Shown: one piece after another, positions 1-64,000 of the stretch | Layout of the letters: each line of letters starts with the position of its first letter | Position numbering within the stretch: position 1 is the first letter of the stretch | From: an uncultured Gemmatimonadales bacterium | GTDB taxonomy: Bacteria > Gemmatimonadota > Gemmatimonadetes > Gemmatimonadales > GWC2-71-9 | Direction: 5' to 3' | Length of the DNA stretch: 64,000 nt | Assembly (NCBI GenBank): GCA_963771275.1 | Contig: CAVYSW010000003.1 | Location: 482,655-546,654 of the forward strand | The notes under the pieces: model-generated | Database searches by the model: none | Seen by the model: the letters and a program-made list of their open reading frames with translations, nothing else | Told to the model about the DNA's origin: nothing | Translations under genes and position numbers: made by a program

Positions 1-833
1 ACGCCGGCCCCGAGGGTCTCGCTCAGCGGGCTTGCCAGCAGCGCCACGCGCTGAGCGCGCAGCGTGCCGCGCATCGTCGCGGTGGCGGCTGCCAGGAACC
101 GCTGGTGTTCCTGACGCTCCCCGGCGGAGGCCTTGACGAGCCGGGCGTTGGCCGCCGTTTCCACCGCGACCGCCGCGACCTCACCGCGCTGCTCCAGCGC
201 CTCCGCGGCCCGTCGTCGCACCGCGCGCAGCATGGGGCGCATTACCAGGGCCAGGGCGGGCGCGAGCACCAGCGCCACGAGGGCGAGCCGCCACGACAAG
301 GCGAAGAGAATCGCGAGGTAGACGGCGACGAGCGCCGCGCTGCGCAGCGCCTGCGCCATTCCCTGCACCGCGCCGCGCGTCTGTTCCGCGTCGCTCAGCA
401 CCCGGGCCGCGAGCTGCCCCCCCTTGATCCCGCCGAAGAACGGCAGCCCCAGCCGCTGGACGTGCGCGTAGAGCGCGACCCTGAGGTCCCGGATCACGCC
501 TTCCTGGACGCGGACGCCGCCGTAGCCGGCGGCGTAGAGGCACGCGTTCTTGAGCAGGATGCTCGCGGCGATGAGCAGCATCACCGCGGCGAACGCCGCG
601 GCGGCATCCCCGCTGCCGAGCCAGGGCCCGGCCACCGTCGCGAGGACCCGCTCGAGCGGGCTCGGCGCCTGCGCCAGCGCCGGACCCGCCTGGAACAGCA
701 GGCGCAGGAAGGGAATCAGCAGCGAGAAGGTGAACCCGTCGAACACGGAGGCGCACGCGCCGAGCAGGAGGCTCGCCGTGAACGCCCCGCGGTGCGACCG
801 CACAAACCGCAGCAGGCGCCGCGCGCCGTGCAC
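1..833 (-). CDS. ABC transporter permease/ATP-binding protein (MsbA-like exporter), N-terminal transmembrane part; 3' end outside window
   Basis: Absent from the ORF track because it runs off the edge. Reverse-strand translation from GTG 833-831 reads VHGARRLLRFVRSHRGAFTASLLLGACASVFDGFTFSLLIPFLRLLF...FFGGIKGGQLAARVLSDAEQTRGAVQGMAQALRSAALVAVYLAILFALSWRLALVALVLAP. This is the helix pattern of type-I ABC exporter TMDs. The start abuts the TGA (836-834) of the upstream gene. Confidence 0.7.
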   Translation of the reverse strand, partial: MHGARRLLRFVRSHRGAFTASLLLGACASVFDGFTFSLLIPFLRLLFQAGPALAQAPSPLERVLATVAGPWLGSGDAAAAFAAVMLLIAASILLKNACLYAAGYGGVRVQEGVIRDLRVALYAHVQRLGLPFFGGIKGGQLAARVLSDAEQTRGAVQGMAQALRSAALVAVYLAILFALSWRLALVALVLAPALALVMRPMLRAVRRRAAEALEQRGEVAAVAVETAANARLVKASAGERQEHQRFLAAATATMRGTLRAQRVALLASPLSETLGAG

Positions 834-2402
834 TCAGCGCGCTCCGCGGGGTGTCAGCAGCGCCACCGGCAGAATGACTTCCTCGGGACTGACTCCGCCG
901 TGGAGAAACGAGCCCCGGTACCGGGCCTGGTACTCCCGCAGCTTGGTGGGATACACGAAGAACCGGTCGCCGGTCGCCATGAGCAGGCGCACGCCCAGCC
1001 GCATCCGCGGGAGCCCCCACGCGGGCAGGTCCTGCACCATGACCGCCGCTTCCCGGTCTTCCGGCCGGAGATCCTCACCGAACTTGTATCGCAGGTTCTG
1101 CGTCGTGTCCCGCTTCGCGAAGACGGTCGCCGACGTGTGGCAGTGGATCGAGCCGTGGTCCGTCGTCACGAGCACCGGCACCGATCGCCGCTCGGCCTCG
1201 CGCAACGCGCGCATGAACGCCGAGTCCTCGAACCAGGTCCGCGTGAGGCTGCGCAGCGCCGCGGCGTCACGGGCCACTTCGTACAGGATGGCGTTCTCGG
1301 ATCGGCCGTGCGTCAGCTGGTCGATGAAGTTGAAGACGAGCGCCGTCACGCCGCGCTGCGCGAGGTACCCCGGCAGCTGCCGCAGCAGCTCCTCCCCCTC
1401 CATGGTGCTCGACACCTTGGCGTAGCGCACCGGTGTCGGGACGCCGAGCAGGTCGGCGAGTTGCTCGGTGAGCAGCTCGGCCTCGTGGGCATTGAGACTC
1501 TCGTCGTCGCGATCCCCCCACCATTGGGGGTGCCGACGCGCGATCTCGCTGGGAAACAGCCCGCTGAAAATGGCGTTCCGCGAATACGGAGTCGCCGTGG
1601 GGACGATGCTGTAGTAATACGACACTTCCACGTCGAACCGGTCGGTGACGAGGCTCTTGAGGACCTCCCACTGGTCCAGTCGCAGGCAGTCGACCACCAC
1701 GAACATCGCCGAGCCGTGCTGGCGGATCAGCGGGGCCAGGAACTCGCTCACCACGTCCACGGAGAGCGGCGGCCGGTCGCCCTCGGGGTTCGCGAGCCAG
1801 CGTGGGTACGCGGTGGTCAGGAACTTCGCGAAATCCTGGTGCAGGCTGCGCTGCAGGGCCTCATGCGCCTCGCGCAGTCCACCCTGGTCGCCCCCCGAGA
1901 GTCGCACCTCCCACTGCGCGAGCTCGCCGACCAGGTCGATCCACTCGCGCCAGCCGAGCGACTGACCGCGCCGTTCCTCGAGCTCGCGGAACCGGGTGAC
2001 GAAGTCGCGCGCCAGGCGCTGCTCGCGGATGCGGGGGCCCTCGACCAGTCGGGTCACGACGCTCAGGACCTGGCGCGGGTTGACCGGCTTGACCAGGTAG
2101 TCCTCCAGGTCGATCCCGATCGCCTCGCGCATGGTGACCGCTTCCTCGCTCTTCGTCACCATCACGATCGGCACGCCGGGGTCGATCGCCCGGATCTCGC
2201 CGACCAGGGTCAGTCCGGGCCGCCCCGGCATCTGCTCGTCGAGCAGCACGACGCCATAGGTCTGGCCGCGCAGCAGCGCGAGCGCGTCCTCGCCGTTCGC
2301 GGCCTGCTCCACTTCGAAGCCGCGCTCGCGCAGGAACAGCACGTGCGCCTCGAGCGACTCGATTTCGTCGTCCACCCAGAGAATCGTGTGTTGTCGGGGC
2401 AT
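834..2402 (-). CDS. porX: PorX-type response regulator: receiver domain fused to a PglZ/alkaline-phosphatase-superfamily domain
   Basis: 522-aa ORF. Receiver motifs: ILWVDDE, VLLDEQMPG, VMVTKSEE, DYLVKPVNP. PglZ/AP-like motifs: VPTATPYSRNAIFSG, FNFIDQLTHGRSE, TTDHGS, LRYKFG, FLHGGVSPEE. Colinear with Porphyromonas PorX as I recall it. Confidence 0.85.
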   Translation of the reverse strand: MPRQHTILWVDDEIESLEAHVLFLRERGFEVEQAANGEDALALLRGQTYGVVLLDEQMPGRPGLTLVGEIRAIDPGVPIVMVTKSEEAVTMREAIGIDLEDYLVKPVNPRQVLSVVTRLVEGPRIREQRLARDFVTRFRELEERRGQSLGWREWIDLVGELAQWEVRLSGGDQGGLREAHEALQRSLHQDFAKFLTTAYPRWLANPEGDRPPLSVDVVSEFLAPLIRQHGSAMFVVVDCLRLDQWEVLKSLVTDRFDVEVSYYYSIVPTATPYSRNAIFSGLFPSEIARRHPQWWGDRDDESLNAHEAELLTEQLADLLGVPTPVRYAKVSSTMEGEELLRQLPGYLAQRGVTALVFNFIDQLTHGRSENAILYEVARDAAALRSLTRTWFEDSAFMRALREAERRSVPVLVTTDHGSIHCHTSATVFAKRDTTQNLRYKFGEDLRPEDREAAVMVQDLPAWGLPRMRLGVRLLMATGDRFFVYPTKLREYQARYRGSFLHGGVSPEEVILPVALLTPRGAR

Positions 2403-2481
2403 GCGCGTAAGCTACCGATGCGCGGCGTCGCCCGGCAGACGTGCTGGCTCGCCTGCGCTCCGTCGTCTACATTCGCCGGCC

Positions 2482-3453
2482 GTGCCTGCTCCCACGATTC
2501 TGCTCGTCCGGTTCGGCGCCTTGGGCGACGTCGTGCTCGCGACGCCGCTGGCGCGCGCGCTGCGGCGCGCGCACCCGGACGCGGCGATCACGTTCGTCAC
2601 GAAGTCGCGCTACGCGCCGATCCTGGCGCACAACCCGCACCTCACCGGGCTCGCGACGCTCGGACCCGGCGACGCCCTGCGGGATCTGGCCGCCGCCCTG
2701 CGCCGCACGCGCTGGGACCATCGGCTCGACCTCCACGGGAGCCTCCGGGCCCGGGCGCTGCGGGCGCTGGTCGGAGGACGGTGGCGCACGCCTCCGCGAC
2801 AGCGCATTCGGCGGGCGCTGCTGACCCGCTGGGGTATCGACACCATCGGCCCACCCGTCCCCGCCGCGGAGCGCTATTTCGGGGCGGCGCGCGACCTCGC
2901 GGTGGTGCCCGACGGCGGACCGGCCGAGGTCTTCACGACGCCGGAGGACGAGCACCGCGCCGCCGCGATCGCACCGGCGGGCACCTACGTCGCCCTGGCG
3001 CCCGGCGCCGCCCACGCCACCAAACGCTGGCCGGCCGCGCACTGGCGTGCCCTCGCGCGCCAGCTCCTGCTCGAGCGCTGCGGGACCGTTGCGGTGGGCA
3101 GCGCCAGCGAGCGCGGCCTGCTGGACGTGCCAGGCGTGGTCGACGCGTTCGGCCTCCCGCTCGGCCCGACCGCCGCGCTGTTGCGCCGGGCCCGCCTGGT
3201 GGTGGCGAACGATTCCGGCCTGATGCACCTCGCTACCGCCGTCGGCACGCCCGTCGTCGCGCTGTTCGGTCCGACCACCCGTCAGCTGGGCTACTTCCCG
3301 TATCGCGCCCGCGCCCTGGTGCTGGAACGGGACCTGGCGTGCCGTCCCTGCTCCCCGTACGGCGGCGCCTACTGCCCGCGGGGCGATCATCGATGCATGA
3401 TTGGGATCACCCCCGAGGAGGTCGCGGCAGTGGTCGCGACCGGAGTCCGATGA
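2482..3453 (+). CDS. Glycosyltransferase family 9 (ADP-heptose:LPS heptosyltransferase-like)
   Basis: Motifs ILLVRFGALGDVVLATPLARAL, ATKRWPAAHW, ANDSGLMHLATAVGTPVVALFGPTT. The ORF opens at 2386; the in-frame GTG at 2482, just before the conserved N-terminus, is preferred. Confidence 0.85.
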   Translation: MPAPTILLVRFGALGDVVLATPLARALRRAHPDAAITFVTKSRYAPILAHNPHLTGLATLGPGDALRDLAAALRRTRWDHRLDLHGSLRARALRALVGGRWRTPPRQRIRRALLTRWGIDTIGPPVPAAERYFGAARDLAVVPDGGPAEVFTTPEDEHRAAAIAPAGTYVALAPGAAHATKRWPAAHWRALARQLLLERCGTVAVGSASERGLLDVPGVVDAFGLPLGPTAALLRRARLVVANDSGLMHLATAVGTPVVALFGPTTRQLGYFPYRARALVLERDLACRPCSPYGGAYCPRGDHRCMIGITPEEVAAVVATGVR

Positions 3454-3830
3454 CTGAAGCCGAACGGCGCCTGGTCGGCGCCCTCGCCCAGCAGGAGCGC
3501 GGCCCCGGCCGCAACGGGATCTTCGCTCTCTGGCTGTTCACCCGGGTGGCCGAAGCGGTGCTCCCGCCCGACCTGGTGACGGCACGTGCCCATCGCCGGC
3601 GCGTGGAGCTGCTGCAGCGACGGTTGAGCAGCGTGTCGATGCCGCCGCCGCTGCGGCGTGCGCTGGCGGGGGCCCTCCGCCTGGTGGCCGAGGGCACCCC
3701 CCGCGGCTCGGCGCAGGCCCTGCAGCAACTCGTGGCGCCCGCCGGGGAGACAGTCGGCGCGCACGTCGCCGCAGCCCTCGGGCTCGCCGCTGGGCGGGCC
3801 GGGCGCACGACGAACGAGGAGGCGCGATGA
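3450..3830 (+). CDS. Hypothetical helical protein (126 aa), possible detached DnaB N-terminal-like domain
   Basis: Tail frame of spurious ORF 105..3830. ATG 3450 overlaps the GT9 stop (ATGA), and its own stop overlaps the next start (ATGA at 3827). High GC3 codon pattern. TEAERRLVGAL and AEAVLPPDLVTARAHRR weakly recall DnaB N-domain motifs. Confidence 0.5.
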   Translation: MTEAERRLVGALAQQERGPGRNGIFALWLFTRVAEAVLPPDLVTARAHRRRVELLQRRLSSVSMPPPLRRALAGALRLVAEGTPRGSAQALQQLVAPAGETVGAHVAAALGLAAGRAGRTTNEEAR

Positions 3831-4690
3831 CTGATCCGCGCGACGGCCAGCGCCCGTCGGTCGACGGCTTGCTCCGGCGTGTGGACGGCCACCCCCGGGG
3901 CGTACCCTCGCCGGACAGCGTGGCGACGGGCTTCCCTTCCCTGGACCGGCTGCTAGGTGGCGGCCTCCGCCGCAGGGATCTCGTGGTGCTCGGCGGGGAC
4001 ATCGGCGCGGGCAAGTCGGCGCTGGCCCTGGCCATCGCGCTGCGCGCCGCCGCCGCGGGGAACACGGTCGAGCTGTTTTCGGGCGAGATGGACGCGGACC
4101 GCCTGCTCGAGCGCGCCCTGGCGATCGAAGGACGCACCACGATCGACGAGTTGCGCTCGGCGGACCTGTCCGAGGAACGCCGGGCCGCGGTCGGCGCGGC
4201 GGCGGTGCGCCTGCGGGACCTGCCGCTGTCGCTCCATCCCCTGACCGCTCGCGGATTCGATGCGGTGCTCGAGCCCGCGTGGGAACGTGACCCGGCCCTG
4301 ATCATCGTGGACTACCTGCAGCTGCTCCCCGCCCCCAGCGCGCGACTCACCCGCGACGAGGACGCGGCCGAAGCCCTCGGCGCGCTCAAGGCGACCGCGC
4401 TGGCGCGCCGGGTCGCGTGCCTGGCGGTGGCACAGCTGCCGGGTCACCGCGCGCAGCGCGAGGACCCCCGGCCGACGCTCGACGACTACGGCGCGCTCGG
4501 CGCCGTGAAGCAACACGCCGACGTCGTCCTGAGCATCTACCGCGAGGAGATGTACCACCCGGGCGGCGGCGTGGAGGGAGCCACCGAGCTGATCGTCAAC
4601 AAGAACCGCAACGGTCCGACCGGGTTCGTCGACCTGTACTTCTACCGGACCTGGATGCGGTTCGAGGACATGCTCGACCCCGATCGATAG
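3827..4690 (+). CDS. DnaB-like helicase C-terminal (RecA-fold ATPase) domain protein lacking the N-terminal domain
   Basis: 287 aa. TGFPSLDRLLGGGLRRRDLVVLGGDIGAGKSALALAIAL (Walker A), LIIVDYLQLL (Walker B), VAQLPGH...RPTLDDYG...QHADVVLSIYREEMY, ELIVNKNRNGPTGFVDLYF. Colinear with the DnaB C-terminal domain. Confidence 0.8.
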   Translation: MTDPRDGQRPSVDGLLRRVDGHPRGVPSPDSVATGFPSLDRLLGGGLRRRDLVVLGGDIGAGKSALALAIALRAAAAGNTVELFSGEMDADRLLERALAIEGRTTIDELRSADLSEERRAAVGAAAVRLRDLPLSLHPLTARGFDAVLEPAWERDPALIIVDYLQLLPAPSARLTRDEDAAEALGALKATALARRVACLAVAQLPGHRAQREDPRPTLDDYGALGAVKQHADVVLSIYREEMYHPGGGVEGATELIVNKNRNGPTGFVDLYFYRTWMRFEDMLDPDR

Positions 4691-4695
4691 AGCGC

Positions 4696-4727
4696 GTGAC
4701 GGCACGCGGCCGCGTGCGGACCGTCAC
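4696..4727. terminator. GC-rich hairpin between convergent genes (candidate bidirectional terminator)
   Basis: GTGACGGCACGCGG / CCGCGTGC(GGA)CCGTCAC inverted repeat. It starts 6 nt after the TAG of the DnaB-like gene, and its right arm contains the stop (4726-4724) of the EamA gene. Confidence 0.45.
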
Positions 4728-5605
4728 CCGTCCCCGACCGCCACCCGCCCGCCGCGCTTCACCCATACGACCGCCCCCAGGACGACGCCCATCGCGAGCA
4801 CCGTGCGTGGAACGATCGGCTCGTGCAGGATGAGCCAGCCCAGCAGGACCGCCACGACCGTGTTGACGTAGCTGTAGGTTCCGACGATCGTCGGCGCCAT
4901 GTGGCGCAGCACGTACACGTAGCTGCTGTAGCCCACGAGCGAGCCGAAGACGATGAGGTAGGCGAGCGCGCCGACCCCGCCCGGCGTGAGTCGCACCAGT
5001 CCCCACTCGCCGCGCAGCGTGCCGACGAGCGTCAGCGCGAGACCGCCCGCGAGCATCTGCAGGGCGGAGTTGGCGTACGGGCTCCCTTGCGTGGGGTAAC
5101 GGGTCGAGTAGACCGAGCCGAGCGCCCAACTCATCGACGCGACCGTAAGCCCGAGGGGGCCGCGCCAGTCGGCCTGCCGCAGGGCGCCCAGATCGTCACC
5201 CATCAGGAGAACGGTCCCGAGAAACCCGAGCAGCAGTCCTCCGCCCTGGGCGAGGGTCGGGCGGGATCGGCTGCCCGGCAGGACGGCGTCGAACAGGGCC
5301 ATCCAGAGGGTGACCGTGACGACGAAGATGGCGGTGATTCCCGAGGGCGTGAACTGCTCCGCCCAGACCACGAGGCCGTTCCCGCCCAGCAGGAGCAGCA
5401 CGCCGACGATGCCGTTGGTGCGCCAGTCGGCGGCGCGGCGCGGCAGCCCGCGCCCGAGGGCGAGCACCGCGCCCAGCAGGAGCGCCGCAGCGATCAGGAA
5501 TCGCGTGCCCGCAAACAGCGCGGGTGGGAACTCCCGCACACCGATACGGATCGCGAGGTACGTGGAGCCCCACACGATGCAGAGCACGAGGTAGGCCGCG
5601 AGCAC
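4724..5605 (-). CDS. EamA/DMT-family transporter
   Basis: C-terminal third of ORF 4724..6898. Ten-helix pattern: VLAAYLVLCIVWGSTYLAIRIG...FAGTRFLIAA...GNGLVVWAEQ...; GTG 5605 chosen as start because the upstream gene ends at 5665. Confidence 0.85.
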   Translation of the reverse strand: MLAAYLVLCIVWGSTYLAIRIGVREFPPALFAGTRFLIAAALLLGAVLALGRGLPRRAADWRTNGIVGVLLLLGGNGLVVWAEQFTPSGITAIFVVTVTLWMALFDAVLPGSRSRPTLAQGGGLLLGFLGTVLLMGDDLGALRQADWRGPLGLTVASMSWALGSVYSTRYPTQGSPYANSALQMLAGGLALTLVGTLRGEWGLVRLTPGGVGALAYLIVFGSLVGYSSYVYVLRHMAPTIVGTYSYVNTVVAVLLGWLILHEPIVPRTVLAMGVVLGAVVWVKRGGRVAVGDG

Positions 5606-5664
5606 GCGGCCGCCGGTCGTGGAGGAGGGGGAGGTGTCCGGCGGGCCGGACCGGTGCGCGGCCG

Positions 5665-6096
5665 TCAGCGGCGCGGCGTGCTGTCCGCAGCCGGCCTGGT
5701 GCCGACCACCGACAGGATCGTACCCCGGCCGGCCGAGTCCCGCGCGATCATGAGCCAGACCGACCGGTGGTCGGCGGAGCGTGCGAGGATCGTGACGCTC
5801 CCGTCCGCCGCGCGCGCATCGTTCGCGATGTTCCAGCCGCCGCGCAGTAATCCCACCCGGTAGAAGTCCGCCACCGAATCGGGTGCGGCGTTGATCAGGA
5901 GCTTCGTCTCGGCGATGTCGCCGGTGTGCGACGTTCCGATGAACCTCGCACCGAACATGAACGGGATGCCGCGGAAGGCCAGCAACGCGGTGGAATCCGG
6001 CGCGGTGCTGTTGGCGGACGCGTTGGACGAGCCCGGGGGCTCGCGGCCACAGGCGGAGAGCGCGACCAGCACGAGCAGGGCAGGCAGGCGGGGCAT
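5665..6096 (-). CDS. Hypothetical lipoprotein
   Basis: 143 aa. Signal peptide with lipobox: MPRLPALLVLVALSAC-G. Confidence 0.7.
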   Translation of the reverse strand: MPRLPALLVLVALSACGREPPGSSNASANSTAPDSTALLAFRGIPFMFGARFIGTSHTGDIAETKLLINAAPDSVADFYRVGLLRGGWNIANDARAADGSVTILARSADHRSVWLMIARDSAGRGTILSVVGTRPAADSTPRR

Positions 6097-6168
6097 GGCG
6101 CGAGAACGCTACATTCGGGGGACCAGCCCGGGCAAGGCACGGCCCTCGCTGGGCCGTCGGTGCGGTTC

Positions 6169-6174
6169 TATATT
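6169..6174 (+). promoter_or_regulatory. Candidate -10 hexamer TATATT upstream of yebC
   Basis: TATATT in an AT-rich patch (ggttcTATATTgttgAATATTctgcag) 44 nt before the yebC ATG. No convincing -35. Confidence 0.3.
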
Positions 6175-6217
6175 GTTGAATATTCTGCAGTTGACCCTCA
6201 GTAGATGGGGAAGTCGC

Positions 6218-6967
6218 ATGGCCGGCCATAGCAAGTGGAAACAGATCAAGCGCAAGAAGGCCGTCGCCGACGCCAAACGGGGGGCCGCCTTCACCAAGCT
6301 CATCAAGGAAATCACCATCGCGGCCCGCCAGGGCGGCGGCGATCCGGCCGGCAACGCCCGCCTGCGCGCGGCGATCGACGCGGCGAAGGCCGGCAACATG
6401 CCGGCGGACAACATCGACCGGGCCGTCAAGAAGGGGACCGGTGAGCTCGACGGCGTGGTCTATGAGGAGGCGACCTACGAGGGCTACGGACCGGGCGGAG
6501 CGGCCATCCTGCTCCAGGTCACGACCGACAACCTCAACCGCACCGTCGCTGAGATCCGTCACCTGTTCGGGCGCCACGGCGGCAACGTCGGGAGTCCCGG
6601 CTCGGTCGCCTGGATGTTCGACAAGCGCGGCCAGCTGTGGCTCGACGCCTCCCGGTCCGACGAGGATGCCGCGCTCGAAGCGGCTCTCGAAACGGGCGCG
6701 GAGGATCTCAAGCGGGACGGCGATCAGTTCGTGATCACGACGGAGCCGGCGGCGCTGCACGCGGTGGCGGAGGCGCTCCGGGCCCGGGGGCTGGACCCGC
6801 GCGACCCTGAGATCGCGATGATCCCCAAGCGCACCGTGCGGGTGGAAGGCGCCGACGCCGAGAAGCTGCTGCGCCTGATGGAGGCGATCGAGGAGCACGA
6901 CGACGTGTCCAAGGTGTTCAGCAACTTCGACATCGACGCGGAGACGCTCGCGGCGGTCAGCGGGTGA
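6218..6967 (+). CDS. yebC: YebC/PmpR-family DNA-binding transcriptional regulator
   Basis: MAGHSKWKQIKRKKAVADAKRGAAFTKLIKEITIAARQGGGDPAGNARLR... is the canonical YebC N-terminus. ATG at 6218 lies within ORF 5891..6967. Confidence 0.95.
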   Translation: MAGHSKWKQIKRKKAVADAKRGAAFTKLIKEITIAARQGGGDPAGNARLRAAIDAAKAGNMPADNIDRAVKKGTGELDGVVYEEATYEGYGPGGAAILLQVTTDNLNRTVAEIRHLFGRHGGNVGSPGSVAWMFDKRGQLWLDASRSDEDAALEAALETGAEDLKRDGDQFVITTEPAALHAVAEALRARGLDPRDPEIAMIPKRTVRVEGADAEKLLRLMEAIEEHDDVSKVFSNFDIDAETLAAVSG

Positions 6968-7452
6968 CGCGCCGCGTCCTGGGCATTGATCCGGGAACGG
7001 CGGCCACCGGCTACGGGGTGCTCGAGCCGGTCCCGCGGCGACTCGGCCGGCTCGTGGAGTGCGGCGTCGTGCGGACGGCGGCCCGCGCCCCGCTGCCGGA
7101 CCGGCTGCGGACGATCTACGACGGCGTGACGGAGCTGATCGCGCAGCACCAGCCCGACGTGATGGTGGTGGAGAGCGTCTTCTCCGGGAAGAACGTGCGG
7201 AGCAGCCTCACCCTCAGTCACGCACGCGGCGTGATCCTGCTGGCCGCCGCTCAGGCGGGCATCCGAGTCGCGGAGTACTCCCCGGCGACGGTGAAGCAGG
7301 CGGTGGCGGGTCGGGGAAGGGCCGCCAAGACGCAGATCGGCTACATGGTGCAGCAGCTGCTCCGGCTGCAGCGACCGCCAACGCCGGCCGACGCCGCCGA
7401 CGGGGTCGCGGTGGCGCTCGCCTATCTGTTGCTCGCCGGCCGGCGCCGATGA
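6964..7452 (+). CDS. ruvC: Crossover junction endodeoxyribonuclease RuvC
   Basis: VLGIDPGTAATGYGVLE, DVMVVESVF, AKTQIGYMV, DAADGVAVALAYL. GTGA overlap with the yebC stop. Confidence 0.95.
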   Translation: MTRRVLGIDPGTAATGYGVLEPVPRRLGRLVECGVVRTAARAPLPDRLRTIYDGVTELIAQHQPDVMVVESVFSGKNVRSSLTLSHARGVILLAAAQAGIRVAEYSPATVKQAVAGRGRAAKTQIGYMVQQLLRLQRPPTPADAADGVAVALAYLLLAGRRR

Positions 7453-8042
7453 TCACGGGCGTTCGCGGCAGACTCACCGCCAGGACCGGCGATCGCGTGG
7501 TCGTACTGACCGCGGGCGGCGTGAGCTACGAGCTCGCGGTGCCGCTCGGCGTGCTGGAGCGGATGCCGCCCGAAGGCGAGGAGATCGATCTCCGGACCGT
7601 GCTAGTGGTCCGGGACGACGGCTGGCTCCTGTTCGGGTTCGACCGGGAGCACGAGCGGCAGGTGTTCCAGCGGCTGCTCGGGGCGACCGGGGTCGGCCCC
7701 CGCATCGCGCTGGCCCTGCTCTCCACCCTGGGCGGGGGCCGGGTCGTCGCGGCACTCCGCGGCGGCGATCTGGCGGCGCTGTGCACCGTGCCGGGGATCG
7801 GCCGGAAGACCGCCGAACGCATGGTACTCGAGCTCAAGGACAAGCTGGGCGACCTTACGGCGCCGGGCGAGGCGCCCGCGCGGGCCCCGGCGGCGGACCA
7901 GGCCGTGCAGGCGCTGGTGAACCTCGGCTACGGCGCGCTGGATGCCGACCGCGCGGTGCGCGCGGCCCTGGCGGAAGCGGGCGCGGCAGCCCCAACCGAA
8001 CTCATCCGTCGCGCCCTCCGGGCGCTCGCGAAGGGATCATGA
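7449..8042 (+). CDS. ruvA: Holliday junction branch migration complex subunit RuvA
   Basis: MITGVRGRL...[60 protein letters not shown] overlap with the ruvC stop. Confidence 0.95.
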
Positions 8043-8203
8043 CCACCGCCGAATGGAAGTGCACCCGCTGCGGGGCGACGAACCGCAAGCTCGTCTCCCC
8101 CGACACGTCCGAGGCGGTCGACCGCTGCGTGACGTGCCGCACGCCGCACGTCATCCACCCGGGTCTGCGACCCGCCTTCTGGCAGGCCGCGGCGAAGCCG
8201 TGA
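8039..8203 (+). CDS. Small zinc-ribbon protein (54 aa) between ruvA and ruvB
   Basis: [41 protein letters not shown]... has two CxxC pairs and high GC3. ATGA overlap with the ruvA stop and GTGA overlap with the ruvB start. Confidence 0.6.
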
Positions 8204-9225
8204 CGCACCGGGAGATCACCACGCCCGACGCCCTGCCGGACGAGACGCCCGCGGAGACGTCGCTCAGGCCGTCGCGCCTCGACGAGTTCATCGGCCAGGA
8301 GCAGGTGAAGGAAGGTCTGCAGATCGCGATCGACGCGGCGCGGCAGCGCGGCGAGCCGCTCGATCACACGCTGTTCTTCGGCCCGCCGGGGCTCGGCAAG
8401 ACGACCCTCGCGATGCTGATCGCGCGCGAGATGGGCGTCAACATCCGGACGACGAGCGGACCGGTGCTCGAGCGGCCGGGCGATCTGGTCGGGATGCTGA
8501 CGACCCTGCAGCGCGGTGATATCCTGTTCGTCGATGAGATCCACCGCCTCCGGCCGCAGCTCGAGGAGTTCCTCTACCCGGCCATGGAGGACTACCGGGT
8601 GGACGTCCGGATCGCCGAGGGTGCCAACGCGCAGACGATCCCGATGGAGCTGGAGCCGTTCACCCTGATCGGTGCGTCCACGCGCTATGGCATGCTGACG
8701 CCGCCGATGCGGGCGCGGTTCGGTGTGGTCGAGCGGCTGGGCTACTACCCCGCGGCGGATCTCGTGCGCATCGTCGTGCGGTCGGCCGGCATTCTCGGCG
8801 TTGCCATCGAGCCCGTGGGCGCCGACGAGATCGCGCGACGCAGCCGCGGAACTCCGCGCGTGGCGAACCGGCTGCTGCGACGCGTGCGGGACTACGCCCA
8901 GGTGAAGGCGGACGGCACCATCACCAAGGCCGTGGCCGATGCGGCGCTCGCCCGGCTCAACGTCGACGAGTACGGGCTCGACGATATGGACGCCCGCATT
9001 CTCACCCTGATCATCGAGAAGTTCGGCGGCGGCCCGGTGGGGCTCAACACGATCGCGGTCGCCGTCGGCGAAGACGCCGGGACGATCGAGGAGGTCTACG
9101 AGCCGTTTCTGATCCAGCAGGGCTTCCTCCACCGCACGCCGCGCGGGCGGCAGGCCACGCCGACGGCGTACCGGCACTTCGGGTTCGTCCCTCCGACCGG
9201 CGGCCAAGGCAGTGTGTTCGACTGA
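8200..9225 (+). CDS. ruvB: Holliday junction branch migration DNA helicase RuvB
   Basis: [66 protein letters not shown]. Confidence 0.95.
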
Positions 9226-9309
9226 CTGAGACACCCGGGCCACCGCGGACCCGGTTGGCGGGCCCGGGGTAGCTGCATAAAGGCTTCACCACGACGTGCC
9301 GGATCCCTC

Positions 9310-11460
9310 ATGCGTCTCCTCGTCGTCCCCGCCTGTCTCGCCATCTTCGCGTCGGTCACGTCAGCCCAGACGGTGGCGGACGCCGAGCGCCTGGTGACGC
9401 GCGGCGATACGACCGGCGCCATCTCGGCGTTCGAGGCGGTGATCGCCGGGCACCAGCGGAACGCGGAAGCGCACTACCGAGCAGGCGTGCTCCGGCTGGC
9501 GCGCGCCAAGCGCGACGGCGCGATCAGCGAAGACCGCCGCAAGGCCGAGGAGCACCTGCGGTACGCCACCCGGTTCGCGCCGGACAGCGCGCGGTACTGG
9601 CTGGCCCTCGCCGACCTCTTCCGCTCCCAGAACCTCGTCACGTTGCGCGCGCAGGTGGCGCGGCTCGTCGGGCGCGCGCAGGAGGCGGCCGAACGGGCCG
9701 GGAATCCGGAGGAGATCGCGGCAGCCTCGTACCGCGCCGCCCATGTCGCCTGGGATCGGTGGCAGCAGTACGGACGACGCTACCGAGGCGCCTCCGTGGG
9801 AGGACCGGTCGTGGTGCCGTCGGCCAACGCCGAGTGGAAGGACTGGGAACAGTTCATCACGCAGTCGGTTCTGCCCGGCCCGCGCGATGTGGGGCAGCAG
9901 TATCTGGCGGAGGCGGAGCGCTCGCTGCGGCGCGGCCTGGACGCGCGTCCCCTCGACACGCGCCTGCTCGGACTCCTGACCGTCGTGTTCGGCGAGACCG
10001 ATCGCTGGGCCGAAGCGGCCGCGCTGATGCGCAAGGTCACGAAGCTCGCACCCGACAGCGGGCGGGCGTGGGCCCTCTACGCCCTCGCGCTGGCCCGCGT
10101 CAACCGCTGGCACGACGCTCAGGAGGCCTTTCACGCGGCGCGCGCGCGCATGACCCCCGACGAGCGCGCGCCGTACCGCGAAATCGGGCAGATCATGCGC
10201 AAGGCCGACCGGATCCGATGGGAGCAGACGCCGGACGCCGGGCGTCAGTCGTTCGACTCGCTGTACTGGCGGGTGGCCCAGCCCCTCGTATTCACCGAAA
10301 CGAACGAGCTGCAGGTGGAGTTCTACGCCCGGCTGACGTACGTGGACCACCGCTGGAGCGATCCGTGGCGCGGCGTTCGCGGCTGGGAAAGCGACATGGG
10401 CGCGGTGTACGTGCGGTACGGGCCGCCGGACTTCTGGTCGCAGAGCGTCTGGGTCTATCTCGTCCCACGGTTCCGGTTCGTGTTCGCGCAGATGCCGGGG
10501 TTCGCGCGCGCGTACTTCGCCGGCGACAGCCGCGAGGCGTTTCGGGCGGATCAGACGCTGAGCCCCGCGCGGTTTGACAACGTCCCCGTATACCGGGCGA
10601 TGGACACGATTCCAATCCAGGCCGCGCAGTTCCGCGGACACGACGATTCCACGGCAATCGCCGTGTTCGGTGCGCTGCCGGTGCGCCGCATGACGGAGTC
10701 CCTCCCCCTGTCGACGGTGCCGCTCGTGTCCGGCGCCCTGCTGCAGGACCGGCAGGGCGTCGAGCTGCTCCGGGACCGGCGCACCGAGACGCTCCACCTT
10801 GGTGCCGAGACTCCCGCGGTGCAGCACCGCAGCTGGCGCCTCACGATCGGGCCGGGCGAGTACGTGCTGCGCGTCGAGGCGCACGTCCCGGCCCTCGATC
10901 GGGCCGCGCGCGGCGTGCGGCCGTTCGCGGTGCGGAGCTTCTGGGGCTCGTGGCTCATGCTGTCCGACCTGCTGGTCGCCGGGCGGGTCGCGCCGCGCGA
11001 TTCCACCGCCGCCCGGTGGAGTGACTACCTGATCGAGCCGAACGGCGGCTGGTTCACGCCGGGGCAGTCCGTGGGCCTGCTGTGGGAGGTCTACAACCTC
11101 ACGCCCAACGACGCCGGCCAGGTGACCTACACGGTGGACCTCCGGTTCACGATCGAGTCGATCACGCGCCGCTCAGTGTTCGCGCAGATCGTGGGCGGGA
11201 TCGGCGACGCCCTGGGAGTCTCGGCCCAGGGGGACGACCGGATCGCGCTGCACTACACCCACACGGCGGACGCGACGCCCAGCCGCGTGAACGTCGAGTA
11301 CCTCACGGTGGACCTGAAGGACGCACCGGAAGGGACCTACACGATCGAGGTGGAGGTGACGGATCTGCGCACCGGCGGGTCGGTCGTCCGGCGCCAGGTG
11401 ATCCACGTCGACCGGGCACCGCCGGTACGCTGCAACCCGTGCCCGGATCAGGTCCCGTAG
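9310..11460 (+). CDS. Secreted TPR-repeat / GWxTD-domain protein, paralogue 1
   Basis: 716 aa. Signal peptide MRLLVVPACLAIFASVTSAQ, TPR-like N-terminal region, GWxTD block DSLYWRVAQPL...EFYARLTYVDHRW...RGWESDMGAVYVRYGPPD (GWESD at 10381-10395). Confidence 0.85.
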   Translation: MRLLVVPACLAIFASVTSAQTVADAERLVTRGDTTGAISAFEAVIAGHQRNAEAHYRAGVLRLARAKRDGAISEDRRKAEEHLRYATRFAPDSARYWLALADLFRSQNLVTLRAQVARLVGRAQEAAERAGNPEEIAAASYRAAHVAWDRWQQYGRRYRGASVGGPVVVPSANAEWKDWEQFITQSVLPGPRDVGQQYLAEAERSLRRGLDARPLDTRLLGLLTVVFGETDRWAEAAALMRKVTKLAPDSGRAWALYALALARVNRWHDAQEAFHAARARMTPDERAPYREIGQIMRKADRIRWEQTPDAGRQSFDSLYWRVAQPLVFTETNELQVEFYARLTYVDHRWSDPWRGVRGWESDMGAVYVRYGPPDFWSQSVWVYLVPRFRFVFAQMPGFARAYFAGDSREAFRADQTLSPARFDNVPVYRAMDTIPIQAAQFRGHDDSTAIAVFGALPVRRMTESLPLSTVPLVSGALLQDRQGVELLRDRRTETLHLGAETPAVQHRSWRLTIGPGEYVLRVEAHVPALDRAARGVRPFAVRSFWGSWLMLSDLLVAGRVAPRDSTAARWSDYLIEPNGGWFTPGQSVGLLWEVYNLTPNDAGQVTYTVDLRFTIESITRRSVFAQIVGGIGDALGVSAQGDDRIALHYTHTADATPSRVNVEYLTVDLKDAPEGTYTIEVEVTDLRTGGSVVRRQVIHVDRAPPVRCNPCPDQVP

Positions 11461-11578
11461 CGTCGCGCCCCCGCCTGCCGGGCTGCGACCCCCACGGCGG
11501 CCACCGCGCTGGACGTCGTGACCTCTGGGAGTATCACGGTCGGGATTCTGGATCTGGCAAGGCGTCTGGGGGTAGCTC

Positions 11579-13867
11579 ATGGTGGCTTGGTTGGCTCGCC
11601 CCCTCTGTCCTGGTGTGCCGGTGCGCGCGCTCTTCGTCCTGTCCTCCCTCCTGATCGTGACGTCCGCCGCCTCCGCGCAGACGCTGGAGGACGCCGCACA
11701 GCGGGTGGCCCAGGGCGACACCACCGCGGCTATCGCGCTGCTCGAGTCCATGATCGCCCGCCAGGAGCGGAACGCGGAGGCGCATTACCGTCTGGGACTG
11801 CTGTATCTGGCGCGCGTCGACCCGGCCGACGCGGTGAGCGCGGACCGCCGCACGGCCGAGGAGCACCTGCGCTACGCCACCCGGTTCGCGCCGGACAGTG
11901 CCCGCTACTGGCTGACGCTCGCCGACTACTTCCGGTCACAGAATCTCATCACGCTGCTGGTGCAGGTGCCGCGAACCGTGGGGCGCGCGCGGGAGGCGGC
12001 TGAGCGCAGCGGGAACCCCGTCGAGATCGCGGGGGCGGCGTACCGCACGGCGCGCCTTGCCGTCGATCGCTGGGAGCAGTACGGGCGGCGCTACACCAGC
12101 GCGTCCCCCGGGACGTCCCAGGTCGTACCGCTGGTGGAGGACGAGTGGAAGTACTGGGACGAGTACGTCATCCGGTCGCTCCGGCCTGCGGCCCCCGGTA
12201 TGGGGACGGGGTACCTCGCCGCCGCGGAGGATGCCCTGCAACACGGGCTGGCCGCTCAGCCCGCTGATTGCCAGCTGCTCGGTCTCCTGGTCGTGGTGTT
12301 CGGGGAGATGGACCGCTGGCAGGAGGCCGCCGCATTGATGCGCAGGGCCACGCGGCTCGCGCCGGACAGTGGACGGGCCTGGGCGCTCTTTGGGCTCGCG
12401 CTCGCGCGGATCAACCGCTGGCACGACGCGCAGGTGGCCTTCCGGACCGCGCTCGAGCGGATGGCGGCCGGGGAGCGCGCCCCCTACCTGAACATCGGGC
12501 AGATCCTGCGAAAGGCCGACCGCCTCCGCTGGGAACAGATGCCCGCCACCGACCGGGGGCCGTACGACTCGCTGTATTGGCACGGCGCCCAACCACTCGT
12601 GCTCACGGAGACGAACGAGCTGCAGGTCGAGTTCTACGCCCGGCTGACCTACGTCGACCACCGCTGGACGGACATGCCGCGCCGCCGCCGCGGCTACGAG
12701 ACCGACATGGGGGCCGTCTACGTGCGCTACGGCCCACCGGACGTGTGGATCGCGCAAACGCCGGACGCCCGGAAAGTGCCGCCTGGCGCGGACCCCACTG
12801 GCGGACAGGACACTCTGGTCATGGAACGCGTGCTCGACGCCTCGCAGACCGTGATCTGGCTGTATCGGGTGCCGCAGTTCCGCTTCGTGTTCGAGCAGAC
12901 GTCGGGGTTTGCGCATCCGTATTTCGCGAGCAACAGCGACGAGGCGTTCCGTGTGGATCAAACGCTGAGTCCCGCGCGGTTCGACAACGTCCCGATAATC
13001 CGGGCGCTGGACACCATCGCGGTGCAGACGTCGGAGTTTCGCGGCCCCGGTGACTCCACCGCGGTCGTGGTGTTCGGCGCCCTGCCGCTACGCCGCATGA
13101 CGGAGTCCCTCCCGCTCGCGACCCTGCCGCTCGTGTCGGGCGCGCTGCTGCAGAATGAAGCCGGGGCCGAGCTGCTGCGGGATCGCCGCGCCGAGACGGT
13201 GCGCGTGGGTCCCGAGACCCCCGCGGCGCAGCATCGCAGCTGGCGGCTCACGATGGGCCCCGGCGCGTACGTGCTACGTGTGGAAGCGCACCTGCCGGCG
13301 TACGTGCGCGCGGCCCGCAGCGTACGGCCGCTCGCGGTGCGGAGCTTTCTGGGCTCGGAGCTCATGCTCTCCGACCTCCTTGTCGCCGGGAGCGTGGCGC
13401 CGCGGGACTCCGCCGCCGCGCGCTGGAGCGACTATCTAATCGAGCCCAACGGCGGCTGGTTCACGCCCGGACACACGGTGGGCCTGCTCTGGGAGGTCTA
13501 CAATCTGGCCCCGGATTCCGGCGGCAAGGTTTCGTACGGCATCGACCTCCGCTTCACGATCGCGACGCTCACCCGCCGCTCGACCATCGCCCAGATCATC
13601 GGGGGGCTGGGCGACGCCATGGGGCTCTCGGCCAAGGGCGACGACCGGATCGCCCTGCACTACACCCGCACGGTAGACGCGACGCGCGAGCGCGTGAACG
13701 TCGAGTACCTCACGGTGGAGCTGAAGGACGCGCCCGAGGGGAGCTACACGGTCGAGGTGGAGGTCACCGATCTGCGGACCGGCCGATCCGTAGCCGGCCA
13801 GAAGGTGATCCTCATCGACCGGGCGCCCCCGACGCGCTGCGACCCCTGTCCCGCGCGGTTGCCCTAG
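11579..13867 (+). CDS. Secreted TPR-repeat / GWxTD-domain protein, paralogue 2
   Basis: 762 aa. Colinear with paralogue 1, with long identical stretches. GYETD at 12692-12706. Signal peptide ...LFVLSSLLIVTSAASAQ. Confidence 0.85.
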   Translation: MVAWLARPLCPGVPVRALFVLSSLLIVTSAASAQTLEDAAQRVAQGDTTAAIALLESMIARQERNAEAHYRLGLLYLARVDPADAVSADRRTAEEHLRYATRFAPDSARYWLTLADYFRSQNLITLLVQVPRTVGRAREAAERSGNPVEIAGAAYRTARLAVDRWEQYGRRYTSASPGTSQVVPLVEDEWKYWDEYVIRSLRPAAPGMGTGYLAAAEDALQHGLAAQPADCQLLGLLVVVFGEMDRWQEAAALMRRATRLAPDSGRAWALFGLALARINRWHDAQVAFRTALERMAAGERAPYLNIGQILRKADRLRWEQMPATDRGPYDSLYWHGAQPLVLTETNELQVEFYARLTYVDHRWTDMPRRRRGYETDMGAVYVRYGPPDVWIAQTPDARKVPPGADPTGGQDTLVMERVLDASQTVIWLYRVPQFRFVFEQTSGFAHPYFASNSDEAFRVDQTLSPARFDNVPIIRALDTIAVQTSEFRGPGDSTAVVVFGALPLRRMTESLPLATLPLVSGALLQNEAGAELLRDRRAETVRVGPETPAAQHRSWRLTMGPGAYVLRVEAHLPAYVRAARSVRPLAVRSFLGSELMLSDLLVAGSVAPRDSAAARWSDYLIEPNGGWFTPGHTVGLLWEVYNLAPDSGGKVSYGIDLRFTIATLTRRSTIAQIIGGLGDAMGLSAKGDDRIALHYTRTVDATRERVNVEYLTVELKDAPEGSYTVEVEVTDLRTGRSVAGQKVILIDRAPPTRCDPCPARLP

Positions 13868-13878
13868 ATTCCCTGGCC

Positions 13879-16047
13879 ATGCGTCACACGCTGATTCCCA
13901 TCGCCCTCGCGGCGCTGGCCGCGCTGGCCTCCCCGCCGCTCGCCGCTCAGGCGGCGTGCGGCGACTCCCTGGGCACCCGCGGTGACACGGCGGGCGCGAT
14001 CGCCGCCTGCGAGGCGGCGGTCGAGCGCGACAAGCAGGACGCCGAGTCCCATTACCGTGCCGGTCAGCTGCTCCAGGGCAGCGACAAGGGCCGGGCCGAG
14101 GAGCACTTCCGGACCGCGATTCGCATCCAACCCGACAGCGGCAAGTACTGGCTCGCCCTGGCCGATCTGCTGCGCACCGAGGACAACGTGTTCGCCCGAT
14201 CGCGCGTGGCGGGGCTCGTGGAGAACGCGCGGGCGGCGGCGCGCGAGTTCGGCAGCGAGAAGCTGGCCGAGATCGAGTACCGCAGCGCGCGGATCGCGTG
14301 GGAGCGCTACGAGCAGCGCGCGCACCGCTACCTGTTCATCGAGGACGCGACGACGGTCGACGCCGGCGTCATGATGGGCGAGTGGAAGGGCGTCGAGGAT
14401 TTCTTCCGGCGCCAGGTCAAGCCCGACCCCGGCGACCCGGGCGGCGACGACCGGAACGAGGCGGAGCAGTACCTCCGCGCCGCGTTGGCGGCCGATCCGC
14501 GGAGCGTGCACGCGGCCGGCCTGCTCGCGGTGTTGCTGGGAGAGGGGCAGCGCTGGGACGAGGCCGTGGAGCTCGGCCGGCAGCTGGTCCGCGCCGTGCC
14601 CGACAGCGGCAATGCGTGGGCGCTGCTCGGCATGGCGCTGGCCCGCACGCGGCGCTGGGCGGACGCCCAGGCCGCGTGCGACACGGCGCTGCGACGCATG
14701 ACACCGGCCGAGCGGGTGCCGTACGGCAACCTCGGCCTGCTGCTGAAATCGGTCGACCAGGCCCGCTTCGCCGGGATGGCCCCGGCGCAGCAGACGCAGC
14801 TCGATTCGCTCTATTGGGCGGTGTCGCAACCGCTGCTCCTCGCGCCCGTGAACGAGGCGCAGATCGAGTTCTACGCGCGGCTCACCTACGTGATGCACCG
14901 CTGGGCCGATCCGTTCCGCGGCGTGCAGGGCTACGAGACGGACCGTGGCGCGGTGTACCTGCGCTACGGACCGCCGGACATCTGGGCCGCGTTCGGGCGC
15001 GGCCGGCAGAGCCAGCGGGACGCGCTCGAGAGCCTCGAGAGCGAGCGCAACACGATCGTCTGGGTGTACCAGCCCGTGCAGCTGCGCTTCATGTTCTCGA
15101 TGACACCGGGCTTCGCCCGCACGACCTTCTCCGGCGACTTCCGCACGCTGTACAACGAGCAGCGCGACCTCTTCCCGGTGCGATTCGACAACGTCCCGGC
15201 GGTCGCCGACATGGACACGATCCTGGTGCAGCTCGCGCAGTTCCGGGGCGACGGGGCCGCCACGACGGAGCTTGGCGTCTTCTCCGTCATGCCGATCGGC
15301 CACATGGCACGGGGGGCCGGCGTGGAGCAACTCCCGCTCACCACCGCCGCCATCATCCGGGACGGGCGCATGCGCGACGTGCGACGCGACCAGCGCCGGG
15401 AGACCATTCAGGCGGGCGACCCGCTGCAGGTGGAGCGGCGCAGCTTCCGGTTCGAGCTCGCTCCGGCGGAGTACCTGCTGCGCGTAGAAGCCGAGCTGGG
15501 AGGGGTGGACCGCGCCGCCCGCAGCACGTCCCTCCTTGCGTTGCGGCGCTACGGTCCCGACTCCCTGATGCTGTCGGACGTCGTGGTGGCCAACCGCCTC
15601 GCGCCGCACGATTCCACATACAGCCGCTGGACGGATTTCTTCGTGGAGCCCAGCGTGGGCCGGTTCGCTCCCGACGCGCCGGTCGCCTTGCTCTGGGAGA
15701 TCTACAACCTCGCGCCGGACTCCACCGGCCGGGCCCGCTATGCGGTCGAGCTGCGCATCACGGTGCGGGACATCGAGCGCAAAGGGTTCGCCGCGCGCAT
15801 ACTGGGCGGCATTGGCGACGCGGTAGGGCTGTCGGCCAAGGGGGACGACGAGGTGAGCCTGGTCTACGACCGCGAGGTCACGACCGCGCCGGGAGGACGT
15901 CAGGTCGAATACCTCACCGTGGACCTGGAGAACGCCCCGGTCGCGACCTACGTCATCACGCTCCGCGTGACCGACAAGCTGACGCAGCAGGTGGCCGAGG
16001 CGCGGCGCCAGATCGCGGTGACGGCCGCCCAGCTGCCCGCGCGCTAG
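13879..16047 (+). CDS. Secreted TPR-repeat / GWxTD-domain protein, paralogue 3 (more divergent)
   Basis: 722 aa. Signal peptide MRHTLIPIALAALAALASPPLAAQA. DSLYWAVSQPL...EFYARLTYVMHRW...QGYETDRGAVYLRYGPPD (GYETD at 14929-14943). Confidence 0.85.
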   Translation: MRHTLIPIALAALAALASPPLAAQAACGDSLGTRGDTAGAIAACEAAVERDKQDAESHYRAGQLLQGSDKGRAEEHFRTAIRIQPDSGKYWLALADLLRTEDNVFARSRVAGLVENARAAAREFGSEKLAEIEYRSARIAWERYEQRAHRYLFIEDATTVDAGVMMGEWKGVEDFFRRQVKPDPGDPGGDDRNEAEQYLRAALAADPRSVHAAGLLAVLLGEGQRWDEAVELGRQLVRAVPDSGNAWALLGMALARTRRWADAQAACDTALRRMTPAERVPYGNLGLLLKSVDQARFAGMAPAQQTQLDSLYWAVSQPLLLAPVNEAQIEFYARLTYVMHRWADPFRGVQGYETDRGAVYLRYGPPDIWAAFGRGRQSQRDALESLESERNTIVWVYQPVQLRFMFSMTPGFARTTFSGDFRTLYNEQRDLFPVRFDNVPAVADMDTILVQLAQFRGDGAATTELGVFSVMPIGHMARGAGVEQLPLTTAAIIRDGRMRDVRRDQRRETIQAGDPLQVERRSFRFELAPAEYLLRVEAELGGVDRAARSTSLLALRRYGPDSLMLSDVVVANRLAPHDSTYSRWTDFFVEPSVGRFAPDAPVALLWEIYNLAPDSTGRARYAVELRITVRDIERKGFAARILGGIGDAVGLSAKGDDEVSLVYDREVTTAPGGRQVEYLTVDLENAPVATYVITLRVTDKLTQQVAEARRQIAVTAAQLPAR

Positions 16048-16061
16048 CCGCGTCCGCACCG

Positions 16062-18625
<2,564 letters not shown>

Positions 18626-18629
<4 letters not shown>

Positions 18630-19162
18630 GTGTCCGGACGCTCCACCTGCTCGGCTCTCCGGCGCTCCGCGAGCGGGCGGCGGAGGTCCGCGTCGTGGGG
18701 CCCGAGGTCCCGACATTGGTGCAGGACCTGTTCGACACGATGCGCGCGGCCGAAGGGGTCGGCCTCGCCGCCAATCAGGTCGGCGTGCTCCAGCGGGTCG
18801 CGGTGGTCGATACCGGTGACGGCGAGCCGCTCGTGCTGATCGATCCGATCATCGTGGAGCGCTACGGAGAGGAGCGCGGTGAGGAAGGCTGTCTGTCGAT
18901 CCCCGACATCTACGGCGAGGTGGATCGAGCGACCCGCGTGGTAGTCGAGACGACGAGCCTCGACGGGAGCCGCGTACAGGTCGCGGCGGTCGATCTCAAG
19001 GCGCGGGCGACCCTGCATGAGATGGACCATCTCGACGGCATCCTGTTCCTCGACCGCCTGAGCCCGCTCAAGCGACGCCTGCTGCTGCGCAAGTGGCAGC
19101 GGAGCCGCAAGGGCGCGACCGGGTTCCTCAAGGAGCTTCCGCCGGCCGCGATCCGGGACTGA
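18626..19162 (+). CDS. def: Peptide deformylase
   Basis: GVGLAANQVG, EGCLSIP, HEMDHLDGILF. GTGA overlap with the yajC stop. Confidence 0.95.
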
Positions 19163-19163
19163 C

Positions 19164-20096
19164 ATGCGGCTCGTCTTCTTCGGCACGCCCGACTTCGCGA
19201 CGCCGTCGCTCCGGGCCCTGCTCGAAGAGGGCTTCGAGGTGGCCGCGGTGGTCACCCAGCCCGACCGGCCGCACGGCCGTTCCCGCTCGGTGCTGCACCC
19301 GCCGCCCGTCAAGCAGGAGGCGCTGGCCGAGGGCCTTCCAATCCTGCAGCCCGAGCAGCCCAACGCGCCGGAGTTCCTCGATGCGCTGCGCCCCCTGGCG
19401 CCCGATCTCGGCGTCGTCGTCGCGTACGGGCACATTCTGAAGCCGGCCCTGTTGGCCCTCCCCCCGCGCGGCATGATCAACGTGCACGCATCGCTGCTGC
19501 CCGCGTTGCGCGGCGCCGCCCCGATCCAGCATGCCGTGATGCAGGGGCTCGAGGAGACGGGTATCACGATCATGCAAATGGAGGCCGGGATGGACACGGG
19601 GCCCGTGCTGCATCGGGTCCCGACGCCGATCGCGACCGACGAGACCGGGGGTGAGCTCGAGGTGCGGCTCGCGGAGCTCGGCGCGCTCGCCCTGATCGAG
19701 GCGCTCACGCTGCTCGACGCGGCGGCCATCGTCCGGCAGCCGCAGGACCCGCGCCTGGCGAGCTACGCCCCCAAGATCACACCGGAGACCGCACGGATCC
19801 GCTGGGAGGCGCCCGCCCCGGTGTTGGCGCGCCTGGTCCGGGCGCTCGACCCACGCCCCGGCGCGTGGACCGCGCTCGGCGATCGGCGGATCAAGCTGTT
19901 CGGGCCGCGTGGCGCGGGGTGTCCGCCCGAGGGGACCGCGGCGGGCACGATTCTCGAGATCGACCCGGCACTCGTGGTCGCCACCGGTGACGGGGCGCTG
20001 CAGTTTCTCGACGTCCAGCCCGAGGGGAAGGCACGGCTCGCCGCGGCGGACTGGCTCCGCGGCCGCGGGGCCCGCGTCGGCGACCGGTTTTCGTGA
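19164..20096 (+). CDS. fmt: Methionyl-tRNA formyltransferase
   Basis: MRLVFFGTPDFA, VVTQPDRP, NVHASLLPALRGAAPIQHAVMQG. Confidence 0.95.
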   Translation: MRLVFFGTPDFATPSLRALLEEGFEVAAVVTQPDRPHGRSRSVLHPPPVKQEALAEGLPILQPEQPNAPEFLDALRPLAPDLGVVVAYGHILKPALLALPPRGMINVHASLLPALRGAAPIQHAVMQGLEETGITIMQMEAGMDTGPVLHRVPTPIATDETGGELEVRLAELGALALIEALTLLDAAAIVRQPQDPRLASYAPKITPETARIRWEAPAPVLARLVRALDPRPGAWTALGDRRIKLFGPRGAGCPPEGTAAGTILEIDPALVVATGDGALQFLDVQPEGKARLAAADWLRGRGARVGDRFS

Positions 20097-20707
20097 GCCG
20101 GATTCCGCCGCTCCACGCGGTAACCGACGACCGCGTGCTGCGGCTGCCCGATTTCCTCGAGCGCGCACGCGCCGTGTCGCTGGGACCGGAGGTCGGGCTG
20201 CATCTTCGGGGCACCCTGCCCGCCCGTACCCTGCTTCGCCTCGCCGGGGCCCTCCGGCCGATCACGGCGGCTACCGGCACCCGGTTGATCATCCACGACC
20301 GCGTCGATCTCGCGCGGCTGTGTGACGCCGACGGCGTGCACCTGCCGGGGCACGGCCTCCCAGTGCCCGCTGTCCGGCGACTCCTCGGGGCCGACGCCCT
20401 GCTGGGGTGTTCGACCCACACCGGCGATGCGGCCAGATCGGCGGTCGCCGCCGGCGCGGACTACGCGTTTCTCGGAGCGATCTGGCCGACGGCGTCACAC
20501 CCCGACCGCGTGCCGTTGGGCACCGCCGCCCTGCGCGGCGCGCTGCCCGCCCCGGTCATCGCCATCGGGGGCGTCACCGCGGCGCGCGCGGCGGCGGCCC
20601 GGGCGGCCGGCGCCTGCGGCGTCGCCGCGATCAGGGCCCTGTGGGACGCCGCCGATCCGGCTGCGGCCGCGCGCGCGCTGCTGCTATCTTTCGAGCATGT
20701 CTCCTGA
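20093..20707 (+). CDS. thiE: Thiamine-phosphate synthase
   Basis: LHAVTDD, LIIHDRVDLA...ADGVHL, GCSTH, ADYAFLGAIWPTASH, VIAIGGV. GTGA overlap with the fmt stop. Confidence 0.85.
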   Translation: MSRIPPLHAVTDDRVLRLPDFLERARAVSLGPEVGLHLRGTLPARTLLRLAGALRPITAATGTRLIIHDRVDLARLCDADGVHLPGHGLPVPAVRRLLGADALLGCSTHTGDAARSAVAAGADYAFLGAIWPTASHPDRVPLGTAALRGALPAPVIAIGGVTAARAAAARAAGACGVAAIRALWDAADPAAAARALLLSFEHVS

Positions 20708-20912
20708 GGTGATCCGCCTCATCGTCAACGGCGAGTCGCGCGAGGTGCCGAGCGACGCTTCGCTGCTCCAGCTGCTCGAGCGGTTCGACCTCGATCCCCG
20801 CCTGGTCGTGGTCGAGCTGAATCGCCAGATCGTGCGGCGTCCGGCCCTGGCCGGCACACGGGTCCGTGACGGCGACCAGGTCGAGCTCGTGCACTTCGTG
20901 GGGGGAGGATGA
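20697..20912 (+). CDS. thiS: Sulfur carrier protein ThiS
   Basis: 71 aa, IRLIVNGESREV...VVVELNRQIV...GDQVELVHFVGGG, with C-terminal GG. Tail of ORF 20322..20912 from ATG 20697. Confidence 0.85.
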   Translation: MSPEVIRLIVNGESREVPSDASLLQLLERFDLDPRLVVVELNRQIVRRPALAGTRVRDGDQVELVHFVGGG

Positions 20913-20913
20913 G

Positions 20914-21705
20914 GTGAGCGACGCCGCCTGGCAGGATACCGCTCTCGCGATCGGCGGCCGGACGTTCCGGTCCCGTCTCATCGTCGGCACCGGGAAGTAC
21001 AAGGACCACGCCACCATGGTCAGCGCCCATGCGGCATCGGGCGCGGAGATCGTGACGGTGGCCGTGCGCCGGGTGGATCTGGACCGCACCAAGGAAGAGG
21101 GTATCCTCTACCATCTCGATCCCCAGCGGTACTTCCTGCTCGCCAACACCGCCGGCTGCTACACGGCGGGCGACGCCGTGCGCTACGCGCGTCTCGCGCG
21201 CGAGGCGGGCTTCAACGAGTTCATCAAGCTCGAGGTGATCGGCGATCAGCAGACGCTCCTGCCGGAGGTGGAAGAGCTGCTCAAGGCCACCCGCACGCTC
21301 GTCGCCGACGGCTTTCGGGTGATGGCCTATACGAACGAGGACCTCGTCACCGCTCTCAAGCTCCAGGACGCCGGCGCGGCGGCCGTGATGCCGCTCGCCT
21401 CGCCGATCGGGAGCGGGCTGGGGCTGCTCAACCCCTACGCGATCCGGACGATCAAGAGCCGGCTCACCGTGCCGGTGATCGTGGACGCCGGCGTCGGCAC
21501 GGCGTCCGATGCCTGCGTGACCATGGAGCAGGGCGTCGACGGCATCCTGATGAACACGGCGGTCGCCGAAGCGCGCGACCCCGTGGCGATGGCCCACGCC
21601 ATGCGCCTGGCCGTCGCGGCCGGGCGCGCGGCCTACGTGGCCGGGCGGATGCCGCGCCGCGAAGTGGCGGTCCCGTCGAGCCCCGCCAAGGGAATGCTGG
21701 GCTGA
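20914..21705 (+). CDS. thiG: Thiazole synthase ThiG
   Basis: [76 protein letters not shown]. Confidence 0.95.
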
Positions 21706-21743
21706 GCGTTCGTGGCGCCGCGACCCGCGCCGCCGCGCTCGAG

Positions 21744-22994
21744 GTGCTGCGCGCCGTGCGAGGTGGCGTTACGTTCGACGCCGCGCTGGCGTCTGCCCTG
21801 GGCGACCTCGCGGAGCCGGATCGACGGTTGGCGCACGAGCTCGCCGCGGGCGTGCTGCGCGCGCGCACCGCGCTGGATCTGACGATCGCGCGCCACGTCT
21901 CGTCCGATTGGCGGCGGGTGGACGATGACGTCCGCGACGTGCTGCGGCTGGGAGCGTACCAGCTCCTCGAACTCGACCGTGTGCCCGCCCACGCGGCCGT
22001 CGCGACGGCGGTGGACCTCGCGAAGCGGGCGCACGGCACGCGGTCGGCCGGGTTCGTGAACGCGGTCCTGCGGCGGATCGCGCGCGGGCGGGATGCCGGT
22101 GCGGAACCGCGGAACGGCGGCGCGCCCGCGCTCGAGGCTGGACGGACGGCGTCGGAGCTGGCCCGGCACTACTCCCACCCGGAGTGGTTGGTCGCCCGCT
22201 GGATCGACGCGTTCGGCACGGAGCGCGCCGCGTCCCTGCTCGCGTGCAACAACCGGCGGCCCGTGACGCACCTCCAGCCGGCCCGTTGGGACCTCGACCG
22301 GCTCGCGCGCGAGCTCGCGACGGCGGGCATCACGAGCGAGTCGGCCCCCGGCGGCGCGGGCCTCGCGGTTCGCGGCATTCGCGTCGAGCAGCTGCCCGGC
22401 TACCGGGAGGGGGGGTTCGTCGTGCAGGATGCGGCGCAGGCGCTCGGTCTCGCCCATGCCGCGATCCCCGACGGCGCCCTGGTCTGGGACGCGTGCGCGG
22501 CGCCGGGCGGCAAGACCGCGACGCTGGCACGCCAATGCCGGGTGGTCGCTTCCGACGTGCGGCGCGAGCGGCTGGCCCGGTTGCTGGAGACGGTTCGGCG
22601 GGCGGCGCCCGCTGTCCGCGTCCTGTGCGCCGATGCGACTCGGCCGCCGTTCGGGGCGGACCGGTTCGACGCGGTGCTGCTCGACGCCCCCTGCACCGCC
22701 ACCGGCACGCTGGCCAGGCACCCAGACGCGCGGTGGCGCGCCTCGCCCGTCCGGCTGCGACGCCTGCAGGCGCTGCAGGGAGCGCTGCTCGATGGCGTGG
22801 CCGGCACGGTGCGGCCTGGCGGGGTGCTGGTGTACATGACCTGTTCACTCGAGCCGGAGGAAAACGCCGTCCAGATGGAGCGCTTCCTGACCCGCCATCC
22901 GGCGTTCCGCCGCGAGCAGGAGGACCTGCTGGTCTTCCCGCCCGATCGCGGCACCGACGGCGGCTACACGGCCCGCCTGGTCCGGATCGCATGA
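21744..22994 (+). CDS. rsmB: 16S rRNA (cytosine967-C5)-methyltransferase RsmB/Sun
   Basis: NusB-like N-terminal region, then FVVQDAAQ, DACAAPGGKT, LLDAPCTATGTLARHPD, LVYMTCSLEPEEN. Confidence 0.9.
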   Translation: MLRAVRGGVTFDAALASALGDLAEPDRRLAHELAAGVLRARTALDLTIARHVSSDWRRVDDDVRDVLRLGAYQLLELDRVPAHAAVATAVDLAKRAHGTRSAGFVNAVLRRIARGRDAGAEPRNGGAPALEAGRTASELARHYSHPEWLVARWIDAFGTERAASLLACNNRRPVTHLQPARWDLDRLARELATAGITSESAPGGAGLAVRGIRVEQLPGYREGGFVVQDAAQALGLAHAAIPDGALVWDACAAPGGKTATLARQCRVVASDVRRERLARLLETVRRAAPAVRVLCADATRPPFGADRFDAVLLDAPCTATGTLARHPDARWRASPVRLRRLQALQGALLDGVAGTVRPGGVLVYMTCSLEPEENAVQMERFLTRHPAFRREQEDLLVFPPDRGTDGGYTARLVRIA

Positions 22995-23914
22995 GGGTGC
23001 GTCGCACGTTCGCCGAGCGCGGGCCGCTTGCGCGGTGGATGGAGCGGTTGCGCGCGCGGCTTCACATCGGGCGCACACCGCCGAGCGATCGGCCGCGGGC
23101 CGAGGCGCCGCCGCCGTGGCCCCACGAGCCTGCGACGACGACGCTGACGTCGGAGCTGGGGGAGGGCACCGGGGCAACGCCGCGCGTCTGGTGGCGCGAG
23201 CGGCGCGTTGCGCTCATGGCCACCGGGGTGTTCGGCGGCACGCTGCTGCTCGGGTATCTGCTGGCGGCGCTCGTGTTCTTCCCCGCCCCGATCTTCGCCA
23301 GCAGCAAGAACGTGCCCCGCCTGATCGGCATGCAGGAAGGCACCGCGCGCGAGGCGCTGGCGAGGAGCGGGCTCGGCGTCGCCACCGTCGAGCGAGCTGC
23401 GCACCCGTCGGCCGCGCCGGGGGTGGTTATCTGGCAGGATCCCCCGCCGGAGGTGGTGGCCCGCGAGGGCACCGACGTCGCGCTGACGGTGAGCACCGGC
23501 CCGCAACGCATCCCGGTGCCAGATGTCGCCGGATACGAGGCGCAGGATGCCCGGCTCCTGCTGGAGTCGGCGGGCCTCAAGGTCGGGTCGATCGAGTCCA
23601 CGCAGGCGCCCACGCCCAAGAACATCGCCGTCAACACGCGCCCGCCCGCCGGCAGCACCCTGCTCCCTGGCACGGCCGTCACGCTCGTCGTGAGCGTCGG
23701 GGCCGCCACGATCCGGGTCCCCGCCCTGACCGGCCTTACCGTCGAGGAGGCGCGCTTGGCCCTCGAGACCGCGGGACTCACCCTCGGCACGAGCTTCGCC
23801 CAGACGACGCAGGCCGCGGCACCCGGGGAGATCTTCTACCAGGAACCGGCGGCCGGAACGTTGAGCGCGCCCGGGACGCCGGTCAACGTGCGCATCGCCC
23901 GGAGCGGCCAATGA
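22991..23914 (+). CDS. Membrane-anchored protein with three PASTA domains and no kinase or transpeptidase domain
   Basis: Tail of ORF 22184..23914 from ATG 22991 (ATGA overlap with rsmB). About 75-aa cytoplasmic tail, TM (ALMATGVFGGTLLLGYLLAALVFFP), then three repeats of the type VP.L.G....A...L...GL.......(PG.V..Q.P..G)....G..V.L.VS. Confidence 0.85.
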   Translation: MRVRRTFAERGPLARWMERLRARLHIGRTPPSDRPRAEAPPPWPHEPATTTLTSELGEGTGATPRVWWRERRVALMATGVFGGTLLLGYLLAALVFFPAPIFASSKNVPRLIGMQEGTAREALARSGLGVATVERAAHPSAAPGVVIWQDPPPEVVAREGTDVALTVSTGPQRIPVPDVAGYEAQDARLLLESAGLKVGSIESTQAPTPKNIAVNTRPPAGSTLLPGTAVTLVVSVGAATIRVPALTGLTVEEARLALETAGLTLGTSFAQTTQAAAPGEIFYQEPAAGTLSAPGTPVNVRIARSGQ

Positions 23915-24579
23915 GCCCAGTGCGGATCGCCCCCAGCATCCTCAGCGCGGACCCGGGACGGCTCGCGGAGGACATCGCGCGGGCCGCCGAGGGCGGCGCG
24001 GACCTGATCCACATCGACGTCATGGATGGCCGGTTCGTGCCCAATCTGACGTTCGGCGCGGCGGTGATCGCCGCCGCCCGTCGCGCCACGAGCCTGCCGC
24101 TCGACGTGCATCTGATGGTGGTGGAGCCCGAGCGCTACCTCACCCCATTCGCCGAGGCGGGGGCCGCGATCTTCACGTTCCATCCGGAAGCCACCCGCCA
24201 TCCGCAACGCCATCTCGTGGTCGCGCACGAGCTCGGGATGCGCGCGGGCCTGGCCCTCAATCCCGGCACACCGCTCGCGCTGGTCGAGGACATGCTCGAC
24301 GACGTGGATCTGCTGCTCGTCATGACGGTGAACCCTGGCTACGGCGGGCAGAGTTACATTCCAGCGTCGACCACGAAGATCCGCCGGGCACGTGCCCTGA
24401 TCGCCGCGCACGGCAACCGCACGTGGCTCGAAGTGGACGGCGGGATCACGGTGGACACGATCGCGACCGCCTACGTGGCGGGCGCGGATACTTTCGTGGC
24501 CGGGTCGGCCGTGTTCGGCGCGGATGACCCCGGCGCGGCGGTCCGCGAACTTCGGCGACGCTGCGCGGTACACGTCTAG
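23911..24579 (+). CDS. rpe: Ribulose-phosphate 3-epimerase
   Basis: IAPSILSAD, DLIHIDVMDGRFVPNLTFG, DVHLMV, VMTVNPGYGGQ, EVDGGI. ATGA overlap with the PASTA gene stop. Confidence 0.95.
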   Translation: MSPVRIAPSILSADPGRLAEDIARAAEGGADLIHIDVMDGRFVPNLTFGAAVIAAARRATSLPLDVHLMVVEPERYLTPFAEAGAAIFTFHPEATRHPQRHLVVAHELGMRAGLALNPGTPLALVEDMLDDVDLLLVMTVNPGYGGQSYIPASTTKIRRARALIAAHGNRTWLEVDGGITVDTIATAYVAGADTFVAGSAVFGADDPGAAVRELRRRCAVHV

Positions 24580-24600
24580 GGAAGCGTGGAAGGTCGAGAC

Positions 24601-25137
24601 ATGAGGAACCGCAGTCAGTGGATCGCCGTCGCCGTGGTGCTGGGCGTGCTCGGGTTCGGGTTGGGGGCGGCCCTGGTGCTCAGCCCCGAGATCAAGCGGA
24701 TCGAGCCCGGGGTGCGGGCGCCCGACGCCAGGGTCGTGGACGTCGCGACCGGCGATACGGTGGGCATCCGCGATTTCCGTGGTGAGGTGGTCCTGCTCAA
24801 CGTCTGGGCCACCTGGTGCGCGCCGTGTCTCGAAGAGATGCCGTCGATGGAGCGCCTCTACCAGGAGCTCGGCCCCGAAGGGCTCAGGATCGTCGCCGTC
24901 AGCATCGACCAGCTCGACCCCGCGGCCGTGCGGCGCTGGACGGAAGAGCGCGCCTTGACGTTCACCATTCTTCAGGACCGCTCCGGCAAGATCGAGCAGA
25001 CTTTCCAGACGACCGGCACGCCCGAGAGCTTCGTGCTCGACAAGGACGGCGTGATCGTCAAGAAGGTCATCGGGGCGGTCCCGTGGGATCACCCCGCCCA
25101 GAAAGCGCTGTTCCGGAGGCTGCTTGCGGCCGACTAG
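24601..25137 (+). CDS. TlpA-family thiol:disulfide oxidoreductase (thioredoxin fold), membrane anchored
   Basis: N-terminal TM, VVLLNVWATWCAPCLEEMPSM (WCxxC). ATG 24601 preferred, with GGAAGG 7-12 nt upstream; the ORF opens at GTG 24586. Confidence 0.85.
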   Translation: MRNRSQWIAVAVVLGVLGFGLGAALVLSPEIKRIEPGVRAPDARVVDVATGDTVGIRDFRGEVVLLNVWATWCAPCLEEMPSMERLYQELGPEGLRIVAVSIDQLDPAAVRRWTEERALTFTILQDRSGKIEQTFQTTGTPESFVLDKDGVIVKKVIGAVPWDHPAQKALFRRLLAAD

Positions 25138-26065
25138 GTCGTGGACGATCGCGCTGCGCTCGGCGATCGTCACGAACTGGCCGGTCAAGGTCACGGCGCT
25201 GGTGCTGTCCGGCGTCTTGTGGGCGGCGGTGGCCGCGGAAGAGCCCACGACCCAACTCATTCCGGTCCACCTTGTCGTCCAGCCCCCTGCGGGGCGCATG
25301 CTCCGGGGCTCGGTGCCCACGGTCCAGGCGGTCTACATCGGGAGCACCCGCGAGCTCATCAAGCTGTATTCGTCGCCGCCCACGGTCCGCAAAGTCATCC
25401 CGGACACGCTCACCGGTAACCGGTTCGAGCTGGAGCTGGCCCCCCAGGACCTCGTGACGGGGAAACAGATCAACGTGCGCGCCGAGGACATTCAGCCGCG
25501 CAGCCTGCTCATTCAGCTCGACGAGGTGGCCCGCCGAACGGTCCGGGTCATGCCGCGCGTCACGGTGGTCCCGGAATCCGGCTACGCGGTGCTCGACGGC
25601 TTGACGGTGGCGCCAAGCTCGGTGCTCGTGGTCGGGCCGGACACGGCCCTCCGCCAGCTCCACGAGGTGCCGACCTTGCCGGTCGCCTTGAGCGGGCTCA
25701 CGGCTCCGGTTCGGCGCAGGGTCAGGCTCGATACCGCCGGACTGGGACCGATCCGGGTCACCCCCGACGAAGTCGACGTGTCGGTCGATGTCGCGTTCAT
25801 GGCGGAGCGCGTCTTGATGGGCGTGCCGGTCGCCATCCAGGGGGAGCGGAGTCCCACGACCGCCGCGACCCCGCCGGCCGTCATCGTGACGGTGCGCGGG
25901 CCGAGCGGCCGGCTGGTCCACCTCACACGGGATTCCGTGACGGTCGTCGCCACCCGGACCGATACCGACCGGGCGGAGACCGTGCGGCTGCAGGTGGTGC
26001 CGCCCGAGGGCCTCACCGCCGTCGCGACACCCGATTCCGTCTTGCTCCAACGCCGCCGTGGCTGA
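25124..26065 (+). CDS. YbbR-like domain-containing protein
   Basis: 313 aa. N-terminal TM (VKVTALVLSGVLWAAV), then repeated beta-rich modules ending in patterns like V.V.GP......L..V.T.PV.L.G.T. TTG start at 25124 is uncertain. Confidence 0.7.
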   Translation: MRPTRSWTIALRSAIVTNWPVKVTALVLSGVLWAAVAAEEPTTQLIPVHLVVQPPAGRMLRGSVPTVQAVYIGSTRELIKLYSSPPTVRKVIPDTLTGNRFELELAPQDLVTGKQINVRAEDIQPRSLLIQLDEVARRTVRVMPRVTVVPESGYAVLDGLTVAPSSVLVVGPDTALRQLHEVPTLPVALSGLTAPVRRRVRLDTAGLGPIRVTPDEVDVSVDVAFMAERVLMGVPVAIQGERSPTTAATPPAVIVTVRGPSGRLVHLTRDSVTVVATRTDTDRAETVRLQVVPPEGLTAVATPDSVLLQRRRG

Positions 26066-27095
26066 CGTCGTCCTCGGGATCGAGTCCTCGTGCGACGAGA
26101 CCTCGGCCGCCATCCTGGTGTGTGACGGCGACCGGGCGGAGCTCGCGAGCCTGGTGATCCTCTCCCAGGATGTCCATCAGGTGTTCGGGGGCGTCGTTCC
26201 CGAGCTGGCAAGTCGGGCGCACCTCAGGGCACTCGACCCGGTCGTCGGCCGCGCGCTCGCTGAAGCCGGCCTGCCGCTCAGCGCGGTCGACGCCGTCGCG
26301 GTCACGGCGGGCCCGGGTCTGATCGGCGCCTTGCTGGTGGGCGTGAGCTATGCAAAGGCGCTCGCGGCCGGGTGCGGGCTGCGCCTGATCGGTGTGCACC
26401 ACCTGGAAGGGCATCTGTTCGCACCCACCCTCGAGGACCCCGACCTTGCGCCGCCGTTCGTGGCACTGATCGTGTCGGGCGGCCACACCCTGCTGCTCGA
26501 CGTGCCCGAGTGGGGCCGCTATCGGGTGCTCGGTGAGACGCGCGATGACGCCGCCGGTGAGGCGTTCGACAAAGTCGCCACGCTGCTGGGCCTCGGGTAC
26601 CCGGGCGGGCCCGCCATCGAGCGACTCGCTGAGCGGGGCACGGACCGCTTCCGCCTGCCGCGCCCCATGCTCGGCGCGGGATTCGACTTCTCGTTCAGCG
26701 GCCTCAAGACCGCCGTGCTCCACGCCGTGCGCGCCTCGACGAGTCTCGACGCCGATCGTGCGGACCTCGCCCGCTCGTTCCAGGACGCGGTGATCGACGT
26801 CCTCGCGGCGAAGGCAACGGCCGCCCTCGAGGACACCGGACACCGCGCGCTCGTGGTCGGCGGCGGCGTCGCGTGCAATCGGGCGCTCGCCGAGCGACTG
26901 GCGCGCGCGCTGTCCGGGCGCGCCCGCGTCGTGGTAGCACAGCCCCGGCTCAACCTCGACAACGCCGCGATGATCGCCCGCGCCGGGTGGTTTCACCTCC
27001 GGCGCGGCGAGCAGAGCGATCACTTTCTGGACGCCGATCCGTCGCTCCCCTGGCCGGGGCTGGAGCGTGGGCCGGTCGCCGCCCCCGCGCCATGA
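26058..27095 (+). CDS. tsaD: tRNA N6-adenosine threonylcarbamoyltransferase TsaD
   Basis: VLGIESSCDETSAAI, GVHHLEGHL, SGGHT, DDAAGEAFDKVA..LGLGYPGGP, GGGVACN. Confidence 0.95.
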   Translation: MADVVLGIESSCDETSAAILVCDGDRAELASLVILSQDVHQVFGGVVPELASRAHLRALDPVVGRALAEAGLPLSAVDAVAVTAGPGLIGALLVGVSYAKALAAGCGLRLIGVHHLEGHLFAPTLEDPDLAPPFVALIVSGGHTLLLDVPEWGRYRVLGETRDDAAGEAFDKVATLLGLGYPGGPAIERLAERGTDRFRLPRPMLGAGFDFSFSGLKTAVLHAVRASTSLDADRADLARSFQDAVIDVLAAKATAALEDTGHRALVVGGGVACNRALAERLARALSGRARVVVAQPRLNLDNAAMIARAGWFHLRRGEQSDHFLDADPSLPWPGLERGPVAAPAP

Positions 27096-27928
27096 CCGTC
27101 TATCCCCTCACGTTCAAGATTCTCGGCCTGCAGGTCACGGGCTTCGGCATCATGATGATGCTCAGCTTTCTCGCCGCGGGCTGGGTGATGCAACTGGAGC
27201 TGCGCCGCCGGAAGCTCAACGAGGAATACGCCGCAGACGTGGTCGTGGCGGCCGTCATCGGCGGCATCATCGGCGCGCGCCTGTGGTACGTGGCGCTGAC
27301 CGGCGATCCCCACGCGCTGTTCTCGCGCAGCGGCCTCGTGTGGTACGGCGGCTTCATCGGCGGACTGGTGGCGGTGCTCGGCTGGGGCTGGTGGAAGCGG
27401 GTCCCGGCCCGGTTCACCTTCGAGCTGACCGCACCCGCGCTTGCACTCGGACACGGTCTGGGCCGCGTCGGGTGCTTTCTCGTGCAGGACGACTACGGCA
27501 TGCCGACCACGCTTCCGTGGGGGATGCGGTTTCCGCACGGCCTGCCGCCGACCACCGCCGCCGACCTCAGTCGCTGGGGTGTAGCAGTCCCCGCCGGGAC
27601 ACCACCCGGCGAAGTGCTCGCGGTGCACCCGACGCAACTCTACGAGGTCGTAGCGCTGCTGTTCATGTTCTGGCTGCTGTGGCGGCTCCGCCGGCACCAC
27701 CACGCGCTGGGCTGGCTGTTCGGCGTCTACCTCGTCGCCGTCGGGATCGAACGCTTCCTGGTCGAGTTCCTGCGCGCGAAGGACGACCGCATGCTCGGTC
27801 CCTTCACGCTCGCCCAGGCCGCGAGCGTCGCCGCCGCACTGTGCGGCGCGCTGTTGCTGTGGCGCTGGCGCCGGGACGACGGACGCCGCGTCGCCGCCGA
27901 CGGGGCCCTCAAGCCCCCCGGGACCTAG
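27092..27928 (+). CDS. lgt: Prolipoprotein diacylglyceryl transferase
   Basis: Tail of ORF 26873..27928 from ATG 27092 (ATGA overlap with tsaD). GFGIMMMLSFLAA, IGGIIGARLWYV, GLVWYGGFIGG, GRVGCFL, HPTQLYE. Confidence 0.95.
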   Translation: MTVYPLTFKILGLQVTGFGIMMMLSFLAAGWVMQLELRRRKLNEEYAADVVVAAVIGGIIGARLWYVALTGDPHALFSRSGLVWYGGFIGGLVAVLGWGWWKRVPARFTFELTAPALALGHGLGRVGCFLVQDDYGMPTTLPWGMRFPHGLPPTTAADLSRWGVAVPAGTPPGEVLAVHPTQLYEVVALLFMFWLLWRLRRHHHALGWLFGVYLVAVGIERFLVEFLRAKDDRMLGPFTLAQAASVAAALCGALLLWRWRRDDGRRVAADGALKPPGT

Positions 27929-27971
27929 CCGGAACGTTCCCATGCGTGGGCGGGCTCGGTCGCCCGGGGAC

Positions 27972-28001
27972 TGGACGGACCGAGATGAAGATATGTATAT
28001 T
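27972..28001 (+). promoter_or_regulatory. Candidate sigma-70-type promoter upstream of the FmdB-like gene
   Basis: TGGACG (27972-27977), 18-nt spacer, TATATT (27996-28001). Sits at the edge of a sharply AT-rich island. Confidence 0.35.
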
Positions 28002-28061
28002 GCTATAGATTAATTATCTCGACCTGCCGAGCGCACCGGGACACAACGCGGACCCGATCCA

Positions 28062-28277
28062 TTGCCCAGCTACGACTACCGCTGCCGCGATTGCGGCCAG
28101 GCGTTCTCGATCCGCCTCTCGATGGCCGCCTACTCCGAGGGGGGTGTACGCCCGCCCTGCGTCGCGTGCGGCTCGGCGAACGTGGAGCGGAGCTTCTCTG
28201 CCGTGAACGTGCTCACCGGGTCGCGCGGGGGCGGCTCCTCTGCCGCCGGGTGCGGATCATCGAGCGGGTTCACCTGA
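28062..28277 (+). CDS. FmdB-family zinc-ribbon protein (CxxC_CxxC_SSSS type)
   Basis: MPSYDYRCRDCGQAFSI...PPCVACGSANVER.FS followed by a G/S-rich tail. TTG start at 28062 gives the canonical MPxYxYxCxxCG N-terminus. Confidence 0.8.
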   Translation: MPSYDYRCRDCGQAFSIRLSMAAYSEGGVRPPCVACGSANVERSFSAVNVLTGSRGGGSSAAGCGSSSGFT

Positions 28278-28291
28278 GCCACCTGACGCTG

Positions 28292-28308
28292 CCGCCCGGT
28301 GCGGGCGG
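28292..28308. terminator. Short GC hairpin between convergent genes
   Basis: CCGCCCG-gtg-CGGGCGG, 7-bp stem, between the FmdB-like stop (28277) and the FTR1 stop (28342). No U tract. Confidence 0.3.
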
Positions 28309-28341
28309 AGATCGCTGCTTCCCGTCGGGTTGAGCCCGGGG

Positions 28342-30333
28342 TCAGGAATCCGATCGGCGCAGCGCCGGTCGCGGACTCAGCCAGAAGATCCATCCCACTG
28401 CCGCCAGGAAGGCCCCCGCAACGACGAGCTGCGCCGCCAGTGTCTGGACGGTCGGGAACACGCCGAGCGCGGGCAGCGCCGGCAGGTTGAGGTGCGTGGC
28501 CGGCACCCAATCCGCCGCCTGCAGCTCCGCGACACCCTGGCCGGCGAAGCTCACGGCCATCACGGTGAGCAGCGTGCCGGTGGCGGCGAAGAACGGCTTC
28601 AGCGGGATACGCAGCCCGTAGCGCCGAATCGCGACGTAGACCAGCGCGAGTATGCCGGCCCCCGTCGCAAGTCCGGCCGCCACCGCAAGGTGGCCCGCCG
28701 CGCTGTCCGTGGTACCGAACAGCGCGCCGTAGAACAGCACCGTCTCCACCCCCTCACGGTACACCGCGAGGAACGCGACGCCGGCAAGCGCGAGGGTGCG
28801 GCCGCTGCGCAGGGCCCCCTGCATCTGCGCGCTCACGAACGCCATCCACCGCTCGGCCTCGATCTTGGCGACCAGCCAGGACGCGGCGGAGAACAGCACG
28901 ACGGACGCCAGCAGCAGCGTGAGGCCCTCGAGGGCCTCCTGGCCGGCCGCCGAAACGCGAATCAGCGTCGCGAACAGGCCGGCCGTGACGAAACTCGCCA
29001 CCACGGCCGCAGCCGCTCCGGCCCCGACCTGGGGGACCCGGGCGCGCGCACCCGCCTTGTGCAGCAACGCGATCAGGGCGCTGAGGATGAGGATCGCCTC
29101 GATACCCTCGCGGAGGATGATGAGGAGGGACTGGCCGAACGCGAGCGCCACAGAGCCGCCCCGGCTCACGGCAGTGGCCGCGACGTCGATCGCCGCCCGC
29201 GCCCGACCGACTGCCCGACCCACCGCCGCGTCTGATCGCGATGCCACCGCCGCGCGCAGATCGGCAAACGCGATCTCGACTGCGTGCACCGACCGGCCGC
29301 TTCGGGCTCCGATGTCCGGCTCGACGCGCTCGAACGCGAAGTAGGCATCGACGATCCTGGAGTCGGCGTCGTCCCACCGGCCCTCGAGCGCGAGGTCGGC
29401 AGCCAGTCGAACCAGGCTGTCCGCGACCCGCGTCCCCAGCTGCACAGCCAGGACCCGATCCGCGCCCAGCTGATCCATGGCCGCGGCAGTTCTGGCAAAG
29501 CCGACAGCGGAAATGAGTGCCTGCTCACCGGCCATCTCCCCCAACAACAGCATGAGCGAGTCGTCACTCACTGAAATGGTGCGCCGCGCATCTGCCAAAA
29601 TGACCAGACATTGCTCGCAGGCGCGCTCTACCCACCGGCGGCCGGCGGCGCGCTCCACCTCGGTGTAGCGAAGCCCCGACACATACATCGCCACCGCCCA
29701 CCGCTCGTCGGTCGTAAGCGCCACGTCGAACGACGGCATCGCCGTCCCTGCAACACCGGCGCTGATTTTCCTGAAGAAGGCGAGCGGACTAGTCCCCAGG
29801 AGCCTGGGACGGTCGGTGAAGTCGGAGGGGGACGGAACGAGCCCGACGGCCCCCGGCCCATGACCGGACCCGTCAGCACCGTGGCACGCGGCGCACCGCG
29901 CGGCGTACACACGCGCCCCATCGGCAAGCGACGGCGCCCGTTGCGGGAGCGGATCAAGGGCGATGCCCAGCCCCCTGGCCAGCGCGGCCCGCACCGAGTC
30001 CACACCGGCCCGCAGATCCTCCGGATTCTGCAAGGCCGCCACACCACCGCGCAGACGCGCGAGGATCGGCGTCAGCTCGGCCCGCAGGGATTCCGGGAGC
30101 GCCGCCGCGGTCTTCCCGGCGTCCTCCAGGAGCAGGCGCGCTTCGCGCAGCTCGTCCGGGCTGGTGACCTGCCCATCCGACACCCCCCGCGCATACTCGT
30201 CGAGTGCAATCGACAGCGTCCCCGCCAAGCGGCGCGCCGTGGCCGCCGGTTGGTCTTGGGCTTCCGCCGCCGGTGGCAGAAGCACCGCCCCGGCAACGAG
30301 AAGCGCCGCAGCGCGGAGGTGGTTGAGACTCAT
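28342..30333 (-). CDS. Cytochrome c domain fused to an FTR1/EfeU-family iron permease
   Basis: 663 aa. Signal peptide, helical N-domain, heme motif CAACH (29895-29881) with downstream ...GTAMPSF, then polytopic permease with two REGxE motifs (ILREGIEAIL and VYREGVETVLFY). Confidence 0.85.
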   Translation of the reverse strand: MSLNHLRAAALLVAGAVLLPPAAEAQDQPAATARRLAGTLSIALDEYARGVSDGQVTSPDELREARLLLEDAGKTAAALPESLRAELTPILARLRGGVAALQNPEDLRAGVDSVRAALARGLGIALDPLPQRAPSLADGARVYAARCAACHGADGSGHGPGAVGLVPSPSDFTDRPRLLGTSPLAFFRKISAGVAGTAMPSFDVALTTDERWAVAMYVSGLRYTEVERAAGRRWVERACEQCLVILADARRTISVSDDSLMLLLGEMAGEQALISAVGFARTAAAMDQLGADRVLAVQLGTRVADSLVRLAADLALEGRWDDADSRIVDAYFAFERVEPDIGARSGRSVHAVEIAFADLRAAVASRSDAAVGRAVGRARAAIDVAATAVSRGGSVALAFGQSLLIILREGIEAILILSALIALLHKAGARARVPQVGAGAAAAVVASFVTAGLFATLIRVSAAGQEALEGLTLLLASVVLFSAASWLVAKIEAERWMAFVSAQMQGALRSGRTLALAGVAFLAVYREGVETVLFYGALFGTTDSAAGHLAVAAGLATGAGILALVYVAIRRYGLRIPLKPFFAATGTLLTVMAVSFAGQGVAELQAADWVPATHLNLPALPALGVFPTVQTLAAQLVVAGAFLAAVGWIFWLSPRPALRRSDS

Positions 30334-30391
30334 TCTCAGATCGTCCGAGCCCGAATGCTAGAGCCGGCCGGGCGGGACGGCAACCGGGGAT

Positions 30392-30772
30392 TCAAACGAC
30401 GAGCGCAACCGCTGCGGCGAGGTCGTCGGTATGGGTCAGGGACAGCAGCACTTGGGTGGCTTCGAGTGCCGATAGTCGCCGGGCTGCGCTGCCCGACAGA
30501 TGGACCTCCGGGCGCCCGTCCGGATCGCGCACGACCTCGATCTCCCGCCACCCGATTCCGCGCGCGTCCTCACTGCCCTGCAGCGCCTTGTAGACCGCCT
30601 CCTTTGCGGCGACGCGGGCTGCCACGTGCCGCGCCGGAGCCGCCATCTTGAGGCAGTAGTCCCGCTCACCATCCGTGAGCAGGCGCTCGAGCGCCCGCGT
30701 CCCGTGATGCGCCAGCAGTCGCTCGATCCGCGCGACCGCCACGAGGTCGAGGCCGATCCCGCGCACGCTCAC
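30392..30772 (-). CDS. acpS: Holo-[acyl-carrier-protein] synthase
   Basis: VSVRGIGLDLVAVARIERLL...AAKEAVYKAL...GWREIEV..DPDGRPEVHL...SLTHTDDLAAAVALV. GTG 30772-30770 overlaps the stop of the upstream peptidase gene (GTGA). Confidence 0.9.
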   Translation of the reverse strand: MSVRGIGLDLVAVARIERLLAHHGTRALERLLTDGERDYCLKMAAPARHVAARVAAKEAVYKALQGSEDARGIGWREIEVVRDPDGRPEVHLSGSAARRLSALEATQVLLSLTHTDDLAAAVALVV

Positions 30773-32883
30773 GGCACCCTCGCCACAAACACCCGGCGAC
30801 GGAGCACGGTGCCGCCGATCTCCAGCACCGCCACGTACCCGCCGTTGCCAACCGGTGCGCCGGCCGTGTTCACGAGGTCCCACGCCGCCTGGCCGTCGCC
30901 ACCCGCCACCGTGGCTCGGTACACCAGCGCCCCCGTGAACGTGAAGATCGACAGACGACCGTTTTCGGCCGTGCGGCTCCATGTGAAGAACAGGCGGCCC
31001 GATCGTACCGGGTTCTCCGAGACATCGAGCACCCCCTGCGCCACCGTGATGTCCGGCGTGATCGGCGTCCCGACGACGTGAATGGCGTCGAGGTCCCAAG
31101 GCATGTCGCGGGCCTCGAACCGGAGCCGGAGCCGATCGGCCGCGGGGAGCGGCACCTGCACCGGGTACCACACCGGCGCCGCCCCTTCGACCACCGCGAG
31201 CGGGGTCCAGGTCGCGCCGTCGTCAACCGAGCAGTCCACTTCCCCAAGGTGGTCGGGCAGGAAGAGCGACCCCGCGTGGCGGGTCCAGAAGATCAGCCGT
31301 TGCCCGCTGAACCCGGACAGGGTGAGATCGGGCGACGTGAGGGTGTCGCGGGCCCCGGTCCAGTAGCGAGTGCCCTCGACGGCGTCGACGGAGTCGCGGG
31401 TCCATCCGGTCCAGCCGGTCGAGCCTTCTGCCCCCTCCGCCGCGAGCACCTGTTGACGCAGCCCGAGCTCCGGCACCGCCAGCTGCACGCCCGCCGCCTC
31501 CCGGCCCAGCGGGCCGCGCCAGCGCCAGCGCAGGCGTCCGCGATCGAGCGAGTCCGCCACCAGGCTCACCGTCCCGCGCGCGGCCCCGACCCCCACGTCG
31601 ATGACCCGCGTTGCGGGGCCGGGCGCGGCGGACAGCCACACCTCCGGCCACGCGGACTCGAGCAGTGCGTCGACCGGGGCGCCGCCCGGGCGCAGGTCGG
31701 CCGCACCCTCCAGGCGGGCCAGGGCGAACGGCAGATTGTCGCTCACGACCCGCGCCACGATCGCCGAGTCATCGGGCAGCAGGAAGCCGTACGACGCCCC
31801 AGCGACGCAGCAGCCCGCCGTCAGCTCCACCGTGAAGGCCATCGTGCCGAACGCGCGATACGCCCACTCGGCGTACTCGCCGTTCGTGGGGTACAGCTGC
31901 CACGCCGGCCCGGGGTGGTACTTCGGCCGCGTCGTCCCGGGAAGCTGATCCAGAATCGCGGGCTCGAGCGGGGTGCCGGCGAGGGTGGTGAAGACGGGGG
32001 CGTCCGCCGTGACGCGGCCGTAGGTGTATCCGTACGGATAGAGGATCAGGTCGCTGTAGCTGTGGTACGAGATCGCCACGTCGGGCGGATGACTCCGATG
32101 GAACGCAACCAGCGCCTGCGTCTCCGGTTCCGACGCCGGGCCCGGACCACGGTATGTCTCCGCGCCCGGGACGGCGCTCGAGCCGAAGTCGTCCACACCC
32201 CAGAACGCCGGATAGTTCCGGTTGAGGTCCACGCCGCGCGTGCCGTCCGCGTTGAGCCGCCGGTTCTTGCGCCACAGGCGATCGACGTCGAATGTGTACT
32301 GATACCCGTCCGGATTGACGACCGGCACGACCCACACGTCGCGCGCGGCCAGCAGCGCTGCGCCAGCCGGCGTGGCTGGCAGCGAATCCGCCAGGTACTC
32401 GATCAGCCGCAGCGCCATTTCCGCGGAAATCCACTCCCGCGCGTGATGGGCCCCGAGGTACAGCACGTTCGGGCGCTCCGGCGCGTCGTCCGCCGCGCCG
32501 ATCTTCACCGCGAGGATCGGCCGACCCTCACCGGTGGCGCCGATCGTGTCCACCACCATGGGCCGGCCGCGCGCGACGAGCCCGGCGAGCGCATCGGCGA
32601 TCGCGGGATAGTCGTGGAAGTTCACCGGGGGCGCGGCCGGCGCGGGGGGCGCCGCGACCACCTCGAGGCCCCCCGCGGCGAGCGCGGCGCGGTCGGCGGG
32701 CGTCGCAACGACGAGCGCGTAGTCCACACCCCCCACCCGCTCGACGCCGGCCACCTCGAACCCGGCCCGCGCCAGCGCGTCGAGCACCGGGAGCGAGTCG
32801 AGGCGCACGCGCGTCACGGCAAGCTGCTGCGCGTGCGCGGTCCCGCCGACCAGCAGTCCGACCACGAGCAGCGTCCGTCTCAC
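30769..32883 (-). CDS. M14-family zinc carboxypeptidase with large C-terminal extension ending in a T9SS/FlgD-Ig-like sorting domain
   Basis: Signal peptide (RRTLLVVGLLVGGTAHAQQ). M14 motifs GAHHAREWISAEMAL, VVPVVNPDGY, WRKNRR, GVDLNRNY, SEPETQAL, SYHSYS.LILYPYGY. The C-terminal ~85 aa fit the CTD pattern (see findings). The ORF track extends it spuriously to 33333; GTG 32883-32881 chosen (GTGA overlap). Confidence 0.85.
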   Translation of the reverse strand: MRRTLLVVGLLVGGTAHAQQLAVTRVRLDSLPVLDALARAGFEVAGVERVGGVDYALVVATPADRAALAAGGLEVVAAPPAPAAPPVNFHDYPAIADALAGLVARGRPMVVDTIGATGEGRPILAVKIGAADDAPERPNVLYLGAHHAREWISAEMALRLIEYLADSLPATPAGAALLAARDVWVVPVVNPDGYQYTFDVDRLWRKNRRLNADGTRGVDLNRNYPAFWGVDDFGSSAVPGAETYRGPGPASEPETQALVAFHRSHPPDVAISYHSYSDLILYPYGYTYGRVTADAPVFTTLAGTPLEPAILDQLPGTTRPKYHPGPAWQLYPTNGEYAEWAYRAFGTMAFTVELTAGCCVAGASYGFLLPDDSAIVARVVSDNLPFALARLEGAADLRPGGAPVDALLESAWPEVWLSAAPGPATRVIDVGVGAARGTVSLVADSLDRGRLRWRWRGPLGREAAGVQLAVPELGLRQQVLAAEGAEGSTGWTGWTRDSVDAVEGTRYWTGARDTLTSPDLTLSGFSGQRLIFWTRHAGSLFLPDHLGEVDCSVDDGATWTPLAVVEGAAPVWYPVQVPLPAADRLRLRFEARDMPWDLDAIHVVGTPITPDITVAQGVLDVSENPVRSGRLFFTWSRTAENGRLSIFTFTGALVYRATVAGGDGQAAWDLVNTAGAPVGNGGYVAVLEIGGTVLRRRVFVARVP

Positions 32884-33617
32884 GGGAGCCAGGCCCACAA
32901 GGCCGAGAGCCAACGCGGCGCGGGCAGGTAGCCGCCCATGACGAGTCCCATCAGGGCGGCGGCGCCGAGCACCGGGACGCCCACCGCCACCACTGGCCAC
33001 ATCGGCCGGCGCCAGCGCGCGATGCCGGCGGCCACCTCGGCCCACCGCACGAGCTCGGCGGCGACCTGATCTTCGAGCCCGAGCCACGCGGCTTCGAAGC
33101 GTCGCGCCGCAACGAGCAACGCCTCCTGCCACGCGTCGAGCGCGGCCCGCTCGACGGCCGTCGCGCCGCGCAGCCGCTCGGCGCGCTCGTGCAGCGCGTC
33201 CAGCGCGGGCACCAATCCGGCTCCCACCGCCCCCAGTCTGCCGCCGATCCCACGGACCTCGGCCGTGTCGAGCGGGGCCCGCCGGCGCAGGCGGCGGGGC
33301 ATCCGCACGGCGCCCGCCTCGGCCGCCAGGCATGCGTTCACGTGCGCGACCAGGGTCGCCGCGACACCCTTGACGGCCTCTTCCCAGGCGTCGAGCCAGA
33401 CCTGCGCGTCGAGCGCGCGCAGGGCCCCCTCCCGGTCGCCTTCCGCCGCCAGTCGCCGCGCCTCGCCCGATGCCTCGAACAGCCGGGAGAGCGACTGGAG
33501 GCGGTTGGCGTCGAGCGGCAGGCCCGGGACCGTGGAGCTCGTCCCCGTGAGCACGCGGCCGAGCGACGGGCCCAGCTCGGGCACCCGGATCGGCAACAGC
33601 AGCTGGGGACCGGTCAT
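32880..33617 (-). CDS. Hypothetical helical protein with C-terminal membrane anchor
   Basis: 245 aa from ATG 33617-33615 (ATGA overlap with the HAD gene stop). C-terminal TM: MWPVVAVGVPVLGAAALMGLVMGGYL. No recognisable family. Confidence 0.55.
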   Translation of the reverse strand: MTGPQLLLPIRVPELGPSLGRVLTGTSSTVPGLPLDANRLQSLSRLFEASGEARRLAAEGDREGALRALDAQVWLDAWEEAVKGVAATLVAHVNACLAAEAGAVRMPRRLRRRAPLDTAEVRGIGGRLGAVGAGLVPALDALHERAERLRGATAVERAALDAWQEALLVAARRFEAAWLGLEDQVAAELVRWAEVAAGIARWRRPMWPVVAVGVPVLGAAALMGLVMGGYLPAPRWLSALWAWLP

Positions 33618-34309
33618 GCGTAGATCGCCGCGAGCACCCGGTCCGGCTCGGAGAGATCGTCGAACACCGCGTAGGCGCCGGCCGCGGCGAGCGCGGCGGA
33701 GCCGTACGAGCCGGTGGCGACGCCGATCGGGCGGGCGGCGACGCCGTCGCCGCACGTCATGTCCGCCGGCGTATCCCCCAGGATCACGATCTCCGCCCCC
33801 CGCAGCTCGCGCCCGACCAACGCGGCCGCGCGGCGCGCCGCGATCGCGGGAAGCGCTGCCCGGTCGGCGTGATCGGAGCCGAACGCCCCGACGCGGAAGC
33901 GCTCATAGGCGATGCCGCCCGATTCGAGCTTGAGCCGCGCCCCCTCGGCGAGGTTGCCGGTGAGCAGCCCCAGGAGGGCGTCGCCCCGGGCGTCGAGCAG
34001 ATCGAGCAGCGCGCGTACGCCGGGGTACACCGCAGTCGTGTGGTCCCCGCGCGCCAGCTCAGTCGCCAGCAGGTCGACATAGCGGCGGCACACCGCGGCG
34101 ATCCGCGCCGCGTCGTCCGCCCCGGGGTGGTTCGTGACCTGCAGAAGCTCCCGCACGATCTGGGGATCGGTCTTGCCATCGAACCGCACGACGTGCTCGG
34201 GCGGAGCGGCGCCGAACTCCTCGGCGAGCGCCGCGTGAATCGCCCGGCGGCCGGCGCCGTGGGTGTGCAGCAGCGTGCCGTCGATGTCGAACAGGACGAG
34301 CTTGCGCAT
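33614..34309 (-). CDS. HAD-superfamily hydrolase (phosphoglycolate-phosphatase-like)
   Basis: MRKLVLFDIDGTLLHT (motif I), LLGLLTGN (motif II), ILGDTPADMTCG (motif IV). Confidence 0.85.
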   Translation of the reverse strand: MRKLVLFDIDGTLLHTHGAGRRAIHAALAEEFGAAPPEHVVRFDGKTDPQIVRELLQVTNHPGADDAARIAAVCRRYVDLLATELARGDHTTAVYPGVRALLDLLDARGDALLGLLTGNLAEGARLKLESGGIAYERFRVGAFGSDHADRAALPAIAARRAAALVGRELRGAEIVILGDTPADMTCGDGVAARPIGVATGSYGSAALAAAGAYAVFDDLSEPDRVLAAIYA

Positions 34310-34385
34310 CTGCGTCGGAAGATACGGCGGGGCGGAAACGCCTGGTAGCGTGGCGGCAGGGGCGGCGCGACCGGCCGGCGGCGCG

Positions 34386-35345
34386 TCAGCGCGGCGCGTC
34401 GGCCAGACCCGGAACGCTCACTGTCCCTCGCGCCTGAGTCACGCCGCGCTCGATCGCGGCGGTGACGGCGTCCTGTGCCAGCAGCTCGACAACGAGCGGG
34501 TCTGCCGCCACCGTGCCTCCCGCCGACACCGCAAAGACGACGTCGCCGTCCACCGCGGTCCCCACCGGCCGGATGCGCCACGACAGGGCGTCCGCCGCCG
34601 CCCGCGCTACTTCGGCCAGCGCCGGGCGATCCAGCCCGGCGTTCGTGCCGACCACGACGAGCGTGGTGTGTCCGAACCGCTGCGCGGGCGCCCCACCGGC
34701 GATCAGGTGGGCACGCGCGTCCGCGAAGCCGTTTCCCGCGCGCGCACCGGCCAGGATGCGCCCGGCGGCGTCCACCACGTCGCCGTAGGCATTGACCACC
34801 GCCAGCGCGCCCACGATCACGGCGCCGCGCGTGAGGGCCGAGGTGCCGACTCCCCCTTTCATGGCCCGCTCGGGACCGAGCACTTTCCCCACGGTGGCCC
34901 CGGTTCCCGCCCCGACGGACCCTTCGGCGACGTCCGGCCCCGCCGCGTCGCACGCGGCGTACCCCTCGGCCGGGCCCGGCCAGCGATCGGCCCGTCCGAT
35001 GGGCGCGAGGTCGAACACCACGGCCGCCGGCACGATCGGCACCACCGTGACGCCGGCCGCAAACCCGCGACCCCGCTCCGCCAGCCAGCGGACGACGCCG
35101 TCCGCCGCGCCGAGGCCGTAGGCCGATCCGCCGCTCAGCAGGATCGCGTCGACGCGGGGCACCAGGTGTCTCGGGGAGAGGGCGTCGAATTCCCGCGTGC
35201 CGGTGGCGCGCCCGCGAATGTACCCCGCGGCCGCCATGCCCTCGGGGGGGCCCAGCACCACGGTACAGCCGGTTCCGGCAACGCCGTCGGTCCAATGGCC
35301 AACGGCGACCCCCGGGACGGCGGTGAGCGTCGCGCGACTGGTCAG
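34386..35345 (-). CDS. Peptidase S58 / DmpA (P1) family aminopeptidase-like protein; probable non-canonical CTG start
   Basis: GSAYGLGAADGV, GAGTGATVGK, GTSAL, GHTTLVVVGTNA. The track ORF starts at GTG 35261, but the family-typical N-terminus LTAVPGVAVGHWTD...GTGCTVVL lies upstream in the same frame, bounded by TAG 35351-35349 with only CTG 35345-35343 as a start. Confidence 0.75.
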   Translation of the reverse strand: MTSRATLTAVPGVAVGHWTDGVAGTGCTVVLGPPEGMAAAGYIRGRATGTREFDALSPRHLVPRVDAILLSGGSAYGLGAADGVVRWLAERGRGFAAGVTVVPIVPAAVVFDLAPIGRADRWPGPAEGYAACDAAGPDVAEGSVGAGTGATVGKVLGPERAMKGGVGTSALTRGAVIVGALAVVNAYGDVVDAAGRILAGARAGNGFADARAHLIAGGAPAQRFGHTTLVVVGTNAGLDRPALAEVARAAADALSWRIRPVGTAVDGDVVFAVSAGGTVAADPLVVELLAQDAVTAAIERGVTQARGTVSVPGLADAPR

Positions 35346-35536
35346 AGGCTACCGGGGGTGGAGCCCGTCGGGGCCGCCCCGCCGCGCTGCTCCGCGCAGG
35401 CCTTGCAGAGCGTGATGCCCTTGAGCGAGCAGATCAGGCAGATGAAGGTGCCGCACATCTCGCACGGGTAGCCTTCCGAGGCCCGCTCCTCGTTGCCGCA
35501 GGCGCGGCACACCATCGCGTCGGTTTCGTTGGGCAC
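35342..35536 (-). CDS. Cysteine-rich miniprotein (64 aa, four CxxC pairs)
   Basis: MPNETDAMVCRACGNEERASEGYPCEMCGTFICLICSLKGITLCKACAEQRGG... GTG start at 35536, preceded by GAGGAGG 4 nt upstream (35547-35541 on the - strand). Confidence 0.65.
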   Translation of the reverse strand: MPNETDAMVCRACGNEERASEGYPCEMCGTFICLICSLKGITLCKACAEQRGGAAPTGSTPGSL

Positions 35537-35570
35537 GTCGCCTCCTCACCCGGCGTCGGGGGCACGTCTG

Positions 35571-35599
35571 ATCATAGTGTCCCGCCCGGTGCGCGTCAC
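35571..35599 (-). promoter_or_regulatory. Candidate sigma-70-type promoter for the Cys-rich/DmpA genes
   Basis: On the - strand: GTGACG (35599-35594), 17-nt spacer, TATGAT (35576-35571). The -35 overlaps the stop codon of the lipid kinase gene. Confidence 0.4.
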
Positions 35600-36498
35600 C
35601 CTCGCCGCCGGCCGGCGGTCATCACGCGCAGCGTCCCGGCGAGCAGCTCGGCGGTGAACGGCGTCCGGCCGGCGGCCTCGCCGTCCGTCTGCACGACGCG
35701 CGCCGGCTCCATCTCCACCGTCACGACCGATCCGCGGGCGCGGCGCACGTTGTCGCTTCCCCCGCCGGCCCCGCTGATCCACTGCACCAGCACCGCCGCG
35801 CTCTGCACGAACCCCTCGCCCCGCAGCATGACGACGTCGAACAGTCCGTCGTCGAGCTCCACGCCGGGCCCGAATCGCAGGAACGGCGGCACGAACTCGC
35901 TGCAGTTGGCCACCATCACCGTCGCGGCCTCGCCATCGAGGCGGGCCCCGTCCACGGTCACGCGGTAGGGGACGTTGCGCACCGTCCCGATCGTCTCCCA
36001 CGCGCGCGCGATGTACGCCCCCATCTTCCACCGCCGCTTGGCCGCCGTCGTCGTCGTCGCCATGAGATCGGCGTCGAACCCGGCGCCGCACGCCACGGCG
36101 AAGTAGCGCGTCCCGTCGTCCCGCTCCAGCCTCCCGAGGTCGACCGCGCGCGGCGTGCCCCGGGTGATGACGAGCGCGGCCCGGGTCGGGTCGCGCGGCA
36201 GCCGGAGGTTGCCCGCGAGCAGGTTGCCGGTGCCCCCGGGGATCAGCGCGAGCGGGAGATCGTGACCCTGCATGCCCTTCACGGCCTGCATCGCGGTTCC
36301 GTCACCACCGTACACCGTGACCACGTCCACGCCCGCACGCACGCCATCGGCCGCGAGCTCGGCAGCGTGGCCGGCATGCTTCGTCTTCTCGATGTCGACC
36401 CGCCAACCCTCGCGGCGGAGCACGCTCCGCACCGTGCGCAGGACCCTTGGGTCCGTGCGCGCCGCCGCCGGATTGGCGATGATCAGGGTGTGGGACAT
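35596..36498 (-). CDS. Diacylglycerol-kinase-family lipid kinase (YegS/BmrU-like)
   Basis: 300 aa from ATG 36498-36496. LIIANPAA, VVTVYGGDGT, LALIPGGTGNLLA, FAVACGAGFDA. The track ORF 35596..36705 has a spurious N-extension. Confidence 0.85.
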   Translation of the reverse strand: MSHTLIIANPAAARTDPRVLRTVRSVLRREGWRVDIEKTKHAGHAAELAADGVRAGVDVVTVYGGDGTAMQAVKGMQGHDLPLALIPGGTGNLLAGNLRLPRDPTRAALVITRGTPRAVDLGRLERDDGTRYFAVACGAGFDADLMATTTTAAKRRWKMGAYIARAWETIGTVRNVPYRVTVDGARLDGEAATVMVANCSEFVPPFLRFGPGVELDDGLFDVVMLRGEGFVQSAAVLVQWISGAGGGSDNVRRARGSVVTVEMEPARVVQTDGEAAGRTPFTAELLAGTLRVMTAGRRRG

Positions 36499-39400
36499 CA
36501 GAACCGTCGCTCCCACTGCACGTCGATACCGAGCTGGAGCTGGGTCCCGAAGCTCCCCGTCCCGGACAGGCTGCAGATGCGCACCGGGTCGGCGCTCGCG
36601 AGCAGGCTCCAGTGCTGCGCCACGCGGAACTCGAGGGTTCCGCCGACGTTCTGCAGGGTGAAGGCCTGCTTGCGACAGAGGCGGGGACTCACCGTGAGGA
36701 ACCACCGGTCCCCGATCTGGCGGCCGAACGCGATCTCCGTGGCTTCCAGGCCCCGGGCGCCAAATTGGGGCCGGACCTCGAGGAAGTCGAGCGGGATGCC
36801 CAAGTCGGCGATCAGCTGCCCGCCGAGCGAGCCGGTGATCTGGCTGCTGAGCGAGGTGAGGCTCTCCAGTCCGTAGCGGCCCGCCTCGCCGCTCGCCGCC
36901 GCTGCCGATGGAGCTCCGAGCACCAGGTACGACAGCACCTCGGCATCGGTGAGCGGCGGCTGCACGTCGCTCGACAGCTTGAGCTGCGGCACGAGGATCG
37001 TGCCGCCCAGATGGACGTAGACCTGCACCACCTCGCCCCGGGTGCCGCGCAACTGGTGGCGCGCGTCGATGTCGATCGCCGCGTTGAAGTCCGGTGTGCC
37101 GAAGTACCGGACCTCTCCGCGCGTGACGGTGAACGTCTCTCGCTTGCCGGGCAGGAACAGTTGGTACGTCCCGCGCGGCGTCCGCAGCGTGCCGTCGATG
37201 CGGTACTGGTCCCGGACCTTGTTGACGGTCACCTGGCCGGTGAGGAAAATATCGGCCTCGTTCGAGCGCAGATGAACGTCGTTTCCCATCGTGAGCACCA
37301 GTCCCGCGATTCTGAGACTGTCGAGAAAGCGGCTCTCGAAGCTCGGGCCGAGCCCCTGCTGCCGGATCAAAGCCGCCGTCGCCGAGTCGAGGACCCCGAG
37401 CGTGTCCTCGAGGTTCACGATCTGCTTCTCGACGATGTCCGCGAAGTGCACCACGCCCCGCGGGAGCGTTCCGGCGCCCGTGAGCACCGCCCCGTACACG
37501 GGCCCGGTAAGCTTGACGGCTCCGGACGTCGTCAGGGCCAGGAAGTCGCGAATGTCGAGCGCCCGGAAATTGTCCGCGGCGATCGACAAATCGAGTATCG
37601 GGCGCGTGAGCCCGGCCAGCTGCACGGTACCCCGCACCGCCGCCGTCCCTTCGCCGCTCACGGCGCTCAGCGTGTCCACCCGGATCGTATCGCCACTGAG
37701 CACCAGCCGGCCGAATATCTGCTGATGCCGGACGCCGAGCGCCGGGAACGTCGCGGCACCGTCACGGATCTCTGCCGATCCGGTCAGCCGCGGCGCCTCC
37801 CACGTGCCCGCGATGCCGAGGTCCACCCAGAGCCGGCCCTCCGTCCGTCGCACCATCGGCGTGATGGCGCTGAGCAGGCTCAGGTCCACGCCGTCCGCGC
37901 GGCCGCGGACGGTGATCGGACCGGGCAGGCGGCGTCGCTCCACCGCACGGAATCCCAGGTCGATCGGCAGGTCGAGCTCGACGGTCATGATGCGCGCGCC
38001 GGCGCGCCACGACTCGAGTGTCCCGGTGAGCTGCCGGCTCCCGTAGCGGACCGTGCCCTGGACGAGCGGCGTGCGAAACTCGCTGAACACGGCGTCGCGC
38101 ATCGAGAACGACCCGTCGATCTGGGGGGCGGCGGCGGTGCCTCCGATCCGGAACGTGCCGCTCAGCTCGCCGGCCACCGCCCCGGTATCGCGCTGCAGCA
38201 GGGCCGCCACATCCGGCAGCGGCAGGGCCTCGAGGCTGCCCTCCAGCGTCGCCGGGCCCGTGCGAGGCACGGCGCCCCGGAAGGCGACGCGCGACCGGCC
38301 GTCGAGGGTGGTCAGGGTCATGCCGGTAAGAGCGATCGCGCTGTCGCCGACGGTAGCGGTCGCGCCCGGCTCGAGCCGCCACCGATCCGTCGCCGCCGCC
38401 AGCGCCAGGGAATCGAACCGCACCACAAAGTCCCCCGCCCGCGCGAACCAGGTCCCACCCGCCCGCACCGCTGCCGCCTCGCCGACGCCGCCCAGCACGA
38501 TCCAGTTGAGCGAGTCCGCGCGCCCTACGACCGCTGCCACGAGATCGGCGAATCCGCGCTCGCCGACGAACGCGGAATCCACGTTCACTTGTGCCGCGAT
38601 CGCCCCGCGACCCCCGGCATCGAACCGTCCGACGCTGCGGGCGCCGCGCAGGCGGAACGCGTTCCAGATGAGCCGCGGGCCCTCGAGGCTCCAGGCGGCC
38701 GACAGCCGATCGAGCGACCCGGACAGCGTGACGCGTCCGCGCACCGTGCCGCGCAGAGTGTCGCCCGCGAGCGCCGCCGTATCACGCCCGGCGAGCTGCA
38801 GCAACAACGGCGCGAGCGACCCCAGTGAGTCGACCTGGACCTGGAGCGGCAGGGAATCGCTCCGCGACGCGTCCAGGCCGAGGCCGCCTCGACCCGCGAA
38901 CGTCACGCCGCGCGTCCGCAGCTCCAGCGTGTCCGCCAGCAGCACGCTGTCGCGCACCCGCACGTGGGCGCGCAGGGTGTCGAGCCGCGCGTCGCCGAGC
39001 AGCGACGGTCCGAGCACGAGCCGCAGGTCCATCACCGGGGGCGCGAGCGAGTCGACCTCCACGTTGCCCGTGAGGGTTCCGTTCAGCGCCGTGCCGTGCA
39101 GGCGCCGCTCGAGCGGCTCGAGCGTGAGCCCGCGGAACCGGACGTCCAGGTCGTGAGCCCCCAACCGTGACGCCACTAGGACGACGGTTCCCCCCCCTCG
39201 CAGCGCGCCGGTCGGGCCCGCGAGATCGAGGTCGAGCGACAGGGCGTCAAGGTACCCAGCAAGCCGAACTTCGCCGGCCATGGCGCCCGCGAGCGGGACC
39301 TGGGGGTAGCTGGGGCGCACGCCATCGTATTGCAGCGAGTCAAACCGGAGCGATCCCCAGACCCCCACCGTGTCGCGGCGGGTGTCGAGCCGGATCGTCC

Positions 39401-40805
39401 CGTCGGCGTGCGAAACCGGGAGATCGCCGTCGATGTGCGCCAGCAACCCGGTGAACGCGACGTTGCGCCACGGCCCGTCGAGCACGCCGGCCCCCTCGAC
39501 GTCGCCGCGCAGCTCCACGGACGGCGCGATGACGCGCACCGTGGCAAGTGCCACACGCGCGAACTCCACCTGGAACTTCCGGAACACGATGTCCCCGGGA
39601 ACCCCGAACGCGATCACGCCGCCCCCACGGATCCGGGTCTCGGCCGAATCCGCGCGCCGGTCGTGGAACACCCAGTCGATCTGCTGTCGCACCGCGCTCC
39701 GCGATCCGTCCATCTGGGTTCGCCCGGTGACCCGCCCGTCGACGGGCACCGTGTCCAGCAGCCCGCGCAGGTACGCCACGTCGAAGTCCCGGGTGGTCAC
39801 GTCCAGCCGCTCGGTCGCCCAATCCTGGCCCGGGCCCACCCGGGCACCGAACGACCCGCGGATGCCGCCGCCGTTCTCGGCCGTCAGGTCGAGCCGTTCA
39901 CCGCGGACGCGCAGCACGCTGTCCGTTTCGGACCGCACCGTGAGGGCACCGCTCCCGCTCAGCCCGGGAACAAGCCAGGCGAACAGGCCGGTGAGGTCGT
40001 CCGACGCAAACGCGTCGGCGCGGAACGCCAGGTCCACCCGCGGACCCGCGGCCAGATCCCACATGCGGCCGCGCATGGTGGATCGCGTCCCCGGCAGCTC
40101 CGCCCGATCGAGATCGAACACGATCGTGTCACCGATGACTTGCGCGCTGCCGTTCGCGTCGCGAATGTCGAGCGGCGGCTCGGAGACAAGTGCCGTGAGC
40201 GCCGTTACGTCGAGCCGGATCCCCCGTTCAGCGGGGAGTGGGGAGCTGAGGCGGACGTACGGCAGCAGCGCGCGCGGCACCTCGATGATGCGCTGGTGCA
40301 GGACCGCGCTGTCGGCCCGGGGCGTGCGGATCAGCACGCGGAGGCTGTCCACCGTGACGTTGCGGAACGCCACCAGGGGGCTGGGCCCTCCGCCCCCCCC
40401 ACCCTTCCCCAACCGGAGTACCTGCTGGTAGTTGAACGGTTCGCCGGGGAGGCGCTCCAGCGTGACGAGCGCGCCGGACAGGCTGAGCTCCCCGAGCACG
40501 ATCCGGCGGGAGAGGAAATCGCGCAGCCGGTAGCGGACCTGCAGACGGGCAATGTCGATGAAGGGGCGCCCGGCCTCGTCCGCCACGTGCACGCCGAACG
40601 CCACGAGCCCGTCGTACACCCCGCCGCTGGTGGAGTCCACCACCACGCTTCCGTGCACCGCGCGATTCGCGATGCGCAGCACCGTTCCCACGACGACGTC
40701 CCGCCCCGCTTCCGTCCCGAGTCCGGCGCCCGCGAGGCCCACCACGATCCCCCCGAGGCCGGCGAGCCCCAGCGCCACCCCGCGGACGACCCGCGCGCCT
40801 GTCAA
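36498..40805 (-). CDS. tamB: Translocation and assembly module protein TamB (AsmA-like, C-terminal DUF490)
   Basis: 1435 aa. N-terminal TM anchor, long beta-rich repetitive body, C-terminal ...LTDAEVLSYLVLG...LDFLEV...IAFGRQIGDRWFLTVS...LEFRV...W typical of TamB. TTG start 40805-40803 overlaps the Omp85 stop (TTGA). Confidence 0.85.
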   Translation of the reverse strand: MTGARVVRGVALGLAGLGGIVVGLAGAGLGTEAGRDVVVGTVLRIANRAVHGSVVVDSTSGGVYDGLVAFGVHVADEAGRPFIDIARLQVRYRLRDFLSRRIVLGELSLSGALVTLERLPGEPFNYQQVLRLGKGGGGGGPSPLVAFRNVTVDSLRVLIRTPRADSAVLHQRIIEVPRALLPYVRLSSPLPAERGIRLDVTALTALVSEPPLDIRDANGSAQVIGDTIVFDLDRAELPGTRSTMRGRMWDLAAGPRVDLAFRADAFASDDLTGLFAWLVPGLSGSGALTVRSETDSVLRVRGERLDLTAENGGGIRGSFGARVGPGQDWATERLDVTTRDFDVAYLRGLLDTVPVDGRVTGRTQMDGSRSAVRQQIDWVFHDRRADSAETRIRGGGVIAFGVPGDIVFRKFQVEFARVALATVRVIAPSVELRGDVEGAGVLDGPWRNVAFTGLLAHIDGDLPVSHADGTIRLDTRRDTVGVWGSLRFDSLQYDGVRPSYPQVPLAGAMAGEVRLAGYLDALSLDLDLAGPTGALRGGGTVVLVASRLGAHDLDVRFRGLTLEPLERRLHGTALNGTLTGNVEVDSLAPPVMDLRLVLGPSLLGDARLDTLRAHVRVRDSVLLADTLELRTRGVTFAGRGGLGLDASRSDSLPLQVQVDSLGSLAPLLLQLAGRDTAALAGDTLRGTVRGRVTLSGSLDRLSAAWSLEGPRLIWNAFRLRGARSVGRFDAGGRGAIAAQVNVDSAFVGERGFADLVAAVVGRADSLNWIVLGGVGEAAAVRAGGTWFARAGDFVVRFDSLALAAATDRWRLEPGATATVGDSAIALTGMTLTTLDGRSRVAFRGAVPRTGPATLEGSLEALPLPDVAALLQRDTGAVAGELSGTFRIGGTAAAPQIDGSFSMRDAVFSEFRTPLVQGTVRYGSRQLTGTLESWRAGARIMTVELDLPIDLGFRAVERRRLPGPITVRGRADGVDLSLLSAITPMVRRTEGRLWVDLGIAGTWEAPRLTGSAEIRDGAATFPALGVRHQQIFGRLVLSGDTIRVDTLSAVSGEGTAAVRGTVQLAGLTRPILDLSIAADNFRALDIRDFLALTTSGAVKLTGPVYGAVLTGAGTLPRGVVHFADIVEKQIVNLEDTLGVLDSATAALIRQQGLGPSFESRFLDSLRIAGLVLTMGNDVHLRSNEADIFLTGQVTVNKVRDQYRIDGTLRTPRGTYQLFLPGKRETFTVTRGEVRYFGTPDFNAAIDIDARHQLRGTRGEVVQVYVHLGGTILVPQLKLSSDVQPPLTDAEVLSYLVLGAPSAAAASGEAGRYGLESLTSLSSQITGSLGGQLIADLGIPLDFLEVRPQFGARGLEATEIAFGRQIGDRWFLTVSPRLCRKQAFTLQNVGGTLEFRVAQHWSLLASADPVRICSLSGTGSFGTQLQLGIDVQWERRF

Positions 40806-42982
40806 AACGCCTGCCCCACGGAGAAATGCAGCTGCAGCCGCCTGAAGAACGATCGGGCGGCCGGAGGGGCGTACGAGGAGTCAATGAGCACGAGCAGAGA
40901 GCCCACCTCCCGGTACAGCGGGCCGGGCTCCGGTCCGTAGCCATTGTAGCCGAGGTCGAGCCGGATCGGACCGATGCCGGTGTTGAAGCGCAGCCCGACC
41001 CCCGGCGTGATCCGCAGCCCCCGGTACTTAAGCACCTCGTCGCCGCGCACGAACACCTGTCCCGCGTCGACGAACATCGCACCTTCAAGGCGATTGGCGA
41101 GCCCGGGCAGCGGGAAGCGGAGCTCGGCATTGGCGAACAGGAGATCGTTTCCGCCGGACGCCGATGTCACCGTATCCGGCGTCATGCTCACCGAATCGGT
41201 TCGGATCACCCGCACCTGGGGGCCGAGCCGGTTCTGCCCGTAGCCGCGCACGCTGCTGGGCCCGCCGCCGTAAAACCGCTCTTCAGGCGGCACGTACCGG
41301 AGGTTCTGCCCGCCGGCCGCCAGCGTGGCCGGCACGATGGTGCCCGCCTGGAGCCGCCAGGCGAGCACGCCGCTCCGGCCGACCCGGAGGTACATCGCCC
41401 ACTGGGCCTGCAGGCGGGTGAACTGCGCGAGCGAATCGGAGCCGATGAGCGGGGACGCCCACTTGAGCTCCAACGACGCCAGGTTGCCGCGCGTCGGGTT
41501 GAGCACTGAGTTCTGGCGGTTCCGTACCGCGACCAGGCTCAGCGCGGACTGCACCAGCGGCTCCTGGAATACGGCGATGTCCTCGGCGTTGCACACGTTC
41601 AGGAAGACGCAGAACGACGCCGGCTCCGCCTTCGTATTGCCACGCTCCAGACTGTAGGACAGCGTCACGGGCAGGCCCGACGCGGCGCGATAGGTCAGCG
41701 CCAGGTCTCCACCAACCGCCTCCCGCACGTAGGCCAGCAGCTCGCTCCGCCGCTCGCCCGTGAACGTGAGGGTCGCACTCGTCCCGTGCAGCAGCACCAT
41801 CGGCTGCGTGAGGCTCGCGGTCACGTTGTAGTTCAGCGCCAGCCGGCTGCTGTCCGTCTCGGCGTCGAGACCCCGGCAGACGTTGTTCTGCAGCCCCCAG
41901 GAAAACGGGGCGCCCGTTCCGATCTTCGACAGCCGGGCCGATACATCCAGCACGCGCGCACCACCGAGAAAATGATGCGCGGTCAGCGCGCCGAGGACGC
42001 GGAAACAGTCGAGCGTGCCGTACCCACCGCCCAGCCGCACGCGGTGCAGCGGTCCCTCACGCACACGCACCTGCACCGCGACGAGGGAATCGGCGGGGCC
42101 TTCGGCGATCGAATCCGCCAGTCGCACGTCGACGTAGTCGAACGCGCCGGTCCGGTAGAGGTCGGCTTGGGCCGCGTACAGGTCCGCGCGACGGTAGGCG
42201 TTCCCGGGGCGGATGGGGATGAGGCCGCGAATGACCGACGCCGAAATCCGGCCGGCACCGACCACGTCCACCTGCGACACCCGCGCGTGCGGCCCCGGAT
42301 CGACGTCGAACGTCACCTGCGCGGTGCGCTTCTCGCGGTCCACCTCGAAGCCGCGGAACACCTGCGCGAACGGGTAGCCGCGGTTCTCCAGCGCCGAGAG
42401 AATCGTGTCCGTGGATGCGCGCAGCCGCAGCCGATTGAACGGATCACCGACGGCGAGCGGCAGGTCGGCCAGCAGGCCGTGCTCCGGGACAATCCCCTCG
42501 GCGCCCGCGAGCGAGAGCTGCGTGATCCTGACGGGCGGTCCCTCGTCGATCAGGAACCGGATCCTGACCCTGGTGCTGTCGCGGCGCACGACGGTATCGA
42601 CGCGCGCTTCGAGGAAGCCGCTTTGCGAGTACAGCAAGTGGAGCCGCGCGACATCCCGGCGAAACTCGCGCTCATCGAAGTAGCGGCGCTCGCCGAGCCC
42701 GAGCCACGACAGGTTGCGCGCCCACCAGCTCGAGTTCGACGTCGCGATCGAGATGCCGAGCGTGTAGTCGTCGATCGCGTGGTTGCCCTCGAAGCTGAGC
42801 CCCATGACCTGGAGCCTGCCCGGGAGGCTGTCCTGCGCGCGCAGCGTCCGGCCGGCGAGCAGCCACCCGGTGCAGCACAGCAGCATGAGCGCGACGGTGC
42901 GAATACCAACTCCTCTCGGCACGCGAGGGGCCCGCGCGCCGGGCGCCGGGGCGGCTTGACGGAATGCGGATAACCTCTTCAA
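40802..42982 (-). CDS. Omp85-family outer membrane protein (TamA/BamA-like) with POTRA repeats
   Basis: 726 aa. POTRA-like repeats (V.GLSFEGNHAIDD..L, VTFDVDPGP...), C-terminal 16-strand-barrel-like region ending ...RLQLHFSVGQAF. The start (TTG 42982) is uncertain; internal starts just before MLLCCTGWLLAG are possible. Confidence 0.8.
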   Translation of the reverse strand: MKRLSAFRQAAPAPGARAPRVPRGVGIRTVALMLLCCTGWLLAGRTLRAQDSLPGRLQVMGLSFEGNHAIDDYTLGISIATSNSSWWARNLSWLGLGERRYFDEREFRRDVARLHLLYSQSGFLEARVDTVVRRDSTRVRIRFLIDEGPPVRITQLSLAGAEGIVPEHGLLADLPLAVGDPFNRLRLRASTDTILSALENRGYPFAQVFRGFEVDREKRTAQVTFDVDPGPHARVSQVDVVGAGRISASVIRGLIPIRPGNAYRRADLYAAQADLYRTGAFDYVDVRLADSIAEGPADSLVAVQVRVREGPLHRVRLGGGYGTLDCFRVLGALTAHHFLGGARVLDVSARLSKIGTGAPFSWGLQNNVCRGLDAETDSSRLALNYNVTASLTQPMVLLHGTSATLTFTGERRSELLAYVREAVGGDLALTYRAASGLPVTLSYSLERGNTKAEPASFCVFLNVCNAEDIAVFQEPLVQSALSLVAVRNRQNSVLNPTRGNLASLELKWASPLIGSDSLAQFTRLQAQWAMYLRVGRSGVLAWRLQAGTIVPATLAAGGQNLRYVPPEERFYGGGPSSVRGYGQNRLGPQVRVIRTDSVSMTPDTVTSASGGNDLLFANAELRFPLPGLANRLEGAMFVDAGQVFVRGDEVLKYRGLRITPGVGLRFNTGIGPIRLDLGYNGYGPEPGPLYREVGSLLVLIDSSYAPPAARSFFRRLQLHFSVGQAF

Positions 42983-43046
42983 GTTCAGCAGGTTACGTTA
43001 TCGTGTCAACTTGCGGTGCGGCCCGAGGGCCGCCCGTTGCCGGAGG

Positions 43047-44525
43047 ATGCGCGTGTACCGATCCCTCGTGTGCCTCGTGCTCGCCCTGCAAGTCGCACCA
43101 GCTACGGCGCCGGCGCAGAGCCTGCAGCGCAGGCTCGACCGGCTGCTCGACGCCCCGCCGTTCGACCGCGCCGCTTGGGGGGTCATCGTCACCGACTCGA
43201 CGGGACGCGTGCTCTACGCGCGCAACGCCGATCGCCTGTTCGTGCCCGCGTCGAACACGAAGCTCGTCGTGACCGCCGCCGCGAGCGCGCTCCTCCCGGA
43301 GAACGCCCGGATCGAGACCAGCGTGTACGGGACCGGCCCCGTCGAGCACGGCACCCTGCAGGGGGACCTCGTGGTGTACGGACGCGGCGACCCGACGTTT
43401 TCCACCCGTTGCTATGGCACCGACACGCTCGCCCTCGGCGCGTGCGAGGTTGCCTGGGACCGGCTCGACGCGATGGCCGACAGCATGCGCGCGCGTGGCA
43501 TCCGGCACGTCGCCGGCTCCCTCGTCGGCGACGGCAGCTATTTCAGCGGACCGCTGTTCCAGGCCGACTGGAACGCATACGACCTCAACTGGTGGTACGC
43601 CGCGCCGGTGTCGGCCCTCGGATTCAACGATAACGCCGTCGACATCAGGTGGGGCCCCGGCCCGGCAGTCGGCGCGCCGGCAGCGGTCACGATCACTCCA
43701 GACGTCGGACTCGTGCGGTTCGAGAACCGCACGAGCACCGCGGATTCCGCGGCCCGGACGACCGTGGACTTCTACCGGACGCCGGGCACCTGGGACGTGT
43801 GGGCCGATGGCGTCGTGGCGGCGAACCGGGCCCCGACCACGGAGTACTTCGCACTCCCCGACCCCAACCTGTTCTTCGCCGCGGCGTTGCGCGCGGCCTT
43901 GGCGCGCCACGGGGTGAGCATTGCGGGCCCCACCCTCGCCACCACCGACAGCCTCCAGTATCGCGCCGCGCGTGCAACGGCGGCGCTCGTCACGTACGCG
44001 GGGCGCCCACGCGACGACATCCTGTTTCCGATCCTCAACACCAGCCAGAACTGGTTCGCCGAAATGCTGCTCAAGACGCTCGGCCGGCGCGTGGCCGGCA
44101 CGGGATCCTGGACGGCCGGCCTGGAAGTGGAACGGCGATTCCTGGTGGACTCGGTGCGCGCGGACTCAGCCGGGTTCAGCCTGAGCGATGGGTCCGGGCT
44201 GTCCACCGGGAATCTCGTCGCCCCCCGCACCTTCGCCATGCTGCTGCGCTACATGTGGTCCCACCCGTCGCGGGCGGGCTTTCTCCGCGCGCTGCCGCGC
44301 TCCGGTCAGCCCGGCTCGCTCCGGACCCGCTTCGTCGCAACGCCGCTCGAGGGACGCGTGGTCGCCAAGACCGGGAGCATCGCGCACGTGAACTCGCTGT
44401 CCGGCTACATCGAGCGGCCCGCCCGCGGGCCACTGGTGTTCTCCGTAATGGTGAACAACCACACGGTGGGGGGACGGCGGGTGCTGCAGCAGATCGACTC
44501 GGTCGTGGTGCAGATGGCGCGCTAG
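43047..44525 (+). CDS. dacB: D-alanyl-D-alanine carboxypeptidase/endopeptidase (PBP4, peptidase S13)
   Basis: FVPASNTKLVV (SxxK), SDGSGLS, KTGS. ATG 43047 preceded by GGAGG. Signal peptide MRVYRSLVCLVLALQVAPATAPAQS. Confidence 0.85.
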   Translation: MRVYRSLVCLVLALQVAPATAPAQSLQRRLDRLLDAPPFDRAAWGVIVTDSTGRVLYARNADRLFVPASNTKLVVTAAASALLPENARIETSVYGTGPVEHGTLQGDLVVYGRGDPTFSTRCYGTDTLALGACEVAWDRLDAMADSMRARGIRHVAGSLVGDGSYFSGPLFQADWNAYDLNWWYAAPVSALGFNDNAVDIRWGPGPAVGAPAAVTITPDVGLVRFENRTSTADSAARTTVDFYRTPGTWDVWADGVVAANRAPTTEYFALPDPNLFFAAALRAALARHGVSIAGPTLATTDSLQYRAARATAALVTYAGRPRDDILFPILNTSQNWFAEMLLKTLGRRVAGTGSWTAGLEVERRFLVDSVRADSAGFSLSDGSGLSTGNLVAPRTFAMLLRYMWSHPSRAGFLRALPRSGQPGSLRTRFVATPLEGRVVAKTGSIAHVNSLSGYIERPARGPLVFSVMVNNHTVGGRRVLQQIDSVVVQMAR

Positions 44526-45925
44526 CGGGCCTGCTTCCCCGCCAGCACGCCGAGCATCTCCTCCACGCTGGTGCACTTCACGCGCGGCCGCCGCGCAGCC
44601 TTGCCCCGGGCGACCTCCTGTTCATCGACGCGCAGCCAGTCCGGATAGGTCACGCAGTCCGGCTGGCGCGAGCGCACCAGCATCTCGGCGAGCGCGGGAT
44701 CCGGACGGTCGGGCTCGAGCATCACCCCCCGCTCGACGTCCGCCAACAGCGCCTCCACGGTTTCGACGGCGCAGGGCTTGTTGGTGCCGATCACGCCGGA
44801 CGGACCGCGCTTGATCCAGCCCGTGACGTACATCCCGGGGAGCGGCTGCCCGTCCCGCACCACCCGCCCCTGCTCGTTCGGCACGATGCCCCGCGGCTCG
44901 TCGAACGGGAGCCCGGGAAGGGCGATGCCGCGATATCCCACCGACCGGAACACGAGATCGACCGGCAGCTCCTCGGTGTGCTCGGTCGCCACGGCCCGCG
45001 CTCCGCCCCGGCCATCGTCCTCGAGCCGGTTGCGGACGAGACGCAGGCCGGACACCCCTCCCGCCGCGTCCCCCAGCAACGCCACCGGCGAGAGCAGGAA
45101 CCGCAGCGTCAGCAACTTCGGCGCGGTGCCCCTCGGCCGCCGGGAGAACTCCTCGAGAATCTCGACCTTCTTCGCCAGCGCACGGTCGGCGGCGGCCGCG
45201 AGGTGCGCCCGGCTCAGCGGATCCAGAGCGACCTCCTCGGGAGACACCGTGACATCCGCGCCGGCCAGCTCCCCCAGCTCCCGGACCTCCGGCGTCGTGA
45301 AGGCCGCCTGGACCGGACCGCGCCGGCCGATCAGATACACCTCGCGAATGTCGCTCCGTGCCAGCGCGTCCTGGGCGTAGGGCGTGATATCGGTACCCGC
45401 GAGCTCCTCGGGCGTACGGCAGAGGATCCGGGCCACGTCCACCGCGACATTGCCGACGCCGATCACGGCGACGCGCTTCCCCGAGAGGTCGAACTCCCGG
45501 TCGCGGAAGTCGGGGTGGCCGTTGTACCAGGCCACGAACTCGGTGGCGGGGTGGCTGCGGGCGAGATCCTCACCCGGCACGCCGAGACGCCGGTCGGTCT
45601 GCGCCCCGGTGGCGAAGCACACGGCGTGATAGTGGCGCGCGAGGTCGTCGAGCTGCACGTGCACGCCGACATCGACGTTCCCGAAGAAGCGGAAGCCGGG
45701 CTTCCGCGCGACCTTGTCGAACGAGCGGATCACGCTCTTGATCTTCTGGTGATCGGGCGCGACCCCGAAGCGCACCAGCCCGAACGGCGCGGGCAGGCGC
45801 TCGAACATGTCGACGGAAACGTCGAGACCGGACCGCCCGAGCAGGGACTCGGCGGCGAAGAAGGCGGCGGGGCCCGACCCGACGATGGCGACACGCAGTG
45901 GACGTGGACCGGCCATGATGCTCAC
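44522..45925 (-). CDS. fprA: NADPH-ferredoxin reductase, FprA/adrenodoxin-reductase family
   Basis: VAIVGSGPAAFFAA, MFERLPAPFGLVRFGVAPDHQKIK, VAVIGVGNVAVDVARIL, GRRGPVQAAFTTPE.REL, VTGWIKRGPSGVIGTNK. Colinear with mycobacterial FprA as I recall it. Confidence 0.8.
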   Translation of the reverse strand: MSIMAGPRPLRVAIVGSGPAAFFAAESLLGRSGLDVSVDMFERLPAPFGLVRFGVAPDHQKIKSVIRSFDKVARKPGFRFFGNVDVGVHVQLDDLARHYHAVCFATGAQTDRRLGVPGEDLARSHPATEFVAWYNGHPDFRDREFDLSGKRVAVIGVGNVAVDVARILCRTPEELAGTDITPYAQDALARSDIREVYLIGRRGPVQAAFTTPEVRELGELAGADVTVSPEEVALDPLSRAHLAAAADRALAKKVEILEEFSRRPRGTAPKLLTLRFLLSPVALLGDAAGGVSGLRLVRNRLEDDGRGGARAVATEHTEELPVDLVFRSVGYRGIALPGLPFDEPRGIVPNEQGRVVRDGQPLPGMYVTGWIKRGPSGVIGTNKPCAVETVEALLADVERGVMLEPDRPDPALAEMLVRSRQPDCVTYPDWLRVDEQEVARGKAARRPRVKCTSVEEMLGVLAGKQAR

Positions 45926-46078
45926 CGATGGAGAATCCCAGGACCGAAGATCGACGGACGGACCGGCGGAGGGAAGACGCGCGGACTGCTATGTCGGCCT
46001 GTCCGCATGCGGCGCGTGCGCCGCGCGCGCCGGGCGTCCTTCCGCGTTCACACCGGCCGGCCTACCTTCTACGGTCCG

Positions 46079-46624
46079 ATGAAGATCTACACCAAGACCG
46101 GGGACGGGGGCGAGACGTCGCTGTTCGGCGGCGGGCGTGTGCCGAAGAACGACCCGCGCGTCGCCGCGTACGGCGACGTGGACGAGCTCAACTCCGCAGT
46201 CGGCCTGGCGCTGGCAACCGAGCCGCGCGACCTCGAGTTCGAGCTGCTCGAGCAGATCCAGCGGGACCTCTTCGCCATCGGCGGCCAGCTCGCGACTCGC
46301 GATCCCGACAAGGTCGCCAGGGCGCTGGCCAAGGCGCAGATCGACGGGCGCCGGATCACGGCGATGGAGGCGGCGATCGACCGCGCCGACGCGGTGTTGC
46401 CGCCGCTCGCCGCCTTCGTGCTGCCGGGCGGGACGCCCAAGGCGGCGGCGCTGCACGTCGCCCGAACCGTCTGCCGCCGCGCCGAACGCAGCATCGTGGC
46501 GCTGCGTGACCGGGAACCCGTCCCGCCGGTCGTGCTCGTGTACCTCAACCGGCTGTCGGACCTGCTGTTCGCTCTGGCCCGCCTCGCGAATCAGCGGGCC
46601 GGCGTGCCCGATCGGACCTGGTGA
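46079..46624 (+). CDS. PduO-type ATP:cob(I)alamin adenosyltransferase
   Basis: MKIYTKTGDGGETSLFGGGRVPKNDPRV.AYGDVDELNS..G, LQ.IQRDLF..G..LA, FVLPGG, HVARTVCRRAER, YLNRLSDLLF. Tail of ORF 43649..46624 from ATG 46079. Confidence 0.9.
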   Translation: MKIYTKTGDGGETSLFGGGRVPKNDPRVAAYGDVDELNSAVGLALATEPRDLEFELLEQIQRDLFAIGGQLATRDPDKVARALAKAQIDGRRITAMEAAIDRADAVLPPLAAFVLPGGTPKAAALHVARTVCRRAERSIVALRDREPVPPVVLVYLNRLSDLLFALARLANQRAGVPDRTW

Positions 46625-46625
46625 G

Positions 46626-47543
46626 ATGCGACGGTATCGGTTCTACCAGCTCGACGTCTTCACCGACACGCCACTGCGCGGTAACCCGCTGGCGGTGTTC
46701 CCCGATCCGCAGGGGCTCGACGCACCGACGATGCAGGCGCTCGCCCGCGAGATGAACCTGTCGGAGACGACGTTCGTGTTCCCGTCGGCGGTCGCCACCC
46801 GGCAGGTGCGGTTCTTCACGCCGGCGGCGGAGATCCCGCTGGCCGGCCATCCCACGATTGGCACGTGGTGGCTGCTGGCCGAGCTCGGCTCGCTGCCCGG
46901 GCTGCCCCGCGACGGGCTGACGCGGCTGACCCAGGAGACGGGGCGCGGCGTGCTGCCCGTCGACCTCACGCTCGCCGGCGGGCGGCCGACGGCGGTGACG
47001 ATGACCCAGGCGTTGCCGGAGTTCGGCGCCACGATCGCGGATCTCGACGCGCTGGGGGCCGCGCTCGGCGCCGATCGCCGGGCGATCGCCGACCAGCCGA
47101 CCCCGGAAGTCGTCTCGACCGCGCTGCCGCAGCTGATGGTCCCGCTCCGCTCGCGCGAGGCGCTGACGCGTCTGCCGAGCGGCGGAGCCGGCGCCGCGCT
47201 GGCGGACGTGCTGCGCCGGTTCGGCACCGACTGCGCCATGCTGTACGTCCTCGTCGGAACCGGTGAGGTCACGGCGTATTGCCGCATGTTCGCCCCCGGT
47301 CTCGGCGTTCCCGAAGATCCGGCAACCGGCAGCGCGGCCGGCGCCCTGGGAGCGCACCTCGTGCGCCGCGGCGTGGTCCGGCCGGAGGGCGGGACCGCCG
47401 TGATGACGTTCGACCAGGGACTGGAGATCGGGCGCGCGAGTCGCATCCGCGTCGCGGTTGTCGTGGACGCCACCGGCGCCATCACTGGCGTGCAGGTGGG
47501 CGGCGCCGCGGTTCGCGTGATCGAGGGCGACGTCACTTTCTGA
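46626..47543 (+). CDS. PhzF-family isomerase
   Basis: YQLDVFTDTPLRGNPLAVF, EMNLSETTFV, FTPAAEIPLAGHPTIG, EDPATGSAAGALGA. Confidence 0.85.
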   Translation: MRRYRFYQLDVFTDTPLRGNPLAVFPDPQGLDAPTMQALAREMNLSETTFVFPSAVATRQVRFFTPAAEIPLAGHPTIGTWWLLAELGSLPGLPRDGLTRLTQETGRGVLPVDLTLAGGRPTAVTMTQALPEFGATIADLDALGAALGADRRAIADQPTPEVVSTALPQLMVPLRSREALTRLPSGGAGAALADVLRRFGTDCAMLYVLVGTGEVTAYCRMFAPGLGVPEDPATGSAAGALGAHLVRRGVVRPEGGTAVMTFDQGLEIGRASRIRVAVVVDATGAITGVQVGGAAVRVIEGDVTF

Positions 47544-47577
47544 CGGAGAGCACGCCATCCCGACCCATCGCATCACG

Positions 47578-48651
47578 GTGCCGCTGGGAGCGGCGGCCTA
47601 CGACATCCTGATCGGCGCCGACACGCTCGCGGCCCTGCCGGAGATCGTGGCGCGCGCGTGCCCGGCCCAGCGCTACGCCGTGATCGCCGATGCGACCGTC
47701 GCGCGACTGTACGGGGAGCGTGTCACCAACCTGCTCTCCGGACCGGCCCGCGCCGACTTGATCGCGTTCCCCGCCGGCGAGTGGAACAAGACCCGCGAGC
47801 AGTGGCATCAGGTGAGCGACGCGATGCTGGCGGCGGGGTGCGGCCGCGATGCCGCTGTGGTGGCCCTCGGAGGCGGCGTCACCGGCGACCTCGCGGGCTT
47901 CGTGGCGGCGACGTTCCTCCGGGGTGTGCCCTACGTGCAGCTGCCCACCACGCTGCTCGCCATGATCGACAGCTCGATCGGCGGGAAGACCGGCGTCGAT
48001 ACCACATTCGGCAAGAACCTGATCGGGGCGTTTCACCAGCCGCGTGCCGTGATTGCGGACGTGACGACGCTGGCGTCGCTTCCCGCACCGCACGTCGCCG
48101 CCGGGATAGCGGAGGCCGTGAAGCACGGGGCGATCATGGACGCCGGCTATTTCGCCCGGCTGGGGACGCTGCGCGCGGCGGTACAGGCGGGGGACCGCGA
48201 GGCCCTCATCGAGACGATCGCGGGCAGCGTGGCGATCAAGGCCGAGCTGGTCGCGGAGGATGAGCGCGAGGGCGGGCGACGCGCGATCCTCAATTTCGGG
48301 CACACGGTGGCGCACGCCATCGAGGCCGTGACCGGGTTCGCCCTACTGCACGGGGAAGCGGTCGCGATCGGCATGGCGATCGAGGCCGACCTCGGGACGC
48401 AGCTTGGCATCACCCAGCCTGGCGTCACCGAAACGGTGCGCGACGCGTTGGCGTCGTGGGGCCTCCCCACGCGACTGCCGGACGTCGCGGCCGACGATGT
48501 GCTCGCTGCCATGCAGTTCGACAAGAAGGTGAGGTCGGGGACTGTCAAGTTTGCATTGCTGCGCAGCGTCGGCGTGACCGCCCGCGGACCCGGCGGTGAA
48601 TGGACGTTCGCGGCCCCGGACGAGGCCATCAGGGCCGCGCTGTGCGCGTGA
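47578..48651 (+). CDS. aroB: 3-dehydroquinate synthase
   Basis: GGGVTGDLAGFVAATFLRGVPYVQLPTTLLAMIDSSIGGKTGVD, KNLIGAFHQP, LNFGHTVAHAIE, LHGEAVAIGM. Confidence 0.9.
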   Translation: MPLGAAAYDILIGADTLAALPEIVARACPAQRYAVIADATVARLYGERVTNLLSGPARADLIAFPAGEWNKTREQWHQVSDAMLAAGCGRDAAVVALGGGVTGDLAGFVAATFLRGVPYVQLPTTLLAMIDSSIGGKTGVDTTFGKNLIGAFHQPRAVIADVTTLASLPAPHVAAGIAEAVKHGAIMDAGYFARLGTLRAAVQAGDREALIETIAGSVAIKAELVAEDEREGGRRAILNFGHTVAHAIEAVTGFALLHGEAVAIGMAIEADLGTQLGITQPGVTETVRDALASWGLPTRLPDVAADDVLAAMQFDKKVRSGTVKFALLRSVGVTARGPGGEWTFAAPDEAIRAALCA

Positions 48652-48837
48652 GTCGAAGTCGTTTCAGGAGAATGACTTCCCGCATTCGCAAACATTTCAA
48701 CAGCGCGTAAGTCAATATTCTACAATCACTTGTCATCACGGCCGACAACCGCATCGGGACCAGCTGACGCACTGGTGTCGAGAAACTGCAGAACAGGTTG
48801 TATCTGATGATTTTGTGATGTGGAAAATCGCTTCGTG

Positions 48838-48866
48838 TTGACGGTCCCCCCGGTTTTTCCTATATT
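48838..48866 (+). promoter_or_regulatory. Near-consensus sigma-70 promoter of the sigma-factor gene
   Basis: TTGACG (48838-48843), exactly 17-nt spacer, TATATT (48861-48866), about 98 nt upstream of ATG 48964. Lies at the 3' edge of a 200-nt AT-enriched tract. Confidence 0.6.
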
Positions 48867-48963
48867 CGCGCCGCCTTTCACTCGGTCAATTTGGCGGGCT
48901 CGACGGCGAGCCCGCTCCCGTCAGCGGATTCACGGACGGACGGTCTCCATCGCAGGGGCGTGT

Positions 48964-49860
48964 ATGGCCGAACAGCTGCGCGCGATCAAGTCTAAGGCGT
49001 TCTTCCGCGCATCCTCCTCCGGCGCGTTCGACCAGTACCTCCAGGACATTCAGAAGCTGCCGTTGATCAAGGACCCGCTCGAAGAGCGCGCCCTGGCCCG
49101 GCGGGCGCAGGGTGGAGACCCCAAGGCCGCCGAACGCTTGGTGACGGCCAACCTGCGATTCGTGATCTCGTACGTGAAGAAGTACCAGGGGCACGGCCTC
49201 GACTTGTCCGAGCTGGTCGCGATCGGCAACGAAGGACTGCTCAAAGCCGTTCGCAAGTTCGACCCGGACCAGGGCGTCAAGTTCATCTCGTACGCGGTGT
49301 GGTGGGTGCGGCAGGCAGTCCTGAAGGCACTCGCCGAGCAGACCCGCAGTGTCCGCATCCCGCTCAACCAGAACAGTCACCTCATCCGGATGGCGCGCAC
49401 CGAGACGTATCTGTCGCAGGAACTGGGGCGCGAGCCGACCGACGAGGAGATCGCCAAGGCCCTCGAGGACACCACGGAAAACGTCCGGGCGGCGCGTCGC
49501 ATGACGGCGGCGGAGATCTCGCTCGATGCGCCGATCGACCGGGGCGACCGCGAGGCGGCCACGGTCGGCGAGCGGTTCGCGGGCCAGGAGGGGGCCGAAA
49601 TCGAAGAGCACACCGATTCGCGCCTGATGCGCGAGTTCATCGACCACGTCTTTGAGAAGTACCTCACGGCGCGCGAGCGTCGGATTCTCTACCTGTACTA
49701 CGGTCTGGAAGAGGGCTCGGAGGGCATGACCCTCGAGCGGATCGGCGAGCTGATGGGCGTGACGCGCGAGCGCATCCGCCAGATCCGCGAGCGCGCGTTC
49801 GAGAAGCTGCGCCAGAGCCCGGACGGCAAGGCCCTGCTGGGGTTCTGGAAGGCCGCCTGA
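48964..49860 (+). CDS. RNA polymerase sigma-70 family factor (RpoD-like, short form without region 1.1)
   Basis: 298 aa from ATG 48964. Region 1.2 FDQYLQDIQKLPLI, region 2 LVTANLRFVISYVKKY...LIQ-type GNEGLLKAVRKFDP..G.KFISYAVWWVRQAV, region 3 RIPLNQ, region 4 MTLERIGELMGVTRERIRQIRERAFEKLR. Confidence 0.9.
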   Translation: MAEQLRAIKSKAFFRASSSGAFDQYLQDIQKLPLIKDPLEERALARRAQGGDPKAAERLVTANLRFVISYVKKYQGHGLDLSELVAIGNEGLLKAVRKFDPDQGVKFISYAVWWVRQAVLKALAEQTRSVRIPLNQNSHLIRMARTETYLSQELGREPTDEEIAKALEDTTENVRAARRMTAAEISLDAPIDRGDREAATVGERFAGQEGAEIEEHTDSRLMREFIDHVFEKYLTARERRILYLYYGLEEGSEGMTLERIGELMGVTRERIRQIRERAFEKLRQSPDGKALLGFWKAA

Positions 49861-49889
49861 GCCCGCCACCGAGCTGACCCCTGACGCAA

Positions 49890-49916
49890 GACGGGATGGC
49901 CGAAAGCCATCCCGTC
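49890..49916 (+). terminator. Intrinsic-terminator-like hairpin after the sigma-factor gene
   Basis: Perfect 11-bp stem GACGGGATGGC / GCCATCCCGTC with loop CGAAA, 30 nt after the stop, followed by GTTGCGTT. Confidence 0.6.
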
Positions 49917-49972
49917 GTTGCGTTCCGGGGGCTCGCCCCCCCCGGCCCCCCACCCCGCTGCTTGGCCCCCTC

Positions 49973-49978
49973 TATATT
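49973..49978 (+). promoter_or_regulatory. Candidate -10 hexamer TATATT placed for a leaderless transcript
   Basis: TATATTccgcatATG: 6 nt separate the hexamer from ATG 49985. No SD and no good -35. Confidence 0.35.
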
Positions 49979-49984
49979 CCGCAT

Positions 49985-50668
49985 ATGGCGACTCTGGAAC
50001 TCCCGATTTTCCCGCTCGGGATCGTGCTGTTCCCCGGCACGCCGCACGCGCTGCACATCTTCGAGCGGCGCTACCGGCAAATGCTGGCGGACTGCCTCGG
50101 AGGAAGTCAGCGCTTCGGCCTCTCCTTCGTGCGCCCGAGCCAGGACGCCGACCCCGCGCCGTCGGTGGGGGATGTGGGGTGTATCGCGGTCGTGCGGGAG
50201 TCCCACCTGCTCCCCGACGGTCGCTCGAACATCCTCGCGCTCGGTGAGGACCGCTACGTCCTGTCGGAGTACCTCGACACGGGGCTCCCCTATCGCACCG
50301 CGCGCGTGGAGACGTTCGACGACGACGACGCGGACGTGCCGCAGCTGGCCGAGATCGCCGCGTCCGTGCGGGGCGGGTTCGCCCACTTCATGGCCGGCAT
50401 GCAGGCGCTGACCGACCGTGGTGCGGCGCCCGTCGACCTCCCGTCCGACGCGAAGCACCTCTCGTTTCACGTATCCGCGGCCCTGGAGATCGACCCCGAA
50501 GCCAAGCAGGCCCTTCTCGCGCTGCGGTCCACCGTCGTGCGCCTCGAGACGATCGACCGCCTGCTCCGGCCGCTGAACGAGGAGTTGGGGCGCAGGGTAC
50601 AGGTGCACGTGCGGGCGCGGGGCAACGGCAAGGGCGGCGCAACACACGACATCGTGCGGGCCACGTGA
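49985..50668 (+). CDS. LON-protease N-terminal (substrate-binding) domain-only protein
   Basis: MATLELPIFPLGIVLFPGTPHALHIFERRYRQML... is the canonical LON N-domain start. 227 aa, with no AAA+ or protease domain. Confidence 0.85.
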   Translation: MATLELPIFPLGIVLFPGTPHALHIFERRYRQMLADCLGGSQRFGLSFVRPSQDADPAPSVGDVGCIAVVRESHLLPDGRSNILALGEDRYVLSEYLDTGLPYRTARVETFDDDDADVPQLAEIAASVRGGFAHFMAGMQALTDRGAAPVDLPSDAKHLSFHVSAALEIDPEAKQALLALRSTVVRLETIDRLLRPLNEELGRRVQVHVRARGNGKGGATHDIVRAT

Positions 50669-52122
50669 GCGTCACGGCGGAGGTGCTGCAGGCGCTGGCG
50701 TCGATCGTCGGGCCGCGCTGGGTTCGCCACGGGCGCGCGGAGCTGGAGACCTACGCGTCGGACGGACTCGCCACGCTGCACGTGGTTCCCGGCGCGGTCG
50801 TGATGCCCGGCACCCGCGATGAACTGGTCGGCGTCGTGCGCGCGCTGGCGCAGCGTGGGGTGCCGTTTGCGCCGCGCGGGGCCGGAACCGGCCTCTCGGG
50901 CGGCGCGCTGGCGGCGTCCGACGCGGTGGTTCTCGCGCTCACACGGCTCGACCGGATTCTCTCCGTCGAGCCGCGCAACCGCCGGGCCGTCGTCGAGCCC
51001 GGCGTCGTCAACGTGCGGCTGTCCCGCGCGGCGGCTCCGTACGGCCTGCACTACGCGCCCGATCCCTCGAGCCAGACCGTGTGCACGATCGGCGGCAACG
51101 TGGCGGAGAACGCCGGCGGGCCGCACTGCCTGAAGTACGGGGTCACCACGAACCACATTCTGGCCCTCGAGGTCGTGCTGCCGTCCGGCGACGTCGTCCC
51201 CTTGGGGGCGGGGGGCGGGGACCCGTGGGGCCCCGACCTCGTCGGCCTGTTCGTCGGGAGCGAAGGCACGTTCGGCATCGCCTCGCGCATCACCGTTCGG
51301 CTGGTCCCGCTGCCCCGGGCCGTCGAAACGCTCCTGGCGCCGTTCGGCTCGCTGCGCGTGGCGGGCGAGGCGGTGTCGGCCATCATCGCCTCCGGCATCG
51401 TGCCCGCGGCGCTCGAGATGATGGACCAGAATTGCATTCGGGCCGTCGAGGCGTCGATCTACCGCGCCGGGTACCCGACCGACGCGGCGGCGGTGCTGCT
51501 CGTGGAGCTGGACGGCGGTTCCGCCGACGCCGTCGCGGAAGCCGCGCGAACGGTGGAAGCCCTGCTGCGTCGTGCCGGAGCGTTGAGCGTGCGCGTGGCC
51601 CGGGAGGCACACGAGCGCGAGCGGCTGTGGCACGGGCGGAAGAAGGCGTTCGGCGCGATGGGGCGGCTCAGCCCGGACCTCGTGGTCCAGGACGCCGTGG
51701 TGCCGCGCTCGGCCCTGCCCGACGTGCTCGCCGTGATTGCCGACATCGGCGCACGCCACGGCCTCACGGTGGCCAACGTGTTCCACGCCGGCGACGGCAA
51801 CCTGCATCCCAACATCGCGTTCGACCGGCGAGACCCCGCGTTGCGCGCGCGCGTCGCGCGCGCGTCGGCGGAGATCATGGAGGCCTGCATCGCGGCGGGG
51901 GGAACGATCACCGGCGAGCACGGGGTGGGACGCGACAAGCTGCGGTACATGACGGCGATCTTCGACGCCACGACGCTCGGCCTGATGCGCGACACCCGAC
52001 GCGTGTTCGACCCGGCCGAGCAGGCCAACCCGGGCAAGGTGGTGCCCGCGCTCGGCTGCCGGGAACCGACGGGGGCACGGCCGGCCGGGACGCCCGCGGC
52101 GGTGGAGGCGTTGGCACCATGA
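50665..52122 (+). CDS. glcD: FAD-linked oxidase, glycolate oxidase subunit GlcD-like
   Basis: PRGAGTGLSGGA, EPGVVN, YAPDPSS...CTIGGNVAENAGG, GITGEHGVGR.K. GTGA overlap with the upstream stop. Confidence 0.9.
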   Translation: MSVTAEVLQALASIVGPRWVRHGRAELETYASDGLATLHVVPGAVVMPGTRDELVGVVRALAQRGVPFAPRGAGTGLSGGALAASDAVVLALTRLDRILSVEPRNRRAVVEPGVVNVRLSRAAAPYGLHYAPDPSSQTVCTIGGNVAENAGGPHCLKYGVTTNHILALEVVLPSGDVVPLGAGGGDPWGPDLVGLFVGSEGTFGIASRITVRLVPLPRAVETLLAPFGSLRVAGEAVSAIIASGIVPAALEMMDQNCIRAVEASIYRAGYPTDAAAVLLVELDGGSADAVAEAARTVEALLRRAGALSVRVAREAHERERLWHGRKKAFGAMGRLSPDLVVQDAVVPRSALPDVLAVIADIGARHGLTVANVFHAGDGNLHPNIAFDRRDPALRARVARASAEIMEACIAAGGTITGEHGVGRDKLRYMTAIFDATTLGLMRDTRRVFDPAEQANPGKVVPALGCREPTGARPAGTPAAVEALAP

Positions 52123-52499
52123 TCCCGACGCGCTGGCGCATTCCGCTCGAAGAGCAGCTGATCGACGCCGACCGGCGGCTGGAGCAGGCCGAGCAGCACC
52201 TTCGGAGTGGTGAGGGCGGTCGGGCCCTGCAGGGCGGCTATCAGGCCGTGGTGGCGGCGGCGAGCGTGCGGGTCTGGATGGCGGACTACCCCTCGGACCG
52301 GAAGCTGCCGCCGCAGGAGATGCAGCGCCGCGCCCAGGCGGAGCTGCCCAGTCTGTTTGCCGCCCTTGCCTCGCTGAATCTGCCACAGGCGCTCACCAGC
52401 CCGTGGACCGCGAGCTCGGCGGCGCCCTACGTCGCCGAGGCGCGTGCTTTCGTGACCGACACGATGGACCGGTTCCGCCGATGGCTCGAGGCGAGCTGA
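52119..52499 (+). CDS. Hypothetical helical protein (126 aa) inserted between glcD and glcE
   Basis: Tail of ORF 51081..52499 from ATG 52119 (ATGA overlap with the glcD stop). Coding-like GC3. LEQAEQHLRSGEGGRALQGGYQAVVAAASVRVWM is reminiscent of HEPN-type helical hairpins (weak). Confidence 0.5.
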   Translation: MIPTRWRIPLEEQLIDADRRLEQAEQHLRSGEGGRALQGGYQAVVAAASVRVWMADYPSDRKLPPQEMQRRAQAELPSLFAALASLNLPQALTSPWTASSAAPYVAEARAFVTDTMDRFRRWLEAS

Positions 52500-53704
52500 G
52501 CACCCGGCTGCGCTCGCTGCTCGGCGCGAGCGCGGACTTCGGCACCGCGGGCGACGGCGTGCCCGTCGTCCGGCCACGCGACGAGGCTGGCTGCGCGCTG
52601 CTGCTGCGCACCGCGTCGCTCGAAGGATGGCGGGTGCGCATCGAGGGCGCGGGCACGTGGATGCCCCCGGACGGCACCGTCGACCTGGCTCTCGGCACGA
52701 CGCGGCTGGCGGCGCTGGGACCGGTGAGCGCAACGGATCTCGTGGCCACGGCGCAGACCGGAATCCGCTGGGAGGCATTGCGGAGCGGCCTGGCCGATGC
52801 CGGCGCGTGGCTCGCGCACGACGCCCCGGGCGGCGACCGGACCCTCGGCTCGCTGCTGGCCACCGGCTCGGCAGGGCCGCTCCGCGCCGGCTACGGCATG
52901 CTGCGCGACCACGTGCTCGGCCTGACGCTCGTGACCGGGGACGGCCGCGTGACCCGCGTGGGCGGCCGAGTGGTCAAGAACGTCGCGGGCTACGACCTGT
53001 CCAGGCTCGCGGTCGGCAGCTTCGGCGCGTTCGGCGTCATCACGTCGGTGCACCTGCGGTTGCGGACCGTGCCGCGCGCGGACCTCACGCTCGCGGCCGC
53101 GGGCGCCCGAGATGCCCTGATCGACGCCGCCCGGTCGGTGCTCGATGGAGGAATTTCCCCCGCCGCCCTCGAGCTGATCTCGCCGGCGGCAGCCTCCGCC
53201 GACCAGTGGCTCCTGGGTGTGCGCCTGTGCGGCACGGAGATCGAGGTCGCCGCGGAGCGCGCGGCGGTGCAGGCGGCGAGCGGCCTCGGCTTCAGCGGGC
53301 ACGCCGGTCCCGCCGCGGCAGCCTTCTGGTCGCGCATTCTGGGCGGCGTCTCGCAGCGCCCGGTAACCGCGCGCCTGGGGGCTCTGCCGGCCTCGTTGGA
53401 GGACGCGCTCGATCTCGTGGCCCTGCACCTCGACGAGCCCGTGCGCGACTGGATCGGCGTCACCGTCCCCGCCGGCTCCGTGCGTTGGAGCGGCACGGCG
53501 AGTGCGGAGGTGCTCGCGCGGTTCCGCACGGCGGCCGCGGCCCGGGAGTGGCCCGTGACGCTCGAGCGCGCCCCGGCGGACATGCGCACGCGCATCGGCG
53601 TGTTCGGCGCGTATCGCGAGGGCATCGCCCACCTCGTCGGCGGTCTCAAGGCCGCGTTCGATCCCGCGGGGGTCCTCGTCACGCCGCTTGGCACCGGGGC
53701 GTGA
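52481..53704 (+). CDS. glcE: FAD-binding oxidoreductase, glycolate oxidase subunit GlcE-like
   Basis: VVRPRDEAG...RVRIEGAGTW, GGRVVKNVAGYDLSRL..GS.G..GVIT.V.LRL. ATG 52481 within ORF 52403..53704, overlapping the preceding ORF by 19 nt. Confidence 0.8.
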   Translation: MARGELSTRLRSLLGASADFGTAGDGVPVVRPRDEAGCALLLRTASLEGWRVRIEGAGTWMPPDGTVDLALGTTRLAALGPVSATDLVATAQTGIRWEALRSGLADAGAWLAHDAPGGDRTLGSLLATGSAGPLRAGYGMLRDHVLGLTLVTGDGRVTRVGGRVVKNVAGYDLSRLAVGSFGAFGVITSVHLRLRTVPRADLTLAAAGARDALIDAARSVLDGGISPAALELISPAAASADQWLLGVRLCGTEIEVAAERAAVQAASGLGFSGHAGPAAAAFWSRILGGVSQRPVTARLGALPASLEDALDLVALHLDEPVRDWIGVTVPAGSVRWSGTASAEVLARFRTAAAAREWPVTLERAPADMRTRIGVFGAYREGIAHLVGGLKAAFDPAGVLVTPLGTGA

Positions 53705-54990
53705 ACGGCTTCGCCGGCCTCGCGCCGTGCGTGCACTGCGGCTTCTGCCTGCAGGCGTGCCCCACGTATCTCGCGACCGCCGATGAAGCGGACAGTCCGC
53801 GGGGCCGCATCGTGCTGATGCGCTCCTTGGAGCGCGGCGACCTGGCAGCCAACGACCCCGGCCTCCAGCTGCACCTCGACCGGTGCCTGGGGTGCCGGGG
53901 CTGCGAGCCCGTGTGCCCGTCCGGCGTCAGCTACGGGCCCGCGCTCGAGGCGGCGCGCGAGCGTATTGCGGCCGCCCGGCCGATCCCAGCGGCGGCTCGG
54001 GCGATCCTCGCGGCCATGGCGGAGCCGGCGATCGGCGGCCCGGCCATGCTGCTCGCCCGCATCGCGCGACCGGTCGTGGGGAGGCTCGCCGGGCGACGCG
54101 GCCTGGGGTTCGCGTTCGGGATGCTCGCGGCCACACGCCGGGTAACGCTGGCCCGGAACGACCGGAAGGCGGCGGACGGTCCCGCTCCCGTTTCTGCCGC
54201 CTCAGCCGCTCCTGCCGCCGGTGCAGGTCCGGTCGTCGTCTTTCAGGGTTGCATTCAGGCGGGGCTCTTCTCCCACGTGAACGCCGCCGCCGCGCGCACG
54301 CTCGTGGTCAACCGATACCGCATCGTCGCGGTGGAGGGTCAGGGCTGTTGCGGCGCGCTGCACGCCCACGCCGGCCTGCTGGCGGACGCGCGGGCCCTCG
54401 CCCGGGCCAACGTGAAGGCGTTTGCGGCCGAGCCGGGCGCGCTCCTCGCCGCCACCGCAGCGGGCTGCGGTGCGATGCTCCGCTCCTATGGCGACCTGCT
54501 CGCGGGGGATCCACTGGAACCCACCGCTCGGGATTTTGCCGGTCGGGTACGGGACATCACCGAGCTCCTGGCCGAGGCCGGCCCGCTGCGTGGCGCCGCG
54601 GTCGCGCTCCGCGTGGCGTACGACCCGCCGTGCCATCTGCTGCATGCGCAGCGGGTGGCCGATCCGCCACGCGCGGTGCTCGCCGCGGTGCCCGGGCTGG
54701 AGGTCGTGCCTCATGACGAGGCGGAGCAGTGTTGCGGCAGTGCCGGCATCTACGGCCTGTCGCAGCCCGAGATGTCGCGCGCCGTGCTCGATCGGAAGAT
54801 CGCCGCGATCACCGCGGCCGCGCCGGATCTCGTCGCCACGGGGAACCCGGGATGCACCATGCAGATCGGCGCCGGTCTGCGTGCCGTCGGCAGTCGGATC
54901 GGCGTCGTGCATCCCGTCGAGCTGCTCGATGCGTCGTACGCCGCCGCAGGGCGCTACGCGGACATCGCCGAGGACCCCGAGCGCGCATGA
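53701..54990 (+). CDS. glcF: (Fe-S)-binding protein, glycolate oxidase subunit GlcF-like
   Basis: CVHCGFCLQACPTY and CLGCRGCEPVCPSGV ferredoxin-type clusters, followed by two CCG-type Cys-rich regions (GCCGALHAH; EQCCGSAG). GTGA overlap with the glcE stop. Confidence 0.85.
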   Translation: MNGFAGLAPCVHCGFCLQACPTYLATADEADSPRGRIVLMRSLERGDLAANDPGLQLHLDRCLGCRGCEPVCPSGVSYGPALEAARERIAAARPIPAAARAILAAMAEPAIGGPAMLLARIARPVVGRLAGRRGLGFAFGMLAATRRVTLARNDRKAADGPAPVSAASAAPAAGAGPVVVFQGCIQAGLFSHVNAAAARTLVVNRYRIVAVEGQGCCGALHAHAGLLADARALARANVKAFAAEPGALLAATAAGCGAMLRSYGDLLAGDPLEPTARDFAGRVRDITELLAEAGPLRGAAVALRVAYDPPCHLLHAQRVADPPRAVLAAVPGLEVVPHDEAEQCCGSAGIYGLSQPEMSRAVLDRKIAAITAAAPDLVATGNPGCTMQIGAGLRAVGSRIGVVHPVELLDASYAAAGRYADIAEDPERA

Positions 54991-56006
54991 CCGAGCCCGG
55001 CAGCGCCGCCCCGGCACCCGCCGCGTTCGTGCTCAGGAGTGAGGACCTTCCCGAGCCCGAAGCGGACGCCGTGCTCGATGGGGCGCTCGTCGCCGAGCCG
55101 GCCGTGGCGACCGTCGAGGTGAGCGGCCCAGGCGCGGTTGCCTGCGTGCAGGGGCTGTTGACCAACGACGTGGAGAAGCCCGGCGAGGGCAGCTTGGTCT
55201 ACGGGGCCGTGCTCACTCCCAAGGGGATGATCGTCTGCGACCTGTGGGCAACGCGCGAGCGCGGCGCGGTACGCCTGACGGTGGCGCGTCACGGGTTGGG
55301 AGCCCTCGAGGAGGTCTTCCAGCATTCGCTGCCTCCACGTCTGGCGCGCGCCGTCGACCGGACCGCGGAGGTCGTGACGCTCCACTTGGCAGGGCCGCGC
55401 GCAGTCGAGCTTGCCGTCCGAGCCGGCGTCGCCGCCCCTGCGGAGGGGCGCGCCGCGGCGGCCATCGTCGGCGAGGGCGCGTGCGTGGTGGCCCGGCCGC
55501 ACGCCAGCGCCCCCTTCGCCCTCCAGATCACCGTGCCGGCGTCACATGCCGGTGCCGTCCGGCGCCACCTCGTGGCCGCCGGGCTCACGGCGGCCGGTCC
55601 GCGCGCGCTGGAGCTCGCCCGGATCGTCGCCGGATGGCCGCGGCTTGGCGCGGAAATCGACGGCAGGACGCTGCCGCAGGAGGTGCGGTACGACGCGATC
55701 GGCGGCGTGTCCTACACCAAGGGGTGCTACACGGGCCAGGAGACGGTCGCCCGCCTCCATTTCCGCGGTCATCCGAACCGCGTCCTGCTCGGCCTATCGT
55801 GGGACGGGACTCCGCGCTTCGACCTCACGGATGTGCTGCAGGGCGACCTGAACCGTGGGCGCGTCAGCAGCATCGCGTGGCTGGCACCGATCGAGCGATA
55901 CCTCGGCCTGGCGATGCTCCGGCGCGAGACGGACATCGGGTCCACGGTGGTGGCCGCGGGTGCGCCGGCGACGGTGGTGGACTTGCCGTTCGCGCTGGAG
56001 CCGTAG
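54987..56006 (+). CDS. ygfZ: Folate-binding YgfZ/GcvT-like protein
   Basis: Signature YTKGCYTGQETVARLHFRG near the C-terminal third; GcvT-like fold pattern upstream. ATGA overlap with the glcF stop. Confidence 0.8.
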   Translation: MTEPGSAAPAPAAFVLRSEDLPEPEADAVLDGALVAEPAVATVEVSGPGAVACVQGLLTNDVEKPGEGSLVYGAVLTPKGMIVCDLWATRERGAVRLTVARHGLGALEEVFQHSLPPRLARAVDRTAEVVTLHLAGPRAVELAVRAGVAAPAEGRAAAAIVGEGACVVARPHASAPFALQITVPASHAGAVRRHLVAAGLTAAGPRALELARIVAGWPRLGAEIDGRTLPQEVRYDAIGGVSYTKGCYTGQETVARLHFRGHPNRVLLGLSWDGTPRFDLTDVLQGDLNRGRVSSIAWLAPIERYLGLAMLRRETDIGSTVVAAGAPATVVDLPFALEP

Positions 56007-56011
56007 ACGGT

Positions 56012-56053
56012 CAGCGTGCAGCGTGCAGCGTGTAGCGTGCAGCGGGTGGCGGG
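56012..56053. repeat. Tandem 7-bp repeat, six units (YAGCGKG)
   Basis: CAGCGTG CAGCGTG CAGCGTG TAGCGTG CAGCGGG TGGCGGG, starting 6 nt after the ygfZ TAG. A related array occurs at 61971-61997. Confidence 0.65.
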
Positions 56054-56058
56054 CTGGA

Positions 56059-56256
56059 TCAGGGCGGCGGGATGGTGTCCCGCGGCATGATCGTGTCGAC
56101 CACGCCCGTATCCCGCGGCGGCGGCGAGTCGGTGGCAGGGACCGGCGCAGGCAATCCGGCGGGTGGCGTTTCCGGCCGGCGATCGTGTCTGCATCCCGAC
56201 AGTCCCAGCGCCAGGAGTACCCCCAGAGCCGGCGTCCAACGTCTGCATCTCGGCAT
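56059..56256 (-). CDS. Possible small lipoprotein (65 aa)
   Basis: Last 65 codons of spurious ORF 56059..57060: MPRCRRWTPALGVLLALGLSGC-RHD..., with lipobox LSGC followed by a Pro-rich tail. No SD. Confidence 0.4.
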   Translation of the reverse strand: MPRCRRWTPALGVLLALGLSGCRHDRRPETPPAGLPAPVPATDSPPPRDTGVVDTIMPRDTIPPP

Positions 56257-56310
56257 CGCTCGAAAGGAAGCACCGTCCATGGTCAAACGCCAACGCCGCC
56301 GCGTGCATCC

Positions 56311-57444
56311 ATGAGGCTCCCGCGATCCGAGCGGCTCGTGGCGCTCGACGCGTTCCGCGGGCTCACGATCGCCGGCATGCTGCTGGTGAACAACCCGGGC
56401 TCGTGGAGCGCGATCTACCCGCCGCTGCGGCACGCCGAGTGGCACGGCTGGACCCCCACCGACCTGATCTTCCCGTTCTTCCTGTTCATCGTCGGCATCA
56501 CGACGCACCTCTCGCTGTCCGCGCGGGAGCGGCGGGGGGATCCTCCCGCGGCGATCCTGCGACAGATCCTGCGTCGCGGCGTGCTGATCATGCTGTTCGG
56601 GCTGGCGCTCGCGGCCTTCCCCTTCTTCCCGCTCGATCGCCTGCTCCACCTCCGCATCCCCGGCGTCCTGCAGCGGATCGGCATCTGCTACCTCGCCGCG
56701 GCTCTGCTGGCGCGCGGCCGCTCCGCCAGGAGCATCGTGCTGATCGTGGCGGTCCTGCTGCTCGGCTACTGGTGGCTGATGGCGCTCGTTCCGCCACCCG
56801 GCGCCGCCGCGGCCACCCTGGACGAGCCCAGCGCGACGCTCGCTGCGTATGTCGATCGGCTGCTGCTCGACGGGCACCTGTGGAGCGCCACGAAGACCTG
56901 GGACCCGGAGGGACCGCTCTCGACGTTCCCGGCCATTGGCACCTGCCTGCTCGGCGTGCTGGCGGGGCGCTGGCTCACGCAGAGTGCGCCGCTCGCGGAG
57001 CGGCTCAACGGTCTGTTCGCCGCCGGCGCGCTGGGGATGGCCGCGGGGTTGGCGTGGCATTGGGTGTTCCCGATCAACAAGAACCTGTGGACCAGCTCCT
57101 ACGTGCTCTTCACGGCGGGGATGGCGTGCGTGATCCTCGCCGTTTGCATCTGGCTGATCGACGTGCAGGGCCGGCGCCGCTGGGCGGCACCGCTCGTCAC
57201 GTACGGTCTCAACCCGATGATCGCGTTCGTGGGCTCGGGGATCATGGCTCGGCTGATCACCTCGCTGATCACCCTGCCGTACGCGGGCGGCCGGGCAGCG
57301 GTCCAGCGGGTGATCTACGAGACGGCATTCGCCTCGTGGCTCGCGCCGCGGAACGCATCGCTGGCGTTTGCGGTGACGTTCGTGCTCGTGTGGTACCTGA
57401 TCCTGCTCGCGCTCGAGCAGCGCCGGATCGCCTTCCGGGTGTGA
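56311..57444 (+). CDS. Acyltransferase-family membrane protein, DUF1624/heparan-alpha-glucosaminide N-acetyltransferase-like
   Basis: 377 aa from ATG 56311. RLVALDAFRGLTIAGMLLVNNPGSW, W.GWTPTDLIFPFFLFIVG, LQRIGICYL, WDPEG.LST.PAI, NKNLWTSSYVLFT.G. Confidence 0.8.
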   Translation: MRLPRSERLVALDAFRGLTIAGMLLVNNPGSWSAIYPPLRHAEWHGWTPTDLIFPFFLFIVGITTHLSLSARERRGDPPAAILRQILRRGVLIMLFGLALAAFPFFPLDRLLHLRIPGVLQRIGICYLAAALLARGRSARSIVLIVAVLLLGYWWLMALVPPPGAAAATLDEPSATLAAYVDRLLLDGHLWSATKTWDPEGPLSTFPAIGTCLLGVLAGRWLTQSAPLAERLNGLFAAGALGMAAGLAWHWVFPINKNLWTSSYVLFTAGMACVILAVCIWLIDVQGRRRWAAPLVTYGLNPMIAFVGSGIMARLITSLITLPYAGGRAAVQRVIYETAFASWLAPRNASLAFAVTFVLVWYLILLALEQRRIAFRV

Positions 57445-57456
57445 CGCGCCCCGCCC

Positions 57457-58176
57457 TCAGAACCTCACGGACACCCCGGCCCACGGTAGCACCGCGGTGT
57501 CAGGTGCTCCCAGCTCGAACGCGTGAATCGCCCCGGCCTCGAGCGCGAACGGCCCGAGGAATCCGCGCAACCCGACCGCCCCGACGGGATCCGTGTTCTT
57601 GCCGAGGTAGAGGCCCTCCACCACGATTTCCAGCCCGCGGGACACGAGGACCTCCAGGGCGCCCTGCAACAGCACCTTGCCGGTGAAGGAGGTCTCGAAC
57701 ACGCTGCTGCTCGAACCGACCCCCACGAGTCCCGTGACGGCGATGCGGTCCGTGCCGACCGTGGTGGTGAGATACGGCCAGGCAGCCGCCGTGGTCTCGT
57801 TGTTGTCGAAGATCACCACCCCGAGCGCGCCCACCGCGACATTCAGCGTCGGGCCCCGGACCACTCCGAATCGAGCCGTTCCGTACAGGCTCGGTGCGTC
57901 GCTGATGGTCCAGAGCGTGGTGCCGATCTGGGCGGTGAGACGATCGGTGACGCCGTAGGCGGCGCCGACGGTGAACGTCGGCGCCAGCACCGCCACGTAG
58001 CCTCGCCCCTGCGGCAGGGTCGTCCCCTTGGCGATCAGGAAGCCGCGGTCCAGCGCGACGTCGCGCCCAGCCGGGGGACCGCCTAGCATTATCGAGCCGG
58101 CGGCCTGTCCCCAGAGAGGAGCCCCCCAAGGGGCGAGCAGAACGGTCAGCAATGCGCTGCGCCACCGCGACGTCAC
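57457..58176 (-). CDS. Putative outer-membrane beta-barrel protein
   Basis: 239 aa. Signal peptide (ALLTVLLAPWGAPLWGQA), alternating-hydrophobic strands rich in G/T/V, C-terminal ...WAGVSVRF. GAGG 8 nt upstream of the GTG. Confidence 0.6.
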   Translation of the reverse strand: MTSRWRSALLTVLLAPWGAPLWGQAAGSIMLGGPPAGRDVALDRGFLIAKGTTLPQGRGYVAVLAPTFTVGAAYGVTDRLTAQIGTTLWTISDAPSLYGTARFGVVRGPTLNVAVGALGVVIFDNNETTAAAWPYLTTTVGTDRIAVTGLVGVGSSSSVFETSFTGKVLLQGALEVLVSRGLEIVVEGLYLGKNTDPVGAVGLRGFLGPFALEAGAIHAFELGAPDTAVLPWAGVSVRF

Positions 58177-58286
58177 AGGAGCCTCGTGGTCCGGTCAGAG
58201 GGAGGTAACGAGGAATTGAAGCCGAAAGTTCCAGGTCGAGCCAGGGGGGCAACCTGACCAGCCGCCGTGAGTTTGCCACCGGGCTG

Positions 58287-60455
58287 GTGGGGACCGCGCT
58301 GGGCATCACGGGCCTCCACCGGCTCCCGCGCGGCGCCGGCCGACCCTCAGTCGCGGCGGTGCCTACGATCTTCCACGGACACCCCGACGGCCAGACCACG
58401 CTGGTGCGGTTCCTGGCGACTGGCATCGACGCACCGGCGGGACGCCTCCGCGTGGTCGATCAGACCGGTCGCCTGATCGGCACGGCCGGCATGCTGCGTC
58501 GGGCGGACCTGCTGGTGGGCGAGCTGTGGCTGCCGCTCGCCAAACCGCTCACCGTCCGGAGCCGGCTGGAAACCCCGGCCACACGCGGCGTGATCCAGAC
58601 CACCCATCGCCTGCATCCGACCCCACGGCTGACGCTCTGCTGGCTCACGATCGTCGAGCCACACGCGCTCGAGGCCCACGCGCTCGACGTGCCCGTGCTG
58701 GCCCGGGGGGTCGACGCCGCCGCGCTGTTCGCGGCGGGCGCCCGCGTGAACCCGTGGAGTCCCCCTGCCGGGAGACGGCGCGATCACCTCGATCTGCTCC
58801 GTGCCGCCGTCCCCGCCGCGCACGCGCGAGTCGCGACAGGGGTGGCGGTGAGTCGGATCGCAGTCGTCGACGTCGCCCGGGTAGAGCCGTTCATCGGGCC
58901 GGCACTCGCCGGATCGGGCGTCGCGGTGCTGCTCACGACCTCCCAGGTCATGCCGCCGGACGTCCTCGGCTTCGGCGAGGGGCGGCTGGTCATGGCACGG
59001 CGGATCGAGCAGTGGCTGACGAGCGAGACACCAGGAGACACGCCGTCTGCGCTGGTCGTCGGGGCGGACCTCGAAGCGGCGCAGCGCGCGACCGCCGCCG
59101 TCGAGGACTGGAACGGGACCTACGCCTATCCGCGCATCCTCGTGGGGGACGGCGACGCGGCCCTGGCCGTCGCGCGGCGGCACGTGACCCCGGCGCCACC
59201 ACCCGCCGTGACCGGCCCTCCGGCACCGGCCGTCTATCACCAGCCTGCCGAGGTATTCGGCGCCCTCGCGCAGGCGATCTCGCCGGACGACCCGACGCTC
59301 GCTGGCCTCGCCGCGGCCATCGCCTTCCCGGTCAGCGGCACCCTCGTGTTCAACCCGTCGCCGTTCGGCGTGAGCGGCGCGGTGGCATTGTCGGACGGGA
59401 CGACGCGCATCATCACCGACGTTCCGGGGATTGGGTATGCGTTCGTTCCGGAGGCGGCAGGGGCGGCGGACGTGACAGAATCGTGGACGGGCAGTGAGAT
59501 CGAGACGGCGCGCTACGCGCTCGCGCTGCGGCGCGGTGATGGCGCCATCGTCTCATTGACAGACCGCGCGACGGGACGCCAGCTGGTGCGGCCCGGCGGC
59601 TGCCTCAACGGGCTCGACGCCGCGGTCCTGTCCGAGTCCGTCATCGAGCAGGTGCCGAGCGTCGGGGTGCGCATCCGGGCGCGGCGCGTGACCCCAGTGG
59701 AGGTCGTGGTCTCGACCATTTCGCTGTACGACACGCTGCCCTGGGTGGACATCACGAATGAGACGGAGGAGCGGCAGGAGGGGCGGGAGCGGCGGGACCG
59801 GCTGGCGTGGAGGTTCGACTTCGCCGACGAGGTCGAGGAGGTACGCTGGGACGTGGCGGGCGGGTCCCTCGCGGCCGTGCCGCCAGTCGCCGACATGACT
59901 CCGCTTCGGTGGCTCGCGCTGCGCGGGCGCGCGGGTGCCGTGCTCCTCGCCATCCGGGGCGCCGGTGCGGCCGCTCTCGACGGAGCACGACTCACGCTCC
60001 AGGGTGGCGGTACCGCCGCCGACCTTCCAGGAACCGACCGGGCGGGAATCCTCCGCGTCCGCCTCGCGCACCACGCCGGGTTCCTGCTGGCTGACGACCC
60101 GTGGCGCTTCGGCTACTCCCTCGATTCGCTGATTGCGGTCCCCGCCCCGGGCGCCGGCGCCCACCGGCTGCCGACATTCGGCCGCCTGTTCGACGTGCCC
60201 GACCCCGCGGTCGCCGTGGTCGGGCTGAAGCCCGCGGACGACGGTATTGGCGTGATGCTGTATCTCATGGACCTCGCGGGGCCGGCGCGCGCCGTGGCGG
60301 TCCGTCCCGGCGTGCTGGCGTTCGACGAGGCCACCCTCACCGACCTCACGGAGCGCGACCAGCAGACGGCGGACCGGGAGGGAGGGGGGGTTCTCGTGCC
60401 CCTGGCGGAGCGGGGCTACGCCGCGGTCCGCCTGCTCGGCGTGCGACCGGCTTGA
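58287..60455 (+). CDS. Large hypothetical cytoplasmic protein; weak GH38 (alpha-mannosidase-family)-like layout
   Basis: 722-aa ORF with coding-like composition and no signal peptide. HGHPDGQ near the N-terminus, and C-terminal beta-sandwich-like patterns (TLVFNPSPFG..., IETARYALALRRGDGAIVSLTDRATGRQLV). Start uncertain (GTG 58287 or GTG 58359). Confidence 0.55.
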   Translation: MGTALGITGLHRLPRGAGRPSVAAVPTIFHGHPDGQTTLVRFLATGIDAPAGRLRVVDQTGRLIGTAGMLRRADLLVGELWLPLAKPLTVRSRLETPATRGVIQTTHRLHPTPRLTLCWLTIVEPHALEAHALDVPVLARGVDAAALFAAGARVNPWSPPAGRRRDHLDLLRAAVPAAHARVATGVAVSRIAVVDVARVEPFIGPALAGSGVAVLLTTSQVMPPDVLGFGEGRLVMARRIEQWLTSETPGDTPSALVVGADLEAAQRATAAVEDWNGTYAYPRILVGDGDAALAVARRHVTPAPPPAVTGPPAPAVYHQPAEVFGALAQAISPDDPTLAGLAAAIAFPVSGTLVFNPSPFGVSGAVALSDGTTRIITDVPGIGYAFVPEAAGAADVTESWTGSEIETARYALALRRGDGAIVSLTDRATGRQLVRPGGCLNGLDAAVLSESVIEQVPSVGVRIRARRVTPVEVVVSTISLYDTLPWVDITNETEERQEGRERRDRLAWRFDFADEVEEVRWDVAGGSLAAVPPVADMTPLRWLALRGRAGAVLLAIRGAGAAALDGARLTLQGGGTAADLPGTDRAGILRVRLAHHAGFLLADDPWRFGYSLDSLIAVPAPGAGAHRLPTFGRLFDVPDPAVAVVGLKPADDGIGVMLYLMDLAGPARAVAVRPGVLAFDEATLTDLTERDQQTADREGGGVLVPLAERGYAAVRLLGVRPA

Positions 60456-60481
60456 GCCACCGGGCGGGAACGGGGTATATC
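60452..60481 (+). promoter_or_regulatory. Candidate sigma-70-type promoter of the AAA+ ATPase gene
   Basis: TTGAGC (60452-60457, overlapping the upstream TGA), 18-nt spacer, TATATC (60476-60481). GGGGGA SD before ATG 60507. Confidence 0.4.
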
Positions 60482-60506
60482 TGAGCAACAGACACAGGAT
60501 GGGGGA

Positions 60507-61970
60507 ATGACGACGAAGCCCGGCACGTTGCACGACCTGCGGCAGACCGAGTGGGCCGATCCGGCGAAGCACGGACGCACCGTGAAGGACGAGATGCGGC
60601 AGAACCTGATCTGCCTGCTCGAGGCTGGGCAACCGATCTTCCCCGGGATCGTGGGCTACGAAGACACGGTCGTGCCGCAGGTGGTGAACGCGGTGCTGGC
60701 CCGGCACAACTTCATTCTGCTCGGCCTGCGCGGGCAGGCCAAGAGCCGGATCCTCCGCGCGCTGGTGGGCCTGCTCGACGAAGAGATCCCGATCATCGCC
60801 GGGAGCGAAGTGAACGACAACCCGTTCCGGCCGATCTCGAAGCACGGCCGCCAGGTGCTGGAGGAGCACGGCGACCGCACGCCGATCGCCTGGGTGACGC
60901 GCGAGTATCGCTACGTCGAGAAGCTCGCGACGCCCGACGTCACGATCGCCGACATCATCGGCGATGTCGACCCCATCAAGGCGGCGCGCGGCGGCCACCT
61001 GCTCTCCGACGAGCTCACGATCCACTACGGGCTGCTGCCGCGCTCCAATCGCGGCGTCTTCGCGCTGAACGAGCTGCCCGACCTCGCGGGCAAGATCCAG
61101 GTGGGGCTGTTCAACATCATGCAGGAAGGCGACGTCCAGATCAAAGGCTACCCGATCCGCCTGGCGCTCGACGTGCTGCTCGTGTTTTCGGCGAACCCCG
61201 AGGACTACACGGCGCGCGGGAAGATCATCACGCCGCTGAAGGACCGAATCGGGAGCGAGATCATGACGCACTACCCGCTCACGATCGAGCACGGGATGGC
61301 GATCACCGCCCAGGAAGCCTGGCTCACCCGCGCGGCGCGGCCGGCGGAGGTCCCCGATTTCATCGCCGAGATCGTCGAGCGGATCGCGTTCGAGGCCCGT
61401 CAGGACAAGCGCATCGACCGCCGCTCCGGCGTGAGCCAGCGGCTCCCGATCACGGTGATCGAGAACGTGACGTCGAACGCCGAACGACGGGCGATCGTGA
61501 ATCGGGAGAAGCGGGCGGTACCGCGCATCTCCGACGTCTACGCGGCCCTCCCCTCCATCACCGGGAAGATCGAGCTGGAGTACGAGGGCGAGCTGCAGGG
61601 CGCCGAGATCATCGCGCGGGATCTGGTGCGGCGCGCCTGTCTCGCGACGTTCGAGGCGCGGGCCGGCGGCGCCGACTGCGACGCGATCGTGGCGTGGTTC
61701 GACGAGGGTGGCGCGCTCAAGGTGGGCGAGGCCGAGCGCGCCGACGCATGCGTGAAGGGATTCAGCCGCATTCCGGGGCTGCTGGACGTCGTCAAGAGCA
61801 CCGGTCTCGCGCCCCAGGGCGACCCCGGACGGATCACCGCCGCCTGCGAGCTGGTGCTCGAGGGCCTGGTCGCGCAGAAACGCATTTCGCGGAGCGACGA
61901 GCTGGGGTACGCCAGGGCGCGGTCGGAGCGGCGGCCGGGCGGGAGCGGCGGGCAGAATATGTTTCAGTAA
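60507..61970 (+). CDS. ChlI/BchI-like (Mg-chelatase family) AAA+ ATPase
   Basis: 487 aa. IVGYEDTVVPQVVNAVLARHNFILLGLRGQAKSRILRAL, GVFALNELPDL, LLVFSANPEDY..RGKIITPLKDRIG. Colinear with the BchI/ChlI core but with unusual P-loop and Walker B residues. Confidence 0.75.
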   Translation: MTTKPGTLHDLRQTEWADPAKHGRTVKDEMRQNLICLLEAGQPIFPGIVGYEDTVVPQVVNAVLARHNFILLGLRGQAKSRILRALVGLLDEEIPIIAGSEVNDNPFRPISKHGRQVLEEHGDRTPIAWVTREYRYVEKLATPDVTIADIIGDVDPIKAARGGHLLSDELTIHYGLLPRSNRGVFALNELPDLAGKIQVGLFNIMQEGDVQIKGYPIRLALDVLLVFSANPEDYTARGKIITPLKDRIGSEIMTHYPLTIEHGMAITAQEAWLTRAARPAEVPDFIAEIVERIAFEARQDKRIDRRSGVSQRLPITVIENVTSNAERRAIVNREKRAVPRISDVYAALPSITGKIELEYEGELQGAEIIARDLVRRACLATFEARAGGADCDAIVAWFDEGGALKVGEAERADACVKGFSRIPGLLDVVKSTGLAPQGDPGRITAACELVLEGLVAQKRISRSDELGYARARSERRPGGSGGQNMFQ

Positions 61971-61997
61971 GACGTGCAGCGGGTAGCGTGTAGCGGA
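61971..61997. repeat. Tandem 7-bp repeat, second locus (3-4 units of YAGCGKG)
   Basis: (A)GACGTG CAGCGGG TAGCGTG TAGCGGA immediately after the TAA at 61968-61970, running into the GGAGGTGG SD of the next gene. Confidence 0.55.
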
Positions 61998-62005
61998 GGT
62001 GGTCG

Positions 62006-62641
62006 ATGGCCGTCATCACGATTTCTCGGCAGTACGGATCGGGCGGGTCGGAGGTGGCGAGGTTGGTGGCCGAGCGGCTGGGCTGGTCGCTGATCGACAA
62101 CGACTTCGTCGAGCGAGTGGCGCAGCGCGCGGGCGTCACGGTGGAGGAAGTCCAGCGTCAGGAGGAGCGGGTGCCGAGTCTGGTGGAGCGGCTGGCGCGG
62201 GCACTCGCGGTCTCCGCCCCGGAGATGTTCGCCGCCACGACGGAGCCCGCCGCGCCTCTGCCACCGGAAGACCGCATCGTGAAGATGACCGAGGCCGTCA
62301 TCGCGGAAGTCGCGAGCCACGACCACGCCGTACTCGTAGGACGGGGGGCGCAGGCCTATCTCGCCGAGCGCGAGAACACGCTGCACGTCTACATCGTGGC
62401 ACCCCGGGACGTGCAGATCGACACGGCGATGCGACGGCTCCACGTGGACCGCAAGACCGCGGAGAAGGTCACCGATGACGCCGACCATGGCCGCCGACAC
62501 TACGTGCACACCTACTACGGACGCGAGTGGGACGCCGCCGCGGGCTATGACCTGGTGATCAACACGGGCAAGTTCGGCTACGAACACGCGGCGGATCTGA
62601 TCGTCGCGGCGGCACGGCAGCGAGATCTCGTGCCGCGCTAG
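62006..62641 (+). CDS. Cytidylate-kinase-like family protein (P-loop NTPase)
   Basis: MAVITISRQYGSGGSEVARLVAERLGWSLIDND... is the characteristic N-terminus of the cytidylate_kin2 family. 211 aa. Confidence 0.8.
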   Translation: MAVITISRQYGSGGSEVARLVAERLGWSLIDNDFVERVAQRAGVTVEEVQRQEERVPSLVERLARALAVSAPEMFAATTEPAAPLPPEDRIVKMTEAVIAEVASHDHAVLVGRGAQAYLAERENTLHVYIVAPRDVQIDTAMRRLHVDRKTAEKVTDDADHGRRHYVHTYYGREWDAAAGYDLVINTGKFGYEHAADLIVAAARQRDLVPR

Positions 62642-62762
62642 GGACGGCCGTTCCTTGGCCGCTCCTTCATACTCGATTCACCCGGTCCTCGGACCTCCCA
62701 GCCTAGCTTCCCCGCCTGGCTTCTCCGTCCGACCATCGTTGCACCGCACGCCAGGAGGTTCC

Positions 62763-63239
62763 ATGAAGGCCCCCCGCTCGCTGCTGGCCCTGTTCGGCCT
62801 GCTGCTCATCGTCGCCTGCCGCCCCGCGAAGCAAGCCGGTACGGTCTACGGCGAGCGCCCCTCGCTTACGGATACGACCGCGGTCTCGGCGATTCTCTCC
62901 GAGCCCGAAGCCTGGGTGGGTCGCCGAGTGCTCGTTGCCGGTACGGTGGTGGATGTGTGCGAGAAGCGTGGCTGCTGGCTGGCGCTGTCGAGCGACCGCG
63001 AGCACGAGACGCTGCGGGTCAAGGTGGAGGACGGGGTCATCGTCTTCCCGATGACCGCGCGGGGGCGTCAGGCGGTGGTCGAAGGGGTCGTCGAGAAGGT
63101 CGCGCTCACCGAAGCCGAGGCCCGGGAGCAGGCGCGGATGCACGCCGAGGAGCAGGGGATCCCGTTCGATTCGACCGCGGTGTTCGGTCCGACGACGTCC
63201 TACCAGCTCAAGGGCATCGGCGCGATCATCGCCGAGTGA
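62763..63239 (+). CDS. DUF4920-domain lipoprotein
   Basis: ATG 62763 preceded by AGGAGG. MKAPRSLLALFGLLLIVAC lipobox. VAGTVVDVCEKRGCWLAL, VKVEDGVIVFP core typical of DUF4920. Confidence 0.75.
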   Translation: MKAPRSLLALFGLLLIVACRPAKQAGTVYGERPSLTDTTAVSAILSEPEAWVGRRVLVAGTVVDVCEKRGCWLALSSDREHETLRVKVEDGVIVFPMTARGRQAVVEGVVEKVALTEAEAREQARMHAEEQGIPFDSTAVFGPTTSYQLKGIGAIIAE

Positions 63240-63250
63240 GTGGCGGCGGC

Positions 63251-63805
63251 ATGCAGTGGCGCAGGTGGAACAACGTCGTCCACCGGGACCTCGGGTATCT
63301 CTGTGTCGGACTGACGCTGGTCTATGTCGTCTCCGGCGTCGCCGTGAACCACATCGGCGACTGGAACCCCAACTACCGGATCGAGCGGCGCACGGCGGAA
63401 ATCGGCCCGTACGACGACACCAACCTCGACAGTCCCGCCGCGGTGGGGGAGATTCTCGCCAGGCTCGGCCTCGCCCCCGGGTATCGTACGACGTTCCGGC
63501 CCGACACGGCCACGCTGCGGATCTTCCTCGAGGACGGCACGGCGGATGTGGATCTCGCCACCGGCCACGCGACGGTGGAGATCGTGCGCTCGCGCTCGCT
63601 GATCCGCGCGGCCAACGTCCTGCACCTCAACATCCCGAAGCGGCTGTGGACCTGGATGGCCGATCTCTACGCCGTCTCGCTCGGCCTGCTCGCGGTGACC
63701 GGGCTGTTCGTACTCAAGGGCAAGAAGGGGATCACGGGGCGCGGCGCCTGGCTCACGGCGATCGGGGTGGCGCTCCCGCTGCTGGTTCTCTGGCTGTACC
63801 GCTGA
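63251..63805 (+). CDS. PepSY-associated TM-helix family membrane protein
   Basis: 184 aa from ATG 63251. WRRWNNVVHRDLGYLCVGLTLVYVVSGVAVNH...LHLNIPKRLWTWMADLYAVSLGLLAVTGLFVLKG. Confidence 0.65.
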   Translation: MQWRRWNNVVHRDLGYLCVGLTLVYVVSGVAVNHIGDWNPNYRIERRTAEIGPYDDTNLDSPAAVGEILARLGLAPGYRTTFRPDTATLRIFLEDGTADVDLATGHATVEIVRSRSLIRAANVLHLNIPKRLWTWMADLYAVSLGLLAVTGLFVLKGKKGITGRGAWLTAIGVALPLLVLWLYR

Positions 63806-63826
63806 GCCGCCGGGCGGCGGCTCAGC
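63801..63826. terminator. Perfect 11-bp hairpin between convergent genes (candidate bidirectional terminator)
   Basis: GCTGAGCCGCC-gggc-GGCGGCTCAGC. The left arm contains the + strand TGA (63803-63805) and the right arm the - strand stop (63824-63822). Confidence 0.55.
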
Positions 63827-64000
63827 GAGTCACGCGCATGGCCGGTGATCCCGCCAGCAGCACGAGCGCCGCAACCACGGTCACCAGTCCGCCCGCGACC
63901 AGCGTCGCCGCCACGCCGAAGCGCTGCGCGACGCTCCCCGCCAGCAGCGATCCCAGCGGCGCCATCCCGACGAACGAGAACGTGTAGGCGGCGACCACCC
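63822..64000 (-). CDS. MFS-type transporter, C-terminal end (5' part outside window)
   Basis: Reverse translation reads ...VVAAYTFSFVGMAPLGSLLAGSVAQRFGVAATLVAGGLVTVVAALVLLAGSPAMRVTR*, which looks like the last two helices of an MFS-like permease. Confidence 0.55.
   Translation of the reverse strand, partial: VVAAYTFSFVGMAPLGSLLAGSVAQRFGVAATLVAGGLVTVVAALVLLAGSPAMRVTR

What the first reader, a model, noticed from the sequence alone, without database searches (positions are those of the whole stretch)
22991..23914. Kinase-less triple-PASTA membrane protein at the PrkC position of the def-fmt-rsmB...rpe cluster
The order def-fmt-(thiESG)-rsmB-PASTA-rpe mirrors the Firmicute cluster def-fmt-rsmB-rlmN-prpC-prkC-cpgA-rpe-thiN, as I recall it from Bacillus subtilis. 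In that cluster the PASTA-bearing gene is the Ser/Thr kinase PrkC. Here the corresponding gene is ATGA-coupled on both sides. It keeps a TM helix and three extracytoplasmic PASTA repeats, but its cytoplasmic part is only about 75 residues with no kinase motifs. No phosphatase gene is present either. PASTA domains are muropeptide or beta-lactam sensors typical of monoderms. A standalone anchored PASTA array in a diderm, retained in the ancestral position, suggests one of two things. It could be a relic that signals through a partner, or a new peptidoglycan-binding function.
Basis: partly seen in the sequence, partly recalled or inferred. Interest (0 to 1): 0.55.

Follow-up and report, generated by a model that had tools for sequence, protein, structure and literature searches.

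The report
Kinase-less PASTA membrane protein of Gemmatimonadota
This gene encodes a membrane-anchored protein with three cell-wall-binding PASTA modules and no kinase; it looks like the sensor half of a Gram-positive-type cell-wall kinase, and a whole phylum of two-membrane bacteria keeps it at the same chromosomal spot.

Summary
ORF 22991-23914 (+, 307 aa) overlaps rsmB and rpe by ATGA at each end. It encodes a 72-residue cytoplasmic tail, one TM helix and three PASTA domains (Pfam 123.9 bits). No kinase, PP2C or FHA domain was found in the 64 kb.

It is not a decaying relic. All 80 Gemmatimonadota species loci retrieved keep it, with rpe downstream in 80/80 and rsmB upstream in 78/79. It is as conserved as RsmB or Def.

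Family-specific invariant features are an N-terminal M-[RK]-x-R-R-[RH] motif and a GYxxAA...FPAPIFA transmembrane/juxtamembrane motif.

Its TM+PASTA part aligns collinearly with the C-terminal half of the Stk1/PknB PASTA-kinase model. It resembles kinase-type rather than PBP-type PASTA arrays.

A new lead emerged. Gemmatimonadota also encode bare, catalytically intact, PknB-like kinase-domain-only proteins that match the N-terminal half of the same model. In 21-23 of the 80 loci one sits about 4 kb downstream, at the end of the same gene block. The window lacks it at that site.

A two-polypeptide PASTA kinase is therefore possible but unproven.

Verdict: a new variant of a known kind, of moderate interest.

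The parts
22991..23914 (+). Complete gene for the kinase-less PASTA protein (307 aa plus stop)
   Evidence: ORF and translation. Pfam PASTA x3. A 100% identical protein, P0001, is in NCBI/ENA.
22991..22994 (+). ATGA overlap: start of the PASTA gene and stop of rsmB (rsmB = 21744-22994)
   Evidence: Read directly from the sequence. RsmB domains found by Pfam.
22991..23023 (+). N-terminal cytoplasmic basic motif M-[RK]-x-R-R-[RH]... (residues 1-11; MRVRRTFAERG here)
   Evidence: M1, R4 and R5 are at least 90% conserved in alignment A1. The motif sits at a start codon in 72 of 80 loci.
23024..23071 (+). Predicted short cytoplasmic helix (residues 12-27)
   Evidence: AF2 model; block pLDDT 82/64. 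Only moderately conserved.
23072..23206 (+). Variable, disordered Pro/Thr/Ala-rich linker ending in the basic stretch before the membrane (residues 28-72)
   Evidence: pLDDT below 50 at 31-63. Length varies from about 0 to 90 residues among homologues.
23207..23281 (+). Transmembrane helix core V73-F97, with invariant G88, Y89, A92 and F97
   Evidence: Continuous helix 64-96 in the model. Invariant columns in A1. Aligned to the TM region of the PASTA-kinase model.
23279..23299 (+). Family-specific periplasmic juxtamembrane motif F-P-A-P-I-F-A (residues 97-103)
   Evidence: F97, P98, A99 and P100 are invariant. A regex for the motif finds it in nearly all of the listed family proteins at the same distance from the C-terminus, and in only 2 of 146 non-family poly-PASTA proteins.
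23303..23506 (+). PASTA domain 1 (residues 105-172)
   Evidence: Pfam. AF2 secondary structure. 9 invariant columns.
23513..23704 (+). PASTA domain 2 (residues 175-238), the best-conserved repeat
   Evidence: Best Pfam stretch, 175-235. 17 invariant columns.
23711..23905 (+). PASTA domain 3 (residues 241-305)
   Evidence: Pfam. AF2. 14 invariant columns within residues 241-305.
23911..23914 (+). ATGA overlap: stop of the PASTA gene and start of rpe (rpe = 23911-24579)
   Evidence: Read directly from the sequence. Ribul_P_3_epim 255.7 bits.
17062..27928 (+). Co-directional conserved block tgt-def-fmt-thiE-thiS-thiG-rsmB-PASTA-rpe-resA-like-ybbR-like-tsaD-lgt, in which the gene is embedded
   Evidence: Pfam and NCBIfam. 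The order from tgt to tsaD is the same in the 80 Gemmatimonadota loci wherever flank is present. lgt follows tsaD in the 54 loci where it was detected. No convincing internal promoter or terminator.
27929..28341 (.). Intergenic site between lgt and the FTR1/cytochrome-c gene. In 21-23 relatives a bare PknB-like kinase gene sits here; the window has none.
   Evidence: No kinase remnant in the gap or elsewhere in the window. The gap holds an AT-rich promoter-like island and a small zinc-ribbon ORF.

Best explanation
The gene encodes a bitopic inner-membrane protein with its N-terminus in the cytoplasm. It is the kinase-less counterpart of the sensor half (juxtamembrane tail + TM + PASTA rod) of a PknB/PrkC/Stk1-type PASTA kinase.

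Proposed mechanism:
1. The three PASTA modules form an extended rod in the periplasm. They bind un-crosslinked peptidoglycan stem peptides or lipid II, so the protein reports, or is concentrated at, sites of active wall synthesis.
2. Output does not go through a fused kinase. It goes through the unusually conserved transmembrane/juxtamembrane segment (GYxxAA...FPAPIFA) and the extreme N-terminal basic motif (M-[RK]-x-R-R-[RH]).
3. These two elements dock a membrane or cytoplasmic partner. The best current candidate is one of the soluble, kinase-domain-only PknB-like kinases of the phylum.

Shown: domain architecture, predicted fold, kinase-type affinity of the PASTA array, phylum-wide synteny, purifying selection, and the conserved motifs.

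Inferred: the ligand, the topology, the existence and identity of a partner, and descent from a fused kinase at this locus.
For: - Architecture and fold: Pfam PASTA x3. The AF2 model has one TM helix and three confident PASTA modules.
- Kinase-type affinity: the only NCBIfam hit is NF033483 (Stk1-family PASTA kinase), one collinear stretch of residues 71-302 on model positions 330-563/563, 126.6 bits. By PDB sequence, PknB is best at E 4.9e-17 and Stk1 at 2.6e-10; the only PBP hit is PonA2 at 0.008. Foldseek's best hit is PknB PASTA2-4 (5e12, E 9e-14, TM 0.69), and PBP2x/PBP1 are far weaker.
- Functional constraint: 80 of 80 Gemmatimonadota loci keep the gene; rpe follows it in 80/80 and rsmB precedes it in 78 of the 79 loci with upstream flank. 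Median identity is 52%, against RsmB 53%, Def 54% and ThiE 50%.
- Output elements: G88, Y89, A92, F97, P98, A99 and P100 are invariant. The FPAPIF motif is family-specific. The N-terminal basic motif is present in 72/80 loci even where the tail is only about 16 residues.
- Position: prpC-prkC-cpgA lie beside rpe-thiN in Firmicutes (PMC6449344).
- Candidate partner: see the second explanation.
- Ligand precedent: PknB PASTA binds mDAP-type lipid II and muropeptides, and this controls its localisation (PMC6428115).
Against: - No ligand or partner has been tested.
- The PknB residues reported to contact iGln/mDAP (S556 K557 / N559 Q560) align to S235 V236 / A238 A239 here. That particular binding site is not conserved.
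- The window holds no kinase, phosphatase or FHA gene.
- The basic N-terminus could be only a positive-inside topogenic signal.
- Synteny with the Firmicute prkC site rests on just two flanking genes, and could not be checked in other phyla.
Confidence: 0.5

Rival explanations
1. This is a more specific version of the best explanation: a two-polypeptide ('split') PASTA kinase. The catalytic half is a separate, soluble protein of about 276 aa that is a PknB-like kinase domain and nothing else. The PASTA protein recruits or activates it at the membrane through its N-terminal motif and tail. Together they reconstitute a PknB/PrkC-like wall-sensing kinase in a diderm.
For: - In 23 of 80 loci, a bare kinase ORF (38-42% identical to the PknB kinase domain in the 22 full-length hits; L052 is a fragment) lies convergent with lgt at the end of the same block, about 4 kb from the PASTA gene.
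- It hits NF033483 on model positions 11-267 with 261 bits; the next-best model scores 164. The PASTA protein covers 330-563 of the same model.
- By PDB rank, three PASTA kinases (PknB 182 bits, Stk1 157, StkP 150) come ahead of PknE (140) and PknA (124).
- Among 120 family members, all catalytic residues and T171 are intact. The D-helix Arg101, described as KAPD-specific, is present in 111/120, and D76 in 119/120 (bioRxiv 10.1101/2025.01.12.632604).
- All 120 best homologues are kinase-only proteins of 248-329 aa, and every homologue that carries an organism name is from Gemmatimonadota.
Against: - The window has the same flanks (lgt | FTR1-cytochrome c ... TamB-TamA) but no kinase and no remnant. 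23 other loci are the same.
- Bare kinases occur in several unrelated contexts: next to prs, after phoU-ppx, and beside a TPR kinase. The family may therefore be multi-copy and not a dedicated partner.
- PknB is a common best hit for many bacterial Hanks kinases.
- Mirror-tree partial correlation for kinase-PASTA is 0.29, no better than the controls at 0.21-0.23.
- The N-terminal motif is equally present whether or not a kinase is at the lgt site.
- No interaction test was possible.
Confidence: 0.25
2. The protein is a purely periplasmic scaffold or anchor with no signalling across the membrane. The PASTA rod binds nascent peptidoglycan and positions or regulates wall enzymes. This would resemble StkP PASTA with LytB, or the PASTA domains of PBP2x in septal localisation. 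In layout it would resemble FtsN (short basic tail, TM, wall-binding domain). On this reading the N-terminal basic motif is only topogenic or lipid-binding.
For: - The layout is a short basic tail, then a TM, then a wall-binding module.
- In many members the tail is only about 16 residues.
- There is no kinase, phosphatase or FHA gene in the window.
- The neighbouring ResA-like and YbbR-like genes are also envelope proteins. PASTA and ResA-like distances co-vary, with partial r 0.62 (not tested for significance).
- Kinase-less PASTA arrays are abundant.
Against: - The extreme N-terminal motif is conserved in sequence, not only in charge. It is separated from the TM by a linker of very variable length. 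That is unusual for a mere topogenic signal.
- The TM residues are invariant, which suggests a specific intramembrane contact.
Confidence: 0.2
3. The gene is a non-functional relic: a truncated prkC remnant drifting towards loss.
For: It lacks the catalytic half that defines its closest characterised relatives.
Against: - The ORF is intact in 80/80 species loci, with overlapping start and stop codons in this window.
- It is as conserved as RsmB and Def.
- Alignment A1 has 48 invariant columns.
- The AF2 fold is confident.
Confidence: 0.02
4. The PASTA array derives from a PBP2x/PBP1-type penicillin-binding protein, or was acquired by lateral transfer from a monoderm. Its place between rsmB and rpe would then be coincidental.
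For: - PASTA also occurs at the C-terminus of class B PBPs. Weak structural hits to PBP2x and PBP1 exist.
- Cross-phylum synteny was not surveyed.
Against: - No PBP model hit was found.
- PBP chains rank far below the kinase ectodomains in both sequence and fold.
- The TM immediately precedes the PASTA array, as in kinases.
- The alignment to the kinase model is collinear to its very end.
- Vertical inheritance within the phylum is indicated by the fixed position of the gene.
Confidence: 0.08

Closest known systems
PASTA Ser/Thr kinases (M. tuberculosis PknB, B. subtilis PrkC, S. aureus Stk1/PknB, S. pneumoniae StkP; NCBIfam NF033483; the 'KAPD' family)
   Same: - A single TM is followed by a linear array of PASTA repeats that ends the protein.
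- The alignment to model positions 330-563 is collinear.
- These are the best sequence and fold matches.
- A disordered Pro/Thr-rich cytoplasmic juxtamembrane tail is present.
- The gene lies beside rpe and after rsmB, as prkC does in Firmicutes (plus my own knowledge).
   Different: - There is no kinase domain: 126.6 bits against a 450-bit cut-off.
- There is no adjacent PP2C phosphatase, rlmN or cpgA.
- The host is a diderm phylum.
- The N-terminal basic motif and the FPAPIFA motif are family-specific.
- The PknB SK/NQ ligand residues are not conserved.
PASTA domains of class B penicillin-binding proteins (S. pneumoniae PBP2x, S. aureus PBP1, M. tuberculosis PonA2)
   Same: The PASTA fold is the same, and binding to un-crosslinked peptidoglycan is presumed in both.
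   Different: - There is no transpeptidase domain.
- The array is linear with three repeats, directly after a TM, rather than a compact C-terminal pair.
- Similarity is much weaker: Foldseek E 3e-6 to 1e-3 against 9e-14, and the only sequence hit has E 0.008.
Kinase-less PASTA proteins annotated as 'beta-lactam-binding protein with PASTA domain' or 'PASTA domain-containing protein' (JGI and NCBI names), including giant poly-PASTA proteins from metagenomes
   Same: These are PASTA-only by Pfam. Homologues of this gene carry exactly these names. Such proteins are numerous.
   Different: - This family has a fixed number of three repeats.
- It has a conserved N-terminal motif and TM/juxtamembrane motif that the poly-PASTA proteins lack.
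- It has a fixed housekeeping gene context.
- I found no functional study of any of these proteins in the library searched.
FtsN-type bitopic wall-binding divisome proteins (short basic cytoplasmic tail, TM, SPOR domain). This is an analogy only.
   Same: The overall layout is a basic N-terminal tail, a TM, and a periplasmic peptidoglycan-binding module.
   Different: The wall-binding fold is different (PASTA, not SPOR). There is no sequence similarity, and no evidence of divisome association.

Membership tests
PASTA domain proteins (Pfam PF03793) | At least one PASTA domain above the Pfam gathering score | tested here: met
   123.9 bits against a 23.2 cut-off, in three stretches, E 2.5e-36.
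PASTA domain proteins (Pfam PF03793) | Small alpha+beta fold (one helix packed on a three-stranded sheet), repeated as beads on a string | tested here: met
   The AF2 model has pLDDT above 90 in all three modules. Foldseek top hits are the PknB and Stk1 PASTA ectodomains, probability 1.00.
PASTA domain proteins (Pfam PF03793) | Binding of peptidoglycan stem peptide, lipid II or beta-lactam | not testable with these tools
   The only indirect check was negative for that site: the PknB contact residues S556 K557 / N559 Q560 align to S V / A A.
PASTA Ser/Thr kinases (NF033483; PknB/PrkC/Stk1) | N-terminal Hanks-type kinase domain in the same polypeptide | tested here: not met
   There is no Pkinase hit. 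The upstream frame is rsmB. The N-terminus is conserved as the start. None of the 120 closest homologues has a kinase domain.
PASTA Ser/Thr kinases (NF033483; PknB/PrkC/Stk1) | Whole-protein score above the curated cut-off (450 bits) | tested here: not met
   126.6 bits, covering only model positions 330-563.
PASTA Ser/Thr kinases (NF033483; PknB/PrkC/Stk1) | Single TM followed by C-terminal extracytoplasmic PASTA repeats | tested here: met
PASTA Ser/Thr kinases (NF033483; PknB/PrkC/Stk1) | Adjacent cognate PP2C phosphatase gene (prpC/pstP/stp) | tested here: not met
   The neighbours are rsmB and rpe. No PP2C was found in any ORF scanned in the window.
PASTA Ser/Thr kinases (NF033483; PknB/PrkC/Stk1) | Firmicute-type locus: gene lies between rsmB(-rlmN) and (cpgA-)rpe | tested here: inconclusive
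   The flanks rsmB and rpe are met here and in the 80 relatives (rpe 80/80, rsmB 78/79). The Firmicute order comes from PMC6449344 (prpC-prkC-cpgA, rpe, thiN) and from my own knowledge for def-fmt-rsmB-rlmN. No third phylum could be surveyed.
Split (two-polypeptide) PASTA kinase. This is a hypothetical class. | A separate PknB-like kinase-domain protein encoded in the same genome | tested here: inconclusive
   One is present about 4 kb away in 21-23 of 80 relatives and elsewhere in others. It is absent from this 64-kb window. The rest of the source genome could not be searched.
Split (two-polypeptide) PASTA kinase. This is a hypothetical class. | Physical or functional coupling of the two proteins | not testable with these tools
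The mirror-tree signal was no better than the controls.
PBP2x-type class B PBPs with PASTA | Transpeptidase (and dimerisation) domains N-terminal to PASTA | tested here: not met
   There are no such Pfam or NCBIfam hits.

The most novel reading that the evidence does not exclude
Gemmatimonadota, a diderm phylum, may run a PknB/PrkC-type wall-sensing kinase as two separate polypeptides.
- The sensor is this TM-3xPASTA protein. It would sit at what may be the ancestral prkC slot between rsmB and rpe.
- The catalytic part is a soluble, kinase-domain-only PknB-like enzyme.
- The enzyme would be docked by the sensor's conserved N-terminal M-[RK]-x-R-R-[RH] motif.

This would make PASTA-kinase signalling, currently described as specific to Gram-positives, older and more modular than thought. 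It would also give a natural system in which sensing and catalysis are genetically separable.
Probability: 0.25. Interest if true: 0.75.

Novelty: new variant of a known kind. Interest (0 to 1): 0.55.

Why it matters
PASTA kinases are central regulators of wall synthesis, division, dormancy exit and beta-lactam tolerance in Firmicutes and Actinobacteria. They are described as Gram-positive-specific (bioRxiv 10.1101/2025.01.12.632604; PMC6448482).

Here a sensor-only version is kept, across all 80 species loci retrieved from a diderm phylum, under housekeeping-level constraint. It sits at the locus where Firmicutes keep prkC.

This bears on three questions:
- How old is PASTA-based wall sensing, and did it predate the split between monoderms and diderms?
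- What does a PASTA ectodomain do when it cannot activate a fused kinase?
- Can sensor and kinase work as separate proteins?

If the bare PknB-like kinases are its partners, the long-debated question of how PASTA-ligand binding controls kinase activity could be tested with two separable components. If they are not, the family is a clean case of a PASTA module used for something other than kinase or PBP function.

Tried and rejected
1. The representative-library profile search was swamped by giant poly-PASTA proteins whose many repeats add up in score. None of the 150 best matched the H[RC]D-x-K-x-x-N catalytic-loop regex, and the 10 scanned with Pfam had no Pkinase hit. Cluster look-ups gave no taxonomy. 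The search was useless for finding out-of-phylum orthologues.
2. The single genome-contig scan returned only Gemmatimonadota. Neighbouring phyla therefore could not be surveyed. Foldseek against AFDB, which would have given organisms, was not available.
3. I ran a search with a concatenated bare-kinase + PASTA query to pull out natural fusions. The two top long hits were tandem double-kinase proteins without PASTA, one from Anaerolineae. No fusion was found.
4. I looked for a kinase remnant in the 414-bp lgt/FTR1 gap and in the whole window. There was none.
5. A mirror-tree co-evolution test of kinase against PASTA gave partial r 0.29, against 0.21-0.23 for the controls. This is inconclusive.
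6. The N-terminal motif does not track kinase presence at the lgt site.
7. A twin-arginine signal was considered for the 'RRRF' motif and for the RR before the TM. I rejected it. The N-terminal motif is separated from the hydrophobic segment by up to about 90 residues, and the RR before the TM is not conserved.
8. Literature searches for kinase-less PASTA proteins in diderms or Gemmatimonadota found nothing relevant.
9. An in-frame upstream kinase created by a sequencing error was rejected (conserved start).
Full report
**1.
- The ORF at 22991-23914 (+) encodes 307 residues.
- Its ATG overlaps the TGA of rsmB (ATGA, 22991-22994). Its own TGA overlaps the ATG of rpe (ATGA, 23911-23914).
- The reading frame stays open upstream to 22184, but that stretch is Arg/Pro-rich nonsense lying inside rsmB. 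The N-terminus MRVRR... is conserved among homologues. The start is therefore correct, and no kinase domain is hidden in frame.
- Pfam finds only PASTA, three times: 123.9 bits against a cut-off of 23.2.
- An AlphaFold2 model built on a 26-sequence alignment (pLDDT 85.7) shows a short helix (12-27), a disordered Pro/Thr-rich linker (28-63), one long helix (64-96, hydrophobic core V73-F97) and three confident alpha+beta modules.
- The neighbours are tgt, def, fmt, thiE, thiS, thiG and rsmB on one side. On the other side are rpe, a ResA/TlpA-like thioredoxin, a YbbR-like protein, tsaD and lgt. No convincing internal promoter or terminator was found.
- No Pkinase, PP2C or FHA domain turned up in any ORF scanned across the 64 kb. 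tblastn with kinase probes was negative.
- The window carries Omp85/POTRA, TamB and a GT9 heptosyltransferase, which fits a diderm host.

**2. It is a core gene of the phylum, not a relic.**
- The 120 best homologues are all PASTA-only proteins of 196-345 aa. Those that carry an organism name are named Gemmatimonadota, Gemmatimonadales or similar; other names are generic JGI function labels.
- A scan of one genome per GTDB species found 297 relatives. The best 80 are all titled Gemmatimonadota, Gemmatimonadetes, Gemmatimonadales or Gemmatimonadaceae, apart from two 'bacterium HR33' records.
- In those 80 loci the order tgt-def-fmt-thiE-thiG-rsmB-PASTA-rpe-resA-ybbR-tsaD is kept wherever flank is available. 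rpe follows in 80/80, and rsmB precedes in 78 of the 79 loci with upstream flank.
- Median identity to the window protein is 52%. That is the same as RsmB (53%), Def (54%) and ThiE (50%) in the same loci.
- The alignment has 48 invariant columns. Two features are specific to the family:
  - An extreme N-terminal motif M-[RK]-x-R-R-[RH], found at a start codon in 72/80 loci. The rest of the tail varies from about 16 to over 100 residues.
  - A transmembrane/juxtamembrane signature G88-Y89-x-x-A92...F97-P98-A99-P100-I-F-A. It is absent from the non-family poly-PASTA proteins apart from two chance regex matches.
- PASTA2 and PASTA3 are the best-conserved repeats.

**3. The PASTA array is of the kinase type.**
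- The only NCBIfam hit is the Stk1-family PASTA-kinase equivalog NF033483. It is one collinear stretch from residue 71 to 302 on model positions 330-563 of 563, that is, the TM through to the very C-terminus. The score is 126.6 bits against a 450-bit cut-off.
- Against PDB sequences the best hits are the ectodomains of M. tuberculosis PknB (E 4.9e-17) and S. aureus Stk1 (2.6e-10). The only PBP hit is PonA2 at 0.008.
- Foldseek ranks PknB PASTA2-4 (E 9e-14, TM 0.69) and Stk1 first. PBP2x and PBP1 are orders of magnitude weaker.
- The residues reported to contact iGln/mDAP of lipid II in PknB (S556 K557 / N559 Q560; PMC6428115) align to S235 V236 / A238 A239. That particular site is not conserved, so ligand binding remains an inference from the fold.

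**4. Position.**
- In Firmicutes prpC-prkC-cpgA form a conserved operon with rpe and thiN as neighbours (PMC6449344).
- That def-fmt-rsmB-rlmN precede it in B. subtilis is my own recollection.
- Here the PASTA gene sits directly between rsmB and rpe.
- The resemblance is real but rests on two flanks. I could not survey other phyla. Common ancestry of the site is likely rather than shown; my estimate is about 0.6.

**5. An unexpected lead: bare PknB-like kinases.**
- A tblastn probe with the PknB kinase domain hit nothing in the window. It did hit 23 of the 80 related loci.
- The ORFs are kinase domains and nothing else. They are convergent with lgt at the end of the same block, about 4 kb from the PASTA gene.
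- One of them scores 261 bits on positions 11-267 of the same NF033483 model, with the next model at 164. This is the complement of the part matched by the PASTA protein.
- Its PDB ranking is PknB 182, Stk1 157, StkP 150, PknE 140, PknA 124 bits.
- Its 120 best homologues are all kinase-only, with median length 276 aa. Those that carry an organism name are from Gemmatimonadota.
- Across those 120, the catalytic residues and T171 are intact in 120/120. The D-helix arginine described as specific to the PASTA-kinase ('KAPD') family is present in 111/120, and D76 in 119/120.
- The window shares the macro-synteny on both sides of that site: lgt on one side, and FTR1/cytochrome c ... HAD, S58 peptidase, TamB, TamA on the other. 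It has only a 414-bp gap there, with an AT-rich promoter-like island and a small zinc-ribbon ORF, and no kinase remnant.
- Among informative loci, 21 have the kinase after lgt and 23, like the window, have FTR1 directly.

**6. Caveats on that lead.**
- Bare kinases of the same family also lie in unrelated contexts: divergent from prs-rplY-pth, after phoU-ppx, and beside a TPR kinase. The family may have several copies per genome.
- PknB is a frequent best hit for bacterial Hanks kinases in general.
- The mirror-tree signal for kinase-PASTA (partial r 0.29) is no better than the controls.
- The N-terminal motif does not depend on a kinase at the lgt site.
- A search with a concatenated kinase+PASTA query found no natural fusion. 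The only long top hits were double-kinase proteins.
- Whether the source genome of this window has such a kinase elsewhere could not be determined.

**7. Most likely mechanism.**
I commit to the following, with overall confidence about 0.5.
- The protein is inserted N-in. This is inferred from the Arg-rich tail and the single TM.
- Its three PASTA modules form a rod in the periplasm that binds un-crosslinked stem peptides or lipid II. This is inferred from the fold and from PknB, PrkC and StkP.
- The protein thereby marks, or senses, sites of wall synthesis.
- It passes position or occupancy to a partner through the invariant TM/juxtamembrane segment and the N-terminal basic motif. The conservation is shown; the function is inferred.
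- The leading candidate partner is a soluble PknB-like kinase (probability about 0.25).
- The main alternative is a purely periplasmic scaffold for wall enzymes (about 0.2).
- Decay (about 0.02) and PBP origin or chance insertion (about 0.08) are poorly supported.

**8. Comparison and novelty.**
- The protein works like, and is homologous to, the sensor half of PASTA kinases. It fails the defining membership tests for that family: no kinase domain, a score far below the cut-off, and no adjacent phosphatase.
- It belongs to the loosely annotated set of 'PASTA domain-containing' or 'beta-lactam-binding protein with PASTA domain' proteins. I found no functional study of that set.
- Kinase-less PASTA arrays are common as such.
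- What is new is a defined three-repeat family with its own cytoplasmic and membrane motifs, fixed in a diderm phylum at a prkC-like locus, with a plausible detached kinase.
- I rate it a new variant of a known kind, with interest 0.55.

Noticed in passing
window 27929-28341; relatives L008, L010, L013, L016, L018-L021, L024, L025, L027, L030-L032, L034, L036, L037, L039, L040, L046, L048, L052, L076, L082-L084: There is a clean presence/absence difference. Relatives carry a bare PknB-like kinase gene between lgt and the FTR1/cytochrome-c gene. The window has only a 414-bp gap, with an AT-rich promoter-like island (27972-28020) and a small CxxC...CxxC zinc-ribbon ORF (about 28068-28277, +).
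   Followed up: yes
L081 10001-10879; L087 4001-4906; L088 4001-4870: Kinase-domain-only proteins of 250-330 aa form a large, well-conserved Gemmatimonadota family (about 60-73% identity). They occur in several unrelated gene contexts: next to prs, after pstB-phoU-ppx, and beside a TPR kinase. There may be several paralogues per genome. Their targets and regulation are unknown.
   Followed up: partly
window 25124-26065 (+): A YbbR-like protein (Pfam YbbR, 23.9 bits) lies between a ResA/TlpA-like thioredoxin and tsaD, with no cdaA (c-di-AMP cyclase) neighbour. In Firmicutes, YbbR/CdaR is the partner of CdaA. This position is kept in the loci surveyed across the phylum.
   Followed up: no
window 24586-25137 (+) and 22991-23914 (+): Pairwise distances of the PASTA protein and the adjacent ResA-like protein co-vary beyond the species signal. 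The partial r is 0.62 with n = 20 loci and no significance test. The PASTA protein has no cysteine, so a direct redox link is unlikely.
   Followed up: no
window 20093-21705 (+): thiE-thiS-thiG are embedded between fmt and rsmB in the housekeeping block. No TPP riboswitch was found. In fact no Rfam family at gathering score and no tRNA gene was found in the whole 64 kb.
   Followed up: partly
window 18233-19162 (+): The def ORF has an N-terminal extension of about 130 residues before the deformylase domain (residues 138-281). It overlaps the end of tgt. The extension also aligns in the closest relatives.
   Followed up: no
window 36498-42997 (-), 2260-3453 (+): TamB and an Omp85/POTRA protein (TamA-like) sit in tandem, and a GT9 heptosyltransferase is also present. 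These are outer-membrane and LPS hallmarks and confirm a diderm host.
   Followed up: partly
window 834-2411 (-); 9226-16047 (+): There is a response-regulator receiver fused to a PglZ domain. Separately, three large TPR-repeat proteins lie in tandem upstream of queA-tgt.
   Followed up: no
proteins P0121-P0268 (representative library): Metagenomes hold very large poly-PASTA proteins (500-5200 aa, up to 27 matched stretches). None of the 146 non-family ones matched the kinase catalytic-loop regex. Of the 10 scanned with Pfam, some carry Laminin_G_3, EF-hand or BACON-like domains. Their taxonomy could not be obtained.
   Followed up: partly
L085 10001-11971; L086 1362-3557: Tandem double-kinase-domain proteins are the closest multi-domain relatives of the bare Gemmatimonadota kinases, at 47-51% identity. 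One is from an Anaerolineae MAG.
   Followed up: partly
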